A DNA stretch of 61,802 nt, counting the filler. It is 5 parts of 5 records of this genome, joined end to end, with 100 filler letters (N's around TTAATTAATTAA, not from the genome) between each part and the next. Parts side by side here need not be neighbours in the genome. Positions count along the whole stretch, not along the records: positions 44,140 to 56,026 come from SRR22947727_3955; 4 more parts are not named here. One strand, 5' to 3'. Below are positions 1-61,802 of this stretch, piece by piece. A program made the position numbers and the translations under genes. How positions within the stretch are numbered: position 1 is the stretch's first letter; the number at the start of each line of letters is the position of its first letter. The notes beneath the pieces are model-generated. The model saw nothing but the letters and a program-made list of their open reading frames with translations. It was not told the DNA's origin and did not search any database.

Positions 1-108
1 CATACCATCAATAATTTTGTTTATGAGTTTCCAAATAAATAAACCTAGACCTATAGCTGCTGCTATTGGGAAACCAACTTCATTAATTAATTGAACTACT
101 GAATCCAT
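1..108 (-). CDS. Small phage membrane protein, YvrJ/holin-like (3' end cut by window edge; not in ORF track)
   Basis: ATG at 108 overlaps the upstream TAA (TAATG); reads MDSVVQLINEVGFPIAAAIGLGLFIWKLINKIIDGM, with one TM helix and a GFPIA motif. Confidence 0.75.
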   Translation of the reverse strand, partial: MDSVVQLINEVGFPIAAAIGLGLFIWKLINKIIDGM

Positions 109-497
109 TAGCTTGGCACACTTGGAAATGTTACATCTTTTGGATTATCGTCACTGTTATATTGTGATGGTAAATCTCTTAAAGATTGTCTGTAAGTTGC
201 CCATTCTTGTTTTTCAGAATCAGATAGAGGACTGTCATTATTTTGTGTCCAATCTGAATTTGTAAGTAACACATCTCTTAGTTCTCTTATCCATATAACA
301 CAGTCTATAGGTGCTTGATAAGCTACTACCTCATTATCAACTACTTTAAAACTTCCAGCTTGATAAAATCCCTCAACATAACCATTAACTAGATTCCCAT
401 CATCATCTAAAAGGTAAGGTTGTATATTATCTGTATTTTGTAAATCAATGTTGCCATGAATTATGCCTGTAGATAATGTGTATAAACTGTAAACCAT
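108..497 (-). CDS. Phage tail fibre assembly chaperone
   Basis: C-terminal IRELRDVLLTNSDWTQ..DSPLS...WATYRQSLRDLP signature; directly follows the tail-tip gene. Confidence 0.85.
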   Translation of the reverse strand: MVYSLYTLSTGIIHGNIDLQNTDNIQPYLLDDDGNLVNGYVEGFYQAGSFKVVDNEVVAYQAPIDCVIWIRELRDVLLTNSDWTQNNDSPLSDSEKQEWATYRQSLRDLPSQYNSDDNPKDVTFPSVPS

Positions 498-3400
498 TTA
501 TTTATATAACCTCGTGACTTGTTGAAATGTACCGCCAAAACCTTTTTGTGATTGTGAATTATTTGCATATTTAGCTATATATCCATGTATCCTAAATTTA
601 TAACTATTACCAATTGTTAAATTAACAGTAGCACCTAAACTTAGAGAATATGGTTCTCCTCTACGATTTATAAAAGTTGAAACAACTATATTTGTTAACC
701 CACCTGATGTTGTGTCAAACAAAGTAATCACTAACGCTGTATCTTCATCACCATTAAAACTACCAACAGGATTTGCTGTAGCAAAAAGCGTATATGTTTG
801 CGTACCAGTTAAACCTGATGGTACTGTAAAATCAATATCAGTTCCGATTGTAGGTAAAATTAAATTACCACCTGATACAGCGTATGTATGATAAGGAGTA
901 GATGCTCCAAAGGTACTAATAAATGGAAACGCAAATGTTCCAAAATCTGTTGCACTTGTATTGCTACCAGTTGATGATGCAATTTTTCCTATAGAATCAG
1001 CATTAATATTACTAAAACCATTAAAAGTACCAAGTCGCAAATTTCCACTACCATCAGTATCAATAGTGACATCATCTATTTGTATATTATCAGCACTTAA
1101 ACTACCAGTTGAAATGTTGTCTGCATTTATATTTGTTATTGTTACGCTACTAGCATCTATACTACCTGCTGTTATTGTTCCTAAATTAGCTGATATAGCA
1201 CCAAGATTTGCAACATTAATCTCTGTTGCAGTTATAGAATCTGCCGCCATTTGTGTTGCTGTAATTGTGTTAGCTGCTATTTGTGTAGCAGTTATGGTAT
1301 TTGCTGCTATTTGACTTGCTGTTATTGTATTAGCTGCTATTTCAGTTGCTGTGACTGCGTTAGCAGCAATTTTGTCAGTGGTTATAGCATCAGAAATAAT
1401 TTTAATAGCTGTTACTGCATCTGTGGCTATTTCTGTAGCTGTTATAGCACCTGCATTTATTTTAGCTGTGGTGATAGCGTTAGCAATAATTTTATCTGAT
1501 GTGATTGCATTTGTTTGTATGTTATTAGCAACAATTGCGTTTGCAGCCACCTTATCAGCAGTCACAGCATCTGCTGCTATTTTTACAGCAGTTATGGCAT
1601 TAGTTGCAATAGTATCTGCTGTAATAGCACCAGCGTTAATTTTTGCTGTTGTTATTGCATTAGCAACTATCTTTCCAGTAGTTACCGCATTATCAGAAAT
1701 TTTAGTTTCAGTTATTGCGTTGGCTACAAGTTGTGCTGTATCAACAGCGTTATCTGCAAGTTTTGCGTTTGTAACTGCATCTGTTCCTAGTTTTGTATTA
1801 GTTACTGCACCTGTAGCAATTTTTGCTGCACTTATCGCACTTGATACTATTTGTGCTGTGTTTACTGCATTATCTGCTATCTTGGCATTAGTGACTGCAT
1901 CAACTCCTAACTTAGCTTCAACAATTGCACCTGCTGCTATAACATCACCCTGTATTGCATCTACTGCTATTTTTGCATTTGTGACAGCATCTTCTGCAAG
2001 TTTAACTGTAGTAATAATCCCATCAGTTATGTCACTTTCATTTACAACACTAAAACTGCCAGTAACACTACCAACAAATGCTGAATGTACATCTGAATGA
2101 TTTACAGACCTAACCCAAAAATAATAGGTTGTACCTGCTGTTAAATTATCTTGTGTTCCAAATAATGTAGTAGTCTTTTTACCATTTTGTCCATATAAAG
2201 TGTCAACTAAATATGTGTCATCTGTGGGTGTAACATTTGTAGTTCTTCTATAGATTTTAGTAGCTTTTAGGTCAGAACTTGTTGAGTTTACCCATGATAA
2301 TAAAATATTGAATGTTTCACCTGTTGATGCTGTAAGACTTGTAGGTGCAGCAGGTGCATCAGTTGGTGCTGCTATTGTTATGTTGACTACACTGGTATAA
2401 GAACTAGCTACACCATTAACATCAATATGCCTAGCTTTAACATTATAAGTTTTACCTACTACAACATTAGGGAGAAGGGCTACAGCAACACCTTTTCCAA
2501 CAGTAAAGTCTGAGGTATATGCACCATCTGTACTTAGCTTATACGCCACCTCTGTAAGTGTGACCTTATCGCTAGAGTTATTAGTCCATGATGCTTTTAT
2601 ATCTACTTTAGTTGTAACACCATCTTTATTTGTTTGTTGAGCTAAAGCAAGATTACTTGGTGCTGTGACAGCATAAGTACCAGTTCCAACATCACTACCC
2701 TCTGATTGACCAGTTGTGTAATCACTTGTTGCAAAATCAAAAACACTAGCTGCAACTTCTTTTAAATCTAATCTAGTTCCTAAAACAGTAGAATCTCCTG
2801 AAGTTATAGCTTCAATATTAGTTCCTAATACTTCAAAAACTTTTTGACTATAGCCTAGTCTTTCATTAGTTAGATATACCCAATCATTAGGTTGTAATCT
2901 CATAAATTTAAGGCTTGTTAAGGCACTCAAACTAACTGTTTGTCTTTGACTTTTTAAAGCAATTCTTCCTAGCCTTTGTGCCATTGTGTCTGTAACTGTG
3001 TATGGTAATTGCACTTCCATATTTTTTACATAATTAGCAGTGGATTCACCTGATGGCGTATCAGCATTTAACATTGTTGTGTCTTGATATACTTCTGCAT
3101 CTGTTCCAACATAATTTTGTGTAGAATCTACATATATTGGTTTTACAGTATTATACAAAGCACCTGTAGTTGGTTTTGTTCCTACTTGCAATGATGCAAG
3201 TAAATCATCATCAGTAATAGTTAATGATGGTGTTTGGGAAGCACCTGCAAATATATTAAATTTACCATTAACATAAGAAACTTTACCTGCCATTGAAGAC
3301 AAATAACCTTCTATAATATCTTTACCATTTGCACTAAAATTAGTAAATCCATTTGCTGTATATCTTTTTTCTGTAGTTGAACCATCTGCTAGTGTGACAT

Positions 3401-4262
3401 TTTGGTCACATATATTTGCTGCTGAAGCAAAACCACCTGCATTAGTTGTATCATTTATTTCAGATGTTTTTGCTTTCAACCCATATTCTGTATTTGTTAA
3501 ATAATCTCTAATAATTAAAGCTGGGTTTGACCTTTGCAAGTCTGTAGTTGCGTTTGCACCTGTTCTAGGGTCATAAACATTTTTACCTTTTACTAAAAAA
3601 GAAGTTGCTGGTATACCACCACCGAATGCTTCTGCATCAAAGACCATTTGAATATAAACATAAGCAACGCCAAGAAACTTATCAGTAGTTCCCATAGAAC
3701 TTAATTGAGCATTCATATAACCATCTACAGCAGTCTGACTGCCATCTTGGAATGTATATCTTATTAATCTACCACTACCAAAGTTGTTATCATTTTCTGT
3801 GTTTGTAAAATCTGCATTAGTTACTGTATATACAGTTGAACCATTTATTGTGCTTGTGCTTGTTGTTAAATCTTTATCATTAAGTCTTAAATTTGTAAGT
3901 TCTTCAATTTCATGACCAGCTAGTGCAATTACCATGTGTAACAAATAATTATCAGTACCAGTTGTTTCCATGTGTACAATTGTTCCACCGATGCGACATT
4001 TACCATATACAATTTGTCTTGGTGCTGCTGCTTGTCTTGCAGATGTTTTCGTACCAAAGTTTTCTCCGACACCACTGATTGAGCTAGATGTAGCACCTGA
4101 TAACAATGTTGTAAGTGCTGCGTATGTTGCAAGAGTAGCAGTATTAATACCAAACAAAAAAGCACCTGTAACACCCACAGTACCAAGAATAAAAGCAGCA
4201 CCAGTTGCTACTGCCCAAACAACAACAAAGGCTTTTACTGCACTTTTTACTGCTTTAGCCAT
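498..4262 (-). CDS. Tail tip / central tail fibre protein (lambda J / GTA megatron-like) with FN3-like domains and a repeat shaft
   Basis: PRQIVYG..RIGG, VKGKNVYDPR, SNPALIIRDYL motifs; APSNL/APTSL..SW..YYFWVRSVN FN3-like segments; 1254 aa. Confidence 0.9.
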   Translation of the reverse strand: MAKAVKSAVKAFVVVWAVATGAAFILGTVGVTGAFLFGINTATLATYAALTTLLSGATSSSISGVGENFGTKTSARQAAAPRQIVYGKCRIGGTIVHMETTGTDNYLLHMVIALAGHEIEELTNLRLNDKDLTTSTSTINGSTVYTVTNADFTNTENDNNFGSGRLIRYTFQDGSQTAVDGYMNAQLSSMGTTDKFLGVAYVYIQMVFDAEAFGGGIPATSFLVKGKNVYDPRTGANATTDLQRSNPALIIRDYLTNTEYGLKAKTSEINDTTNAGGFASAANICDQNVTLADGSTTEKRYTANGFTNFSANGKDIIEGYLSSMAGKVSYVNGKFNIFAGASQTPSLTITDDDLLASLQVGTKPTTGALYNTVKPIYVDSTQNYVGTDAEVYQDTTMLNADTPSGESTANYVKNMEVQLPYTVTDTMAQRLGRIALKSQRQTVSLSALTSLKFMRLQPNDWVYLTNERLGYSQKVFEVLGTNIEAITSGDSTVLGTRLDLKEVAASVFDFATSDYTTGQSEGSDVGTGTYAVTAPSNLALAQQTNKDGVTTKVDIKASWTNNSSDKVTLTEVAYKLSTDGAYTSDFTVGKGVAVALLPNVVVGKTYNVKARHIDVNGVASSYTSVVNITIAAPTDAPAAPTSLTASTGETFNILLSWVNSTSSDLKATKIYRRTTNVTPTDDTYLVDTLYGQNGKKTTTLFGTQDNLTAGTTYYFWVRSVNHSDVHSAFVGSVTGSFSVVNESDITDGIITTVKLAEDAVTNAKIAVDAIQGDVIAAGAIVEAKLGVDAVTNAKIADNAVNTAQIVSSAISAAKIATGAVTNTKLGTDAVTNAKLADNAVDTAQLVANAITETKISDNAVTTGKIVANAITTAKINAGAITADTIATNAITAVKIAADAVTADKVAANAIVANNIQTNAITSDKIIANAITTAKINAGAITATEIATDAVTAIKIISDAITTDKIAANAVTATEIAANTITASQIAANTITATQIAANTITATQMAADSITATEINVANLGAISANLGTITAGSIDASSVTITNINADNISTGSLSADNIQIDDVTIDTDGSGNLRLGTFNGFSNINADSIGKIASSTGSNTSATDFGTFAFPFISTFGASTPYHTYAVSGGNLILPTIGTDIDFTVPSGLTGTQTYTLFATANPVGSFNGDEDTALVITLFDTTSGGLTNIVVSTFINRRGEPYSLSLGATVNLTIGNSYKFRIHGYIAKYANNSQSQKGFGGTFQQVTRLYK
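1221..2030 (-). repeat. 27 in-register 30-nt/10-aa coding repeats (consensus IAANAITTAK) inside the tail-tip gene
   Basis: Counted from ITDGIITTVK to MAADSITATE; hydrophobic residue every 5th position; no indels. Confidence 0.95.
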
Positions 4263-4671
4263 CTATATTCCATGCTTTAACAATTAAACTAGATTCTTTA
4301 GTAACTATGCCATCCTCTGAGACAGAGAGTATGCACATACCATCATGTATACCAACAAGTTCTGACTCTTCTTTATACACTACAAGGTCTCCTTTACTTA
4401 CATAAGCTGTTTCTATTTGTTTTATGCCTTTTGATTTACATGCTTTTTCTATACTTTTTAACAATGTCTTACCATATTTTTTTATTGCTTCTAACGCTGT
4501 TGCTTCATCTTTCCATTTAAGTGTTTTAGGTATTAAATCTTCACCAGTAATTTCTTTAATAATTGCATTTGAAAATTTACAACAATCCCATGTACCCCAA
4601 GCAAAAGGTTTATTTTTATTTTCATAAATAAAGTTATTAAATTTAATTTCCCAATCAATAATTTTTTTCAT
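4255..4671 (-). CDS. NlpC/P60-like tail tip protein (DUF6950-like)
   Basis: PFAWGTWDCCKF..TGED..GDLV motif; lies between hub and tail tip genes. Confidence 0.75.
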   Translation of the reverse strand: MKKIIDWEIKFNNFIYENKNKPFAWGTWDCCKFSNAIIKEITGEDLIPKTLKWKDEATALEAIKKYGKTLLKSIEKACKSKGIKQIETAYVSKGDLVVYKEESELVGIHDGMCILSVSEDGIVTKESSLIVKAWNIDG

Positions 4672-5312
4672 TTTTCTGATTTATTTTTTGCTATAGCACT
4701 TTGTCTAGAATTTCTACTACTACCTGTTCCACCACCTACTGTATCTGATTGTTTACCCCAAATAATTTCTTTATCTTGTAAAGATGACACTCTATTAAAT
4801 GCAGTATCTCCTGAATGTAAAAAGTTTTGTGATTCTTTTGTGTATCTAAAGTTAGATGGTCTATCTAAGTCAATTAATCTACTTTCTGCTTGTACTGTCA
4901 CTGTAGAACCATCAGGTGTATCTGCTACAGACAAATTAGTCATTCTTCCTTTGAATAAAGTAAGCGTACCTGCTACTTCATTTGTACCACCCATAACATA
5001 ACCAAGAAACAAGGTAATATTTCTATTTTGATAATTTTCAGATAAAGCATAATTTAGAACTGTATTATCCATTGCAGACAAACTAACATTTAAACTACTT
5101 GAACTTAATTCTAAATTTTCTTCTAAATTACCTATTGATAACAATGTTCCAGCACCAGTATATGTTTCAGAGTTTATTGTTAAGTCATCAATACCAGTCC
5201 AAACTCTAATATCATCTGTATCAAATTCAGCTTTAACTGCTAAAAATAAAGCCTGTTCATCTGCACCTAAACGATTAACAATAGATGTATCTAATCCTTG
5301 TCTAGTTGCCAT
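4668..5312 (-). CDS. Tail tip hub / minor tail protein
   Basis: WTGIDDL..YTGAG, LFKGRM, RYT.ESQ..HSGD..F..WG motifs; position after Dit. Confidence 0.75.
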   Translation of the reverse strand: MATRQGLDTSIVNRLGADEQALFLAVKAEFDTDDIRVWTGIDDLTINSETYTGAGTLLSIGNLEENLELSSSSLNVSLSAMDNTVLNYALSENYQNRNITLFLGYVMGGTNEVAGTLTLFKGRMTNLSVADTPDGSTVTVQAESRLIDLDRPSNFRYTKESQNFLHSGDTAFNRVSSLQDKEIIWGKQSDTVGGGTGSSRNSRQSAIAKNKSEK

Positions 5313-5313
5313 T

Positions 5314-6186
5314 TTAAATTACCTCAGTACAGGAAAAACTTATACCATAATTTGATATTTTGTCAGCAGTCCAATTTACCTCATCACTTGTTAATCTAAA
5401 ATTACCTTTTGGATTTGTGAATACAACATAATGCCCACTAGCTAAATCTGACCTTAACTTTGGCTCTGTCTTCACAGCATAAAAATCATTACCTGCATCA
5501 CTTGTTGCAGTAGCATCTTCTACCACCATAACTAATTGTGCTGGTGTTCCTGTTGAACTTGCTGCTGATTGTATACTAAGGTAGTCTCCTTTCTTTATAG
5601 TGCCACTAGCACCTGTTGTAGAAGCCCTAAGACATAAACCTGTAGCACCTTTGACATTAGTTCTGACCTTACAACTTGCGGTACTACTTTCTGCAGTAAA
5701 ATCACCATCAGTAACAATAACTGTATTACTTGTTACAGTAGTTACTTTATGTGTTCCATTGTTTTCTTCATTAGTTGCACCTGTTACAACAATAAAATCA
5801 CCTACTTTAGTATTCGCAAAAGTTGAAGCATTAGCTGTTAGTGTTCCATTACTATTAAAAGACAAAGTAACATTCGTATTATTAGTTCTTAATTCAGAAG
5901 TTAAATGTGCTGTTGTGTATGTACCATTATTTGTTAAAGCATCAGGGTCAGCAAATTTAAAAGTATTTACAGGACCATTTAGTTCTAAAAGAAATGATTG
6001 CCAATTAAGAGCAACATTTCTACGCATTGGCGGTAAAGATACTTGAGCAGTCCAATACACCCCATCAAATTCTTGTGTTTTAGTCTTACCTGTAAAAGGT
6101 GAAACAGTTGTACCTACAGTTCTAACAAGTGAGAATGTACTTCTAACAAAGTTAGGAGTTGTAGGCATAGTTATTAATTTAGCCAC
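5314..6186 (-). CDS. Distal tail protein (Dit-like) with inserted domain
   Basis: SPFTG..Q..WTAQVSLPP..WQSFLLELNG..F.FADP N-terminus and NPKGNFRL..YGISFSCTEVI C-terminus; GTG start overlapping the TMP stop chosen. Confidence 0.75.
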   Translation of the reverse strand: MAKLITMPTTPNFVRSTFSLVRTVGTTVSPFTGKTKTQEFDGVYWTAQVSLPPMRRNVALNWQSFLLELNGPVNTFKFADPDALTNNGTYTTAHLTSELRTNNTNVTLSFNSNGTLTANASTFANTKVGDFIVVTGATNEENNGTHKVTTVTSNTVIVTDGDFTAESSTASCKVRTNVKGATGLCLRASTTGASGTIKKGDYLSIQSAASSTGTPAQLVMVVEDATATSDAGNDFYAVKTEPKLRSDLASGHYVVFTNPKGNFRLTSDEVNWTADKISNYGISFSCTEVI

Positions 6187-8104
6187 CTTGTAACATTCTC
6201 CTATAATTACCACCACGCATTGCTGCTTCTGCTACTGCATTTTTAGTAACATCAGATATTTGTGGTAGCATTTGCATAACTTCAGCTCTTACAGTTGGAA
6301 CAACACCAGTAGCAAAATTGATTGATTGATTTATTACTGTAGTGCCACCACCACCCATAGCATTTTTGCTATTCATGTTATTCATAATAGTGCCACCAGT
6401 ATTAGGTACAAATATTTCAGGACCACGTTCACCTACTAAAGTTGCTTGACCACCTTGTATTGTTCCACCACCTGCTTTACCTGTTGGCATGGTTGGTAAA
6501 CCAACAGCAGTAAACAAAGCATTCATCATAGGTTTGATTACTTGCATTTTTAAAAATTCTGCAATGACTTGTTGAATCATATCTCCAACCAAGTTTCTAA
6601 ATGATACTAGTGCATTTTCTCCATCTTGTAGTGCATTAATAAAATCATTAGCAAATTGGTCAGCAGCACTTTCTAATATCAAAGCTAATTCATCTGTTAC
6701 AGCACCAGTTTCTTCTAATTCTTTTTTAACTTTTTCTAAATGTGTAACGACATTTTGTAATTCACTTGCATCTTTTACACCAAGAAAAGCCATAATACCT
6801 TTCATGTCTTCTTCATTAGGTGTGTCCATTAGACCTTTTATATAATCTATTTGTTCTTGTAATTTTTGTGTTTCAGGTATTGTGTCTTCTACTAGCTTTT
6901 TAAAGGTTGATTGAAAATCAATTAATCCTTCAATGTTACCAGCAGCAAAAGGTTCATCAACATCTGCAGTTGGTTCGTTTAATCTTGTTCTTTCAGCTAT
7001 TAATTCATCTACAATTCTTGAATAGTTATCATAATTTTTTTGTGCTTTATCAACTAAATCTCTAAATATTAAACTTTCTTGTCCTATAAAACCTGCATCT
7101 ATAACTTCTTGTAAACTTTGTTTTGCTGCATTTAATTCATCAAAAGCTATTGCTTTTATATCTTGTGCTAAATTTAGTTTAACAGGTAATTCTAACTCAT
7201 CAGTCTTACCAGTCTTGTCACCTAACATATCACCCAATGATGCAGTATCATTCGCAATACGAACTGCTCTTGCTGCTTGGTCAGCAAATTTTGTTAATCT
7301 ATCTGTTAAGTTTTTTAAAGTATCACCTAGTCCACTTTTAAAGACTTCATCAGCTAATTGTTTAAAAGCTATAACCATATTTGATGCTTTAGTAGATAAG
7401 TTATCCATCTTAGATTCCATAGCACCACCAAACTTTTCATTCAAGCCTTCTGTTAATGCTTTTACCATTTCAGCAGCACCTTCAGCAGTTTTACCAAATT
7501 TTGCTATGTCATCTTTTGTTAGATTTAATTTATCACCAAGAATACCAAGAACATCTATACCTCTGTCAGAAATCATATTTAATTCTTCAAGACCCATACC
7601 GCCTGAAGCTGACCTTTGTACCATTCTTATAAGTGCTTCAAATGTTCCTAACTGGTCAACTGAAACAGATGCAGTGTCAGCAAATGTCTGTAACATATCC
7701 ATGCTTGGTTCTATACCTGCTGATTTAAGTGCAATAAATGCCTTAGTTGCATCTTCTATTTGGAAAGGTGTTGTTTGTGCAAAAGTGAAAACTTTTTGCA
7801 TAGCTGAATCACCTGCTTCAATACTACCAAATACTTGGTCTAATGAATCTTTTAAGTCTTCAAATCCTGCACCAACTCCTGCGATAGCTTTTATTGGTAA
7901 GACTATAGCTGCTATACCTGCTGCTACTCCTAATGCTGGACCACGAATACCCTTTAAAGATGCTGCCATACCACCAAAAGCAGCACCACCTACAGCACCT
8001 GTAACTCTAATTTTGCCTTGTATTTGTTTTAAATCTTTTTGTAGCTGTTTAGTATCAGCTTTTATTTCAATGACTAATTCATCTATTGTTTTTCCACTAG
8101 CCAT
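6179..8104 (-). CDS. Tail tape measure protein (641 aa)
   Basis: FAQTTPFQIE..AF tape-measure domain, long helical Ala/Glu/Lys-rich body, C-terminal AGGG..LVGERGPEIFVP. Confidence 0.93.
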   Translation of the reverse strand: MASGKTIDELVIEIKADTKQLQKDLKQIQGKIRVTGAVGGAAFGGMAASLKGIRGPALGVAAGIAAIVLPIKAIAGVGAGFEDLKDSLDQVFGSIEAGDSAMQKVFTFAQTTPFQIEDATKAFIALKSAGIEPSMDMLQTFADTASVSVDQLGTFEALIRMVQRSASGGMGLEELNMISDRGIDVLGILGDKLNLTKDDIAKFGKTAEGAAEMVKALTEGLNEKFGGAMESKMDNLSTKASNMVIAFKQLADEVFKSGLGDTLKNLTDRLTKFADQAARAVRIANDTASLGDMLGDKTGKTDELELPVKLNLAQDIKAIAFDELNAAKQSLQEVIDAGFIGQESLIFRDLVDKAQKNYDNYSRIVDELIAERTRLNEPTADVDEPFAAGNIEGLIDFQSTFKKLVEDTIPETQKLQEQIDYIKGLMDTPNEEDMKGIMAFLGVKDASELQNVVTHLEKVKKELEETGAVTDELALILESAADQFANDFINALQDGENALVSFRNLVGDMIQQVIAEFLKMQVIKPMMNALFTAVGLPTMPTGKAGGGTIQGGQATLVGERGPEIFVPNTGGTIMNNMNSKNAMGGGGTTVINQSINFATGVVPTVRAEVMQMLPQISDVTKNAVAEAAMRGGNYRRMLQGG

Positions 8105-8306
8105 CAGGATATAGCTCCATCATTTCTTCTAACCTATTTGAATCCATAGGTTCTTCTTTTTCTTCTGTGCTGTTAAATTCTTTAAAACCTTTTATAACTA
8201 AATACATTTCACGAGGAGATAGATTCCAAAAATCATCAGGTCGCATGTTTATCATACCAATACAGATTTTTACATAATCTGACCAGTTGATGCTTACTGG
8301 ATTCAT
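8097..8306 (-). CDS. Tail assembly chaperone, downstream (gpT-like) ORF
   Basis: RPDDFWNLSPREM..LEEMMELYPD motif; immediately before TMP; lies in the -1 frame of the upstream chaperone. Confidence 0.85.
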   Translation of the reverse strand: MNPVSINWSDYVKICIGMINMRPDDFWNLSPREMYLVIKGFKEFNSTEEKEEPMDSNRLEEMMELYPDG

Positions 8307-8650
8307 GCTACTTTTTCTTTTTTTTTATCTTCCTCATCTGAGTCATTATCGGTTAATGTTGCAACTAAGAGTTTAGCTACTTCGGTTGATGCTACTACTA
8401 TGCCTACGCTTGATATGATTTCACCAACTTTTTTATCATCAAAATCATTACCACCACCTCTTAACGCATATCTCATAACAACTATAAGAGTTCTAATACG
8501 CACTTTAGCATCAGCAATGGCAGTAGCTAACTCTAAAATGCCTTTATCAAGTTCATCTTCTATTCTTACTAATGCATCAATTGTAAGTCTGCATTTATAA
8601 GTTTCTTTATTAAGGGTTATTAATACTTCACCCTTTAGTGGATTCGCCAT
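8303..8650 (-). CDS. Tail assembly chaperone (gpG-like, GTA g10-like)
   Basis: MANPLKGEV..L...YKCRLTIDAL.RIE; AGGAGA RBS upstream of ATG 8650. Confidence 0.85.
   Translation of the reverse strand: MANPLKGEVLITLNKETYKCRLTIDALVRIEDELDKGILELATAIADAKVRIRTLIVVMRYALRGGGNDFDDKKVGEIISSVGIVVASTEVAKLLVATLTDNDSDEEDKKKEKVA
8318..8326 (-). promoter_or_regulatory. Probable programmed -1 ribosomal frameshift site (A9 run)
   Basis: GAT AAA AAA AAA GAA near the chaperone 3' end; the -1 frame is open (K R K S S) into MNPVSINW. Confidence 0.8.
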
Positions 8651-8864
8651 CTGACTTTTCTCCTTTCGGTTGACTTGCCTTTGCAAGTTTTATTTTTAAT
8701 ATATTATCTCTTGTATCAATTGATGAAGACATAACCTGCATGATTTTACCATTCACTTTGATTGTATCTTTGATATCGCAAACAGGAATATCTAATTGTT
8801 CGCCATCAAACATACCAGTAATATCTTGGTTATTAATTCTAACTACTACTTTTTCCCAAGCCAT
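8628..8864 (-). CDS. Phage hypothetical protein (78 aa)
   Basis: AAGGAG RBS; fills the gap between tube and chaperone; co-oriented. Confidence 0.75.
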   Translation of the reverse strand: MAWEKVVVRINNQDITGMFDGEQLDIPVCDIKDTIKVNGKIMQVMSSSIDTRDNILKIKLAKASQPKGEKSDGESTKG

Positions 8865-8874
8865 AAGTTACTCC

Positions 8875-9315
8875 TTATGCTGCTGCGAATGTTATATATC
8901 CTGCTGATTCAAAAGACATTGAATATGTTGCTTCACCATTATATTCACCAGCATACTCTAAAGATGTAATTTGAAAAGAACCAGTATAAGTACCTAAATT
9001 TGGTATTATAAATTGGAAACTTTCAAATGCTGCTGTTTGTGCTGATGAGCCATCTGTAGTGTTTTGTTGTGCTGCAAAAGCAGTTCTAACTGCAACTTCT
9101 GCTGCTGAATCTGTGAATACTCCTGAACCACTAACAGAAAGGCTATTTACACCTGCTCCTGCTAATAAAGTTCTAGTACCAAGACTGTCTTTGTTAGTAA
9201 TATCTACTGATTCATCATTAAGTGTTATAGATGTAGACCTTAAACCACCGATAGTAGTTTTAGTTCCACTGATGTCAATTTTCATTAAGACATCTAAACC
9301 TTTTTGTGCTGCCAT
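8875..9315 (-). CDS. Major tail tube protein (TP901-1/GTA type)
   Basis: MAAQKG..L.KI..GGLRSTSITLNDESVDITNKDS..SGSGVF..GEYNGEATYSMSFESAG. Confidence 0.92.
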   Translation of the reverse strand: MAAQKGLDVLMKIDISGTKTTIGGLRSTSITLNDESVDITNKDSLGTRTLLAGAGVNSLSVSGSGVFTDSAAEVAVRTAFAAQQNTTDGSSAQTAAFESFQFIIPNLGTYTGSFQITSLEYAGEYNGEATYSMSFESAGYITFAAA

Positions 9316-9331
9316 TTTTTTCTCCTATAAA

Positions 9332-9736
9332 TTAGTTAGTTCCTAATATTATTGCTCGGAATCTCATGACTCCATGTCTAGTAACACCATCTGGGTCTCT
9401 CATTATATCACTATATTCAAATCTAAGGTTAATCAGATTGAAACCTGTGACAGTTAAGTCTATATCATGCAATAAATCGTGTACCTTGTCCATTATTTGT
9501 TTAGTTTCTTTAGAACCTTTATATTGTGACCAAATATGGATATTGATTGTGTACTCTCCACCTGTTAAATCTTTGGTGCTGTAATCAATGGCTGTTTCTT
9601 CTCCAAGCGTAATAAAAGGATAGGTATTACCTTCTATAACTTCATCATAAACACCACAAGATAAAGTTGATGTTATGGCACTCACATTAAGTGCTGAATA
9701 AATAGAACTTTGTAATGCAAACTGTCCTATGCTCAT
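9332..9736 (-). CDS. Tail terminator / completion protein (DUF3168-like)
   Basis: LQSSIYSAL..VYD..YPFITLGE..IHIWS..G.KE..RHGVMRFRA. Confidence 0.88.
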   Translation of the reverse strand: MSIGQFALQSSIYSALNVSAITSTLSCGVYDEVIEGNTYPFITLGEETAIDYSTKDLTGGEYTINIHIWSQYKGSKETKQIMDKVHDLLHDIDLTVTGFNLINLRFEYSDIMRDPDGVTRHGVMRFRAIILGTN

Positions 9737-10164
9737 TTAAGCACTCCTTTTTTAAACATGCTTTGTATTTTTCTTTTGTTTTTTTCTAATGCAGGTTGCA
9801 TAAATGGTCTTTCAGTCATTTGTGTTGTTCCAAACTCTAAAGCTGCTGAATAAGGTGCTGCTGATATTATTTGACCAACAACTGTGCCATTAGCCTTTAC
9901 ATCAACATTCATTGTAATTTGACTTGCTAAAAACCCTGTATCACTAGCAGGTGGTTGATTAGGTGCTGATGCTCTATGCGTTCTTCTTGGCTCATACTTT
10001 TCATATAATCTACCTGTGCCACCTCTTAAAATACTTTCTTTAGCAGTATTTTGCACCATCAAAGTACCACGAGTTACATACTCTTTAACTTTGTTATCTT
10101 GTAATCTTTTATTTAGCTTTTTATTAAATGCTTTAAGATTTGTTATTTTTAAATCAACACTCAT
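9733..10164 (-). CDS. HK97 gp10-family neck protein
   Basis: HRASAP.QPPASDTG.L..YS..LEFGT..M..RPFMQPA. Confidence 0.9.
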   Translation of the reverse strand: MSVDLKITNLKAFNKKLNKRLQDNKVKEYVTRGTLMVQNTAKESILRGGTGRLYEKYEPRRTHRASAPNQPPASDTGFLASQITMNVDVKANGTVVGQIISAAPYSAALEFGTTQMTERPFMQPALEKNKRKIQSMFKKGVLK

Positions 10165-10490
10165 ATTGCTACGCCTTCTTCACACAACAATTTTAAGTAT
10201 CTGTCTCTTTCATCAACATTAACTATGCCTTTGATATTAAAATTACGACTACCATAAGTTACCCTACTGTTTGTAGATATATTCTTCATATAACGAATTG
10301 TAACCTCGTGTGTGACCTTTTCTTGTACTATCCCTTGCCTATATGTGCTATTGGCATTTGTGGGCTTAATATTGGCGTAAATAAAAGTGACTGGTGAATA
10401 TGCTTGTGATAGACCACCACCTGCATCACGAGTATTAGTAGCGTTTTCTACCTTAACCCTATATCGCATCTTGCCGATACTGTTAGCCAT
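10161..10490 (-). CDS. Head closure (stopper) protein
   Basis: IGKMRYRV..TRDAGGG..THEVTIRY..FNIK..NVDER..L.LLCEE. Confidence 0.9.
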   Translation of the reverse strand: MANSIGKMRYRVKVENATNTRDAGGGLSQAYSPVTFIYANIKPTNANSTYRQGIVQEKVTHEVTIRYMKNISTNSRVTYGSRNFNIKGIVNVDERDRYLKLLCEEGVAI

Positions 10491-10491
10491 T

Positions 10492-11148
10492 TTAACCTAA
10501 TGCCATTAAGGAAGATGAGCCTAATCCTTTATGAACAACATAGGGTGCATACAAAGACCTTAACATTGGTGGATAAGGTAATTTAGCATCATACATATCT
10601 CCTCTATGCTCATAAAGAAAAGCTATGTGTTGTAGTATGCCTAATCTTAATGGTTCAGGAATACTGTATTGTGATGTGTAACCTGCTATGTATTTTACTT
10701 CTATAGCATTGGCTACTCTTAGTGCTGTAGGAAATGTAGTTCCTGTTCTTAAAACTATTCTTGCTGGTTCTCTAGCATTGTCTACATAGTATTCTGAAGC
10801 AGCCATTGTAGTTGCTGTATCTGCATCATCATAAGTCTTCACATGGGTTACAGAAGCAACTGGAGAACGAGGTAATACAATATAGTTTTTATAATAATTT
10901 AAGTAAGGACCAGTTCTCATGCCTTCCCATAAAGGGTCATCAATATCTTGAAAAGCATCTAGGTATAAAATAAGTGTTTGAGTCATTAAGGCTCTACCAG
11001 TATGTTCTTCACAAAACCTTCTAGCTGTTTCAATAAAAGGTCTTATGATTCTTTCATCAGTAGAATCATCTACTCGTAAGTATTCTTTGACTTCTTGTAG
11101 TGTGACTGGCTCTTGAGTTGGCTCTACGCTTATTGTTAATCCTGCCAT
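10492..11148 (-). CDS. Head-tail adaptor (gp6 / phiE125 gp8-like)
   Basis: EPVTLQEVKEYLRVD..AR..CE..TGRALMTQ..LPRSPV..Y.AGY..IPEPL..IL..LYEHRG; ATG overlaps the upstream TAA. Confidence 0.9.
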   Translation of the reverse strand: MAGLTISVEPTQEPVTLQEVKEYLRVDDSTDERIIRPFIETARRFCEEHTGRALMTQTLILYLDAFQDIDDPLWEGMRTGPYLNYYKNYIVLPRSPVASVTHVKTYDDADTATTMAASEYYVDNAREPARIVLRTGTTFPTALRVANAIEVKYIAGYTSQYSIPEPLRLGILQHIAFLYEHRGDMYDAKLPYPPMLRSLYAPYVVHKGLGSSSLMALG

Positions 11149-11351
11149 TAGAAAAATGCTCCTATAACTTGTGAGCCTATAATTAGAATATATAAACCCC
11201 AAATTTGTTGCTCCATGCGAACAAATCTTTTAGAGCCTGATTCCATACGCCTTTCTATGTTTTCATAGCGTAAAGCACATATCTGCTCATGTAGTTCCAA
11301 CTTACTTAAATCAGTTGGGTTTGTTATCTCCACTTTCGGCATCTTCATCAC
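11148..11351 (-). CDS. Small coiled-coil protein with C-terminal TM helix (XhlA/holin-like)
   Basis: HEQICALRYENIERR..RF.RME followed by hydrophobic IWGLYILIIG. Confidence 0.65.
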   Translation of the reverse strand: MMKMPKVEITNPTDLSKLELHEQICALRYENIERRMESGSKRFVRMEQQIWGLYILIIGSQVIGAFF

Positions 11352-11619
11352 TTGCTTCCATTTCTTCAGGCAAATTGTTTTTTAACTCTGCCATAAAATG
11401 ATTTATGAGTACATCTGCTTTTTCTATTTCAAAATTAGCATTTGTAAGCATGTCATTCTTTTGTTTTTGAATGATGGCAAGTTTGTTGTAAATAATTTTA
11501 CCTTCATCAGACATATCATCTATTAGGTATTTCTTTTCAACATCTTTGTCATCTACCTTTTCAGTAAGTGTTAAAACCTTTGGTTCTTCATTTACTGTAT
11601 TGTCATTAGCTTCTGCCAT
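11311..11619 (-). CDS. Phage hypothetical protein (acidic, coiled-coil)
   Basis: AGGAGA RBS, co-oriented, KYLIDDMSDEGK motif. Confidence 0.75.
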   Translation of the reverse strand: MAEANDNTVNEEPKVLTLTEKVDDKDVEKKYLIDDMSDEGKIIYNKLAIIQKQKNDMLTNANFEIEKADVLINHFMAELKNNLPEEMEASDEDAESGDNKPN

Positions 11620-11654
11620 AATTAATTCTCCTAATTAAAAGTATTAGTCTATCA

Positions 11655-12078
11655 CTATCCTTCTAATGTTTCTATTCTTGATTTTAAATCGTCTATTATT
11701 GTTTGTTGTTCTTTCATTCCTTTTACAAGGTGTACTACTAATTTACTGTAATCCATTTGATACATTTCTTCTTCTGAACCTGATACAGCATTTGGTACTA
11801 TGTCTAATACTTCTTGAGCTATAAGACCTTCGTCTGCTTTACCATCTGCTTTCCAGTTGTATGAAACTGGGTTGAGTTCGTTGATTACTTCTAAACCTCT
11901 TGCAGAGCCTGTAACGTCTTTTAGTCTGCCATCTGAAGATGTGTTGTAGGCTGTCGCACTGCTTGTTGTTGTAATACTTCCAACTTCAGAAGCACTACCA
12001 TTTCTAAAAAATGCTACTTGTATGCTTGAACCTGTTCCATCTGTTGTCAATCTAAGATGACCATTAGCTCTGATTGAA
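11655..12078 (-). CDS. Fibre protein C-terminus with peptidase S74 intramolecular chaperone domain (5' truncated)
   Basis: YNTSSDGRLK..LNPVSYNWK..GLIAQEV..P.AV..MDYSKL..LVKGMKE plus coiled coil; frame open to the contig edge. Confidence 0.9.
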
Positions 12079-12178
12079 NNNNNNNNNNNNNNNNNNNNNN
12101 NNNNNNNNNNNNNNNNNNNNNNTTAATTAATTAANNNNNNNNNNNNNNNNNNNNNNNNNNNNNNNNNNNNNNNNNNNN
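12079..12178. other. Artificial contig linker
   Basis: 44 N + TTAATTAATTAA (stops in all six frames) + 44 N. Confidence 0.99.
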
Positions 12179-13400
12179 AAAAATCAATATCAAAATCAGG
12201 CATTGAAACACGCTCGGGGTTCAAAAACCGTTCAAACAGCAAGCCCCATTTCAATGGGTCAAGATCGGTAATCAACAACGCCCATGCCACCACCGAACCC
12301 GCACCCGAACCACGACCAGGCCCAACCGGAATATTCTGCGCCTTCGCCCATTGGATAAAATCAGCAACGATCAGAAAATAACCCGGAAAGCCCATTTGTT
12401 TGATCACATTCAATTCAAAGGCCAAGCGGTCAAAATAGGGCTTTGCGATCACCGCGCGCGCCGCCTCATCCATGCTGTTGTCATAAACATGGCGCTGCAA
12501 GCGGCTTTGCAATCCCGCTTCGGCCTGCGCGGTTAGTTCATCTTCTTCATTGCGGCCATCGGCCGATTCAAAAGGCGGCAAGATCGGATCGCGCTGCCTT
12601 GCCATTGTGCTACACCGTTTGGCGATCACCAATGTGTTTGAAATTGCTTCAGGAATATCTTTAAATAATTCAGACATCTGAGCAGCACTTTTAAAGTAAT
12701 GCTCGGGCGAGAAACGCGGTCTATTTGTTTCGGAAAATTTACGGCCAGTCCCAATACAAACCAGCGTGTCATGTGGCTGGCTCATCGCTGCATCTTCAAA
12801 CCGGCAGTCATTTGTCGCCACTAATGGCAAATTCAACCGATCGGCAATTTCCAGAAGGTGCGGTTCGGCCGTGCGTTCAATGCCAAGGCCATGGCGCTGT
12901 AACTCAATATAGAACCGATCACCAAAGATTGCCGCCAGCCGGTCAGCGCGTGCCGCCGCCAATGTTGGTCTGCCATCACCGGCAGGCGCACCAACAAAAC
13001 CGGCCAAGGCGCCGCCGCTTAAAAGAATGAGCCCTTCAGCATGCGCTTCGAGATCGTCAAGCGAACATGACGGATCATGAACCGCATCAGCGTCAAGCAA
13101 TGTTTTGGACAATAATTTCGAAAGATTGGTATAGCCAAAGTCGGTTTGAGCCAGAAGCACGATTTCGCCCTGCCCCTGCGCATCTTCCAGATTGAGCTGG
13201 GTTCCCATGATGGGCTGGATGCCAGCACCGATTAGCGTTTGGGCAAATTCCAGCGCGCCAAACATATTATTGGTATCGGTAATCGCCGCGGCGGGTTGGT
13301 GATCATCGGCGATCAGCCCCGACAGGCTTTTGATTCGCAATGTCGATTCGGCCAGCGAATAGGCGCTATGCAGTCTAAGATGGACAAAATTGGCTGGCAT
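12179..13400 (-). CDS. dnaE: DNA polymerase III alpha subunit (3' truncated)
   Basis: [14 protein letters not shown] domain; [29 protein letters not shown]. Confidence 0.97.
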
Positions 13401-13461
13401 CACGGGCTTTCAGCAATGAATAAGGCGTGCCCAAACCTTACCCTAAACGCAGCAGGGAAAG

Positions 13462-14169
13462 CTAGCCAATTGAGATGATTTTACCGTCACTGATGGTCAG
13501 AATTGAATCCATATTCAAGGCCAATTGCTGATTATGTGTCACCACCAACGCCGCCGTTCCGGTTGCCCGCGTAATCGTTGCCAAATGATGAAACACGTCT
13601 TTTGCCGTGTCAGGGTCGAGATTCCCGGTTGGCTCGTCAGCCAGCAATACCCGCGGCGCATTTGCCACTGATCGGGCTATCGCAACACGTTGCTGCTCAC
13701 CTCCCGATAACAGCCCGGGCCGGTGATCGGCGCGCGCTTGCAATCCAACCATTGCCAGTAATTGTTCGGCGCGTGTTGCCGCCTCATTCCGGTCAAGCCC
13801 GTTCAGCATTTGTGGAATCATCACATTTTCAAGCGCCGAAAATTCCGGCAAAAGACGGTGAAATTGAAACACAAACCCGATATGGCTTCGACGAAGATTG
13901 CCCCGCTTACCGCGGCCAAGCTTGCCAGCATCGACACCGTCGATCAAAACCTCACCAGCATCGGGGCGTTCCAAAAGGCCGGCAATATTCAACAATGTTG
14001 ATTTTCCCGAACCTGACGGCCCAACAAGCGCTTTCATTTCGCCAGCACGAACCGACAGGCTGGCATTATTCAGCACATCCAGCTTGACCGTGCCTTGAAG
14101 ATAGCTTCGCTGCACATTGCGTAATTCTAACAAAGGCACAGGTGCTTTCATCTCTGGTGGATTATTCAT
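13462..14169 (-). CDS. lolD: Lipoprotein-releasing ABC transporter ATP-binding protein
   Basis: [31 protein letters not shown]; start overlaps the lolC/E stop. Confidence 0.92.
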
Positions 14170-15418
14170 AGCGCAATGCCTCGGCCGGTGCGATCCGCGA
14201 TGCCCGCCATGCCGGATATAGGCTGGCAAGGAAAGACAGACCAAGTGCCATCAGCACCACCATCAATACTTCTTGCGGATCAACCTTGGCTGGCAAATTC
14301 GACAGAAAATAGATTTCAGCAGCAAATAATTCAGCTCCTGACAGGCTTTCAATGGCCTGTTTAATTGTATCAATATTCCAACAAAACAGTATGCCAACGA
14401 CGGTTCCGGCAAATGTACCGACAATGCCAATGCTTGCCCCTGTCATCAAAAAGATCCGGACAATACTGCCGCCGCTGGCGCCCATTGTGCGCAAAACCGC
14501 AATATCGGCATTTTTTGACCGCACAAGCATGATCATGGATGAAATAATGTTAAAGGCGGCAACAAGGATAATCAGCGTCAAAATCAAAAACATCACATTA
14601 CGTTCGACCCGAAGCGCATTCAAAAAACTGCGATTTCGGTCGATCCAGTCAAAAACCCGCAAATCAGTCCCGACGGTTTGTGTAACCGATTGACGGAGCA
14701 TTGCAATCTGTTCTGGGGCTGACACATAGATTTCAAGACCAGATACGCTTTTTTCATAGCCAAGAAAGGCCGCTGACAGATCAAGTGGCATAAACACAAA
14801 GCTGGAATCATATTCATACATGCCAACATGAAACACGCCGGCAATTTTGAATTTGCGCCTTGTTGGCACCGTGCCAAAGGCCGTGGCTTTGCCTTTGGCG
14901 GTTGTCAGCGTCACGCTATCACCTGCCTTAACACCAAGCTTAAACGCCATCTCGCGGCCAATCAGAACGCCATTTTCATCGCGAAACCGGTTGATATCAG
15001 CTTCATCAAGCGAGTCCCAAAGCGGTTTGCGAACAGCCAAATCCGACCAGCGAACGCCGCGCACCACCGCGCCAATGCTGACCCGGTTCTGGGTTGCCAT
15101 GACCTGCCCTTCGATTTGCGGCGTGACCGCAATCACATCAGGCATATCGGTGATTTTCAGGGCAAGCTGGTCAAAATCGGCAATGCCGCCTGCCTGTTTT
15201 GAATAAACCGCAACATGACCATTCAGCCCCAAAATACGGCCAACCAATTCAGCGCGAAACCCATTCATCACTGACATGACAACAATTAAAGTGGCAACGC
15301 CAAGCGTGATACCGGCAAGTGAAAACCAGGCAATGACCGAAATAAACCCTTCGGCGCGGCGCGATCGCATATAGCGAAACGCTAGCATCCGTTCAACCGG
15401 AGAGAAAAAATACCGCAT
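14162..15418 (-). CDS. lolE: Lipoprotein-releasing ABC transporter permease LolC/E
   Basis: [37 protein letters not shown]. Confidence 0.92.
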   Translation of the reverse strand: MRYFFSPVERMLAFRYMRSRRAEGFISVIAWFSLAGITLGVATLIVVMSVMNGFRAELVGRILGLNGHVAVYSKQAGGIADFDQLALKITDMPDVIAVTPQIEGQVMATQNRVSIGAVVRGVRWSDLAVRKPLWDSLDEADINRFRDENGVLIGREMAFKLGVKAGDSVTLTTAKGKATAFGTVPTRRKFKIAGVFHVGMYEYDSSFVFMPLDLSAAFLGYEKSVSGLEIYVSAPEQIAMLRQSVTQTVGTDLRVFDWIDRNRSFLNALRVERNVMFLILTLIILVAAFNIISSMIMLVRSKNADIAVLRTMGASGGSIVRIFLMTGASIGIVGTFAGTVVGILFCWNIDTIKQAIESLSGAELFAAEIYFLSNLPAKVDPQEVLMVVLMALGLSFLASLYPAWRASRIAPAEALRYE

Positions 15419-15457
15419 TAAACCGCCCTTTTCGCCTTTATCAGGTTCCTGTCAATT

Positions 15458-16792
15458 TTAGCTTTCTAGCCTGGCCTTTGATTTGGCACAAACCATGGTC
15501 AAAGCAGCCTCAGGAGGCACCTCACTGGTTTCACCAGTTTTGCGACGCTTCACCTCAACCACGCCATTATCCATACCGCGAGGCCCAACAACAATCTGCC
15601 ACGGAATACCAATCAAATCCATGGCTGCAAGCTTTGCCCCTGGCCGTTCATCACGATCATCAATCAGCGGATCACATCCTGCCGCGGCAAGCTGGTCATA
15701 TAATGACTGGCTGGCGGAATCACAAACCGCATCGCCCGGCTTTAGGTTCACCACGGCAACGCCGAATGGTGCAACCGAATCAGGCCAGATAATGCCTTTA
15801 TCATCGTGACTCGCTTCGATAATGCCACCAACAAGGCGCGAAACGCCAATACCGTAAGACCCCATATGAACCGGAACGTTTTTGCCATCAGGCCCCGAGA
15901 CCACCGCGCCCATTGCCGCCGAATATTTGGTGCCAAAATAAAAGATATGGCCAATTTCAATGCCGCGCATGGTCATTAAATCAGCATCTTTTACCGGACA
16001 GGTTGCCGGATCATGCTTTTCATCGGCACGTGCATAGATTGATGTGAATTTATCAACAAAGGGCTGCAAATCGGCGTCATAGTCGATTTCGGCAAGCAGA
16101 TCGGCCTTTAACCAATCTTTATGGAAATACACACCGCTTTCGCCGGTTTCGGCCAAAATGATGAATTCATGGCTCATATCACCCCCGATTGGACCCGTGT
16201 CAGCCTCCATCGGAATCGCCGTTAGCCCCATCCGCGCAAAGGTTTTCAGATAGGAAACAAACATTTTATTGTAGGCTGTGCGTGCGCCATCAGCATCAAG
16301 ATCAAAAGAATAAGCATCTTTCATCAAAAATTCACGGCCACGCATAATGCCAAAACGCGGCCGAACCTCATCGCGGAATTTCCACTGGATATGATACAGA
16401 TTCAGCGGCAGCGCCTTATAGCTTCGGACATGCGACCGGAAAATATCGGTAACCTGTTCTTCATTGGTTGGCCCATAAAGCATATCGCGATCATGTCGGT
16501 CTTTGACGCGAAGCATTTCCGCACCATAATCGTCATAACGCCCCGATTCCTGCCAGATTTCGGCTGGTTGCAGGGTCGGCATCAAAATTTCCAATGCGCC
16601 GGAACGATCCTGTTCTTCGCGAACGATCGTAGCAATCTTGTCAAGAACGCGCTTGCCAAGTGGCAACCATGAATAGATTCCGGCACTCGATTGCTGAATC
16701 ATCCCCGCACGCAGCATCAGACGATGCGAGGCAATCTGTGCCTCTTTCGGGGTTTCTTTTAGAACCGGCAAAAAATACTGACTTAAACGCAT
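15458..16792 (-). CDS. proS: Proline--tRNA ligase (short form without editing insertion)
   Basis: [41 protein letters not shown]. Confidence 0.97.
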
Positions 16793-16893
16793 CGGGTTTC
16801 CTTTAATGAAGATGGCACAATCACATGTAACGGTTTGGCCTAACCGATATCCTGATGATGACATAGACGGGTCACGCTAGGATGAGAATATCT

Positions 16894-17955
16894 TTAACAC
16901 AAGGGCGGCAAGCCGTCTTCGTCAAAAAGCGCATCCAATAAAGCCTTATCAACAAGCGCAAGGCTGTTTGGCGACCATTTTGGCGCATTATCCCGATCAA
17001 CCAAAACCGCACGAACGCCTTCGATATAGTCGCCACGCCGAATCATGCGCATCGCGAGATGGTAATCAAGTGTCAGCGCCGCGCCAATATCGGTGATGTC
17101 ATTGGCCATTTGCAATAAACGCCAAAACAGCTTGATCGAGACCGGACAACGCGTGGCAAAGGCCGTTATAACATGGCTAACCAATTTATCATTCGGCCGC
17201 ATCCGCGCCAGATCTTCGGCGCGTTCCTGCATCTGTTCAGGGGTCACATCACCGCCAAAAATACGGTCAATTACCGGCATTTGATGGTTTAAGGCTGGCA
17301 CCCCCGGATCCATTTTAAAGCCAGCAATAACCTGATCAATTTCAGATGCAGTGCAATCAAGAAGTGATCGTTTCAACCCTTCCATCTGGTCAGATGGCAC
17401 CATTGATGTGGCCAGGCCAAGCATCATGCAATCAGCGCCATGAATGATATATCCGGTCATGCCAAGCAATCGGGCAACTGGCAAAGGGCACCGGCCAAGA
17501 AACAGGCTTGCCCCCACATCAGGAAACAGGCCAATGCTGGTTTCCGGCATCGCAAAGCGTGTCGTTTCACTCATGATGATATGGGTGCAATGTTCGGCAA
17601 GACCAGCACCGCCACCCATAACAACACCATCGCACAGCGCGATAATCGGTTTGCCAAATTCGGCAATCGCCAGATCAACCAGATATTCACCTCGAAAAAA
17701 GGTATCTGCCTCGTCAAAACCGTTGGCGATGATGGTTTCGCGCGCCTGCCGGATATCACCACCAGCGCAAAAGGCGCGTGGCGCACTGCTGGCGATCACC
17801 ACATGGCTGATCGCTGGATCATCACGCCAGCCAAGCAGAACCTGCCGTAAATCAGTGACCATCTCGACGGTTAGCGCATTCAACGCCTTTGGCCGATCAA
17901 GCGTGACAAGACCGGCACCATTAATAACGTCAAAATGAATATGCGCCTGTGGCAT
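16894..17955 (-). CDS. Enoyl-CoA hydratase / 3-hydroxyisobutyryl-CoA hydrolase family
   Basis: LDRPKALNAL, AFCAGGD, MGGGAG, MPETSIGLFPDVG, EGVRAVLVDRD..PKW. Confidence 0.9.
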   Translation of the reverse strand: MPQAHIHFDVINGAGLVTLDRPKALNALTVEMVTDLRQVLLGWRDDPAISHVVIASSAPRAFCAGGDIRQARETIIANGFDEADTFFRGEYLVDLAIAEFGKPIIALCDGVVMGGGAGLAEHCTHIIMSETTRFAMPETSIGLFPDVGASLFLGRCPLPVARLLGMTGYIIHGADCMMLGLATSMVPSDQMEGLKRSLLDCTASEIDQVIAGFKMDPGVPALNHQMPVIDRIFGGDVTPEQMQERAEDLARMRPNDKLVSHVITAFATRCPVSIKLFWRLLQMANDITDIGAALTLDYHLAMRMIRRGDYIEGVRAVLVDRDNAPKWSPNSLALVDKALLDALFDEDGLPPLC

Positions 17956-18021
17956 TGCGGAAATCTTCCCAGATCGTTATGAATAGGTGGTTTTTCAGAT
18001 CAATTACGGATTAAACAGCCC

Positions 18022-19017
18022 ATGAGCCGAGGTCAATACCCTTCCACAAGGATGCGGCGCAACCGGATGACGGCATTTTCGCGTCGCCTTGTTGCCGAAA
18101 CCCGCCTTGATAGTGCCGATCTTATCTGGCCTCTTTTTGTGATTGAGGGACAGAACATAGCCGAGCCAATTGATGCCATGCCCGGTGTTTTCCGCTACTC
18201 GATTGATCAGCTTTTGCAACAGGCGGCCAAAGCGGTTGAATTAACAATTCCCGCAATTGCCATTTTCCCGTCAATCGACGCCGCATTAAAGGATGCGTCA
18301 GGCAGCCTTGCCCGCGATGGTGACAATCTTGTGTGCCGTGCGGTCAGCGCGGTCAAAGCCGCCTTTCCCGATCTTGGCATCATCTGTGACGTTGCGCTTG
18401 ACCCCTTTACCTCGCATGGCCATGACGGTTTGCTGGATGGGGACGAAATTTTAAATGACGAAACCATTGCGGCTTTGTGCGAACAGGCAGTGCATCAGTC
18501 CAATGCCGGATGCGATATCATCGCCCCGTCAGATATGATGGATGGCCGCGTTGGCGAAATTCGCGCCGCACTTGATGCTGCTGGGCATCACAATGTGCAA
18601 ATCATGGCCTATGCGGCGAAATATGCATCTGGATTTTACGGGCCGTTCCGCGATGCGGTGCGGGCTGGTGCATCGCTTGGCAAGGCAGGCAAATCCACCT
18701 ATCAAATGGATCCGGCCAATAGCGATGAAGCGATGCATGAAATCGCGCTTGACCTCGCCGAAGGTGCCGACATGGTCATTGTCAAACCGGGGATGCCCTA
18801 TCTGGATATTCTGGCACGCGCCAAGGCCGAATTTGGCGTGCCATGCATTGCCTATCAGGTATCGGGCGAATATTCGATGCTATGCGCGTCATTCGAAAAG
18901 GGCTGGCTTGATCGCGAACGCACCATTCTTGAAGCCATGACCTGTTTCAAACGCGCGGGTGCCGATGCTGTTTTGACCTATTTTGCGCCTGAAATTGCAA
19001 TTATGATTCGGCGTTAG
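18022..19017 (+). CDS. hemB: Porphobilinogen synthase (Asp-rich, Zn-independent type)
   Basis: DVALDPFTSHGHDG, PSDMMDGR, YQMDPAN, VKPGMPYLD, AYQVSGEY. Confidence 0.97.
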   Translation: MSRGQYPSTRMRRNRMTAFSRRLVAETRLDSADLIWPLFVIEGQNIAEPIDAMPGVFRYSIDQLLQQAAKAVELTIPAIAIFPSIDAALKDASGSLARDGDNLVCRAVSAVKAAFPDLGIICDVALDPFTSHGHDGLLDGDEILNDETIAALCEQAVHQSNAGCDIIAPSDMMDGRVGEIRAALDAAGHHNVQIMAYAAKYASGFYGPFRDAVRAGASLGKAGKSTYQMDPANSDEAMHEIALDLAEGADMVIVKPGMPYLDILARAKAEFGVPCIAYQVSGEYSMLCASFEKGWLDRERTILEAMTCFKRAGADAVLTYFAPEIAIMIRR

Positions 19018-19266
19018 TTGCGCGTGGTTTCCCCCATCAGACCGCAGTGCCGGAACAGACCATGGCAAAGCTTGTTTATAATCGGTCGTTGTCAGGCCAT
19101 CGCCGCGTCATCTATGCAGATAGATAACGGCAATCATCCAGTTTTACTGTTATAAAGACGCAAATGAAGGTCATAATATTGGCAGCTTATAAAGGTGGTA
19201 GTGGCCAATCGCACAATGCGTGAAAACGCATGACGCGAATAGGATTGCCATAAGGGGGATTACATT

Positions 19267-20484
19267 ATGGCGGTAACAGCCGATCAAATCAGAGACACAG
19301 CCGTCCGGCTGGACGGGAAAATCATCCGCACACCAATGCTTGAAGCGCCAATGTTATCGCGCAATTTGGGCTGCGAGCTGTTTTTGAAACTGGAATGTTT
19401 ACAGCATACATCATCATTCAAGGCGCGTGGTGCGCTGAATGCAATGCTTGGCTTGAACGATAAACAACGCCAGCTTGGCGTCATTGCCATGTCGGCAGGC
19501 AATCATGCCCAAGCGGTAGCCTATCACGCCGAACATATGGGCATTCCGGCAACCATTGTCATGCCAGCCCAAACTCCCTTTGCCAAAGTGGCACGCACCC
19601 GCGCCTTCGGTGCCAAGGTTGTTCTTGAGGGGCGTAACCTTAATGAATGCGAAGGCACGGTAAATGCGCTTATTCAGGAACATGGCCTGACGCTGATCCA
19701 TCCCTATGACAATGAATTGGTGATGATGGGACAGGGCACGGCCGGTCTGGAAATGCTGATTGATCAGCCTGATCTTGATATTCTTGTTGTGCCAATTGGC
19801 GGTGGTGGCCTGATGGGCGGTATTGCCACAATCGCCCGCGATATGCGCCCTAATATCAAGATTTACGGTGTGCAGACCGAGCTATACCCAAGTATGAAAC
19901 TGGCAGTCGAAGGCAAGGAGATCACCTGTGGTGGTGAAACCCTGGCTGAAGGCATTGCCGTAAAAAAACCAGGCGGTGTTACGCTTCCGGTGGTTGACGC
20001 ATTGGTTGACGAGATTTTACTGGTCGATGAACGCGACCTTGAATGGGCTGTTGGTGCCCTGATTGAACAGCAACGTGTCGTGTCTGAAGGTGCCGGTGCG
20101 GCGGGCATTGCCGCCATTCATGCAAATCCGGCTCTATTTGCCGGTAAAAAGGTTGGCGTGGTGATTTGCGGCGGTAATATTGACCCGCGCCTGCTGGCGT
20201 CGATCTTGAATCGCAACATGGCCGTCGATGGCCGGATTGCGCGGTTGCGTATCGATATTTCCGATGAACCGGGGATGTTAGCGGCGATTTCGACAACGAT
20301 TGGCAAATGTGGTGGCAATATTGTCGAAATCTATCATCAGCGCCTTTTCTATGACGTACCGGCCAAGCTGGCCAAGATTGATGCGGTGATCGAAACGCGA
20401 GGGCCAGATCATGTTGACGAAATTATCGCGGCGCTTCGGGCCGCGTATTTTCAGGTTCGCCAACTCGACGATAGCGCCGGTTAG
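19267..20484 (+). CDS. ilvA: Threonine ammonia-lyase with C-terminal ACT domain
   Basis: SFKARG PLP lysine, SAGNHAQ, PIGGGGL, DEPGML ACT domain. Confidence 0.9.
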   Translation: MAVTADQIRDTAVRLDGKIIRTPMLEAPMLSRNLGCELFLKLECLQHTSSFKARGALNAMLGLNDKQRQLGVIAMSAGNHAQAVAYHAEHMGIPATIVMPAQTPFAKVARTRAFGAKVVLEGRNLNECEGTVNALIQEHGLTLIHPYDNELVMMGQGTAGLEMLIDQPDLDILVVPIGGGGLMGGIATIARDMRPNIKIYGVQTELYPSMKLAVEGKEITCGGETLAEGIAVKKPGGVTLPVVDALVDEILLVDERDLEWAVGALIEQQRVVSEGAGAAGIAAIHANPALFAGKKVGVVICGGNIDPRLLASILNRNMAVDGRIARLRIDISDEPGMLAAISTTIGKCGGNIVEIYHQRLFYDVPAKLAKIDAVIETRGPDHVDEIIAALRAAYFQVRQLDDSAG

Positions 20485-20551
20485 GAAAAATTACCTGATT
20501 TGCATATGATTGACCTTGATTTGGGCTTTGCCTTTTGGGCAATCTATAAAG

Positions 20552-21292
20552 ATGGATCAGGACAAACGGCTTCATCGCAAAATTCCGCTGCCCATGCGCC
20601 TTAGCATGCGCAGTGACTGCCCCTATATTGCGGGACAGACTGAACAGCGTATTGCTGTTGATATTTCCCTTGATCCACATTGCCATGATGGGCTTGCCCG
20701 CGCCGGGTTCCGCCGTGTTGAAAATTGGGTTTATCGACCGGCCTGCCCGAATTGCAATGCCTGTTTGCCGTGGCGCGTGAATGTTGCAGCCTTTAAAGCC
20801 AGCCGGAACATGACGCGCATTCTCAAGAAAAACAGCGATCTGACCCGCAGCATCACAAGACCCGATCCAACCAACGCGCATTACCGGCTATTCAAGGCCT
20901 ATGTCACCAGCCGGCATGATGATGGCCAGATGGCGCGTATGGATCATGATGATTTTACCAGCATGATAAATAACAGCCCGATCGAGACGGTTCTGGTAAG
21001 CCATTATGATAAAAACGACCGCCTCGTCGGCAGCGTTCTGGCCGATTTCCAATCTGACGGGTTAAGTGCCGTTTACAGTTTTTTTGATACCGAACAGGCC
21101 GAACGTTCAATGGGAACCTATATGGTTCTTGATCTTTTCGCGATTGCCAAGGAATTATCTCTTGATTGGCTATATCTTGGCTATTTTGTGCAGGGAAGCC
21201 GCAAAATGGCCTATAAAGAACGTTTCAAGCCTGCTGAAATTTTTGATGCTGGCATCTGGAAACCTGCCGATGATGTTATTCGCCGCTCATGA
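20552..21292 (+). CDS. bpt: Arginyl-tRNA-protein transferase family (Asp/Glu leucyltransferase)
   Basis: CPYI, GFRR..YRP.C..C.AC, LSAVYSFFD, YLGY..KM.YK.RF.P. Confidence 0.88.
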   Translation: MDQDKRLHRKIPLPMRLSMRSDCPYIAGQTEQRIAVDISLDPHCHDGLARAGFRRVENWVYRPACPNCNACLPWRVNVAAFKASRNMTRILKKNSDLTRSITRPDPTNAHYRLFKAYVTSRHDDGQMARMDHDDFTSMINNSPIETVLVSHYDKNDRLVGSVLADFQSDGLSAVYSFFDTEQAERSMGTYMVLDLFAIAKELSLDWLYLGYFVQGSRKMAYKERFKPAEIFDAGIWKPADDVIRRS

Positions 21293-21321
21293 ATAACAGC
21301 ACCCACCCATAGGAGAGCATT

Positions 21322-22140
21322 GTGGCGACATCTTTTGAACAATTGCGCCAAGACGACCAGCTTGCCGTTCGCTCCAAAATCCGGTCAGGTGCCTATTGCG
21401 ATCATACATCAGGGCTTGCCAATGGCTTTTTGCAGGCAAATCTTGTCATTCTTGAGCAGTCATATGCGCTTGATTTCATGCGGTTTTGCCAGCGCAATCC
21501 AAAACCCTGCCCGCTTGTTGGCGTTACCGATACGGGATCGCCCTTTATGCGAACATTAGGTGCTGATATTGATATCAGGTCAGATGTGCCGTCATATCAT
21601 ATTTATCGTCATGGCGTTCTGGATGGCACCGTCGGCGATATTACCGATTTGTGGAATGACCAGATGGTTGGTTTTGCGCTTGGATGCTCATTCACCTTTG
21701 AACATGCTTTAATCCGCGCCGGAATCCCAGTTTGGCATATTGATCATGACCAAACGGTGCCGATGTTCAAAACCAACATCAAAACCATTGAATCCGGTCC
21801 TTTTTCAGGGCCAATGGTGGTCAGCATGCGCGCCATCCCGATTGATAAGCTGGATATGGTTCGCGCCATTTCAGCCAATTTTCCAATGGCGCATGGCGCA
21901 CCGGTTCATTGGGGCGATCCTGCAGAAATTGGCATTGCCGATCTCAATGCGCCCGATTGGGGTGACGCATCGCCGGTTGATGATGGTGAAATTGCGGTTT
22001 TCTGGGCTTGTGGCGTGACACCGCAAGCGGCGATTCTTCATGCGAAGCCGCCAATTTCCATAACGCATAAGCCGGGTCAGATGCTGATCACCGATGTTGC
22101 TGAAGATGCCGAAATTCCGATTATAAATCCGGCAAATTAA
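21322..22140 (+). CDS. DUF1445 putative hydro-lyase (D-glutamate cyclase family)
   Basis: FCQRNPKPCPL, GCSFTFE, VVSMR, HGAPVHWGDP, FWACGVTPQ. Confidence 0.9.
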   Translation: MATSFEQLRQDDQLAVRSKIRSGAYCDHTSGLANGFLQANLVILEQSYALDFMRFCQRNPKPCPLVGVTDTGSPFMRTLGADIDIRSDVPSYHIYRHGVLDGTVGDITDLWNDQMVGFALGCSFTFEHALIRAGIPVWHIDHDQTVPMFKTNIKTIESGPFSGPMVVSMRAIPIDKLDMVRAISANFPMAHGAPVHWGDPAEIGIADLNAPDWGDASPVDDGEIAVFWACGVTPQAAILHAKPPISITHKPGQMLITDVAEDAEIPIINPAN

Positions 22141-22200
22141 CCAGCAAAGACGTTGGCATGTCCTGTTTTTAGTTAATTTCTGGCGTTAATTTTCAGCTAC

Positions 22201-22264
22201 TTAGATGAATGTTATCCTAGGTGAATTTAGCTTTAGGTGAATTTAGCTTTAAGTAAATTTAGCT
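22201..22264 (-). repeat. Four tandem 16-bp copies of the parC 3' end
   Basis: AGCTAAATTTACTTAA / AGCTAAATTCACCTAA / AGCTAAATTCACCTAG / GATAACATTCATCTAA. Confidence 0.9.
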
Positions 22265-24471
22265 GGGCGCGGAAAGCCATTTGGCGGCAATTTGCCCGAA
22301 CCGCCACGCCGTGCCAGCCATGTCGACAAATCAGGTTCGGTGCGAACACGCCCGCCACCAGCCTGCCAGCTAAGACCTTTGGCTTTATCAAACACCATAA
22401 CATCGGCAAGACCACCATCTTTGAACCGCTGCAGAATAACGCCTTTGCCGCGTCCCATTTCCGGCACTTCTTCAAGGTCGAAAACAATCAATTTTCTGTT
22501 TACACCAACCGACGCCACCATATCACCAGCAACGATGGCACAAGCAACAGCCCGGGCTGATCCGCTAAGATTTAGCACCTGTTTGCCATTTCGCGTTTGA
22601 GCCAAAGCCCCTTGCATATCAACAACAAGACCATGGCCGGTGCTTGCCGCGACAAGCATTTTGCCATCACCAGCACGAACCAGCTTGACGATATCGCTAT
22701 CTGCCGGAAGATCGACCATCAAACTGACCGGCTCGCCAAATCCGCGCCCCCGCGGTAATTTATCGCCTGACAGCGTGTAAAACCGGCCATTATCGGCAAA
22801 AAGCAGGATTTTATCAGTCGTTTCAGCATGCAGAACATGGCCTGCTGAATCGCCTTCTTTATATTTGAAATCGCTATCGAGATCCTGATGGCCGCGCATG
22901 GCTCTAATCCAGCCATTTGCCGAACAAATCACCGTAATTGCTTCACGCTCAACCAGAATTTCGGTTGGATCAAAATCAATTTTAGGTGCCTCGGCAAGAA
23001 TGGTCTTGCGATGATCAGCCTTGATAAAGGTATCTTTCATATCTTTGATCTGGCTGGCGATGAATGACCATTGCCGTGCCTCATCACCAAGAAGTGCGTT
23101 CAAATCATCCTGTTCAGCCGCCAGCTTGTCACGCTCGGTGCGGAGCGCCATTTCTTCAAGCCGCCGCAAAGAACGAAGCCGCATATCAAGAACGGCATTG
23201 GCCTGATTTTCATTCAAACCAAACCGGCGCATCAATTCATCCCTCGGATGATCGGCCTCACGAATAATCGCAATCACTTCGTCAATATTCAAAAAGACGA
23301 TCAAATAGCCGTCAAGCACTTCAAGCCGGCTGGCGATCTTTCCAAGACGATGATGCGATCTGCGCTGCAAAACGACACGGCGATGCGCGAGCCATGCGTT
23401 CAGCGCCTCACGCAAATTCATCACCACCGGACGGCCATCTGCATCCAAAACATTGAGGTTCAGCGGAATCCGCACTTCAAAATCGGTAAGTTTGAATAGG
23501 CTTTCCATCACCACTTCGGCTTCGAGCCGACGGGATTTTGGCTCAAGAACAATGCGGATATCTTCAGCCGACTCGTCACGAATATCGGCTAACACTGGCA
23601 GGCGTTTCGCCTGTAACATTTCGGCAAGACGTTCGATCAGGCGTGATTTTTGAACCTGATAGGGAATTTCGGTTACGACAATTTGCCATGCCCCGCCCTT
23701 TTCGGTTTCAACCTCCCATTTCGCCCTTACCCGAAAGCCACCACGCCCCGTTGAATAGGCGTCTTTGATCGAACCCGCAGGTTCAATCAACAGGCCACCA
23801 GTCGGAAAATCGGGGCCTTTGACATAATTCAGCAAGGTTTCAATTGATGCGTTGGGATGTTTGATAAGATGCAATGAAGCATCGGCAAGTTCGATAATAT
23901 TATGCGGCGGAATTGATGTTGCCATGCCAACCGCAATCCCCTGCGCGCCATTGGCAAGAAGATTTGGAATGCCCGCAGGAAGCAAGGTTGGTTCTTCGGA
24001 CTCGCCATCATAAGTTGGCCGGAAATCAACCGCATCTTCGTCAATACCATCCAGCAACAGACGCGCGACTTCGGTCATGCGTGCCTCGGTATAGCGCATC
24101 GCCGCAGCGTTATCGCCATCAATATTACCGAAATTCCCCTGCCCTTCGACAAGGCAATAGCGCATGGCAAATTCCTGTGCCAACCGCACCATCGCATCAT
24201 AAATAGCTGCATCGCCATGCGGATGGAATTTACCCATCACGTCACCAACAACACGCGCTGATTTCTTAAAACCCTGACCCGGATCAAGCTTTAGCTGGCG
24301 CATCGCAAATAACAGACGGCGGTGTACCGGCTTTAACCCGTCCCTGACATCGGGAAGCGACCGCGATGTGATGGTTGACAATGCATAGGCAAGATAGCGT
24401 TCCGATAAGGCGTCGGAAAACGCGGTCGGTTCAATACGCCCGCCGGCGGGAATTTCAACATCATCATGCAT
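22249..24471 (-). CDS. parC: DNA topoisomerase IV subunit A
   Basis: YLAYALSTI, DGLKPVHRR, FHPHGDAAIY, AAMRYTEA; no GyrA box. Confidence 0.95.
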   Translation of the reverse strand: MHDDVEIPAGGRIEPTAFSDALSERYLAYALSTITSRSLPDVRDGLKPVHRRLLFAMRQLKLDPGQGFKKSARVVGDVMGKFHPHGDAAIYDAMVRLAQEFAMRYCLVEGQGNFGNIDGDNAAAMRYTEARMTEVARLLLDGIDEDAVDFRPTYDGESEEPTLLPAGIPNLLANGAQGIAVGMATSIPPHNIIELADASLHLIKHPNASIETLLNYVKGPDFPTGGLLIEPAGSIKDAYSTGRGGFRVRAKWEVETEKGGAWQIVVTEIPYQVQKSRLIERLAEMLQAKRLPVLADIRDESAEDIRIVLEPKSRRLEAEVVMESLFKLTDFEVRIPLNLNVLDADGRPVVMNLREALNAWLAHRRVVLQRRSHHRLGKIASRLEVLDGYLIVFLNIDEVIAIIREADHPRDELMRRFGLNENQANAVLDMRLRSLRRLEEMALRTERDKLAAEQDDLNALLGDEARQWSFIASQIKDMKDTFIKADHRKTILAEAPKIDFDPTEILVEREAITVICSANGWIRAMRGHQDLDSDFKYKEGDSAGHVLHAETTDKILLFADNGRFYTLSGDKLPRGRGFGEPVSLMVDLPADSDIVKLVRAGDGKMLVAASTGHGLVVDMQGALAQTRNGKQVLNLSGSARAVACAIVAGDMVASVGVNRKLIVFDLEEVPEMGRGKGVILQRFKDGGLADVMVFDKAKGLSWQAGGGRVRTEPDLSTWLARRGGSGKLPPNGFPRPAKFT

Positions 24472-24491
24472 AAAACAGCCTCATCACTTCA

Positions 24492-25232
24492 TCATTTGCC
24501 GTTATAGCGACTATCAACCATATCGGCTAGCCGTTTACGCTGGGCGGGCAGGTCTAAATTATGCGCGGCGAAAACACGCTTGGACAGAAAATGGCCAGTC
24601 AAATCCAAACCGGCAATCCAATCATGTTTACCGCAGGAAACGCCGCCCAAAAACATCGGCAAAGCCAGCATCCGGCTGGCAAAGCTGCCAGCTTGATGAC
24701 GCGCCACCGCACCGCCTGATTTCGGGCTGACAAACGCCAGATCACCGGTCTGACCGCTGGCAACACATCTGGCAAGATCAAGCCGGTACCCGACCGCCGC
24801 CAGCAGTCCTAATTCCCAACGAACATAACCTTCGACCCAGCCAAAATTATCATCATCTAGGACAATCACATCCAAAAGTGCCGCACTGCCCTCAAAAAGC
24901 CCCGGTTGCGCCTCACGTTCGGGAAGCGCCCCATCAAGCAAGGCACACATTGACGCCACGCCAGATAACCGCAAAGGCGAATCCAGCAACAAAGCTGGCA
25001 CGGATTGAATCAATTCAATCCGCATTTGTCCCAATTGTTCGCTTAGCCGCGCCCGCCAGCTAACCCGAACCCGATTTCCCGGTTGCATAATGCCGCGCAT
25101 CTTTGATGACGCGCCGCCTCGCACCAATCCGGCATGCCGCCCATAATCGGCGGTTAGAACCGATATAACGGCACTGCCCTCGCCATGCGGGCGAACCGAC
25201 AGAATGATGGCTTCGGCTTGCCAATCAGGCAT
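24492..25232 (-). CDS. recO: DNA repair protein RecO
   Basis: W..EAIILSVRPHGE..GRHAGLVRGG..QPGN; LPERE; VSPKSG.AV; follows era. Confidence 0.93.
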   Translation of the reverse strand: MPDWQAEAIILSVRPHGEGSAVISVLTADYGRHAGLVRGGASSKMRGIMQPGNRVRVSWRARLSEQLGQMRIELIQSVPALLLDSPLRLSGVASMCALLDGALPEREAQPGLFEGSAALLDVIVLDDDNFGWVEGYVRWELGLLAAVGYRLDLARCVASGQTGDLAFVSPKSGGAVARHQAGSFASRMLALPMFLGGVSCGKHDWIAGLDLTGHFLSKRVFAAHNLDLPAQRKRLADMVDSRYNGK

Positions 25233-26175
25233 TATAGTCAAGATCCCACAGATTATAGCGCGCCGAATCATCCATCCAATCTTTGCGATATTTCACATGC
25301 GCGAACAGATGCACGCGGCGGTCAAGCGCTTCTTCCAGCTCTTTACGCGCTGCGGTGCCGATGCGGCGCATGGTTTGCCCGCCCTTGCCAAGGATGATGC
25401 CGCGATGGCCTTCACGCGCAACATAGATGGACAAATGCACTTCAGCACTGCCATCGTCGCGATCTTGCCAATCTTCGGTTTCAACAGTCAGTTGATAGGG
25501 CAATTCCTGATGAAGATTCAAAAACAATTTTTCGCGCAAGGTTTCCGCCGCCAAAAGCCGTAGCGGCATATCCGACAAATCATCAGGATCAAACAGAAAC
25601 GGGCTTTTGGGCATTTTGCCAGCAAGCCATGATTTCAGGTCAGTAACGCCATTACCGGTTTCGGCTGATACCATGAAGATACGTTCAAATTCATAGATTT
25701 TGGACATTTCATCGGCGCGTTCCAGCAACCGTTCCTGTGGTGCCAGATCAATTTTATTCAAAACCAGCGACGCCCGCCGTCCTGATGCGGCAAGCTTGGT
25801 GAGGATATTGCTTGTATCCTCATCAATCAGCCGCCGCGCACAATCATGCAGCAGCAGCAATACATCACCATCTTCAGCGCCTTGCCAAGCGGCCTGCACC
25901 ATTGCCCGATCAAGCCGCCGTTTTGGTGTAAAAATGCCCGGCGTATCAACAAAAATCATCTGCACATTTTGATGCATGGCAATGCCCCGAATACGGCTTC
26001 GGGTGGTTTGCACCTTTGGTGTTACGATCGACACTTTATGGCCGACCATCGCATTCATTAACGTTGATTTTCCCGCGTTTGGCGCACCAATCAAAGCAAC
26101 GAATCCGGCTTTAGTTTCGGTGGGCGTGAAATCGGTTGCCGGCGTGGTTTCGTTGGTCTCATTTTGATCGGTCAT
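25225..26175 (-). CDS. era: GTPase Era
   Basis: GAPNAGKST, QTTR, DTPG, NKID, KH domain ILGKGG. Confidence 0.96.
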   Translation of the reverse strand: MTDQNETNETTPATDFTPTETKAGFVALIGAPNAGKSTLMNAMVGHKVSIVTPKVQTTRSRIRGIAMHQNVQMIFVDTPGIFTPKRRLDRAMVQAAWQGAEDGDVLLLLHDCARRLIDEDTSNILTKLAASGRRASLVLNKIDLAPQERLLERADEMSKIYEFERIFMVSAETGNGVTDLKSWLAGKMPKSPFLFDPDDLSDMPLRLLAAETLREKLFLNLHQELPYQLTVETEDWQDRDDGSAEVHLSIYVAREGHRGIILGKGGQTMRRIGTAARKELEEALDRRVHLFAHVKYRKDWMDDSARYNLWDLDYNA

Positions 26176-26852
26176 AAATCCGAAGTCCTTTCTTGCAGCA
26201 ATTCCAGCAAGGATGCTGCTGCGGTTTGTTCGGCGATTTTACGGCTGCCAGCTGTGGCCACGACCGCGTCATAACCCTCTATTTTCACTTCATATGTCAT
26301 TTGTGGTGCGTGATCAGGGCCAGATTTCGTCAATTGGCGATAGGCTGGCAGTCCCAGACCATGCTGCAGGCTCCATTCCTGCAATTTCGATTTGGCATCT
26401 TTTTCATTTTGGGCATCGGCGCGGCTATTCAACGGCCAATGCCGGTTCAAAAACTTTCGCGCCGCCTCTAATCCCGCATCAAGATAGATTGCCGCCATCA
26501 GGCTTTCGACAACATCGGCCATAACGCCATCATTGCCAGCAATATCCAGCCCACTTTGCGATTTTATATAATCGGCAAGCTGCAAATTCTTGGCAATCGC
26601 CGCCAAAGTCGACATCCGCGCCTCGCCGTGAAGCCGCAAGGATAACGCGCCTTCATCATCCTGCGGAAAAGCAGCATAGAAATGATCCGCCAGCAAAAGC
26701 CCTAGAACGCGATCGCCCAGAAATTCGAGACGTTCATAACTATGCTCGGACTCAATGTGACTTGAGTGGCTTAATGCCTCATGCAGGATATTGCGGTCGG
26801 CAAATTGATGACCTATCGATGTTTCAAGCATTGCAAGCGGGTCAATAGTCAT
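26172..26852 (-). CDS. rnc: Ribonuclease III
   Basis: YERLEFLGDRVLG; KDAKSKLQE dsRNA-binding domain. Confidence 0.96.
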   Translation of the reverse strand: MTIDPLAMLETSIGHQFADRNILHEALSHSSHIESEHSYERLEFLGDRVLGLLLADHFYAAFPQDDEGALSLRLHGEARMSTLAAIAKNLQLADYIKSQSGLDIAGNDGVMADVVESLMAAIYLDAGLEAARKFLNRHWPLNSRADAQNEKDAKSKLQEWSLQHGLGLPAYRQLTKSGPDHAPQMTYEVKIEGYDAVVATAGSRKIAEQTAAASLLELLQERTSDL

Positions 26853-27601
26853 TAAATGATGCCATCTCCAATGCGGCCATAACGAATTGCAAAAGGCCAT
26901 TTCCAGATTTCCCAGAGGCGGGCATTGCCTTTATGGCTGAAAAACAGACGATCGGCTCGACCGACCATATTTTCAGCAGGCACCATCCCAACCGAGGTTG
27001 TGCGGCTATCACGCGAATTGTCGCGATTATCGCCCATCATGAAATAATGCCCATCAGGCACTTGATAAACGGCCGTGTTATCATAAGAATCGCTATCTGA
27101 ACGTTCTTGGATTAAATGCCGCGATCCGTTTGGCAAGGTTTCTTCATAAACCTTGAAATTCATCATTGAATAGCCGTCAGTCGCGGTTGCTTGGCCTAGA
27201 TAGGTGCGCTCAACTGGCACGCCATTGATATGCAGAATGCCGCCCTGAACCTGAATTTGATCACCGGGAAGGCCAACAACGCGCTTGATAAAGGCGATTG
27301 ATGGATCCGTTGGCTGGCGAAAGACCGCAACATCGCCGCGTTCTGGCTTATCTTCAAAAATCCGGCCGGAAAAAGGCGCAATCCCGAACGGAAAGGAATA
27401 ACGCGAATAGCCATAGGAAAATTTTGAGACAAATAAATAATCACCAACAAGCAAAGTAGGCACCATTGACCCTGACGGAATATTAAACGGCTCGAAAAGG
27501 AATGACCGAAAGCCAAGCGCAATCAGGCCAGCGATCAGAACGGTTTTCACAAGCTCGAACTTGCTTTCTTTTTGCTTTTTAGCCATTAGGGTTTGATCCA
27601 T
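26852..27601 (-). CDS. lepB: Signal peptidase I
   Basis: IPSGSM.PTL, FIKRVVGLPGD, MGDNRDNS.DSR. Confidence 0.96.
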   Translation of the reverse strand: MDQTLMAKKQKESKFELVKTVLIAGLIALGFRSFLFEPFNIPSGSMVPTLLVGDYLFVSKFSYGYSRYSFPFGIAPFSGRIFEDKPERGDVAVFRQPTDPSIAFIKRVVGLPGDQIQVQGGILHINGVPVERTYLGQATATDGYSMMNFKVYEETLPNGSRHLIQERSDSDSYDNTAVYQVPDGHYFMMGDNRDNSRDSRTTSVGMVPAENMVGRADRLFFSHKGNARLWEIWKWPFAIRYGRIGDGII

Positions 27602-27999
27602 TCAGCCGGTACGGCGCTAATCACAATAAATGCCAAAGCATAGGGAGGCTCGTCGCTTAGCGACACTGATAGACCTGCCTTATACCCATCCGGCGTCATT
27701 GTCTCAAGCGCCGTTTTGCAGCGACCGGTCAAATTGACCTTTGGCGCCCCATTTGGTGCCGACAGGGTTTCTGCCTCACGCCAGCCACAGCCTGTTACAC
27801 CTGAGACGCTAAGCGCCTTATAGACCGCCTCTTTCACCGCAAAACGCTTGGCAAAATAGCTAGCTTGATCGCTGGAGTCTTTGGCGGCGGTTATTTCAGC
27901 TTCGGAAAAAATGCGTTTGGCAAATTTATCGGGATGCCGATCCATCGCGGCTTGGATACGCCGCGCATCAACAATATCGGTGCCAATTCCAAGGATCAT
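27586..27999 (-). CDS. acpS: Holo-ACP synthase
   Basis: GIGTDIV, AKRFAVKEA.YKA, SLSDE. Confidence 0.95.
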   Translation of the reverse strand: MILGIGTDIVDARRIQAAMDRHPDKFAKRIFSEAEITAAKDSSDQASYFAKRFAVKEAVYKALSVSGVTGCGWREAETLSAPNGAPKVNLTGRCKTALETMTPDGYKAGLSVSLSDEPPYALAFIVISAVPAEWIKP

Positions 28000-28757
28000 G
28001 GGTTTTTCCGGTGGCGATCATCATTGCGGGCAGCATTCATCAATTGGCGCATTTTGACGATCGCGGCCTCTAACCCGCAAAAAACACTCTCGCCAATCAA
28101 GAAATGGCCGATATTCAATTCTTCCATTTCCGCAATCGCCGCAATCGGCCCTACCGTGTCAAAGCCGAGACCATGACCAGCATGGGTTTCGATGCCAAGG
28201 CTGGCGCTATGGCGTGCGGCAAGTTGAATGCGGCTTAATTCGGCTTCACGGCCAGCGACATCATGGCAATAGCGGCCAGTGTGAAGCTCGACAATATCTG
28301 CGCCAATCTGGTTTGCCGCGTCAATATCAGCCCGGTTCGCCTCAATGAATAGCGACAGGCGAATGCCCGCTTCCTTCAACGGCGCCAACATATCGGCAAG
28401 CCGGTCTTCCTGCCCGACAACGGACAACCCACCTTCGGTGGTCACTTCGGTGCGGCGTTCGGGAACAATACAAGCGGCGTTTGGTTTTGTTTTCAGGGCG
28501 ATGGCCACCATTTCACTAGTAGCCGCCATTTCAAAATTCAATGGCACATCAATTGCCTTGCGGATGGCGGCAATATCTTCATCGCGGATATGACGGCGAT
28601 CCTCGCGAAGATGCGCCGTAATACCGTCAGCGCCGGCCTTAATGGCTAATTCTGCGGCGGCAACCGGATCAGGATGTGCCCCGCCCCGTGCATTGCGCAA
28701 AGTTGCAACATGATCAATATTCACGCCAAGGCGTAATAGCTTTAAACTGTCTGACAA
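27996..28757 (-). CDS. pdxJ: Pyridoxine 5'-phosphate synthase
   Basis: LGVNIDHVATLRNAR, HLREDRRHI, TTEGG, HAGHGL, ELNIGH. Confidence 0.97.
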   Translation of the reverse strand: MSDSLKLLRLGVNIDHVATLRNARGGAHPDPVAAAELAIKAGADGITAHLREDRRHIRDEDIAAIRKAIDVPLNFEMAATSEMVAIALKTKPNAACIVPERRTEVTTEGGLSVVGQEDRLADMLAPLKEAGIRLSLFIEANRADIDAANQIGADIVELHTGRYCHDVAGREAELSRIQLAARHSASLGIETHAGHGLGFDTVGPIAAIAEMEELNIGHFLIGESVFCGLEAAIVKMRQLMNAARNDDRHRKNP

Positions 28758-28796
28758 AATATCCTCATCATTCCCAAATCACATAAATAACCACAT

Positions 28797-29432
28797 TTAG
28801 CGGTTTGGATCAGCCGCTTTTTTGGCACCTGCTGCCCGTTGCGCCGCTTTCAATAACCGTTTTGCCCGATGTAGCCGCCAGCCCTTTACCGCCCATACGG
28901 TCAGTATGAACGAGCTGACCCATGCAATTGCGCCAAGAACCGTACCACCAATCAGCATTGGCATGAACACTTGCTCAATATCGCGCGATAAATCCGCCCA
29001 AGAGATATGTCCAGTAAAGGACAGAAACCGCATGATATTGCCCATGATGGCACCAAGCTCGTCAATCGACAGAACTTGCAGATCAGCCCCATGGCCAAAG
29101 GCATGGAGAACCCACAAACCAACCTCATAATCAGCAAGCCAGATCAGAATAAAGGTCCATGGATTGCCAAAAAAAGTACCAATCGCCGAGGCCAAAACAT
29201 TGCCGCGAAACAACATTGCAAGCGCGCCAGCAAGAATGAAATGCAGCCCCAAAAACGGCGTGAAAGACGCAGCAACACCGCTGGCAAAACCGCTGGCAAT
29301 CGAAGCCGGCGTTCCGGGAAGTCTGATAATCCGCTGAAAAAGATAGGAAAAAAGCCGCCGAAACCCACGCTCCGGCCAAATCACAGCGCGCATTTGTTTT
29401 AAAACACTCAATGGTTTACGACGTCGAAACAT
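28797..29432 (-). CDS. DUF2062 membrane protein
   Basis: MFRRR..WP..G..R..RLPGTP.SIA.GFA.G..FTP..GNPWT. Confidence 0.85.
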   Translation of the reverse strand: MFRRRKPLSVLKQMRAVIWPERGFRRLFSYLFQRIIRLPGTPASIASGFASGVAASFTPFLGLHFILAGALAMLFRGNVLASAIGTFFGNPWTFILIWLADYEVGLWVLHAFGHGADLQVLSIDELGAIMGNIMRFLSFTGHISWADLSRDIEQVFMPMLIGGTVLGAIAWVSSFILTVWAVKGWRLHRAKRLLKAAQRAAGAKKAADPNR

Positions 29433-29463
29433 CTTAGCTACCCATAAATTAGCAAGCCCAAGC

Positions 29464-31632
29464 CTAGATATTGCTTGTCCGCTCGACACGTTCCACGAAA
29501 TTATTTGCCTGAAGCACAGCGATAACAGTCCGCATATGCTCAACATCCTTGACCTCAAGATCAAGCTGAAAACTGAAAAAATCAGCATTGCGGTCAGTTA
29601 AATGAATATTGGAAATATTGCCACCTTGCTGGCCGATTATGGTGGCAACCGCGGCCAAGGCTCCCGGCTCATTGGACAGAACCGTATTCAAACGCGCCAT
29701 AACGCGTTTTGGCCCTTCATGTTCCCAGCCAACATCCATCCATAATTCAGGCATGTCATTGAAATCAACAAGGGTGGCGCATTCGGCGCGATGCACCGTA
29801 ACCCCCTTGCCAGTGGTGAAAATGCCGACGATGTCTTCACCCGGCAAAGGATGACAGCAACGCGCCATCGTAATAGCAACCCCCGAGTTAACCCCTTGAA
29901 TTTTCAATAATGGCTTGCGCGATTTAGACCGGTCACGGTCGGTTTCTCCGGTTGGCCTGACGCGTTTTTTGCTTTTCGCCAAATCGGGAAACATTTTTTC
30001 GATCACCAATTCAGGCTGCAAGCGCCCCTCACCGACAAGCGCAAATAGATCTTCCGGTTTCTGCACGCCAAAAATCTGCGGAATCTTTTCCATTGCCCGC
30101 TTTTTCAGCGGTTTATTCACTTCTAAAAACGCTTTTTGCAAAATCGATTTACCAACCCGGCTAAATTCAACCGCGCGTTCGGCGCGCACTGCCCGCCTGA
30201 TGCCCGATTTTGCGCGTCCCGTTTTGACAAAATTTTCCCATTCGGCAAGCGGACGCGCCGTTGCCTTGGTGATGATGTCAATCTGATCACCATTTTCCAG
30301 CTCGGTCGCCAATTGGCGGTTTTTGCCATTAATCCGCACGCCGCAACAGTTCTGGCCAATTTTGGAATGAACCGCATAGGCAAAATCGACCGCCGTTGCG
30401 CCCTTTGGCAAGGCAATCAAATCCCCGCGTGGGGTAAAGCAAAACACCTGATCATGATAAAGATCCATTTTGGTGTGTTCGAGGAATTCTTCGGCGCCAG
30501 CCTCTTCATCTAAAATCCCAACTAATTCTTGAATCCATTTGAATTTACGGAGGTTATTATCTGGTGAAGGATCTTTATAATTCCAATGTGCCGCCACACC
30601 ATATTCGGCAATTGTATGCATTTCCGGGGTGCGAACCTGAATTTCAATCTTGTGGTTTTCCGGCCCAATAACCCCTGTATGAAGCGATTGATAACCGTTG
30701 CGCTTTGGGGTCGAAATGTAATCTTTAAACCGCCCCATCACATTGGGATAGGCCGCATGCAGACTGCCAAGTGCCTGATAGCAATCGGCTGTTGACGGCA
30801 CCAAAATACGAAATGCCATGATATCTGATAGCTGATCCATGGTGACTTTTTTGCGCTGCATTTTCCGCCAAATTGAATAGGGCGATTTCAACCGTCCACT
30901 TACGCTGCATTCAACCCCGCCGCGTTCAACTACATCCTGCAATTCAACGCTAATCATCGGAATGATGATTTCGGACTCTTGAACCATGTAATCCAGTCTT
31001 GCGGTGATGGTTTGTGCCATTTCATCCTGCAAAACGCCAAAGGCGGCATTTTCCAGCGCATGCTGCAAATTGGTCACGCCAATCCGTTCGGCAAGCGGCG
31101 CATAGATTTCCAGCGTTTCACGGGCAATGCGGGTTCGTTTTTCGGGCTTTGGAATGTGATCAATCGTATTCATATTATGCGTGCGGTCGGCCAACTTGAC
31201 CAACAACACCCGAACATCTTCGCTCATTGCCAACAATAATTTGCGGAAATTTTCAGCCTGAAGGCTGTTTTGGCCAGCCTGCAATCCAATCCGGCTAAGT
31301 TTTGTGACCCCATCAACCAGCTGGGCAATGCTTGACCCAAAGGCCGCGTCAAGCGCATCAAGTGGTACGTCACAATCTTCGACCGTGTCATGCAACAGCG
31401 CCGTAATAACCGTATCAAGGTCAAGCCGCATATCAGCAAGGATATTGGCAACAGCAATCGGATGAATGTAATAGGGCTCGCCAGATGCGCGGGTCTGGCC
31501 GTCATGCGCTTCCATGCCAAATATGAAGGCACGTTTCAGCTTGTCACCGTCGACTGACGGATCATAAGCATGTATTTTGTTAAAGAGTGCGTCCGCTGCT
31601 TCAATCATCTCGCTGCCAAGCCGATTAGCCAA
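29464..31632 (-). CDS. spoT: Bifunctional (p)ppGpp synthetase/hydrolase (Rel/SpoT)
   Basis: HDGQTRASGEPY, LHDTVED, RFKDY, YQSLHT, TGS, CCHPLPG, ACT; start uncertain. Confidence 0.96.
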   Translation of the reverse strand: MANRLGSEMIEAADALFNKIHAYDPSVDGDKLKRAFIFGMEAHDGQTRASGEPYYIHPIAVANILADMRLDLDTVITALLHDTVEDCDVPLDALDAAFGSSIAQLVDGVTKLSRIGLQAGQNSLQAENFRKLLLAMSEDVRVLLVKLADRTHNMNTIDHIPKPEKRTRIARETLEIYAPLAERIGVTNLQHALENAAFGVLQDEMAQTITARLDYMVQESEIIIPMISVELQDVVERGGVECSVSGRLKSPYSIWRKMQRKKVTMDQLSDIMAFRILVPSTADCYQALGSLHAAYPNVMGRFKDYISTPKRNGYQSLHTGVIGPENHKIEIQVRTPEMHTIAEYGVAAHWNYKDPSPDNNLRKFKWIQELVGILDEEAGAEEFLEHTKMDLYHDQVFCFTPRGDLIALPKGATAVDFAYAVHSKIGQNCCGVRINGKNRQLATELENGDQIDIITKATARPLAEWENFVKTGRAKSGIRRAVRAERAVEFSRVGKSILQKAFLEVNKPLKKRAMEKIPQIFGVQKPEDLFALVGEGRLQPELVIEKMFPDLAKSKKRVRPTGETDRDRSKSRKPLLKIQGVNSGVAITMARCCHPLPGEDIVGIFTTGKGVTVHRAECATLVDFNDMPELWMDVGWEHEGPKRVMARLNTVLSNEPGALAAVATIIGQQGGNISNIHLTDRNADFFSFQLDLEVKDVEHMRTVIAVLQANNFVERVERTSNI

Positions 31633-31682
31633 TTCCAGCCGGCAGATCCCTGAACGGATATCGTGTCGTGCTGGTGCTTTGT

Positions 31683-32093
31683 CTAATCTTCACCCTGCAT
31701 TTCAGCCAGGTCAACATCTTCAAAGCCTGATGGCTCTAATTCTTCAGGGCTGGCAATCTGCATGCCGCTGGTTTCGCCTTCATCATCGCTGTAATCGCCA
31801 ACCATTTCGGACAGATCAACCTCGGCAGCAATCGCCGCATCATCACGGATTTCCTGCTCTTCACGGATCGCGACACGCTGCAACTTTTTGATCAGACCTT
31901 CTCCAAGAACGCCAAGATCAACCGTTTCGGCAGCAATTTCACGGAGCGCGATAACCGGGTTTTTATCGTCATCACGATCAATTGTTGGCAAATCGCCTTT
32001 CAAAATTCCGCGTGCGCGTTGGCCTGCTGTCAACACAAGGTCAAACCGGTTTGGGATTTTTTCGATGCAATCTTCAACGGTAACGCGTGCCAT
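31683..32093 (-). CDS. rpoZ: RNA polymerase omega subunit
   Basis: [28 protein letters not shown], with acidic tail. Confidence 0.96.
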
Positions 32094-32281
32094 GAATATC
32101 TCCTTGTCCTGATTGATCAAATGGCAAATTCTTCCAAAGAAGTCGCCATTTTTCGGCAAAGCCCCACCAGCCAGACTAGCGGGCGTTTACCATTCAACCC
32201 TAAAATGCGCAAAAACTATGCGGGGTGTACCCTAAAATCGAGGTCTGAACAAGCAAAAAGCGGCAAACAGACCAGCCAGAT

Positions 32282-32800
32282 TTATCTTGCAAGCCTGATT
32301 TGCTGATCGGCGGGAATCATCGCAATCAAATCTTGGATCGCGATGCCACTCAGCGGATGCACCCAATCGGGGCATAATTCACCAAGCGGCAATAAAACAA
32401 AGGCGCGCTCATGCAGCCGCGGATGCGGCAGCGCCAAGTCACTGGCACCACTTACCGTGCCGGCAAAATCAAGCAAATCGAGATCAAGAACCCGCGCCGC
32501 GTTGCGTTCTGTTCTGATCCGGCCAAAGCGGCGTTCAATGAGATGTAACGCCGCCAATGCCGATGCAGCATCCAGTTCGGTTGTCGCTTCGGCAACAGCG
32601 TTTAGATACCAAGGCTGGTCAGAAATCGGCACGGGCGCAGACTCATACCATCGTGACAGCGCCGACAAATGCACTCCCTCGTCGGCAAGCGCTGATACGG
32701 CTGCAACGCAGCCTTCGCGTGGGCTTGCATAGCCATCCGGTGTCAAATTTGCACCAAGTCCGATAAAAAGTCGGGAATTCATGATTTTGTCCATATCCAT
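32282..32800 (-). CDS. folK: HPPK (7,8-dihydro-6-hydroxymethylpterin pyrophosphokinase)
   Basis: IGLGANL, QPWYLNAV, ARVLDLDLL, LPHPRLHERAFVL; start uncertain. Confidence 0.95.
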   Translation of the reverse strand: MDMDKIMNSRLFIGLGANLTPDGYASPREGCVAAVSALADEGVHLSALSRWYESAPVPISDQPWYLNAVAEATTELDAASALAALHLIERRFGRIRTERNAARVLDLDLLDFAGTVSGASDLALPHPRLHERAFVLLPLGELCPDWVHPLSGIAIQDLIAMIPADQQIRLAR

Positions 32801-33025
32801 GCCGTCGATATCACCGGAGGGGGTGGTAGCATAATTTGCCAATATTATCAGCCAAACAAACATGCTGCCGTCGGAAAATCATATTTTGACCCGCAATTTG
32901 GTGGCAAATTTTGAAAAAAGCGGCACGTTAAGGCGGTTTTATCTTGAAAAATGCCAATCGGTTCTATTCGATAAAGCGTTTATATTAAGTTAAATTTTGT
33001 AATTTATATCTTTTGGACATTTGTT

Positions 33026-33574
33026 ATGAGACCTGAAAAAACAGCACTTTTTATTGATGGTTCAAATTTTTATGCCGCAACACGATTGCTAAATATGGAT
33101 GTCGACTATGCCAAGCTTCATGCCCATTTTAGCCAAAACGCAAATTTGATCCGCGCATATTACTACACCGCCCTTCCCGAAGATCAGGAATTTTCGCCGC
33201 TACGGCCATTGATCGACTGGCTGGATTACAATGGATTTGCCGTTGTCAGTAAATTAACCCGTGAATTCACCGATCCTGAAACCGGCAAAAAACGTACCAA
33301 GGGCAATATGGATATGGAACTTGCCCTCGATATGTTGAAACTGGCACCACATATCGATCACGCCATTTTATTTTCGGGCGATGGTGATTTTTGCCGCCTT
33401 CTTGAAGATGTGCAGGGCATGGGCGTTCGGGTGTCGGTGGTATCAACGACCAAAACCTCGCCGCCAATGGCAGCCGATTCATTGCGCCGGATGGCCGATA
33501 TTTTTATCGAGATGGATCATCTTCGCGATCAGATTGCGCGGCCATTACGCCAAGCCGAGACTGTGCCAGTCTAA
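33026..33574 (+). CDS. NYN-domain (LabA/DUF88) protein
   Basis: FIDGSN, RAYYY, KGNMDMELALD, FSGDGDF. Confidence 0.92.
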   Translation: MRPEKTALFIDGSNFYAATRLLNMDVDYAKLHAHFSQNANLIRAYYYTALPEDQEFSPLRPLIDWLDYNGFAVVSKLTREFTDPETGKKRTKGNMDMELALDMLKLAPHIDHAILFSGDGDFCRLLEDVQGMGVRVSVVSTTKTSPPMAADSLRRMADIFIEMDHLRDQIARPLRQAETVPV

Positions 33575-33609
33575 ACGACCATGCTTGCCGAGAATGGTAG
33601 AGCAAATGC

Positions 33610-34080
33610 CTAGCCGTTGCGGCTGCGAAGCAAACGCGCCTTGTCACGGCTCCATGTCCGGTCTTTATCGGCCTGACGCTTGTCTTGCTTTTTGCGCCCT
33701 TTGGCTAGGCCAATCTGGATTTTGGCAACACCACGATCATTAAAATACATGGCCAATGGTACTAACGTCATGCCTTCGCGCCGGATCAGGCCAAGCATGC
33801 GGTTCCGTTCGCGCACCTTCACCAATAATTCGCGCGGCCGTTTTGGTTCGTGATTCACACGGGCTGGCTCATAAATTGGAATATTGGCATTGAACAGCAC
33901 AAGACGGCCATTATTCTCACCAGCATAAGATTCGGCGATGCTAGCGCGTCCGCTTCGCAGTGATTTGACCTCACTACCTTGCAAAATCAGACCAGCTTCG
34001 ATTTTTTCTTCGATTTGATATTCATGCCGCGCCTTGCGGTTTTCCGCAATTCGTCCAGTCGAGATCGTGCCTTTGGCCAT
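33610..34080 (-). CDS. smpB: SsrA-binding protein
   Basis: ENRKARHEY, GSEVKSLR, HEPKRPR.LL, KGRKK.DKR. Confidence 0.97.
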   Translation of the reverse strand: MAKGTISTGRIAENRKARHEYQIEEKIEAGLILQGSEVKSLRSGRASIAESYAGENNGRLVLFNANIPIYEPARVNHEPKRPRELLVKVRERNRMLGLIRREGMTLVPLAMYFNDRGVAKIQIGLAKGRKKQDKRQADKDRTWSRDKARLLRSRNG

Positions 34081-34120
34081 GATATATCCGTTCAAGCTGG
34101 CATAAGCGCCAACAATATCC

Positions 34121-35023
34121 CTAATTCAGCAAACCCGCACTACGCAGGGCGGCTTCGACACAGGCTTTGCTTGCCGGTGCAATCTCGCATAGCGGCAAAC
34201 GCGTTTCAGCACTGCAAATCCCAAGCAATTCAGCAGCATATTTTACCGGACCCGGGCTTGCTTCGCAGAACATCGAATCATGAAGCGGCATCAGGCGTTC
34301 ATTGATTCTTTGCGCGGTGGCAATATCACCAGCCGCCCAAGCGGCATGCATTTCACTCAATAATTTTGGCGCAATATTCGCCGTGACCGAAATACAGCCA
34401 TGCCCGCCAGCTGCCAGATATGGAAGCGCGGTTGCATCTTCGCCAGATAATTGCGCAAAATCAGCCCCAAGAAGATTGCGAAGCCGTGTTGGACGTCCAA
34501 CATCGGCAGTGGCATCCTTGATTCCCGTGATATTGGCATGGTCAGCAGCAAGGCGCGCCATGGTCGCATCATCAACCTTCACAATTGACCGGCCCGGAAT
34601 ATCGTAGACGATAACTGACACGGAAACGGCTTTGGCAACGGCTGAAAAATGCTGGTACAGCCCTTCTTGGGTTGGTTTGTTATAATAGGGGCTGACAATC
34701 AGAACTGCATCCGCGCCAGCCGCCGCGCCATGTTTGGCAAGCCGCACCGCTTCGGCGGTGCTGTTTGATCCTGCACCGGCAATAACCGGCACACGGCCAG
34801 CCGCCTGTTTGATGCATAGCTCGACAACAAGATCATGTTCTTCATGTGACAATGTCGGTGACTCGCCGGTTGTCCCAACAGGGATCAGCGCGGCAGTACC
34901 ATTTTCAATTTGCCAATCAACCAGTTTGCAAAACGCGTCTTTATCGATCTGCCCATTTTTAAACGGCGTGACAAGAGCGGTGCAAGAACCGGAAAAAACA
35001 GCGTTTGTTGATGCTGGTGACAT
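34121..35023 (-). CDS. dapA: 4-hydroxy-tetrahydrodipicolinate synthase
   Basis: ALVTPF, GTTGES, PYYNKP, GIKDA, SGED. Confidence 0.95.
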   Translation of the reverse strand: MSPASTNAVFSGSCTALVTPFKNGQIDKDAFCKLVDWQIENGTAALIPVGTTGESPTLSHEEHDLVVELCIKQAAGRVPVIAGAGSNSTAEAVRLAKHGAAAGADAVLIVSPYYNKPTQEGLYQHFSAVAKAVSVSVIVYDIPGRSIVKVDDATMARLAADHANITGIKDATADVGRPTRLRNLLGADFAQLSGEDATALPYLAAGGHGCISVTANIAPKLLSEMHAAWAAGDIATAQRINERLMPLHDSMFCEASPGPVKYAAELLGICSAETRLPLCEIAPASKACVEAALRSAGLLN

Positions 35024-35155
35024 TGTTCATCTCCTTACGGCACATAGCCGATAACCATATTGCGGTAAAATAGGCATGCCGCAAGATAAACACAAGCCAA
35101 CAATTTTTGTCATTTGCCTGCGGCAGGCTTGTGGCCGCACCCTGCCCCCATGCCG

Positions 35156-35205
35156 CCCACCAACATGCCCGAACAACATGTCCAAACAAGATTCCCACCC
35201 ACATG
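35156..35205. repeat. Four degenerate 12-13 bp direct repeats in a divergent intergenic region
   Basis: CCCACCAACATG / CCCGAACAACATG / TCCAAACAAGATT / CCCACCCACATG. Confidence 0.55.
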
Positions 35206-35279
35206 TCTCGGCTTGATTGACCTTATTTCGGAAAGGATCTAATTTTGCCCGACATAATTTTGGTTTGGAAATATCACAA

Positions 35280-36299
35280 ATGACAAATTCAACATCCCTG
35301 CCGCAAACCGCTGACGGCGCGCTTCAAATCGACCTTGCCACCATCGAAGCCGCTGCCGACCGGATACGGCCACATATTTTCCAAACACCACTTTTGGAAT
35401 CCCCGCGGCTAAATGATTTTTTGAGGCGCCGGCTTCTGGTGAAAGCCGAAGCTTTGCAACATACGGGATCGTTCAAATTGCGCGGCGCAACCAATGCGGT
35501 TTGGAGCCTTGACGATGATGTTCGCCATGTTGTGGCCTTTTCCAGCGGCAATCATGCCCAAGGCGTTGCCCGCGCCGTTACCACACGCGGCCTAAAAGCC
35601 ACCATCATCATGCCCGAAGACACGCCAGCAACCAAAATCGAAGGCACCAAGGCCTATGGCGCCGATGTCGTGACCTATGATCGCTATACGGAATCACGCG
35701 AAGCGATTGGCGAGGCGCTAAGCCAGAAATATAATGCCAATTTGATCAAACCCTATGATGATGTTCGGGTGATTGCTGGACAAGGCACAGTTGGGCTGGA
35801 AATCGCCCGACAAGCAAGCGTGATGGGCGTTGTTCCCGATGCGCTGATCTGTTGTTGTGGCGGCGGTGGCCTGATTGCAGGCACCAGCATCGCGCTTCAT
35901 GCGCATTTTCCCGAAACCAAAATCTGGTGCGCCGAACCCGAATTTTATGATGATACGAAACGATCATTAGAAACCGGCATGATTGAACGGGCGCAAACCG
36001 ACAAATCATCCATTTGTGATGCAATTGTAACCCCGGAACCCGGGCAATTGACCTTTCCGGTGAATCGCCAACATCTGTCAGGCGGTGCCGTTGTCAGCGA
36101 TCAGCAAGTACTTAAAACCATTGCAACGCTGTTTAAACATCTAAAAATCATTGTTGAACCGGGCGGTGCGGTTGCTGTTGCTGCGGTTTTGACCGGACAG
36201 GTTCCCGCTGGTGCCGATAATATCATTGCAGTGGCATCAGGCGGCAATATTGATCGTGATATGTTCAAACGCGCGCTTGATGAAGAGCCATTTTTCTAG
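35280..36299 (+). CDS. Threonine/serine dehydratase family PLP enzyme (no ACT domain)
   Basis: TGSFKLRGA, SSGNHAQG, GGGGL, EPGGA, SGGNID. Confidence 0.9.
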   Translation: MTNSTSLPQTADGALQIDLATIEAAADRIRPHIFQTPLLESPRLNDFLRRRLLVKAEALQHTGSFKLRGATNAVWSLDDDVRHVVAFSSGNHAQGVARAVTTRGLKATIIMPEDTPATKIEGTKAYGADVVTYDRYTESREAIGEALSQKYNANLIKPYDDVRVIAGQGTVGLEIARQASVMGVVPDALICCCGGGGLIAGTSIALHAHFPETKIWCAEPEFYDDTKRSLETGMIERAQTDKSSICDAIVTPEPGQLTFPVNRQHLSGGAVVSDQQVLKTIATLFKHLKIIVEPGGAVAVAAVLTGQVPAGADNIIAVASGGNIDRDMFKRALDEEPFF

Positions 36300-36315
36300 C
36301 GGTGGCGTAAGCTTT

Positions 36316-36878
36316 CTAGAAATCGGTTGGCGCGCCACCTTCGGCTTTGCGCCGATTGACAAAATCCAGCAATTCATCATGAATGCCGCTATCCATTGGC
36401 GGCGGCGTATATTCGGCCAGAACCTGTTTGAAATGGGCATTGGCGCGCTGATGCGCCCATAATCCGCCAGCATCTTCCCAGTTTTCAAAATTCCGCCAAT
36501 CCGACAAAAGCGGCGTGTAAAACGCATCGCGATAACGTTCTTGGGTATGATCACATCCAAAAAAGTGACCATGTGGCCCAACCTCTTCGATTGCCGAAAC
36601 CGCCAGCGACGCCTCATCAACAATAATCGGACGTTGTGCATAAATGATCTGTTGCAGCATTTCGCAATCAATTACAAATTTTTCAAAACTGGCAGATAGG
36701 CCACCTTCCATCCATCCGGCAGCGTGATAGATCAGATTTGCCCCACCTGAACAGCTGCCCTGGAGTGAAAAGGCCGATTCCCACACCGCCTGTGCATCAG
36801 GGGCATTGGCCGCATTCGCATTTGACGCCCGAAACGGCAAATTGTAATGGCGTGCCATCTGTCCCGATATCTGCATTG
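36316..36878 (-). CDS. Trimethylamine methyltransferase (MttB) family, C-terminal part (5' truncated)
   Basis: ARHYNLP.R..PDAQA.WES, HAAGWMEGGL.ASFEK, VGP.GHF...HT. Confidence 0.92.
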
Positions 36879-36978
36879 NNNNNNNNNNNNNNNNNNNNNN
36901 NNNNNNNNNNNNNNNNNNNNNNTTAATTAATTAANNNNNNNNNNNNNNNNNNNNNNNNNNNNNNNNNNNNNNNNNNNN
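36879..36978. other. Artificial contig linker
   Basis: 44 N + TTAATTAATTAA + 44 N. Confidence 0.99.
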
Positions 36979-37434
36979 GCTGTTATGAGGGTTAAATATA
37001 AAAACCTTATAACGGGAAACACAAATGATAAAACGTTCAAGTCGGGAGAATCTGTCGAGACTGCTGATATTGATCATAAAGAAATGGAGTTCTTGTACTC
37101 CGATGGAAGTAGCTGGCATTTTATGGACTCTTCTACATATGAACAGATAGAGGTAGGGATTGAGGTAATGAAAGATGCGAAAAAATGGCTTATAGGCCAA
37201 GAGATATGCGAGGTTGTTACTTGGGATGATGTGCCTATTTTAGTGGAGCCGCCTATCTTTGTTGAACTCACTATATCTAATTCCGAGCCTGGGGTTAAAG
37301 GAGATACAGTGTCTGGAGCAACAAAACCAGCTGAACTAGAAACTGGAGTAATTGTTAATGTTCCTTTGTTTGTTAATGAAGGCGAGAAGATTAAAGTTGA
37401 CACTAGAACAGAGGAGTACTCAAGCCGAGCATAA
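36979..37434 (+). CDS. efp: Elongation factor P (5' truncated)
   Basis: FMD..TYEQ, PGVKGDT, KPAELETG, VPLFV..GE.IKVDTR..Y.SR. Confidence 0.95.
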   Translation, partial: AVMRVKYKNLITGNTNDKTFKSGESVETADIDHKEMEFLYSDGSSWHFMDSSTYEQIEVGIEVMKDAKKWLIGQEICEVVTWDDVPILVEPPIFVELTISNSEPGVKGDTVSGATKPAELETGVIVNVPLFVNEGEKIKVDTRTEEYSSRA

Positions 37435-37438
37435 TTAT

Positions 37439-39178
37439 ATGATCAAAGATATTAATGAATTGATAGACTCATTTTTTATAGATTTTTGTAGCATTGAACC
37501 AGAGATGCTAGAAACTCTTCAAAAAAAATATACAACATCAATTACTGATGATCTGTCAAAGGGGCATATCACATCAAATGTGTGCATGATTGCAGCAGGT
37601 ATTTTAAAAAAAAATCCAGCTGAGCTATCAAAAAATTTAGCTGTAAATCTTTCTAAATTCTCTTTCATAGAATCTGCTGAATCAGCAGGCCCTGGTTTTG
37701 TAAATATTAGACTTTCAAGACAAGCATTTTTAAATTCTATAAATATTGCCAATATGGAGCTAGAGAATTATGGAAGAAATAGTTTTGATTCTAAGAAAAA
37801 AATTCAAATAGAATTTGTTTCAGCTAACCCTACTGGGCCACTTCATGTTGGTCATGGAAGAGGCGCTGCTTATGGCGATGCTATTGGAAGGATTTTAGAG
37901 GCCTGCGGACATGAGGTGCATAAAGAATACTACGTAAATGATGCAGGGAGACAAATTGATATTTTGACTGCTAGTGTGTGTTTGAGGCTTGCTGATTTAG
38001 AAGATAATCAGATGCCAGAAAGCTCTTATAAGGGTGGCTATATTAAAGATATAGCTGATGATTTTAGATCTAAGAGTCATGATTTTGATATTAGCGGTGA
38101 AGAAATTTTAAATGCCATTCCTTTGGATGATGCTGAAAAACAAATTGATGAAATTATCAAAAAAATAAAGGTAAGCTCTAGCTTATGGAGTAAAGTTAAA
38201 AAAACTTCGCTTTCTATAGTTCTTGATTCTATAAAAGAAGATTTACAAAATTTTAATGTTCTGCATGATGACTGGTATTTTGAATCATCGTTAGGATCCT
38301 TGTCTGATGAATCTTCGTCAATAAGTCAGGCAATGAGCAAATTAGAAAAAGAAGGGTTGGCATATAAGGAAAATGGCGCTCTTTGGCTTGATACATCCTC
38401 TTCAAAAGACGATAAGAATAGAGTGCTAATTAGAGAAGATGGGAGACCTACTTATTTTGCTTCGGATGTTGCATATCATAAAAATAAAATTGACAGAGGC
38501 TTTGACGAGCTTATAAATGTTTGGGGTGCAGACCATCATGGATACATAAAAAGAATAGAAGCATCAATAGATGGTCTTGGATTTGACAAAGAAAAGCTTA
38601 ATGTTCAGCTTGTGCAATTTGCAAATCTTTTTAGAGATGGGAAGAAGGTGAAGATGTCTACAAGAAGTGGTGATTTTTATACATTGGCAAACTTGGTAGG
38701 TGAAATTGGGAAGGATGCAGCAAGATTTTATTATTTATCAAAACAGGCAGATCAACATCTTGATTTTGATATTGATCTTGCAAAAGCTGATAATAAAGAA
38801 AATATTTTTTATTACATTCAATATGCTCATGCCAGAATCTGTTCTCTTCAAGCAAAATATATAGAAAAAAATGGTGCGTTGCCGATATCTGCTGAGCAAA
38901 TTGAAACTAATAAATATGCTAAATGTGATCGTATCATTCATGAGGTTAGTAAGTTTCCTGGAGTGGTTCATAGATCAGCAAAAAGCCTTCAACCACATTT
39001 AATAATTTATTTCTTAAAAGACTTTGCTCAGTCTTTTCATAGTTTTTATAATGATAATCATATTCTTTCAGAGTCTGATCAGAACGCTCAATCAATTCTT
39101 TTCTGTCTCAATGCATCTAAGCAAGTGTTGGCAAATGGGTTAAGGCTTCTTGGGATTGAGCCAATCCAAAAGATGTAA
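37439..39178 (+). CDS. argS: Arginine--tRNA ligase
   Basis: EFVSANPTGPLHVGHGR, WGADHHGY, KMSTRSG, YYIQYAHARI. Confidence 0.97.
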   Translation: MIKDINELIDSFFIDFCSIEPEMLETLQKKYTTSITDDLSKGHITSNVCMIAAGILKKNPAELSKNLAVNLSKFSFIESAESAGPGFVNIRLSRQAFLNSINIANMELENYGRNSFDSKKKIQIEFVSANPTGPLHVGHGRGAAYGDAIGRILEACGHEVHKEYYVNDAGRQIDILTASVCLRLADLEDNQMPESSYKGGYIKDIADDFRSKSHDFDISGEEILNAIPLDDAEKQIDEIIKKIKVSSSLWSKVKKTSLSIVLDSIKEDLQNFNVLHDDWYFESSLGSLSDESSSISQAMSKLEKEGLAYKENGALWLDTSSSKDDKNRVLIREDGRPTYFASDVAYHKNKIDRGFDELINVWGADHHGYIKRIEASIDGLGFDKEKLNVQLVQFANLFRDGKKVKMSTRSGDFYTLANLVGEIGKDAARFYYLSKQADQHLDFDIDLAKADNKENIFYYIQYAHARICSLQAKYIEKNGALPISAEQIETNKYAKCDRIIHEVSKFPGVVHRSAKSLQPHLIIYFLKDFAQSFHSFYNDNHILSESDQNAQSILFCLNASKQVLANGLRLLGIEPIQKM

Positions 39179-39184
39179 TCAAAT

Positions 39185-39718
39185 ATGAAAGATTTTGCAA
39201 AGAGAAAAGCTCAAGCAACTAAAAAGAATTTAAGAAGCAGGCCTTCTTTCAAAGCAAGGCATATTCAAGATAAGGTAATACCAAACAGTCAAATACTTAT
39301 CTTGCTCTTTCTTGCATTTTTAAGTGCAATTACTTCTATCTACTATTTTAATTCAGATATAAAAATTTTTGAGCCTAGAGAAATAAGCAATGAAATAGAA
39401 TTTAACTTTCCTATAAAGCTGCAAGAGAATGAAATTTTGATTGAAATTGATCAAAGTTTGAAAAACATTGAATGTACTTATTTTTTACAAGTAGAAACGT
39501 ATGGTAAAAAAGAATTTGCTAATGAAACATTAAATAATATTATGAATGATGGCGAAGCGGTTATTGATGAGGTGAATAGCGTTGCAAGGCCTGGGAAGAT
39601 ATTTTATAGAGTTCTTATGGGGCCCTATAAAAACAGGTCGGCAGTTAATAATTCTAGAGAAAGGATAACAAAAAAAGGATACTCTCCTTTGGTAAGACAG
39701 TCATGCATAAAGAAATAG
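39185..39718 (+). CDS. SPOR-domain cell division protein (FtsN-like)
   Basis: MKDFAKR start, single TM, C-terminal YFLQV..YRVLMGPY; follows argS. Confidence 0.8.
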   Translation: MKDFAKRKAQATKKNLRSRPSFKARHIQDKVIPNSQILILLFLAFLSAITSIYYFNSDIKIFEPREISNEIEFNFPIKLQENEILIEIDQSLKNIECTYFLQVETYGKKEFANETLNNIMNDGEAVIDEVNSVARPGKIFYRVLMGPYKNRSAVNNSRERITKKGYSPLVRQSCIKK

Positions 39719-40401
39719 AAGAAAATATAGGTAATTTACTTCAAGAATTATCTAGCAATAAAAAGATTGATCATGGTGAGTTTAATATTAGAAATATAAT
39801 TGGTGTTTCTAAAAAAAAATCTTATGAACAAATCAAAATTGCATATTCATGCGGAATAAGAAGTTTTGGAGAAAACTATGTTCAAGAACTTGAGGGCAAA
39901 TATAAATTAAATGAGATAGATGGCCTTAATTTAGAATGGCATTTCATTGGCCCTATTCAGTCAAATAAAATTCGAAGTATTTCTAAGTATGCCTCTTGGG
40001 TTCACTCTATATGCAGAAAGAAAGAGGTAGATATTCTAGATAGTGAATGCCTCCTTCAAGGAAAGCTTATGAATATTCTAATTCAGGTAAATATCTCTAA
40101 CGAAGACACAAAAAGTGGGCTATTGCCTGAGGAATTAATGGACTTTGCTGAGTATATTGTTGAAGAGAAAAAAAATCTTTTGTTAAAAGGTATTATGGTC
40201 ATGCCTGCTCTTAGCGAAGACTCCTCTGAAACAATTAGGGTTATGAATAAATCTAAAGAATTGCATCAGGTAATGACAAAAGAATATTCCTTTGCTAATA
40301 CTTTGTCTATGGGGACTACATCTGATTACATGCATGCTATTGATTGTGGCTCTAGCATGATTAGAATAGGGGAATTAATTTTTGGTAAAAGACAGTTGTG
40401 A
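39703..40401 (+). CDS. yggS: PLP homeostasis protein
   Basis: GVSK, FGENYVQE, WHFIGPIQSNK, LSMG, IRIG..IFG.R. Confidence 0.93.
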   Translation: MHKEIEENIGNLLQELSSNKKIDHGEFNIRNIIGVSKKKSYEQIKIAYSCGIRSFGENYVQELEGKYKLNEIDGLNLEWHFIGPIQSNKIRSISKYASWVHSICRKKEVDILDSECLLQGKLMNILIQVNISNEDTKSGLLPEELMDFAEYIVEEKKNLLLKGIMVMPALSEDSSETIRVMNKSKELHQVMTKEYSFANTLSMGTTSDYMHAIDCGSSMIRIGELIFGKRQL

Positions 40402-41189
40402 ATATCTTATTCTTCGGTGGCGGGAACATAGCACAAGCTATAATAACTGGGCTAATTTCATCTGATTACGAGAAAGAATTAATACAATTCATTGATCGCA
40501 ACAAAGCAAATAAAAAAACTCTTAAGGGCTTAGGCATAAAAGAATCTAATTCTCTGCAAGTTGGAGATAATTTTGATCTTATTATTTTATGTGTTAAACC
40601 AAAGGATGCTGTGAGCGCTGTGGAAGAGATATCATCGGCTGTAAAAAACCCAAAAATACTTTCATTAGTAGCAGGAATTACTTCAAAAAGATATTTAACT
40701 ATTTCAGAGAATATTCGCTTAATTAGAGGCATGCCAAATACCTCATCTGAATTTAAGAAAGGCATTACAGCATTTTGTAATATCAATGCTCCAAAAAACT
40801 TATACGTTAAAGTTCAAAACCTTTTTTCACGTATTGGTGTTTTAGTAGATGTCAATTCTGAGAAAAAAATAGATGACTTTACTGGTCTGATTGGAAGCGG
40901 GCCTGCATATTTTTTTCATTTACTACAGGTTTATGAAAAAGAACTTCTAAAAATAACAGAAGGTAATGATAGGTTAACTAAATCGATAATCAGCAATCTA
41001 ATGATAGGTGTTGGAACGTCTATTGATAGTGACAAGTCTTTAGAAGAGTTGATTTCCTCGGTGGCATCAAAGAAAGGTACTACAGAGGCAGGGCTTAAAT
41101 CTATGAAAGCAAACAAAATCTCTTCCTCTTTTAAGAAATCTATCAAGGTGGCTATAAAAAGATCTAAGGAGATTTCAAGTGAATTCTAA
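40398..41189 (+). CDS. proC: Pyrroline-5-carboxylate reductase
   Basis: FGGGNI, VKPK, RGMPNT, GSGPAY, VASKKGTT. Confidence 0.93.
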   Translation: MNILFFGGGNIAQAIITGLISSDYEKELIQFIDRNKANKKTLKGLGIKESNSLQVGDNFDLIILCVKPKDAVSAVEEISSAVKNPKILSLVAGITSKRYLTISENIRLIRGMPNTSSEFKKGITAFCNINAPKNLYVKVQNLFSRIGVLVDVNSEKKIDDFTGLIGSGPAYFFHLLQVYEKELLKITEGNDRLTKSIISNLMIGVGTSIDSDKSLEELISSVASKKGTTEAGLKSMKANKISSSFKKSIKVAIKRSKEISSEF

Positions 41190-41706
41190 TTTAATTCAGC
41201 TCATTGCTCTTGTCAGCGGAATACTAAGCTACATAGTAAATTTATATTTTATTTTTAATATTCTTAGGGTTGACTACTTCAACCCCGTAGTAAAAATATT
41301 TGTAAAATTATTTAAGCCTATTTCTCAACTTGTATTTTTTGTGCCCAACCAAGCAGTCCTTGCATTAGTTATTGCTGTCTTATTAAAATTCTTTGGTTTT
41401 TATATGGCATATGGAACCGACTATGAGGTAGCCAATCTTCTTGTGATCGCTTTGCTTGCAACACTCAATATTACTTTGCAAATAATTCTTTATTCAATTA
41501 TTGGCGCTGTAATAATTAGCTGGGTTGCTCAAGACAATGATCATCCACTATTAAGACTAATAAATGAGATTTCAAACAAGGTGTTGGCTCCTGTAAAAAA
41601 TGTGATTCCTGCTTTTGGTGGTTTAGATATCTCTCCCTTATTTGGTTTGATACTTATTCAGTATCTGCAAAGTTTTCTTGGGGGGCTTATTCAGTCATTA
41701 GTATGA
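41179..41706 (+). CDS. yggT: YggT family membrane protein
   Basis: DYFNP, ISW, P.FGGLDISP; follows proC. Confidence 0.88.
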   Translation: MNSNLIQLIALVSGILSYIVNLYFIFNILRVDYFNPVVKIFVKLFKPISQLVFFVPNQAVLALVIAVLLKFFGFYMAYGTDYEVANLLVIALLATLNITLQIILYSIIGAVIISWVAQDNDHPLLRLINEISNKVLAPVKNVIPAFGGLDISPLFGLILIQYLQSFLGGLIQSLV

Positions 41707-42797
41707 AAACGATTTCAAAGACAATAAAATTTGAAGATAGTCTTGAGCTAGAATGCGGCACTGTATTACCTTCTTTTGAATTAATATTTGAAACATATGG
41801 CGAACTAAATAAAGATAAATCTAATGCAGTATTGGTGTGTCATGCATTTTCAGGCAATCACCATGCCGCAGGAGAGTCTGACCTAGACTCATCTATTGGC
41901 TGGTGGGATCAAATGATTGGACCAAATAAGGCCATTGACACAAATAAATACTTTGTTGTTTGTTCTAATAATATTGGTGGTTGCAGTGGGTCTTCTGGAC
42001 CCACATCCATCAACCCTGCTAACGGAGAAATTTATGGAGCTGACTTTCCTGTTGTATCAGTTGTCGATTGGGTAAATACTCAAAAAATACTAATGGATAG
42101 GTTAGAAATAAGTAAATGGGAGTTGGTGCTAGGTGGAAGTCTTGGGGGAATGCAGGCACTTCAGTGGGCTATCACATATCCTAAAAATATTAAAAAGGCA
42201 GGTATATTTGCAGCTGCTGCTCAGGCTAGCACACAAAATATAGCAATGAATGAAGTTGCAAGAGAATCTATACGAAAAGATGAGAATTTTCATAATGGGC
42301 ATTATTTAAAAAATAATACAAAGCCGAAGAAGGGTTTAAAAACTGCCCGAATGCTAGGGCACATAACATATCTTTCTGAGGAGCATATGGACCTTAGGTT
42401 TGGACGAAGATTTCAAGATGCTGAATCAAAAGTTGCTCGAGATGTAGATTTTCAGATCGAAAATTATCTTCAGTATAAAGGAGAGAAATTCTCAGATGCA
42501 TTTGATGCAAATACATATATATTAATGACAAAGGCCATGGATAATTTTGATCCATCTATGAATAATGATGGGGACCTTAAAAAAGCATTGTTAAAAATTC
42601 AGTCAAAACTTCTAATTATTGGTTTTAAAACTGATTGGCTGTTTCCTCCAAAAAAAGGGAAGGAAATTCAGCTCGCTGCTATGAAATCAGGAATAGAATC
42701 ATCATTTGTAGTTCTTGATGGAAAACATGGTCATGATAGCTTCCTGTTTATGTCAGAAAGATATTTTAAAATAATTAGATCTTTTATAGAGTCCTAA
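41703..42797 (+). CDS. metX: Homoserine O-acyltransferase
   Basis: CHAFSG, NNIGGC, GGSLGG, DWLFP, HGHDSFL. Confidence 0.94.
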   Translation: MKTISKTIKFEDSLELECGTVLPSFELIFETYGELNKDKSNAVLVCHAFSGNHHAAGESDLDSSIGWWDQMIGPNKAIDTNKYFVVCSNNIGGCSGSSGPTSINPANGEIYGADFPVVSVVDWVNTQKILMDRLEISKWELVLGGSLGGMQALQWAITYPKNIKKAGIFAAAAQASTQNIAMNEVARESIRKDENFHNGHYLKNNTKPKKGLKTARMLGHITYLSEEHMDLRFGRRFQDAESKVARDVDFQIENYLQYKGEKFSDAFDANTYILMTKAMDNFDPSMNNDGDLKKALLKIQSKLLIIGFKTDWLFPPKKGKEIQLAAMKSGIESSFVVLDGKHGHDSFLFMSERYFKIIRSFIES

Positions 42798-42798
42798 T

Positions 42799-43386
42799 AT
42801 GCCAATAACAGACATAATAAAAAATTGGATAGCTGAAGGTTCAAGTGTAATTGATTTTGGTTGTGGTGATGGGTCTTTGCTTTGCGAGCTCAAATCCTCA
42901 AAGAAAATTAATGGCTATGGTGTGGAGATTGATGCAGATCAAATAGAGTTATGTATAGAAAATGGTGTCTCTGTTGTCGAACAAGATATTGATCAAGGAA
43001 TCCAAGATTTCTTTTCTTTTAATTTTGATACAGCAATCATGGCGAGCTCCATACAATGTTTAAAGAACCCTGATGTTGCTCTGGAAAGGATGCTTGATAT
43101 TGCTGATAACTGTATCGTAACTCTTCCAAATTTTGGTCATTGGAGGTGCAGAATAGATGTCTTCTTGGGAAGAATGCCTGTTACAAAAAGTCTTCCTGTT
43201 TCTTGGTATGAAACCAATAATTATCATCTTTGTACAATAAAAGATTTTGAGGCTCTATGTGAAAAAAGAGGCTTTATTTTAGATAAAAGAAAATATTTAA
43301 ATGCATCGTTCAAAGAGAGTTGGCTGTCTTCATTTATGCCAAATCTTTTCGCTGCTGAAGGGGTATATTTAATTGCAAAAAAATAG
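42799..43386 (+). CDS. metW: Methionine biosynthesis protein MetW
   Basis: DFGCGDG.LL, PNFGHW..R, G.MP..LP.SWYET.N.HLCT; follows metX. Confidence 0.92.
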   Translation: MPITDIIKNWIAEGSSVIDFGCGDGSLLCELKSSKKINGYGVEIDADQIELCIENGVSVVEQDIDQGIQDFFSFNFDTAIMASSIQCLKNPDVALERMLDIADNCIVTLPNFGHWRCRIDVFLGRMPVTKSLPVSWYETNNYHLCTIKDFEALCEKRGFILDKRKYLNASFKESWLSSFMPNLFAAEGVYLIAKK

Positions 43387-43978
43387 AAAAGTTTTAATTG
43401 CTTCTTCTAATAAAGGAAAAATTGCGGAATTCGAAAAGATATTTTTAAATCTAGATCTTGTGTCACTTACAGATCTTGACATAGGCGATGCTATTGAGGA
43501 TGGCCTGAGCTTTCTTGAAAATGCTATAAAAAAAGCAAGGCATGGAGCTAAATATTCTGGTTTATATTCTATAGCAGATGATTCTGGGCTTGTTGTTCCA
43601 GATTTAAATTTTGAACCAGGAATATATTCTGCTAGATATGCAGGAGAGGCATCAACGGATAAGCTTAATAGAGAAAAATTAATAACATCTATTGCAAATC
43701 TTGGAGAAGAATCTCTAGATGCTTATTATGTTTGCATTATTGTGGGTATGGTTAACGAAAAAGATCCTATGCCTATAGTTGCCTCTGGAAAAATTCATGG
43801 CAAAGTTTCAATACACGAAAGTGGTGATGGTGGATTTGGTTATGACAAACTCTTTTATCCAAATGATTTTAAATCATCAATGGCATCAATTGATGCTGAT
43901 ATTAAAAATGAAATTAGTCACAGGGGTCTGGCTGCCTCAGCATTTATAAAAAAATTTAATGGCATTGAATCTATCTAA
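43373..43978 (+). CDS. rdgB: dITP/XTP pyrophosphatase
   Basis: [33 protein letters not shown]. Confidence 0.95.
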
Positions 43979-44039
43979 TATTCCATTAAGTTTATACATC
44001 CATCTGCCTTGGTGTGAAAAAAAATGTCCATATTGTGAT
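43959..44039 (+). CDS. hemW: Radical SAM heme chaperone HemW, N-terminus only (not in ORF track)
   Basis: Reads [27 protein letters not shown] (CxxxCxxC motif); follows rdgB. Confidence 0.88.
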
Positions 44040-44139
44040 NNNNNNNNNNNNNNNNNNNNNNNNNNNNNNNNNNNNNNNNNNNNTTAATTAATTAANNNNN
44101 NNNNNNNNNNNNNNNNNNNNNNNNNNNNNNNNNNNNNNN
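44040..44139. other. Artificial contig linker
   Basis: 44 N + TTAATTAATTAA + 44 N. Confidence 0.99.
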
Positions 44140-44735
44140 AAGGCCCGACGATACGTATCTATTTTAAAGGTCTTTTGAACCCCTGGTGGCACATATATGT
44201 CGAGATATTGCGGATCGGCGGCTATCCCGTCGACTGGACCTTTTTTACCCCAATATTCACCGACAATCACCTTCACGCGCGTGCCATCATCGTCAATGAC
44301 CTCGGGAATTTCCTTGCCGGCCACATCTTGATATCTCGGGTCCGTCATCTTCAAACTGCCGGGTAAATTTCCCCAAAGTTGGAAGCCATGCATCTGTCCG
44401 TTGCGATTGCCCTGGGGCATTTCTTGATGCATGATCCCCCGGCCCGCGGTCATCCATTGCACATCGCCAGCGCCGAGCGTGCCTTTATTTCCAAGGCTAT
44501 CGCCGTGTTCCACACTGCCCGAGAGCACATAGGTGATGGTTTCAATGCCGCGGTGCGGATGCCACGGAAAGCCCTTTTCAAAATCTTCCGTCAATTCATT
44601 GCGAAAATCGTCAAAGAGCAAAAACGGATCCATTTCCGAGGGATCTTGAAATCCAAAAGCGCGGTGCAGTTTGACGCCGGCCCCTTCCAAGGTGGGGGTG
44701 GCTTGCCGTGTTTCAAGTGTGGGGCGTAGTGACAT
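44140..44735 (-). CDS. Pirin family protein (3' truncated)
   Basis: DPFLLFD, GFPWHPHRGIET, QWMTAG.GI.HQE, QLW.NLP. Confidence 0.93.
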
Positions 44736-44791
44736 GAGCTTATCCTTTTTGGCTTAGTTGAGAGATAAGCCACAGCGATGTGAAATCAATA

Positions 44792-45937
44792 TCACGTTCG
44801 TGACCACCATTGCGCGGGTTTCAACCGTCCCTGGCGCCAGCGGTCCAGCCAGAGCGCTAGACCTCGCGCCGGTGAGAGTGCTAATTTGAGCCAAAGCCTT
44901 TGCGGCCAGCTCCTGAAGTCGCGGTTGAAGGGGCAAACGCGCATGCAAATCGCACAATCACTGCTGAGTTTGGTCCAAAACGAAAAGCATTTCTCCGCAT
45001 CAGAGGTCCATTTTTTGACACCTTGAATGGCAGACGGGCCGCCACCAAATTTGGGTGGGTCCAGCGGGAGGGCTTTGACCGGGCAGGCGTCGGCACATTT
45101 GGTGCAGATATCGCAAAATTTCGCGACCCCCGGTCGTTTTGGCCGGTCCGTCGCCAGAGGCATATTGGTAAAAATTTTTGAAAACCGCAGCCTCGGCCCG
45201 AACTGCGGTGTGATAACCAATTGATTTCTGGCGTATTCGCCCAAGCCCGCTTGCACTGCCATGGGGATGACCAGGCCGGTGTCGTTCATGGAGGCCACGG
45301 CCTGATAGCCCAGATTGCGAATATAGGCCGCCAGCTGCATGACAATGGCCGCCTCATGGCTGTATTCGCGCCCCGTGGCGGCACCTCCAAGGGCGGAGGG
45401 GTAACTGCGGACCAATTCGAGATCCATCTCGTGGCCGAGCACCACCACATGCGTTAGCCCCTCTGGCAGGCCAAGGGGCGCTGTGGACATGTCACGCACA
45501 TCGACCCGATCCTCATAAAGCCAGCGGGGATCCAGATCGGTCACGCCGCAGAGATCTGCACCAAAGAAAACTGCCGCTTTTTTGACATTGGCGCTGGCGG
45601 CGCTTGGGGTTTCAAAATGTACTTTTTCCCCAGCCACGGGCGTGTCATTGCTGATGGGGGCTTGGAAGCCTTCGCGCCTGCCGTCGGCGGCGAAACGATC
45701 TGTCATAATGTCCGAAATCAACCAACTGGCATTGCGCAGGGCAAAATCTTTTTGTGTGAATCCGTCGCCCCGGCGGGGGGTGGCTTCCATGCGATAGCTC
45801 GCAAAAAAGGCCTGTGACGCCGCACTGCGGACGGTATCGTCCCAAAATGCGCGGGAGAACACATCATTGCGTTGCGAAAATCTTTTGAATTGCGGTGTGG
45901 TTTCGATGCCAGCGGCAAGATCGTCTGGGTTTTCCAT
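44792..45937 (-). CDS. Reductive dehalogenase-like cobalamin / 2x[4Fe-4S] protein, no TAT leader
   Basis: FFGADLCG, IRNLGYQA, AGLGEYARN...ITPQFGPRLR..TNMPL, CDICTKCADACP, C..W...CAICMRVCPF. Confidence 0.85.
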   Translation of the reverse strand: MENPDDLAAGIETTPQFKRFSQRNDVFSRAFWDDTVRSAASQAFFASYRMEATPRRGDGFTQKDFALRNASWLISDIMTDRFAADGRREGFQAPISNDTPVAGEKVHFETPSAASANVKKAAVFFGADLCGVTDLDPRWLYEDRVDVRDMSTAPLGLPEGLTHVVVLGHEMDLELVRSYPSALGGAATGREYSHEAAIVMQLAAYIRNLGYQAVASMNDTGLVIPMAVQAGLGEYARNQLVITPQFGPRLRFSKIFTNMPLATDRPKRPGVAKFCDICTKCADACPVKALPLDPPKFGGGPSAIQGVKKWTSDAEKCFSFWTKLSSDCAICMRVCPFNRDFRSWPQRLWLKLALSPARGLALWLDRWRQGRLKPAQWWSRT

Positions 45938-46044
45938 GAAAACACACTGCAAAATCACCAGCCGGATGACAAGCGTCGCAAATGAGGGCGACATGTCGCC
46001 AATGGTTGCTTTTCTACGGTCAAAGTTCATTTGGGAGAGAAGAC

Positions 46045-46989
46045 ATGAAAGTTGGATTTATTGGCTTGGGCAATGTTGGGGGCAAATTGGCGGGCAGTTT
46101 GCTGCGCAACGGCATGGATCTCAGCGTTCATGATCTTAACGATAGCTTTGTGGCAGATTTTGTGTCGCGTGGGGCCAAAGACGGGTCAAGCCCAGCGCAA
46201 TTGATGCAGGACTGTGATGCCGTCATTACCTGCCTGCCCAGCCCTGCCGCCTGTGATGCGGTGGTCAGTGAGATGTTGCCGCATGTCGGGCCCGGCAAGA
46301 TTTGGATGGAGATGTCAACGACAGATGCCAGTGAGGTGAAGCGGCTTGGGGCTTTGGTTTTGGCCGCGGGCGGTGAAGCGGTGGATTGCCCCGTGTCAGG
46401 CGGCTGCCATCGGGCCGACACGGGCAATATTTCTATCTATGCCGGCTGCACCCGTGCGACCTTTGACAAGGTTCTGCCAATCCTAACCCATATGGGGCGG
46501 CGCATTTTGCATGTGGGAGAGATTGGCAATTCCAGTACTTTGAAAGTGATGACCAATTACCTCGCCACAGCCAATTTGATCACGGTTTGCGAAGCACTGA
46601 CCGTGATGAAAGCCGCTGGAATGGACCTTGGCATGACCTATGAGGCCATCGCGATGTCCTCTGGCACCTCCTTTGTGCATGAAACCGAAAGCCAGTTGAT
46701 CCTTTCGGGATCGCGCGATGTGAATTTCACAATGGATTTGGTGCAAAAGGACATTGGCCTATTTCAAAAGATTGCCGATGATCACGGCGTGCCTTTGGAA
46801 ATTTCTCCGATGATCATTGATATCATGAGCGATGGGCAAAAACGCTATGGCGTCCGTGCGCAATCGGATCGGATCATTGAGCGTCTGGAGGAGGCTACCG
46901 GATTGAGCATTCAAGCTCCTGGCTTTCCGCAAGAACTTATTGATGATGAACCCGAAGAGCGCGGCTATGAGGTGGTGGTGCGCCGCTAA
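46045..46989 (+). CDS. Beta-hydroxyacid dehydrogenase family (3-hydroxyisobutyrate dehydrogenase-like)
   Basis: GFIGLGNVG, DCPVSGG, LKVMTN, KDIG; GGGAGAG RBS. Confidence 0.9.
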   Translation: MKVGFIGLGNVGGKLAGSLLRNGMDLSVHDLNDSFVADFVSRGAKDGSSPAQLMQDCDAVITCLPSPAACDAVVSEMLPHVGPGKIWMEMSTTDASEVKRLGALVLAAGGEAVDCPVSGGCHRADTGNISIYAGCTRATFDKVLPILTHMGRRILHVGEIGNSSTLKVMTNYLATANLITVCEALTVMKAAGMDLGMTYEAIAMSSGTSFVHETESQLILSGSRDVNFTMDLVQKDIGLFQKIADDHGVPLEISPMIIDIMSDGQKRYGVRAQSDRIIERLEEATGLSIQAPGFPQELIDDEPEERGYEVVVRR

Positions 46990-47078
46990 GGCAAAGTTTA
47001 ACCTTCCATCTTGGCGCGTTTCAAGGCAGGTAGACCGCGAGGCGCCCGCCTCAAAGGTGAAATTTGAGGAAGGCCGAA

Positions 47079-47576
47079 ATGTCAGATTCTGTAATCGCGC
47101 GACTCAAAGCCTCGACGGTGCGTCGCGGCTTTGCCCTTTTTGTCATGATGCTGCTCGGATTTTTGCTTTTATACCTGACGGCCACCATTGATGCGGGATT
47201 TGTGCATAAGGCGTTCTTGGTTGGGATTGCTGCGGCAGTGCTGTGGATGGCGCGCGCTATGCAAAGGGGCACCAAGGGCCATATTGAGCTGCGCGCCTCG
47301 GGGCTCTATTTTGAAGACGGCCGCGTTTTGGCCGCGTTGGATGACATTTTGCGCGTCGAGCGCGGCGTGTTCGCATTCAAACCCTCCAATGGCTTCGTTG
47401 TGACCTTGCAAAACAAGACAGAGCGGGCCTGGATCCCAGGCCTCTATTGGAAATTCGGCACGCGGGTCGGTATCGGCGGGGTGACGGCGCCGTCTGAGGC
47501 GAAATTTATGTCGGACAGTTTAGCGGTTTTGCTCGAAGAGCGCGCAGATTCTCCCTTAATGAACATGAAATTATGA
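47079..47576 (+). CDS. Hypothetical membrane protein (2 TM + soluble domain)
   Basis: Two hydrophobic helices; VERGVFAFKPSNGF..W.PGLYW..G.RVGIGGV; GAGG RBS. Confidence 0.75.
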   Translation: MSDSVIARLKASTVRRGFALFVMMLLGFLLLYLTATIDAGFVHKAFLVGIAAAVLWMARAMQRGTKGHIELRASGLYFEDGRVLAALDDILRVERGVFAFKPSNGFVVTLQNKTERAWIPGLYWKFGTRVGIGGVTAPSEAKFMSDSLAVLLEERADSPLMNMKL

Positions 47577-47654
47577 GAAAATAGGCGTTTTATTTCACAT
47601 GAGCCGCCGTAAGCTGAGGGCAGTATATTTCAACTGCTATTCAGGATAGGTTTC

Positions 47655-49091
47655 ATGAAGGACGCCAACGCATCTGAGCCAAGTTTTCGCGACAGTGTAG
47701 ATATAATGTTCAATCGCGCCGTGGCGCTTTTGGATTTATCGCCGGGATTGGCGGAAAAGATTAGGGTCTGTAATGCCACCTATACGGTGCGCTTTGGGGT
47801 GCGCCTGCGCGGCCAGATGACCACATTCACAGGCTACCGCGCCGTCCATTCGGAACATATGGAGCCGGTTAAAGGTGGCATTCGGTATGCGTTGGGCGTT
47901 AACCAAGATGAGGTGGAGGCGCTTGCCGCTTTGATGACCTATAAATGTGCTTTGGTTGATGCACCTTATGGCGGCTCGAAGGGCGGCCTGCGGATTGATC
48001 CTTTGGCCTATGATGAGCATGAATTAGAGCAAATCACCCGACGCTTTGCCTATGAGCTGATCAAACGTGATTTGATCCACCCGTCGCAAAACGTGCCGGC
48101 TCCGGATATGGGCACGGGCGAGCGGGAAATGGCATGGATTGCTGATCAATATCAGCGGATGCATACAACGGACATTAATGCCCGGGCCTGCGTCACTGGC
48201 AAGCCGGTGAGCGGCGGCGGGATTGAAGGGCGCACGGAAGCGACTGGCCGCGGCGTGCAATATGCCTTGCAAGAGTTCTTCCGTCATCCTGAAGATCTCG
48301 CAGCGGCTGGGCTGTCAGGGGAGCTCGAGTCCAAGGCCATTATTGTGCAAGGGCTTGGCAACGTGGGGTATCACGCAGCGAAATTTTTAAGTGAAGAAGA
48401 TGGTGCGCGGATCACCGGGGTGATTGAGCGGGACGGAGCGGTGCAAAACCCCGATGGCCTGGATATTGAGGCGCTCAAGACCTGGATCGCCGAACATGGC
48501 GGGGTGAAGGGGTTTGAAGGCGGCAGCTATACCGCCGACGGGGCCAGCGTTTTGGAGGCAGATTGTGATATCTTAATCCCCGCGGCCTTAGAGGGGGTTA
48601 TCCACCGTGATAACGCCAATCGGGTGCAGGCGCGTTTGATCGTCGAGGCGGCGAATGGGCCAGTGACGGCCGGGGCGGATGCGATCCTGCGTGAGCGGGG
48701 CGTGGTGATTATCCCGGATATGTACGCCAACGCGGGCGGCGTGACGGTGTCTTATTTCGAATGGGTGAAAAACCTTAGCCATATTCGCTTTGGCCGCATG
48801 GAACGCCGCCGCGAGGAATCGCGCAACCAGCTTATCGTCAATGAGTTGGAGCGGTTGAGCAAATCCAGCAACGTCAATTGGCAGCTGACTCCGAATTTTA
48901 AGGAGAAATATCTGAAAGGCGCCAGTGAATTAGAACTGGTGCGCTCTGGCCTCGATGACACGATGCGCGGCGCATACAACGACATGGCAGAGGTGTGGCG
49001 GCGGCGTGCCGATGTGCCAGATCTGCGAACCGCTGCCTATCTGGTCAGCATCCAAAAGGTCGCCGCATCGTACAAAAACAAGGGATTGTAG
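47655..49091 (+). CDS. gdhA: Glu/Leu/Phe/Val dehydrogenase (glutamate dehydrogenase)
   Basis: KGGIRY, MTYKCA, GGSKGG, VPAPD, GRTEATG, QGLGNVG, NAGGVTVSYFEW. Confidence 0.94.
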   Translation: MKDANASEPSFRDSVDIMFNRAVALLDLSPGLAEKIRVCNATYTVRFGVRLRGQMTTFTGYRAVHSEHMEPVKGGIRYALGVNQDEVEALAALMTYKCALVDAPYGGSKGGLRIDPLAYDEHELEQITRRFAYELIKRDLIHPSQNVPAPDMGTGEREMAWIADQYQRMHTTDINARACVTGKPVSGGGIEGRTEATGRGVQYALQEFFRHPEDLAAAGLSGELESKAIIVQGLGNVGYHAAKFLSEEDGARITGVIERDGAVQNPDGLDIEALKTWIAEHGGVKGFEGGSYTADGASVLEADCDILIPAALEGVIHRDNANRVQARLIVEAANGPVTAGADAILRERGVVIIPDMYANAGGVTVSYFEWVKNLSHIRFGRMERRREESRNQLIVNELERLSKSSNVNWQLTPNFKEKYLKGASELELVRSGLDDTMRGAYNDMAEVWRRRADVPDLRTAAYLVSIQKVAASYKNKGL

Positions 49092-49175
49092 CTCAATTGA
49101 CAGTGCCGCGACCGAAAAGGTAGGTAGCAGTTGGGGTTGCGATCATGCGCAGCTGCCTTTTGGAGATGTATAGTT

Positions 49176-50783
49176 GTGCGCGATTGGTTTAAAAACATAC
49201 TAACCAGACATGTTGGGTTGGTGAGTTTTACGGCTGCTGTTTGTGTGTTCACTTTGGCAGCATTTCAAGCGCCTTTGCTCTCCTATGCGTTGCGGTTCAG
49301 TGATCTGCATACGGTTGAGGGCTGGGTGCAAATCTTATCGTTGCAAGTGCTGCAATTTTGCCTTTTCGCCGCCCTTGCCTGCATTCTGGCTACCATTGCG
49401 CTTTGGCTGATGAAGACGGTGGTAGCAGTGTTGTTCATCGTTAATGCGGTTGCGCTCTATTTTATGCTGACCTACGGAATTGAAATTGATCGTACCATGG
49501 TCGGGAATATCTTAAACACTGACCAACGCGAAACCGCTGAGCTCTTGCATCTGTCGCTTTTGCCTTATGTGCTGTTTCTGGGAATAATTCCGGCTGTTGT
49601 GGTCTTAGCAATCAAAGTGCAGGCTCCCAAGCGCATTTGGCGCCTAGCCTTGGCGCTTGGGGCGATTGGCGTGTTGGCCGCATGGAGCATCGTAACCTCT
49701 TTCACAATGCTTTGGTATGACCGACATGCATCGCGCATGGGCAGTAAAATTCTGCCTTGGTCCTATGTTGTAAACGTCGCGCGGCACTTCAATCGCGTCG
49801 CTATGGACAACCGCGAACAAGTTCTATTGCCCGATGCATATTTTGTGACTGCGCCCTCAGCGCCTAAAGATGTTGTGGTCTTGGTCATTGGAGAAGCCGC
49901 CCGCGCAGACCGTTTTTCCGCTCTTGGATATGCGCGGCAGACAAACCCGTTTACTGCCCGCTATGATCTCGCGGTTTTCCCTGCTGGTCTGGCGTGTTCG
50001 ACGAATACTATTTCGTCTACAGCCTGTATCTTAACCCACGAAGGGCGCCACGCATCAGCGCGTACGGTCTTTGAGCCGCTCCCAAACTACCTCAAGCGCC
50101 AGGGCATTGCGACAATTTTTCGGTCCAACAACTTTGGTCCGCCGCCGATTGATGTGGACCTGTACCAAAATCGGGCTGACATTCTGGAGGCTTGTGCGGC
50201 TGCGCCTTGTCCCGAAGGCGGATCTGATGCGCTCTTGAATTGGCAATTGGGAGATTTGATTGAACAGGCACAGAGCGCGCGTGTTTTTGTGACCCTGCAC
50301 CAAACTGGCAGTCATGGCCCGGCATATTATAGCAAATATCCGAAGGAGTTTGAGTATTTTACCCCGGTCTGTGATACAGTTCAGGTGTCGCGCTGTTCGC
50401 AAGAGGCCTTGGACAACGCCTATGACAACACGATCCGCTATACGGACAGTCTGATTGCTGATTTGATCGCGCAGCTTGATGCCCTAGGCGATGTTAATGC
50501 GGCATTGATCTACGTGTCCGATCACGGTCAATCTCTGGGTGAAAACGGTTTTTATTTGCATGGTGCACCCAACGCAATTGCGCCTAAAGCGCAACGCGAA
50601 GTGCCGTTTTTTGTGTGGATGTCCGAGGGTTTTGCCCAAGCGCGCAACCTGACGCCTCAATCGATCCTTCGTCAGGAGACCCACCCCCATGACTTTCCAT
50701 TTCACAGTGTCATGGGCGCCTTCGGTTTGCGCAGTGAGATATACAAACCCGAGTTTGACATATTCAACAATTATGAGCAGTAG
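49176..50783 (+). CDS. eptA: Phosphoethanolamine transferase, EptA family copy 1 (Helicobacter-like subtype)
   Basis: About 5 TM + sulfatase-like domain: VIGEAAR, CSTNT, GSHGP, NAYDNTI, SDHGQSLGE..YLHG; GGAGA RBS before GTG 49176. Confidence 0.9.
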   Translation: MRDWFKNILTRHVGLVSFTAAVCVFTLAAFQAPLLSYALRFSDLHTVEGWVQILSLQVLQFCLFAALACILATIALWLMKTVVAVLFIVNAVALYFMLTYGIEIDRTMVGNILNTDQRETAELLHLSLLPYVLFLGIIPAVVVLAIKVQAPKRIWRLALALGAIGVLAAWSIVTSFTMLWYDRHASRMGSKILPWSYVVNVARHFNRVAMDNREQVLLPDAYFVTAPSAPKDVVVLVIGEAARADRFSALGYARQTNPFTARYDLAVFPAGLACSTNTISSTACILTHEGRHASARTVFEPLPNYLKRQGIATIFRSNNFGPPPIDVDLYQNRADILEACAAAPCPEGGSDALLNWQLGDLIEQAQSARVFVTLHQTGSHGPAYYSKYPKEFEYFTPVCDTVQVSRCSQEALDNAYDNTIRYTDSLIADLIAQLDALGDVNAALIYVSDHGQSLGENGFYLHGAPNAIAPKAQREVPFFVWMSEGFAQARNLTPQSILRQETHPHDFPFHSVMGAFGLRSEIYKPEFDIFNNYEQ

Positions 50784-51414
50784 GCAGCCTATGACATTCA
50801 AAGAACTTTTGTCCCAACCGCTAAAGGTTATCTACCGCCATACTGTGGTGATATGCATGGTGGTGTTGATCATTCTTGCGGCGACCTTCTATCCCAGCGA
50901 TATGAAAAACGATTATGCAGTCTCAAAAGGTGGGCATGAGCGACCCGCGATTGTGGCGTTTGAAGATTATGGGCGTCACATTAACACGCTTCTACCCTTT
51001 GTGCTCGCCCTGGTCTTGAAAGACAAAGAGGGCTGGAAGCAATTGGGCATGATAACGGTTGCCGGGATTTTGGCGTCACATGGTCCGAAGCGGCTACTCA
51101 ATGATGTTGAAATCATGGGCACGCGGTTGGGTCAAAGGCCCAATTCGACAACCAGCAAACATAATATGCCATCGGGGCATTCAACGCTTGCGGGGGCTTG
51201 CGCTTATTTTGTAATGCGCCGGTACAGTATTTGGTTTGGTGTCATTGTGATCCCGGTTTTGCTATTTACAATGTACGCGCGGGTTATGTTGGACAAGCAT
51301 ACGATTTCTGCTACAATATCGGGTGCTGGAACTGGACTTTTGGTGGCGGCATTGTTTTCGACAAAACTGTCTGGTTTTCGCCGTCAAATAGCGCGATTCT
51401 TTGGGGTCACATGA
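50773..51414 (+). CDS. lpxE: PAP2 phosphatase, lipid A 1-phosphatase LpxE-like
   Basis: PAP2 motifs K...RP, PSGH, R.....H (KRLLN..GQRP, NMPSGHS, ARVMLDKH); start overlaps eptA1. Confidence 0.75.
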   Translation: MSSRQPMTFKELLSQPLKVIYRHTVVICMVVLIILAATFYPSDMKNDYAVSKGGHERPAIVAFEDYGRHINTLLPFVLALVLKDKEGWKQLGMITVAGILASHGPKRLLNDVEIMGTRLGQRPNSTTSKHNMPSGHSTLAGACAYFVMRRYSIWFGVIVIPVLLFTMYARVMLDKHTISATISGAGTGLLVAALFSTKLSGFRRQIARFFGVT

Positions 51415-52154
51415 AATCTTCGTCTTCCGCTCCAAGAGAGCCACTTTCTAAGATGTTACCGAATATCGTAACGATTTTCGGCATTTGCGTTGGGTTGACG
51501 GCGGTGCGTTCTGCGCTGCAGGGCAACGTCAGCGTGGCATTGTATTTGTTGGTTCTGGCAATGATTTTGGATGCCGCCGATGGCCGGCTGGCGCGGGCTT
51601 TGAAAAGTGAGAGTAAAATTGGAGCCGAATTGGACACATTGGCCGATTTTTTCAATTTCGGGATCGCGACGCCTCTGGTAATCTATTTTACCATCTTTGT
51701 GGACTCGGATGCTGCGAGATTTGGGTGGATCGCAGTCATGATCTTTTCGATCTGCTGCGCCCTGCGCTTGGCGCGCTTTAATGTCAGCCAATCGGATGGG
51801 GCTAAATCGGTTGATTTTGTAGGAGTGCCTGCGCCCGCATTGGCCTGCTTGGGATTGTCGCCGCTGTTTTTGGTCATGGCCGGGGTGGATGTCGCTGGCC
51901 GTTATGTCGAGGTGGCCATCATATTTGTCGTGATCTGTGCGGGTCTTGCGGTGGGCACATTTCCAACCATGTCATTGAAGGGCACAACCTTCCCGGCCTC
52001 CATGCGGTTGCCGGTGATTTTGCTGGCGGTTGCCTTTGTGATTAGCCTGTTTGTTTTCCCTTGGTATACGCTTCTGTTTTCTAATGCTATTTACTTGGTG
52101 ATGATCCCCGTTTATTGGTTCTCAAAACGCGCAAAAACGGCCAAAAGGACTTAA
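51411..52154 (+). CDS. pssA: CDP-diacylglycerol--serine O-phosphatidyltransferase
   Basis: LPN.VT, DAADGRLAR..S.IGAELDTLAD...FG..P, LRLARFN, F.GVP.P; ATGA overlap. Confidence 0.9.
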   Translation: MKSSSSAPREPLSKMLPNIVTIFGICVGLTAVRSALQGNVSVALYLLVLAMILDAADGRLARALKSESKIGAELDTLADFFNFGIATPLVIYFTIFVDSDAARFGWIAVMIFSICCALRLARFNVSQSDGAKSVDFVGVPAPALACLGLSPLFLVMAGVDVAGRYVEVAIIFVVICAGLAVGTFPTMSLKGTTFPASMRLPVILLAVAFVISLFVFPWYTLLFSNAIYLVMIPVYWFSKRAKTAKRT

Positions 52155-52157
52155 GCA

Positions 52158-53768
52158 ATGATACCGATCAGGGCGATGCATCCTTTGATGCTGGTGGTCG
52201 TTGCTGTTGCAACGCTCTTTGCTATTTATAACCAGACGTTTTGGGGCCTATGGGCTGAAGTTTTCGAAGGCAATTATCCCAGTGGGTTGATGTTTGCGGC
52301 GGCATTCTTTTCTTTGTGTTGCGCTTTGCTCGGTGGACTGGCTTTTCGGTCGGTCCTGCGTCCGCTGATCGCGGGGCTTTTTGTGGTCTCTGCTGTGACG
52401 TCTTATTACATGGATGAGCTCGGGGTCGTGATTGACCGGGAAATGATCCAAAACGTCGTCAGCACAACCTGGACAGAAGGCAAACATCTCGTCACACCCC
52501 CCTTTGTTTTCTGGATTGTCATAGCGGGAATTGTGCCGGCACTCGTTGTGCTAGCGGTGCCGCTGTCACGGCGCAGGCTCTGGCGGACCCTATGGCAAAA
52601 TGCTTTGTTTTCGACGCTCTGCGTGATCGGATTTGTTGGGCTTTTGTTGAGTGATATGAAAGACTATGCGTCGATTTTGCGGAACCGCGGAGATCTAAAG
52701 GCAAGCTTTCAGCCCTTGGCCCCCGTGGTCGAATCCGTGCGCTTCGTGGCGATGCTCAGTCGATCTAGGACATTGCCCTTTGTCGCCATCGGCTTGGATG
52801 CGGTGCGGAAAAAGGCTGGCAATGTCTATGATCTTCCGACGGTGACCGTTGTGGTGGTGGGCGAGACCGCAAGGGCACAGAACTTTAGCCTTGGGGGATA
52901 CGGACGCGACACCAATCCCCGTTTGGCCGCAGAAGATATTTTGTATTTTGAGAACGTCTCCAGTTGTGGCACCTCAACGGCCGTCTCCCTTCCCTGCATG
53001 TTTTCGCGATACGGTCGAAGGGACTATTCGCATGAGCTAGGTGTTTCGCATGAGAATGTTTTGGACGTGATCCAACGCTCAGGGATGCGGGTGGAATGGA
53101 TTGAAAACAACACGGGTGACAAGGGGGTGGCGGCGCGCATTGGCTATAGGCAAGTCACCTATGCCGAAGATCCCGAGTTTTGCGGCGAAGGGGAATGTAT
53201 CGATGGCATTTTGGTCAAGGAAGTGGCGAAGCTTTTGCCAAAGATTGACCAAGACACCGTCCTTGTTTTGCATCAAATCGGCAGCCATGGGCCGTCTTAC
53301 TATCTGCGTTACCCGGAGGCTTTTGAGCGGTTCAAACCGGCCTGTCGCACTGCAAATTTCAGCGCCTGTACTCAGGAAGAGGTGGTCAACGCCTATGATA
53401 ATACCATTCTTTATACGGACAAAGTCTTGCAGGACTTGATCGCGCTGCTCTCAGCGCAAGACGATTTGGCCACCGCGATGCTTTATGTATCCGACCATGG
53501 AGAATCTTTGGGAGAAAATGGCCTCTATCTACATGGCACGCCCTATTTTATGGCCCCCGATGAACAAACCAAGGTCCCGATGCTGTTTTGGCAGTCACAG
53601 GCCTTTGCCGACAGCGTGGGGATTGATGATGGGTGTTTGAAATCGAAGGCCTCCGCTGCCTATTCCCACGATCATCTGTTTCATTCATTGTTGGGGCTGA
53701 CAGCTGTGGAGACCGCCGAGCGCAACCCTGAACTTGATATTTTTGCCGACTGTGGGAGAAACGGATGA
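52158..53768 (+). CDS. eptA: Phosphoethanolamine transferase, EptA family copy 2 (canonical EptA/MCR-like)
   Basis: VVGETAR, SCGTSTAVSLPCMFS, HQIGSHGP, NAYDNTI, SDHGESLGE..YLHG. Confidence 0.93.
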   Translation: MIPIRAMHPLMLVVVAVATLFAIYNQTFWGLWAEVFEGNYPSGLMFAAAFFSLCCALLGGLAFRSVLRPLIAGLFVVSAVTSYYMDELGVVIDREMIQNVVSTTWTEGKHLVTPPFVFWIVIAGIVPALVVLAVPLSRRRLWRTLWQNALFSTLCVIGFVGLLLSDMKDYASILRNRGDLKASFQPLAPVVESVRFVAMLSRSRTLPFVAIGLDAVRKKAGNVYDLPTVTVVVVGETARAQNFSLGGYGRDTNPRLAAEDILYFENVSSCGTSTAVSLPCMFSRYGRRDYSHELGVSHENVLDVIQRSGMRVEWIENNTGDKGVAARIGYRQVTYAEDPEFCGEGECIDGILVKEVAKLLPKIDQDTVLVLHQIGSHGPSYYLRYPEAFERFKPACRTANFSACTQEEVVNAYDNTILYTDKVLQDLIALLSAQDDLATAMLYVSDHGESLGENGLYLHGTPYFMAPDEQTKVPMLFWQSQAFADSVGIDDGCLKSKASAAYSHDHLFHSLLGLTAVETAERNPELDIFADCGRNG

Positions 53769-54154
53769 GCGATAAGCCACAAAAACCAGACAAAATTCAT
53801 GGCATTGCCCATTTGTTCGCTGCCGCGCGCTATTCTATGGCAGGGGGGCAGCGTCTTTGGGGGGAAACTGCGTTTCGCCATCAGCTTTTGGCAGGCCTAT
53901 GTATTGTTGCGATTTTGATTTGGATTGGGGCAGAAATGTCGCATATTGTCATGTCCATCATATTGGTCGGGCTCACGATTGCGGCCGAAGCGCTCAACAC
54001 GGCGATTGAAGAAATTGTCGATCTGGTGTCACCGGAGTGGTCACTTGCCGCAAAACATGCCAAAGACCTCGGGTCATTCGCGGTTTTCTCTATGCTTTGT
54101 CTGAATGGGATTTTTGCGCTTTTCGTGATCTTAACAACTTTGAATTGGATTTAA
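53765..54154 (+). CDS. dgkA: Diacylglycerol kinase
   Basis: [17 protein letters not shown]....AK.AKDLGS; 3 TM; ATGA overlap. Confidence 0.93.
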
Positions 54155-54158
54155 TCTG

Positions 54159-54851
54159 ATGAATATGATGAAAGTCGTCGCTGTCCCGATGCACCCTGAA
54201 GGACGCAAATTTGTTGCGGTATTTGCCGCTGTGACGGCTGCGCTTTGGCTGGTCTGGGAGCCGCTATTTTGGCTTGGCTTAGGGTTGACCACTTGGTGCT
54301 ACTACTTTTTCCGCGATCCGGTGCGCTCTGTAGCTCAAAGACCGGGGCTTATCCTGTCCCCGGCTGATGGGGTGGTGTCTTTGATCACCAAGACCGTCCC
54401 GCCCGCGGATATGCAACTGGGCGATAAGCCTTTGACTCGCGTGTCTGTGTTCATGAATGTCTTCAACTGTCATGTGAACCGCGCACCCATTGCCGGCTCT
54501 GTGGTGGCGATTTGCTATCACCATGGCAAGTTTCTCAACGCATCTTTGGACAAGGCGAGCGAGCACAATGAGCGTAACTCCATCACCATTGAATCTGCTG
54601 ATAAAACTCGAATTGGGGTGACACAGATCGCCGGACTCGTGGCGCGCCGTATTGTCTGTTTTACAAAGGTGGGCGAGACCTTGGGCGTGGGCGAGCGGTT
54701 TGGCTTGATCCGTTTTGGCAGCCGTTTGGACATCTTCCTGCCCGAGGGCGTGGAGCCTGCTGTTGGTCTGGGACAGACAGCGGTGGCCGGTGAAACTATT
54801 TTGGCACGCTTGAACGTGCCCGCAGAAGACTGGCCCAGTAAACCGATTTAA
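54159..54851 (+). CDS. psd: Phosphatidylserine decarboxylase proenzyme (short type)
   Basis: [40 protein letters not shown] (GS autocleavage site). Confidence 0.94.
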
Positions 54852-54962
54852 GCGGCCGGTACCTAGCGTGCCGGGATCAGAGCCGTGAACCTTTGCATTC
54901 CCCTTGCCAAAGCCCAGATATTTTTATTCACTGACGTGTGTTTCAATTAGCAGGTTTAAGCC

Positions 54963-56026
54963 ATGCGCTTTTCAGCTCTGAAAGTTCTCACCCAAGGGTT
55001 GACCGGTAACCGTGGTTGGCGGGCGCATTGGCGCGATCCTGAGCCGGCGGAGGCCTATGACATTGTGATCATTGGCGGCGGTGGGCATGGCCTATCAACA
55101 GCATACTACCTGGCAAAAGAACATGGGCTGAGGCGCATTGCCGTGCTGGAGAAAGGCTATATTGGTGGCGGCAATATTGGACGGAATACAACCATCGTTC
55201 GGGCCAATTACTTCTTGCCTGGGAACTCGGAATTTTATTCGCATTCCCTGAAGCTTTGGGAAGGGCTGGAGGCGGATCTCAATTACAATGTTATGCATTC
55301 CCAGCGTGGGCAAATTGGCCTGTTTCACAGCGATGGGCAAAGGGACGCGGCCATTCGCCGGGCCAATTCCATCCGAAACCAAGGCGATGATGCGGAGTTG
55401 TTGTCCGTGGCGCAACTGCGCAAGATGGTGCCTTACTTGGACTATGATCAGGGGCGCTTCCCTATTTATGGCGGCCTGTTGCAGCGGCGCGCGGGCACGG
55501 CGCGGCATGATGCGGTGGCCTGGGGCTATGCGCGCGGGGCCGATCAGCTTGGTGTGGATTTGATCCAAAATTGCGAGGTGACGGGCATCGACATCGTGCA
55601 GGGGGTGGTGCAAGGCGTACAAACCAGCCGCGGTGCCATACGCGCAAAGAAAGTGGCGATGGTGGTCGCGGGGCGCTCTAGCCAGGTGGCGGCCATGGCG
55701 GGCATGCGCCTTCCCATCGAAAGCCACGTGCTGCAGGCTTTTGTGACCGAGGGGCTGAAACCCTGTATTGATCATGTGATCAGCTTCGGCATGGGGCATT
55801 TTTATATCAGCCAATCGGACAAAGGCGGTTTGGTCTTTGGCGGGGATCTGGATATGTATGCCAGCTATGCTGCCCGCGGTAATCTGCCAATGGTGGAGCA
55901 TGTGGCGGAAGCTGGGATGACGCTTATGCCGATGATCGGCAAGGCGCGGATGCTGCGCAGCTGGGGCGGCATCATGGATATGACCCCCGATGGCTCACCC
56001 ATTATCGATAAAACCCATATTGAGGG
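54963..56026 (+). CDS. soxB: Sarcosine oxidase beta subunit (3' truncated)
   Basis: IGGGGHGL, GRNTTIVRANY, GTARHDAVAWGYA, SQSDKG, WGGIMDMTPDGSP. Confidence 0.94.
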
Positions 56027-56126
56027 NNNNNNNNNNNNNNNNNNNNNNNNNNNNNNNNNNNNNNNNNNNNTTAATTAATTAANNNNNNNNNNNNNNNNNN
56101 NNNNNNNNNNNNNNNNNNNNNNNNNN
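56027..56126. other. Artificial contig linker
   Basis: 44 N + TTAATTAATTAA + 44 N. Confidence 0.99.
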
Positions 56127-56969
56127 ACTAATTATATTAGTGCTTTAAATTTTCCTAACACTGATGATCCGTTGTATAAAAAGTTTTGGCCTGCCAATAT
56201 CCATATTATTGGTAAAGATATTTTGAGATTTCATTCAGTATATTGGCCTGCTTTTCTAATGGCAGCTAAAATACCTCTTCCATTAAAAGTATTTGGTCAT
56301 GGGTGGATTTTATCTGATGAAAAAAAAATGTCTAAGTCTCTGGGTAATATTTTAGACCCTTTAGAAATCATAGATAAATATGGAATTGATCAACTAAGAT
56401 ATTATTTATTGAAAGAAGTTTCGCTTGGAAATGATGGAAACGTTTCAATGGAAAATTTAAAAAATTGCATTAATAATGATTTAGCTAATAATTTTGGTAA
56501 TTTATGTCAAAGAGTTTTTTCTTTTATTGAAAAAAATTGTGAAGGCAAACTACCTAAACCAAGTAATTTAGCTGTAGAAGACATAAATCTTATTAATAAT
56601 TTAGTTAAAAAAGTTCCAGACTTAATTAATGATATGAACCGACAAGATTTAAATAATTATATTAAACAGGTTGTTGAATTTTCTTTTGAGGCAAATAAGT
56701 ACGTTAATGACTTACAACCTTGGGCATTAAAAAAAACAGATCTTAATAGAATGAATACCATTTTATTTTCTATTGTATTGCAAATTAAAAATATTAGTAT
56801 TTTATTGAGTCCAATTATTCCTATTAGCAGTAATAAAATATTAGATATTCTTAATCTTAAAAATGAAGATAGATTGATTAACTCTATAAGTGATAAAGAT
56901 TTATTTGATCATGAAAAACCCTTTCAAAAAACATCAATTCTTTTTAAAAAAATAGATGATGATAATTGA
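56127..56969 (+). CDS. metG: Methionine--tRNA ligase (5' truncated)
   Basis: HIIGKDILRFH..YWPA, HGW, KMSKSLGN, LANNFGNL; frame open from the contig edge. Confidence 0.95.
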   Translation, partial: TNYISALNFPNTDDPLYKKFWPANIHIIGKDILRFHSVYWPAFLMAAKIPLPLKVFGHGWILSDEKKMSKSLGNILDPLEIIDKYGIDQLRYYLLKEVSLGNDGNVSMENLKNCINNDLANNFGNLCQRVFSFIEKNCEGKLPKPSNLAVEDINLINNLVKKVPDLINDMNRQDLNNYIKQVVEFSFEANKYVNDLQPWALKKTDLNRMNTILFSIVLQIKNISILLSPIIPISSNKILDILNLKNEDRLINSISDKDLFDHEKPFQKTSILFKKIDDDN

Positions 56970-57735
56970 TTCCCATTGTCATCTTGAATACGAACCAATG
57001 GCTTCTAATTTAGAAGAAGTCATTAAAAGAGGTGAAAACAATAACGTTAAATTTTTTTTGAGTATTTCTACTACCGATGATAGCTATGAAAAAATATTAA
57101 AAATTGTAGCTAAGCACCCCTCTATTTACGGAACCTACGGCATTCATCCCCATGAAACAAAGGACTATTCAATGCTAACATCAAGCGAAATTATTAATAA
57201 AATTAATTCAAATAAAAAAATAATTGGCATTGGTGAAAGTGGACTAGATTTTTATTACAATCATTCCGATAAAGATATTCAAATAAAGATATTTAAAGAG
57301 CATATAAAAGCATCGCAAGAAACAGGTTTACCTTTAATTGTTCATACAAGATCAGCTGAACAAGAAACATTTGATATTTTAAAAAAAGAAAAAGAAAAAA
57401 AAGATTTTAAGATTTTAATCCATTGTTTTACAGGCTCACATCAATTTGCTCTAAAATTAATTGATTTAGGATGTTATATTTCCGCAAGTGGTGTAGTGAC
57501 ATTTAAGAACTCTAAATCTCTAGCTGATACTTTTTTAAATCTTCCAAATGATCGAATTTTAGTTGAGACAGATTCCCCATATTTATCTCCAGAACCACTT
57601 AGGGGCAAATCCAATGAACCCTCTCATATAATTCATACTATAAACTTCCTTGCAAATTTAAAAAAAATTAATTCAAACGAATTTGCAAATATTACAACTG
57701 ATAATTTTTTTAGATTATTTGGTAAATTAAATTGA
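56956..57735 (+). CDS. tatD: TatD family deoxyribonuclease
   Basis: DSHCH, GIHPH, IGESGLD, HTR, HCF, ETDSPYL. Confidence 0.94.
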   Translation: MMIIDSHCHLEYEPMASNLEEVIKRGENNNVKFFLSISTTDDSYEKILKIVAKHPSIYGTYGIHPHETKDYSMLTSSEIINKINSNKKIIGIGESGLDFYYNHSDKDIQIKIFKEHIKASQETGLPLIVHTRSAEQETFDILKKEKEKKDFKILIHCFTGSHQFALKLIDLGCYISASGVVTFKNSKSLADTFLNLPNDRILVETDSPYLSPEPLRGKSNEPSHIIHTINFLANLKKINSNEFANITTDNFFRLFGKLN

Positions 57736-58502
57736 AAAATAAATTTACCATACTTGGTTGTGGAAGTTCCCTTGGTTCTCCTTGGATAACTAATTATTGG
57801 GGAAAATCTAATTCTAATAATAAAAAAAATTTAAGAACAAGATGTTGTGCTCATTTTCAATATAAAGACATTTCTGTATTAATTGATACCTCACCGGATA
57901 TAAAACAACAAATTATTAGAAATAAAATTAAAAATATTGACGCTGTTATTTATACCCATGAACATGCCGACCAAACTTCTGGCATCTTTGAATTGAGACC
58001 TTATTTTTGGATAAATAAAAAGAAATTAGATATTTATGCAAGTAGTAAAACAATGAAAGAATTAAAAGAGAAGTATGATTTTGTTTTTAAAAAGAAACAC
58101 GGATATATACCCATAGGTAAAGCTAACGTAATCAAGGATAAATTTTTAATAAATAAGGGTAAAACAAAAATCCAAGTCGAAGCAATTGAAGTTCCCCATG
58201 GGTTAATTAAATCTACTGGGTTTATAATCAATAAAATTGCCTACTTAAGTGATTGTAGCTCAATACCAAGAAATGCAGAAAAATCATTAATAAATTTAAA
58301 CTACTTAATAATTGATTGCCTGAGATTTAAATACCATCCAGGTCACCTTAATCTAGATGGCGCGCTCGAAGTAGCAAAGAGGTTAAAACCAAAAATAACA
58401 ATTTTAACGAATCTACACGTTGATCTAGATTACAGTTTGCTTAAGAAAAAACTACCATCAAATATTATTCCAGCCTTTGATGGAATGAGTTTTACTTTTT
58501 AA
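57732..58502 (+). CDS. Metallo-beta-lactamase fold hydrolase (PhnP-like)
   Basis: LGCGSS.G.P, IDTSPD, THEHADQ, Y.SD, AFDG. Confidence 0.9.
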   Translation: MKNKFTILGCGSSLGSPWITNYWGKSNSNNKKNLRTRCCAHFQYKDISVLIDTSPDIKQQIIRNKIKNIDAVIYTHEHADQTSGIFELRPYFWINKKKLDIYASSKTMKELKEKYDFVFKKKHGYIPIGKANVIKDKFLINKGKTKIQVEAIEVPHGLIKSTGFIINKIAYLSDCSSIPRNAEKSLINLNYLIIDCLRFKYHPGHLNLDGALEVAKRLKPKITILTNLHVDLDYSLLKKKLPSNIIPAFDGMSFTF

Positions 58503-59037
58503 GCTCTCTTTCAATTAACTCTATAAAGCGATTAGATGTTGGTTTTGTTATAGAGGCAAACGTATCAACAACCTTTCCATTTTTACCTATCACAATTTTA
58601 TGAAAATTCCATTTTGGAACAGCTCCTGATCCGTGGTTTTTTTTTGCCCAAAGGAAAAAGGGATGTGCATCTTTACCTATAACTTCTGTTTTTTCAGTTA
58701 TTGGAAAATCAATACCAAAAGTAGTTTCACAAAAATCTTTAATCTCTTGGTTAGATCCAGGTTCTTGTCTAAAATTATTTGATGGGACTCCAATAACTAC
58801 CAATCCTTCAGATTTATATTTACTCCAAATGGTCTGAAGATCTTCATATTGATTAGTAAATCCACATTTACTTGCTACATTAACAACTATTATTACCTTA
58901 TCTTTGTAATCTTGTAATTTTATTTCACCTCCATCAACATTTTTAAAAGAAAATGAATTTGCAAGAGTTGAATAGTTCGCGTGACCTTTAGAGAAGAATG
59001 AGAGCATTAATATAAATATAAATAGAGTTTTTTTCAT
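58492..59037 (-). CDS. Glutathione peroxidase family (Cys type) with N-terminal signal peptide
   Basis: NVASKCGFT, PSNNF.QEP, PKWNFHK; MKKTLFIFILML leader. Confidence 0.92.
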   Translation of the reverse strand: MKKTLFIFILMLSFFSKGHANYSTLANSFSFKNVDGGEIKLQDYKDKVIIVVNVASKCGFTNQYEDLQTIWSKYKSEGLVVIGVPSNNFRQEPGSNQEIKDFCETTFGIDFPITEKTEVIGKDAHPFFLWAKKNHGSGAVPKWNFHKIVIGKNGKVVDTFASITKPTSNRFIELIERELKK

Positions 59038-59039
59038 AC

Positions 59040-59441
59040 TCAAGCGCTTATTGCCTTATGCAATGCATTTAATGGTAGTAAAATGCATTTAAAACGATCT
59101 TTATTTTTAATATTCAAAATTTTTTTTAATTCCTTTAAGCAAGGATTAATTTCAGGAACTTCATATTCTTTCGTAAATAATATTTGTTTTAATTCATTTT
59201 TAATAACATTTGTTTTCTTTTTCTTAACAGTTCTAGATAGCAAACTTGCAGATGCTTGACAAAAAATACAGGACTCTGTTTCGTAATGCATTCGTTCTAA
59301 AATTCCATTTTTAATTATTGCCTCAACAGTAATCGTATCGCCACAAAATTTATTTTTTAGACTAGCTCTATACTTTGATTTATTTATCAAGCCATAATTT
59401 GAGGTATTGGCTGCAATTTTTATAATATCGCCTGTAATCAT
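59040..59441 (-). CDS. IscU/SufU (NifU N-terminal)-like protein
   Basis: NKFCGDTI, SCIFCQASAS, RFKCILLP. Confidence 0.8.
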   Translation of the reverse strand: MITGDIIKIAANTSNYGLINKSKYRASLKNKFCGDTITVEAIIKNGILERMHYETESCIFCQASASLLSRTVKKKKTNVIKNELKQILFTKEYEVPEINPCLKELKKILNIKNKDRFKCILLPLNALHKAISA

Positions 59442-60613
59442 TCCTTTTTAGTTGAAGCTTTTAATAAAAAATATCCAACTAAAGTTGATAGTAAAGAACC
59501 AACGAGAACACCAATTTTAACACCATCTAAATTTGATGTTGCGTCAGCAAAAGCCAAATTACCAACAAACAAACTCATAGTAAATCCTATTCCAGTAAGT
59601 ATTCCAACGGCGTATAAATTCGTCCATGTTGATTGATTAGGCATTTGAGCTAATCCCATTTTTACTGATACGTAAGAAAAAAAGAAAACACCAATTTGTT
59701 TACCAAAAAATAAACCACAGACAATTCCAAGAGGCACAGGATTAAGTAAGGTGCTAAGCCCAAGACCTTCTAAAGACACGCCTGCATTTGCAAAAGCAAA
59801 TAATGGCATTATTCCAAATGCAACATAAGGTGCGATCGAGTGCTCTAATTTAAGTAAAAGTGATTTACTTTTTTCTTTAGTGTTATGTGGAATGAGTAGG
59901 GCAAGGAGCACGCCAGATATAGTTGCGTGAATGCCCGATTGATGCGTAAAATCCCACAAGAGTATTCCTACAATTAGATAGGGAAGGAAAATTTTAATAT
60001 TAAACCTATTAAAAAAAATTAAGACTACCAAAGCCAGTCCCATTAATATTAAATAAGTCACTTGTATGTTTCCAGAATAAAAGAAAGCAATAATTACTAT
60101 TGCACCAAGATCATCGATTATAGCTAAAGCTGTTAAAAAAATTTTCAATGAAAGAGGTACTCTTTTACCTAATAATGATAACACACCTAGAGAAAACGCT
60201 ATGTCTGTAGCCGCAGGTATGGCCCAACCCTTAATTGTGTCTGGTGAGTTAATATTAATGAAGACGTATATTAAAGCTGGCACGAGCATACCACCAACAG
60301 CAGCTATGATTGGTAATAAAGCTTGTTTAGGATTTGATAATTCACCCTGAACCATCTCTCTTTTTATCTCAAGAGAAACAAGAAAGAAAAAAATTGTCAT
60401 TAACACATCGTTGATCCAATGTAAGACACTTAGTTTTAATTTAAATGATGATATACCGACCGCAAAATAAGTATTTAAAGTATCAAAATATAGGTTTGCA
60501 AAGCCACTGTTACTAATGATTAATGCAATAGCTGCGGAAAACAGCAGGACTAAACCTGATGCTGACTCTAATTTAAAAAATTCCTTAAAGGGTTTTGTTA
60601 AGATTTGAATCAT
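59438..60613 (-). CDS. nhaA: Na+/H+ antiporter NhaA
   Basis: WINDVLM, LEIKRE, ATDIAF, AIIDDLG, GIGFTMSLF. Confidence 0.96.
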   Translation of the reverse strand: MIQILTKPFKEFFKLESASGLVLLFSAAIALIISNSGFANLYFDTLNTYFAVGISSFKLKLSVLHWINDVLMTIFFFLVSLEIKREMVQGELSNPKQALLPIIAAVGGMLVPALIYVFININSPDTIKGWAIPAATDIAFSLGVLSLLGKRVPLSLKIFLTALAIIDDLGAIVIIAFFYSGNIQVTYLILMGLALVVLIFFNRFNIKIFLPYLIVGILLWDFTHQSGIHATISGVLLALLIPHNTKEKSKSLLLKLEHSIAPYVAFGIMPLFAFANAGVSLEGLGLSTLLNPVPLGIVCGLFFGKQIGVFFFSYVSVKMGLAQMPNQSTWTNLYAVGILTGIGFTMSLFVGNLAFADATSNLDGVKIGVLVGSLLSTLVGYFLLKASTKKE

Positions 60614-60616
60614 AAT

Positions 60617-61687
60617 TTATTTTATATCTCCTATATAAATACCTAAAGATAAAGCTGTTTCAACTAAAGGATCATTTCTTTCGACGTTTTTATATGTTTT
60701 TATAGCTTCATTTATTGTCACATCAATGATTTTTCTATTTTTATATGCGACCATTTTATCAAATTTACCTTTTTCAAGCAGATCAACTGCGTATACACCA
60801 AAAGCACTTGCTAAAATTCTGTCATTCGCAGTTGGAGGAGCACCTCTTTGTACATGGCCAAGAGCAGTGACACGGCATTCAATATCTGTTTTTGACATTA
60901 TTTGATTAGCTATATATTCACCAATTCCACCTAAACGTTTTTGTCCATCTTTAAATTCATGAATTACTTTTTTTCCATTTTCCATTTTTACTGCTTCTGC
61001 TACAACTATTAAGGAATGTTTAACATCTCTTTTTTTCATTTCGTTTAATTTATTTATAATTCCTTTAATTGAATATTTAATTTCTGGTATTAAAATTACA
61101 TCAGCACCACCAGCAATACCTGAACTTAGAGCGATATGACCAGCATCTCGTCCCATTACCTCTAAAATCATTGATCGACTATGACTAACCGCTGTTGAAT
61201 GAAGATTATCTAATGCTTGGGTAGCAACGTTTACAGCCGTGTCAAACCCAATAGAAAAATCAGTTGCTCCAACATCATTATCAATTGTTTTTGGTATGGC
61301 TACAATTTTAAGATTACCTTTTTTAGCGATCTTTTGTAAAATATTCATACTTCCATCTCCACCTATAATAATAAGTCCGTCCAGTCCTAATTGATGATAA
61401 CCATCTATCAACAATTTTTCTTGATCAACAATTTTATCTTTTGCTTTTAAACTTCCTTTGTTTGTAGTTCCTAAGAAAGTTCCACCTTGTTTTAATAAAT
61501 AGCCTGAAAATGTCTTTTGATTTAATTCTATGAAATCGAGTGGTCTTTGAACTAGACCTGTAGTGCCATTCTTAATACCAAAAACAGTCATTCCATATTT
61601 GTTTTTGGCTCTAAAAAAAATTGATCGAATGGCAGCATTAAGCCCACCACAATCGCCACCACTAGTCAAAATTCCAATTTTTTTCAT
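60617..61687 (-). CDS. pfkA: 6-phosphofructokinase (PfkA family, group III-like)
   Basis: TSGGDC.GLN, GGDGS, PKTIDND, EVMGR, LGHVQRG. Confidence 0.93.
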   Translation of the reverse strand: MKKIGILTSGGDCGGLNAAIRSIFFRAKNKYGMTVFGIKNGTTGLVQRPLDFIELNQKTFSGYLLKQGGTFLGTTNKGSLKAKDKIVDQEKLLIDGYHQLGLDGLIIIGGDGSMNILQKIAKKGNLKIVAIPKTIDNDVGATDFSIGFDTAVNVATQALDNLHSTAVSHSRSMILEVMGRDAGHIALSSGIAGGADVILIPEIKYSIKGIINKLNEMKKRDVKHSLIVVAEAVKMENGKKVIHEFKDGQKRLGGIGEYIANQIMSKTDIECRVTALGHVQRGAPPTANDRILASAFGVYAVDLLEKGKFDKMVAYKNRKIIDVTINEAIKTYKNVERNDPLVETALSLGIYIGDIK

Positions 61688-61738
61688 TTAAACAAATAAG
61701 TAATATTACATTCAATATATACAACAAGAATGTTTCAA

Positions 61739-61767
61739 TTGCCAAAAACCCTTAATTAACCTATATA
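61739..61767 (+). promoter_or_regulatory. Candidate sigma70 promoter for the tRNA
   Basis: TTGCCA-17 nt-TATATA, ending 10 nt before the tRNA 5' end. Confidence 0.45.
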
Positions 61768-61777
61768 AACATTCAAT

Positions 61778-61802
61778 CGGGGCGTAGCGCAGCCTGGTAG
61801 CG
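61778..61802 (+). tRNA. 5' end of a tRNA, most like tRNA-Pro (truncated at window edge)
   Basis: CGGGGCG-TA-GCGC-AGCCTGGTA-GCG: acceptor strand plus D arm typical of bacterial tRNA-Pro; anticodon not visible. Confidence 0.75.

Follow-up and report, generated by a model that had tools for sequence, protein, structure and literature searches.

Introduction

In Helicobacter pylori, LpxE (HP0021) and EptA (HP0022) act as a pair at position 1 of lipid A, and an lpxE-eptA pair with this site of action has also been described for Capnocytophaga canimorsus (PMC3245313, PMC4730577). Accessory pap2 and dgkA contexts are described in a survey of 69,814 MCR-like proteins (PMC10285318); the known combinations are mcr-1-pap2, mcr-3-dgkA, and mcr-7 with pap2 plus dgkA, and DgkA recycles the diacylglycerol (DAG) made by Ept enzymes. 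The terms psd, pssA, and phosphatidylserine have no occurrence in the text of that survey, supplementary tables aside. A further relevant arrangement is the alphaproteobacterial housekeeping psd-pssA pair, which is the sole route to phosphatidylethanolamine (PE), as it is in Planktomarina. A megaplasmid of Ruegeria pomeroyi DSS-3 carries psd-pssA-methyltransferase, and there the pair is likewise followed by the gene of a probable PE-consuming enzyme.

Here, we analyze the six-gene string eptA1-PAP2-pssA-eptA2-dgkA-psd of Planktomarina. As in the H. pylori and C. canimorsus pairs, genes for a PAP2 phosphatase and an Ept transferase are adjacent, but the order is eptA1 followed by PAP2, with pssA directly next. 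The eptA1-pap2 and eptA2-dgkA combinations, the latter with overlapping stop and start codons, resemble the mcr/eptA contexts, eptA2-dgkA being of the Neisseria EptA or mcr-3-dgkA type. Unlike in those contexts, both cassettes share one string with the PE-synthesis genes, and the locus is chromosomal and non-mobile in a non-pathogenic, pelagic host. In comparison to the psd-pssA pair, pssA and psd are reordered, with eptA2-dgkA between them and eptA1-pap2 ahead.

Results

The window, that is, the whole stretch of 61,802 nt that was analyzed, is composed of five unrelated contigs with GC contents of 30-34% or 51-54%, separated by linkers (N...TTAATTAATTAA...N). The string lies wholly inside one 11.9-kb contig (44140-56026), which is 99.7% identical to the 3.3-Mb genome G208 across all 11,887 nt and 97% identical to the named isolate IMCC1909. 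The contig is from a Planktomarina roseobacter (RCA cluster), which bears out the roseobacter-type host guessed in the preliminary description. Planktomarina is an abundant marine genus. Outside the unit, a glutamate dehydrogenase gene (gdh, 47655-49091, plus strand; Pfam ELFV_dehydrog) flanks the string upstream, and a sarcosine oxidase beta-family gene (soxB, 54963-56026, plus strand; TIGR01373, 566 bits) flanks it downstream. We rejected soxB as a truncated gene, as it is merely cut by the contig end at 56026, where an N linker follows.

The ORF coordinates confirmed six real genes, all on the plus strand and tightly abutted, and Pfam, NCBIfam, and alignments agreed with the identities initially proposed (eptA1, LpxE-like PAP2, pssA, eptA2, dgkA, and psd). 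The junctions are -4 nt for PAP2/pssA, +3 nt for pssA/eptA2, -4 nt for eptA2/dgkA, where the dgkA start overlaps the eptA2 stop, and +4 nt for dgkA/psd. Gaps of 4 nt or less, as originally reported, are thus found at four of the five junctions and are narrowly missed at eptA1/PAP2, which has -11 nt with the ATG at 50773 or +7 nt with the ATG at 50791. The six genes may be co-expressed; scans of the locus for promoters and terminators gave matches at chance level.

The first gene, eptA1 (49176-50783, plus strand), has an uncertain start, either GTG at 49176 or TTG at 49131, and encodes a putative phosphoethanolamine (pEtN) transferase. EptA1 matches Pfam EptA_B_N (109.7 bits) and Sulfatase (161.1 bits), as both Ept proteins do, and aligns over its full length with MCR-1 (9nww, 225.7 bits) and Neisseria EptA (5fgn, 220.2 bits), with the motif positions Glu, Thr, His, Asp-His, and His being kept. 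The best NCBIfam match is NF007160 with 506 bits, below the cut-off of 561, and the product is closest to the H. pylori-type EptA. The adjoining gene for an LpxE-like PAP2-family phosphatase, a putative lipid A 1-phosphatase, spans 50791-51414 (plus strand); alignments with relatives favor this ATG over the alternative one at 50773. Besides Pfam PAP2 (PF01569, 37.4 bits), the only NCBIfam match is the H. pylori LpxE model NF007159, with an E-value of 3e-48 and 164 bits, just below the cut-off of 177, covering model positions 4-187 of 191. The translation shows PSGH and R-x5-H motifs, and Ala takes the place of the last Asp of the third PAP2 motif in these proteins. H. pylori models are thus the best or the only match of this pair, but both proteins fall just below the equivalog cut-offs and their activities are putative.

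The type II CDP-diacylglycerol-serine O-phosphatidyltransferase gene pssA (51411-52154, plus strand) is the housekeeping copy; its product matches Pfam CDP-OH_P_transf (69.3 bits) and TIGR00473 (89.9 bits, below the cut-off of 107) and contains the D-G-x2-A-R-x8-G-x3-D-x3-D motif. As EptA1, PAP2, and PssA all remain below NCBIfam equivalog cut-offs, their specific activities are assigned by nearest family. EptA2 (52158-53768, plus strand), a predicted pEtN-lipid A transferase of the EptA/LptA/MCR type, aligns over its full length with Neisseria EptA (5fgn, 402 bits) and keeps the blocks 'SCGTSTA', 'GSHGP', 'VSDHGESLGENG', and 'YLHG'. The prokaryotic diacylglycerol kinase gene dgkA (53765-54154, plus strand; Pfam DAGK_prokar, 81.9 bits) is the sole full-length copy in three of the five Planktomarina genomes searched. 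The last gene, psd (54159-54851, plus strand), encodes a short-type phosphatidylserine decarboxylase that exceeds the cut-off of the NCBIfam Psd equivalog NF003677 (351.5 versus 315 bits), matches Pfam PS_Dcarbxylase (145.7 bits), and shows an 'FGSR' self-cleavage-type motif.

Ept-family members with acceptors other than lipid A, namely EptB and CptA/EptC, are known. It is conceivable that one or both Ept enzymes act on Kdo or core sugars, periplasmic glucans, or protein, and that PAP2 is a general lipid phosphatase (for C55-PP, PGP, or PA). In line with this, EptB and CptA/EptC are among the weaker NCBIfam matches, EptA1 and PAP2 score below their cut-offs, a comparison of PAP2 with PDB sequences turned up no solved relative, and in one species (L019) PAP2 is fused in frame to the phospholipid enzyme PssA. 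However, EptA2 scores above the cut-off of NF028537, the NCBIfam domain model for lipid A transferases (558.6 versus 500 bits), and both EptA2 (202 for EptB and 101 for CptA) and EptA1 (506 for EptA, 159 for EptB, and 101 for CptA) score far better as EptA. In addition, the LpxE model is the only one that PAP2 matches in NCBIfam, and the PAP2 gene accompanies that of the H. pylori-type EptA1 throughout, being located directly 3' of eptA1 in all 10 intact Planktomarina-clade loci; the pair is also present in L062 and L119. A pairing of this type is known for lipid A position 1 (PMC3245313, PMC4730577), and we regard other acceptors and a general phosphatase as improbable.

A comparison across genomes, as had been proposed, confirmed the six-gene string, which recurs in 10 other species-level loci: of the 15 loci of the Planktomarina clade, 10 (L013, L018-L026) retain all six genes in this order with intact frames, with spacings of -17 to +7 nt at the junctions and protein identities down to 58-69% (down to about 58-60% for the Ept proteins). 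Each of the three subclades in the PssA tree (clade support 97) contains this order. The EptA1 and the EptA2 sequences each fall into one deep clade that tracks the species clades, and the PssA tree tracks species as well. Purifying selection acts on all six genes (dN/dS 0.06-0.24 in the comparison of the window with L013), with values of 0.06 for pssA, psd, and PAP2 and higher values of 0.11-0.24 for eptA1 (0.11), eptA2 (0.18), and dgkA. The six-gene order is ancestral to Planktomarina and is now decaying within the crown clade that includes the organism of the window. In G208, eptA1 is frameshifted by a 1-nt deletion in a T5 run, and in IMCC1909 it carries an IS3-family insertion. Other close relatives show clean deletions: L015 has lost eptA2 together with the 3' part of eptA1 and the 5' part of dgkA, whereas eptA1 and PAP2 are missing from L016 and eptA1, PAP2, and eptA2 from L017.

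The PE genes are core, and both ept modules are dispensable add-ons. All of these relatives with decayed or missing ept genes, L014-L017 among them, have intact pssA and psd, and in all six Planktomarina genomes searched with PF02666 (G002-G006, G208), the cluster copy of psd is the only one. Apart from pssA, G002 has PF01066 genes that score as PgsA and a Pcs-like protein as well as two paralogues left unassigned, and a 221-aa PssA-like paralogue occurs in two of five genomes, which makes 'only pssA' less secure than 'only psd'; the suggested check for extra copies in carriers was thus clear for psd and less so for pssA. PssA shares 41-50% identity with its psd-adjacent counterparts in other roseobacters and clusters with these in the PssA phylogeny, and Psd is 68-79% identical to the Psd of their psd/pssA pairs. 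IMCC1909 has been cultured although its only housekeeping pssA lies downstream of the insertion, so that the PE genes are probably transcribed from promoter(s) of their own.

These data bear on the original proposal that the six genes are a portable, self-sufficient surface-charge island that makes PE purely as pEtN donor and could work in PE-poor hosts. The gene set does span donor synthesis, transfer, and DAG salvage, and the block keeps its order in at least two chromosomal neighborhoods: one is gdh/soxB, with gdh as the syntenic upstream neighbor in 11 of the 15 Planktomarina-clade loci (among them L013-L020, L022, and L027) but not in the basal clade L023-L026, and the other is PNPase...HtpG. 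Two other roseobacter genomes (G007 and G008) carry a second pssA, on long branches, beside eptA2-dgkA, and one taxonomic paper reports the type strain to be without PE by classical polar-lipid analysis (PMC11943960). However, six RCA isolates, the type strain among them, have been profiled by LC-MS lipidomics, and PE was one of their major lipids (PMC7779409), which argues against a PE-poor host. Together with the single-copy cluster psd, this indicates that pssA and psd serve housekeeping PE synthesis and are not a dedicated donor supply, and their survival where one or both ept genes are lost further argues against PE being made specifically as donor. Portability is likewise not supported, given the gene trees that follow species, the housekeeping flanks in both neighborhoods, a cassette GC equal to that of the flanks, and the absence of integrase, transposase, and bordering repeats around the block, the sole IS seen being that within eptA1 of one strain. 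Among 72,556 plasmid records, none contained at least 80% of the cassette. A portable island is therefore largely refuted for Planktomarina and is, in our view, highly improbable.

Outside Planktomarina, the usual adjacent psd/pssA pair, which the preliminary description correctly recognized as split here, is bare in 47 of 65 loci, whereas eptA and/or dgkA abut psd/pssA in 17, seven of which are eptA2-dgkA-psd-pssA. Such strings occur in Sulfitobacter, Marinosulfonomonas, Profundibacter, and further Alphaproteobacteria records, and Lentibacter and Roseobacter loci have eptA2-psd-pssA; our literature search found no published description of eptA2-dgkA-psd-pssA strings. Planktomarina shares with these roseobacters the substring eptA2-dgkA-psd and the same EptA2 deep clade, but in the latter pssA follows psd and eptA1-pap2 is not in line; in L062 and L068, PAP2 is nearby on the other strand, with eptA1 in L062. 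Of 301 genomes sampled evenly across the family, 23 carry EptA2; dgkA adjoins the EptA2 homologue in 15 of these, and psd/pssA is next to eptA2 in 4.

It could be argued that the adjacency is a historical accident in which the ept-pap2 and ept-dgkA cassettes were by chance inserted next to or between pssA and psd, a tolerant site, the cassettes being coupled to PE synthesis neither in function nor in regulation. This would fit the separation of eptA2 from psd/pssA in 19 of the 23 genomes, which shows that linkage is not obligatory for Ept function, as well as the many bare pairs, the loss of modules independently of pssA/psd, and the IS in eptA1 that the cultured isolate IMCC1909 tolerates. 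However, 4 of 23 is far above the ~0.1% expected for random gene position (a rough estimate, not a computed value), and ept/dgkA adjoins psd/pssA in several genera in several different orders (eKDS, eDS, KDS, eKS, KS-E, and EPSeKD), of which eKDS has the eptA2-dgkA-psd substring in common with Planktomarina. Moreover, tight junctions have been maintained at about 60% protein identity, and the extra pssA of two genomes lies beside eptA2-dgkA. Mere accident is thus rather unlikely, and a coupling logic is plausible.

Discussion

The observed gene content, order, conservation, copy number, selection, and decay patterns are best explained by a native, chromosomal, vertically inherited locus in which core PE genes are interleaved with two accessory envelope-modification modules, and we consider this reading as a whole likely. 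Lipid A is made in these bacteria, given that LpxC was found in G208 and G002. The initially outlined chemistry of PE supply, pEtN transfer, DAG salvage, and 1-dephosphorylation follows from established family knowledge, and we infer enzyme activities, the lipid A acceptor, and regiochemistry on this basis; our literature search for Planktomarina experiments or lipid A chemistry found nothing relevant. In module 1, the LpxE-like PAP2 would remove the lipid A 1-phosphate and EptA1 would then attach pEtN there, a two-step swap as in the H. pylori pair. In module 2, EptA2 would use PE to place pEtN on a lipid A phosphate, with release of DAG, which DgkA would re-phosphorylate to phosphatidic acid (PA). 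PssA and Psd would make the bulk PE of the cell, which would also be the pEtN donor. Apart from CdsA, which is encoded elsewhere, the string would cover the whole loop from PE to lipid A, DAG, PA, and back to PE.

What is new in Planktomarina is thus not a mobile module but an arrangement of well-known parts. The only PE genes of the cell, with pssA being less secure in this respect, are found in one tight string with two enzyme pairs that, judged by their families, probably use PE to decorate the lipid A of the outer membrane.

Six adjacent genes on a Planktomarina contig

The fourth contig of the window (44140-56026; 11,887 nt, 53.7% GC) contains an entire string of six genes on the plus strand, namely eptA1 (49131-50783 or, with an alternative start, 49176-50783), a PAP2 gene (50773-51414 or, again with an alternative start, 50791-51414), pssA (51411-52154), eptA2 (52158-53768), dgkA (53765-54154), and psd (54159-54851). 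The junctions measure, in gene order, -11 or +7, -4, +3, -4, and +4 nt. The families and junctions assigned to these genes in the preliminary description were thus borne out by the open reading frames and by Pfam and NCBIfam searches.

Both Ept proteins combine the N-terminal membrane domain PF08019 (EptA_B_N) with the C-terminal sulfatase fold PF00884. EptA1 aligned over its full length with MCR-1 (9nww) and Neisseria EptA (5fgn) with conservation of the catalytic blocks, and EptA2 aligned over its full length with Neisseria EptA (5fgn; 402 bits). The blocks GE(A/T)ARA, C(S/G)T(N/S)T, GSHGP, VSDHG(Q/E)SLGENG, and YLHG were kept in both proteins in these alignments; by analogy with the MCR-1 and NmEptA structures, they hold the catalytic Thr nucleophile and the metal-binding Glu, Asp-His, and His. 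EptA2 exceeded the NCBIfam cut-off for the lipid A phosphoethanolamine (pEtN)-transferase domain (NF028537; 558.6 against 500) and stayed below that of the E. coli equivalog (NF008619; 525.7 against 660). EptA1 passed no cut-off, scoring 506 against 561 with the H. pylori equivalog NF007160 and 393.7 against 500 with NF028537; judged by its sequence, it appears most like the H. pylori-type EptA model.

The sole NCBIfam match of the PAP2 protein was H. pylori LpxE (NF007159; 164 bits, model positions 4-187 of 191), and as this score lies under the cut-off of 177, we call the protein LpxE-like rather than LpxE. Of the acid-phosphatase motifs of PAP2 proteins (KX6RP, PSGH, and SRX5HX3D), PSGH and R-x5-H are present and invariant across the five relatives compared, the first motif is non-canonical in spacing, and the final Asp position is an Ala. 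A sequence search returned no related solved structure. PssA scored 69.3 with PF01066 (cut-off 22) and 89.9 with TIGR00473 (below the cut-off of 107), contains the motif D-G-x2-A-R-x8-G-x3-D-x3-D, and is orthologous to the psd-adjacent pssA genes of roseobacters; it is predicted to be a type II CDP-alcohol phosphatidyltransferase. Psd exceeded the equivalog cut-off of NF003677 (351.5 against 315), scored 145.7 with PF02666, and contains FGSR, presumably its G-S-type self-cleavage motif. DgkA matched PF01219 with 81.9 bits over profile positions 1-101 of 102.

The GC content along the window switches between about 30-34% and 51-54%: the contigs at 1-12078, 12179-36878, 36979-44039, 44140-56026, and 56127-61802 have 34, 51, 34, 54, and 30% GC, respectively, and are separated by four linkers (12079-12178, 36879-36978, 44040-44139, and 56027-56126) that consist of N runs around the all-frame stop spacer TTAATTAATTAA. 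The second contig (24.7 kb) is 100% identical to part of a 1.8-Mb genome (G001), with which the fourth contig shares weak gene-level matches only, and the fourth contig is present over its whole length in a 3.3-Mb genome (G208) at 99.72% identity. The source assembly therefore combines sequence from at least two and probably three organisms, and the sequence outside 44140-56026 is unusable as context for the six-gene locus. For this reason, the gene content of carriers was read from G208 and five further genomes (G002-G006). The genes soxB and, on the next contig, metG are not broken genes, as both are cut by contig ends. On the Planktomarina contig, a reductive-dehalogenase-family gene (44792-46030, minus strand; TIGR02486 173.8 against a cut-off of 160, 4Fe-4S dicluster domain present) adjoins a pirin gene (44088-44735, minus strand).

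The gene order is ancestral to Planktomarina and vertically inherited

Using the PssA protein as the query, we scanned a single genome for each species, took the best 80 of 135 confirmed relatives as loci, and compared eight window proteins with all 80 loci by local tblastn followed by frame checks. The nearest PssA relatives were named Planktomarina or fell into the Planktomarina clade, with 99% identity in IMCC1909 and 94% down to 65% in the others. All six genes were found intact and in the same order in 10 of the 15 Planktomarina-clade loci among these best 80 (L013 and L018-L026), so the arrangement recurs in other genomes. Four of the remaining five loci had lost parts and one (L027) was ended by a contig edge. 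Across the intact loci, the junctions ranged from -17 to +7 nt, and the lowest protein identities were 58-61% for the Ept proteins, 64-68% for PAP2, PssA, and DgkA, and 75-79% for Psd.

In the PssA tree, the Planktomarina clade had a support of 97, and the six-gene order occurred in all three subclades. The EptA tree showed a deep split between EptA1-type and EptA2-type proteins with the same species grouping within each. As the order is present in all subclades and the Ept trees follow the species, we conclude that it is ancestral to Planktomarina and has been inherited vertically.

The proposal that the locus is a portable module was contradicted by these trees and by its surroundings. In the window's group, the locus lies between gdh and soxB, and in locus L023 the flanks comprise PNPase, aldehyde dehydrogenase, RluA, and GlcD-like genes upstream and HtpG, ArsC-family, and DapF genes downstream. 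All of these are housekeeping genes, and there was no integrase or transposase in the flanks of either neighborhood. The locus also has the GC content of its flanks, and none of 72,556 plasmid records covered at least 80% of the cassette.

In one Planktomarina MAG, PAP2 and PssA form a single 454-aa open frame (L019:9380-10744), and the closest relatives of this locus have a stop 1-6 codons 5' of the pssA ATG. Coming from a single MAG, the frame is anecdotal and may be either a genuine Rosetta-stone fusion or an error in the MAG. A similar fusion in L021 and L022 was rejected, as translation showed a stop six codons ahead of the pssA ATG.

Cluster pssA and psd probably make the bulk phosphatidylethanolamine

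The PF02666 (Psd) profile had exactly one match per genome, at the six-gene locus, in all six genomes (G002-G006 and G208), which thus have no second psd. PF01066 matched three to five proteins per Planktomarina genome; the others in G002 were PgsA, a Pcs-like protein below the cut-off, an unassigned CDP-alcohol transferase, and a 221-aa PssA-like paralogue (TIGR00473, 60 bits) that is present in two of five genomes.

The LC-MS lipidomics of six isolates of the Planktomarina cluster (RCA), including the type strain, lists phosphatidylethanolamine (PE), PG, acyl-PG, PA, and ornithine lipid as the major lipids (PMC7779409). A taxonomic paper describes PE as absent by classical analysis (PMC11943960); we consider a lack of PE in Planktomarina to be outweighed by the LC-MS finding, and it follows that the cluster pssA and psd probably make the bulk PE of the cell. 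The view of the locus as self-sufficient, with PE made solely as a donor, therefore had to be abandoned: the only psd of all six genomes is the cluster copy, and PE is a major lipid.

In G002, the gene of this PssA-like paralogue, a CDP-alcohol transferase of 216-221 aa, lies divergently beside a cytidylyltransferase-like gene (L122:15514-16835), and the two may belong to a Kennedy-like pathway for CDP-alcohol head groups. At a distance of 13 kb, a third gene of the Ept family (537 aa; L122:1923-3536) adjoins a GT2/FkbM-methyltransferase gene.

The ept modules are eroding in the crown clade

In the crown clade that includes the window's organism, erosion of both ept modules, eptA1 with PAP2 and eptA2 with dgkA, is under way. 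In IMCC1909, an IS3-family element with HTH_Tnp_1 and rve reading frames and 24-nt imperfect inverted repeats lies inside eptA1 (L014:7126-8316), at a position equivalent to about 49730 of the window. The losses in other loci comprise eptA2, the 3' part of eptA1, and the 5' part of dgkA in L015, eptA1 and PAP2 in L016, and eptA1, PAP2, and eptA2 in L017. Full-length, stop-free pssA and psd are present in all four loci (L014-L017). In G208, eptA1 is frameshifted by a 1-nt deletion that turns the T5 run of the window (49913-49917) into T4 (L121), and this deletion was not among the differences listed for four RNA-labelled runs. The T4 run could be true decay or a homopolymer sequencing error.

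Between the window and the intact locus L013, dN/dS was 0.06 for pssA, psd, and PAP2, 0.11 for eptA1, 0.18 for eptA2, 0.24 for dgkA, and 0.03 for gdh and soxB in the flanks. Purifying constraint acts on each of the six genes where it is present and is weaker on the accessory ones.

Transcription of the string

A consensus scan found promoter-like sites (9 against 6.0 ± 2.5 expected) and terminator-like sites (11 against 10.1 ± 3.1 expected) at chance level, and there were no significant hairpins in the two flanking gaps (folding z-scores +1.06 and -1.31). That the isolate IMCC1909 survives with an IS element in eptA1 speaks for a separate promoter of pssA. Inside the 3' end of PAP2, a 10-of-12 promoter-like site (51290-51317) was rejected as this promoter, as its conservation is explained by the codons of a PAP2 catalytic motif; the site is degenerate in the deletion variants.

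Sampled words of the contig were contained in 14 RNA-labelled runs at fractions of 0.87-0.89, and contigs of four of such runs from four studies, in which DNA may be present, cover the entire 11.9-kb contig at flat depth. This flat coverage takes in opposite-strand genes and intergenic DNA. One RNA-run contig extends over 8,044 nt from 46288 to 54331, although contigs cannot show transcripts. The four runs (X1, X4, X6, and X9), whose libraries come from different habitats (marine, oligo-dT seawater, salt marsh, and aquatic), share one set of differences relative to the window. Overall, this pattern would fit shared DNA carry-over, a spike-in, or a single widespread clone better than it would fit expression.

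Linkage of ept and dgkA to PE genes in other roseobacters

The best 80 of 135 PssA relatives included 65 loci from outside Planktomarina, a sample biased to close PssA relatives. A bare psd/pssA pair was present in 47 of them (35 psd-pssA, 11 pssA-psd, and 1 convergent), one ended at a contig edge, and eptA and/or dgkA abutted psd/pssA in 17. The orders of these 17 were eptA2-dgkA-psd-pssA (seven loci), eptA2-psd-pssA (four), dgkA-psd-pssA (three), eptA2-dgkA-pssA (two), and dgkA-pssA with a reverse eptA1 (one). The first of these orders has the substring eptA2-dgkA-psd in common with Planktomarina. Among 301 evenly sampled genomes of the family, 23 had an EptA2 homologue (E ≤ 1e-60); within 1.5-kb flanks, dgkA was adjacent to it in 15 of the 23, and psd/pssA in four, two of which were Planktomarina. 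With 17 of 65 loci and 4 of 23 genomes, the linkage between ept/dgkA and PE genes recurs among roseobacters but is by no means universal. The complete string of six genes was confined to the Planktomarina clade among the loci and genomes surveyed.

Two further roseobacter genomes (G007 with loci L056 and L036, and G008 with locus L082) have two pssA genes each, one by psd and one by eptA2-dgkA. The copies beside eptA2-dgkA are fast-evolving, with long branches on the PssA tree, and these extra genes are the best hint in our data of an Ept-dedicated PssA.

Several roseobacters carry their psd-pssA pair on large non-mobilizable plasmids or chromids, such as the Ruegeria pomeroyi DSS-3 megaplasmid (L123) and an Aliiroseovarius plasmid (L124). 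The next gene after the R. pomeroyi pair codes for a class I SAM-dependent methyltransferase, probably also an enzyme that consumes PE. A pair of short-type psd and type II pssA was also found in Halieaceae (Gammaproteobacteria; L071-L079, L086, and L088), whose proteins are about 71% (Psd) and 44% (PssA) identical to those of roseobacters and form a long separate branch in the PssA tree.

Discussion

PE is built from CDP-DAG and serine by PssA and Psd. Enzymes of the EptA type use it as the pEtN donor for phosphates on lipid A, which sets DAG free, and DgkA phosphorylates this DAG to phosphatidic acid. In H. pylori, LpxE and EptA work as a pair that strips lipid A of its 1-phosphate and installs pEtN there. 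The functional logic originally proposed for the locus, which combines PE supply, pEtN transfer, DAG salvage, and 1-dephosphorylation, holds on the basis of the family identities and this known chemistry. By sequence similarity, module 1 (eptA1 and the LpxE-like PAP2) would act at position 1 of lipid A, and module 2 (eptA2 and dgkA) would add pEtN to a lipid A phosphate and salvage the DAG, with donor PE coming from the neighboring housekeeping pssA and psd. LpxC is present in the genomes G208 and G002, which indicates that lipid A is made. As PlcP is reportedly absent from RCA bacteria, it is plausible that the DAG used by DgkA comes mainly from Ept activity; L017, however, retains dgkA despite the loss of both cluster ept genes.

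All six enzymes and the pairings of ept with pap2 and with dgkA are textbook knowledge. Two-component systems, TetR, pap2, and dgkA are the neighbors listed in a survey of the gene contexts of Ept, which also describes pap2 and dgkA next to mcr/ept genes as having accessory roles (PMC10285318), and LpxE/EptA pairs have been described in H. pylori and Capnocytophaga (PMC3245313, PMC4730577). The terms psd, pssA, and phosphatidylserine do not occur in the text of the survey, and its supplementary tables might list such neighbors. Literature searches with gene and enzyme names gave a general review only and no published string of PE-synthesis genes with ept modules, and they returned nothing relevant on lipid A chemistry or pEtN transferases of Planktomarina or roseobacters. 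What is new is the gene order, in which an abundant pelagic genus has its only genes for PE synthesis interspersed with two predicted lipid A pEtN modules. As the parts and pairings are known and the PE genes were not found in such a string in print, the locus is a new arrangement and does not amount to a new type of system. For mobile colistin resistance, it is without relevance.

A more far-reaching idea, which we regard as rather unlikely, is that PE synthesis and pEtN decoration of lipid A form one stoichiometrically coupled circuit of PssA, Psd, EptA, and DgkA with CdsA, both in Planktomarina and in roseobacters with the order eptA2-dgkA-psd(-pssA). Tight translational coupling and the one-species PAP2-PssA fusion would then reflect that donor PE is made where and when it is consumed, and the membrane-disrupting DAG would undergo immediate recycling. 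If true, this would be an undescribed level of organization that ties bulk phospholipid synthesis to outer-membrane remodeling in very abundant ocean bacteria.

The locus offers a comparative-genomic argument that PE donor supply and DAG salvage matter for Ept function beyond the clinical mcr context, and it is a testable case of envelope-lipid gene organization in a globally abundant marine genus. Its close relatives provide a natural loss series with intact, frameshifted, and IS-disrupted loci and with deletions of one or both modules. This series could reveal the role of pEtN-lipid A in a free-living marine bacterium, for which cationic peptide resistance, phage adsorption, and envelope stability are candidates.
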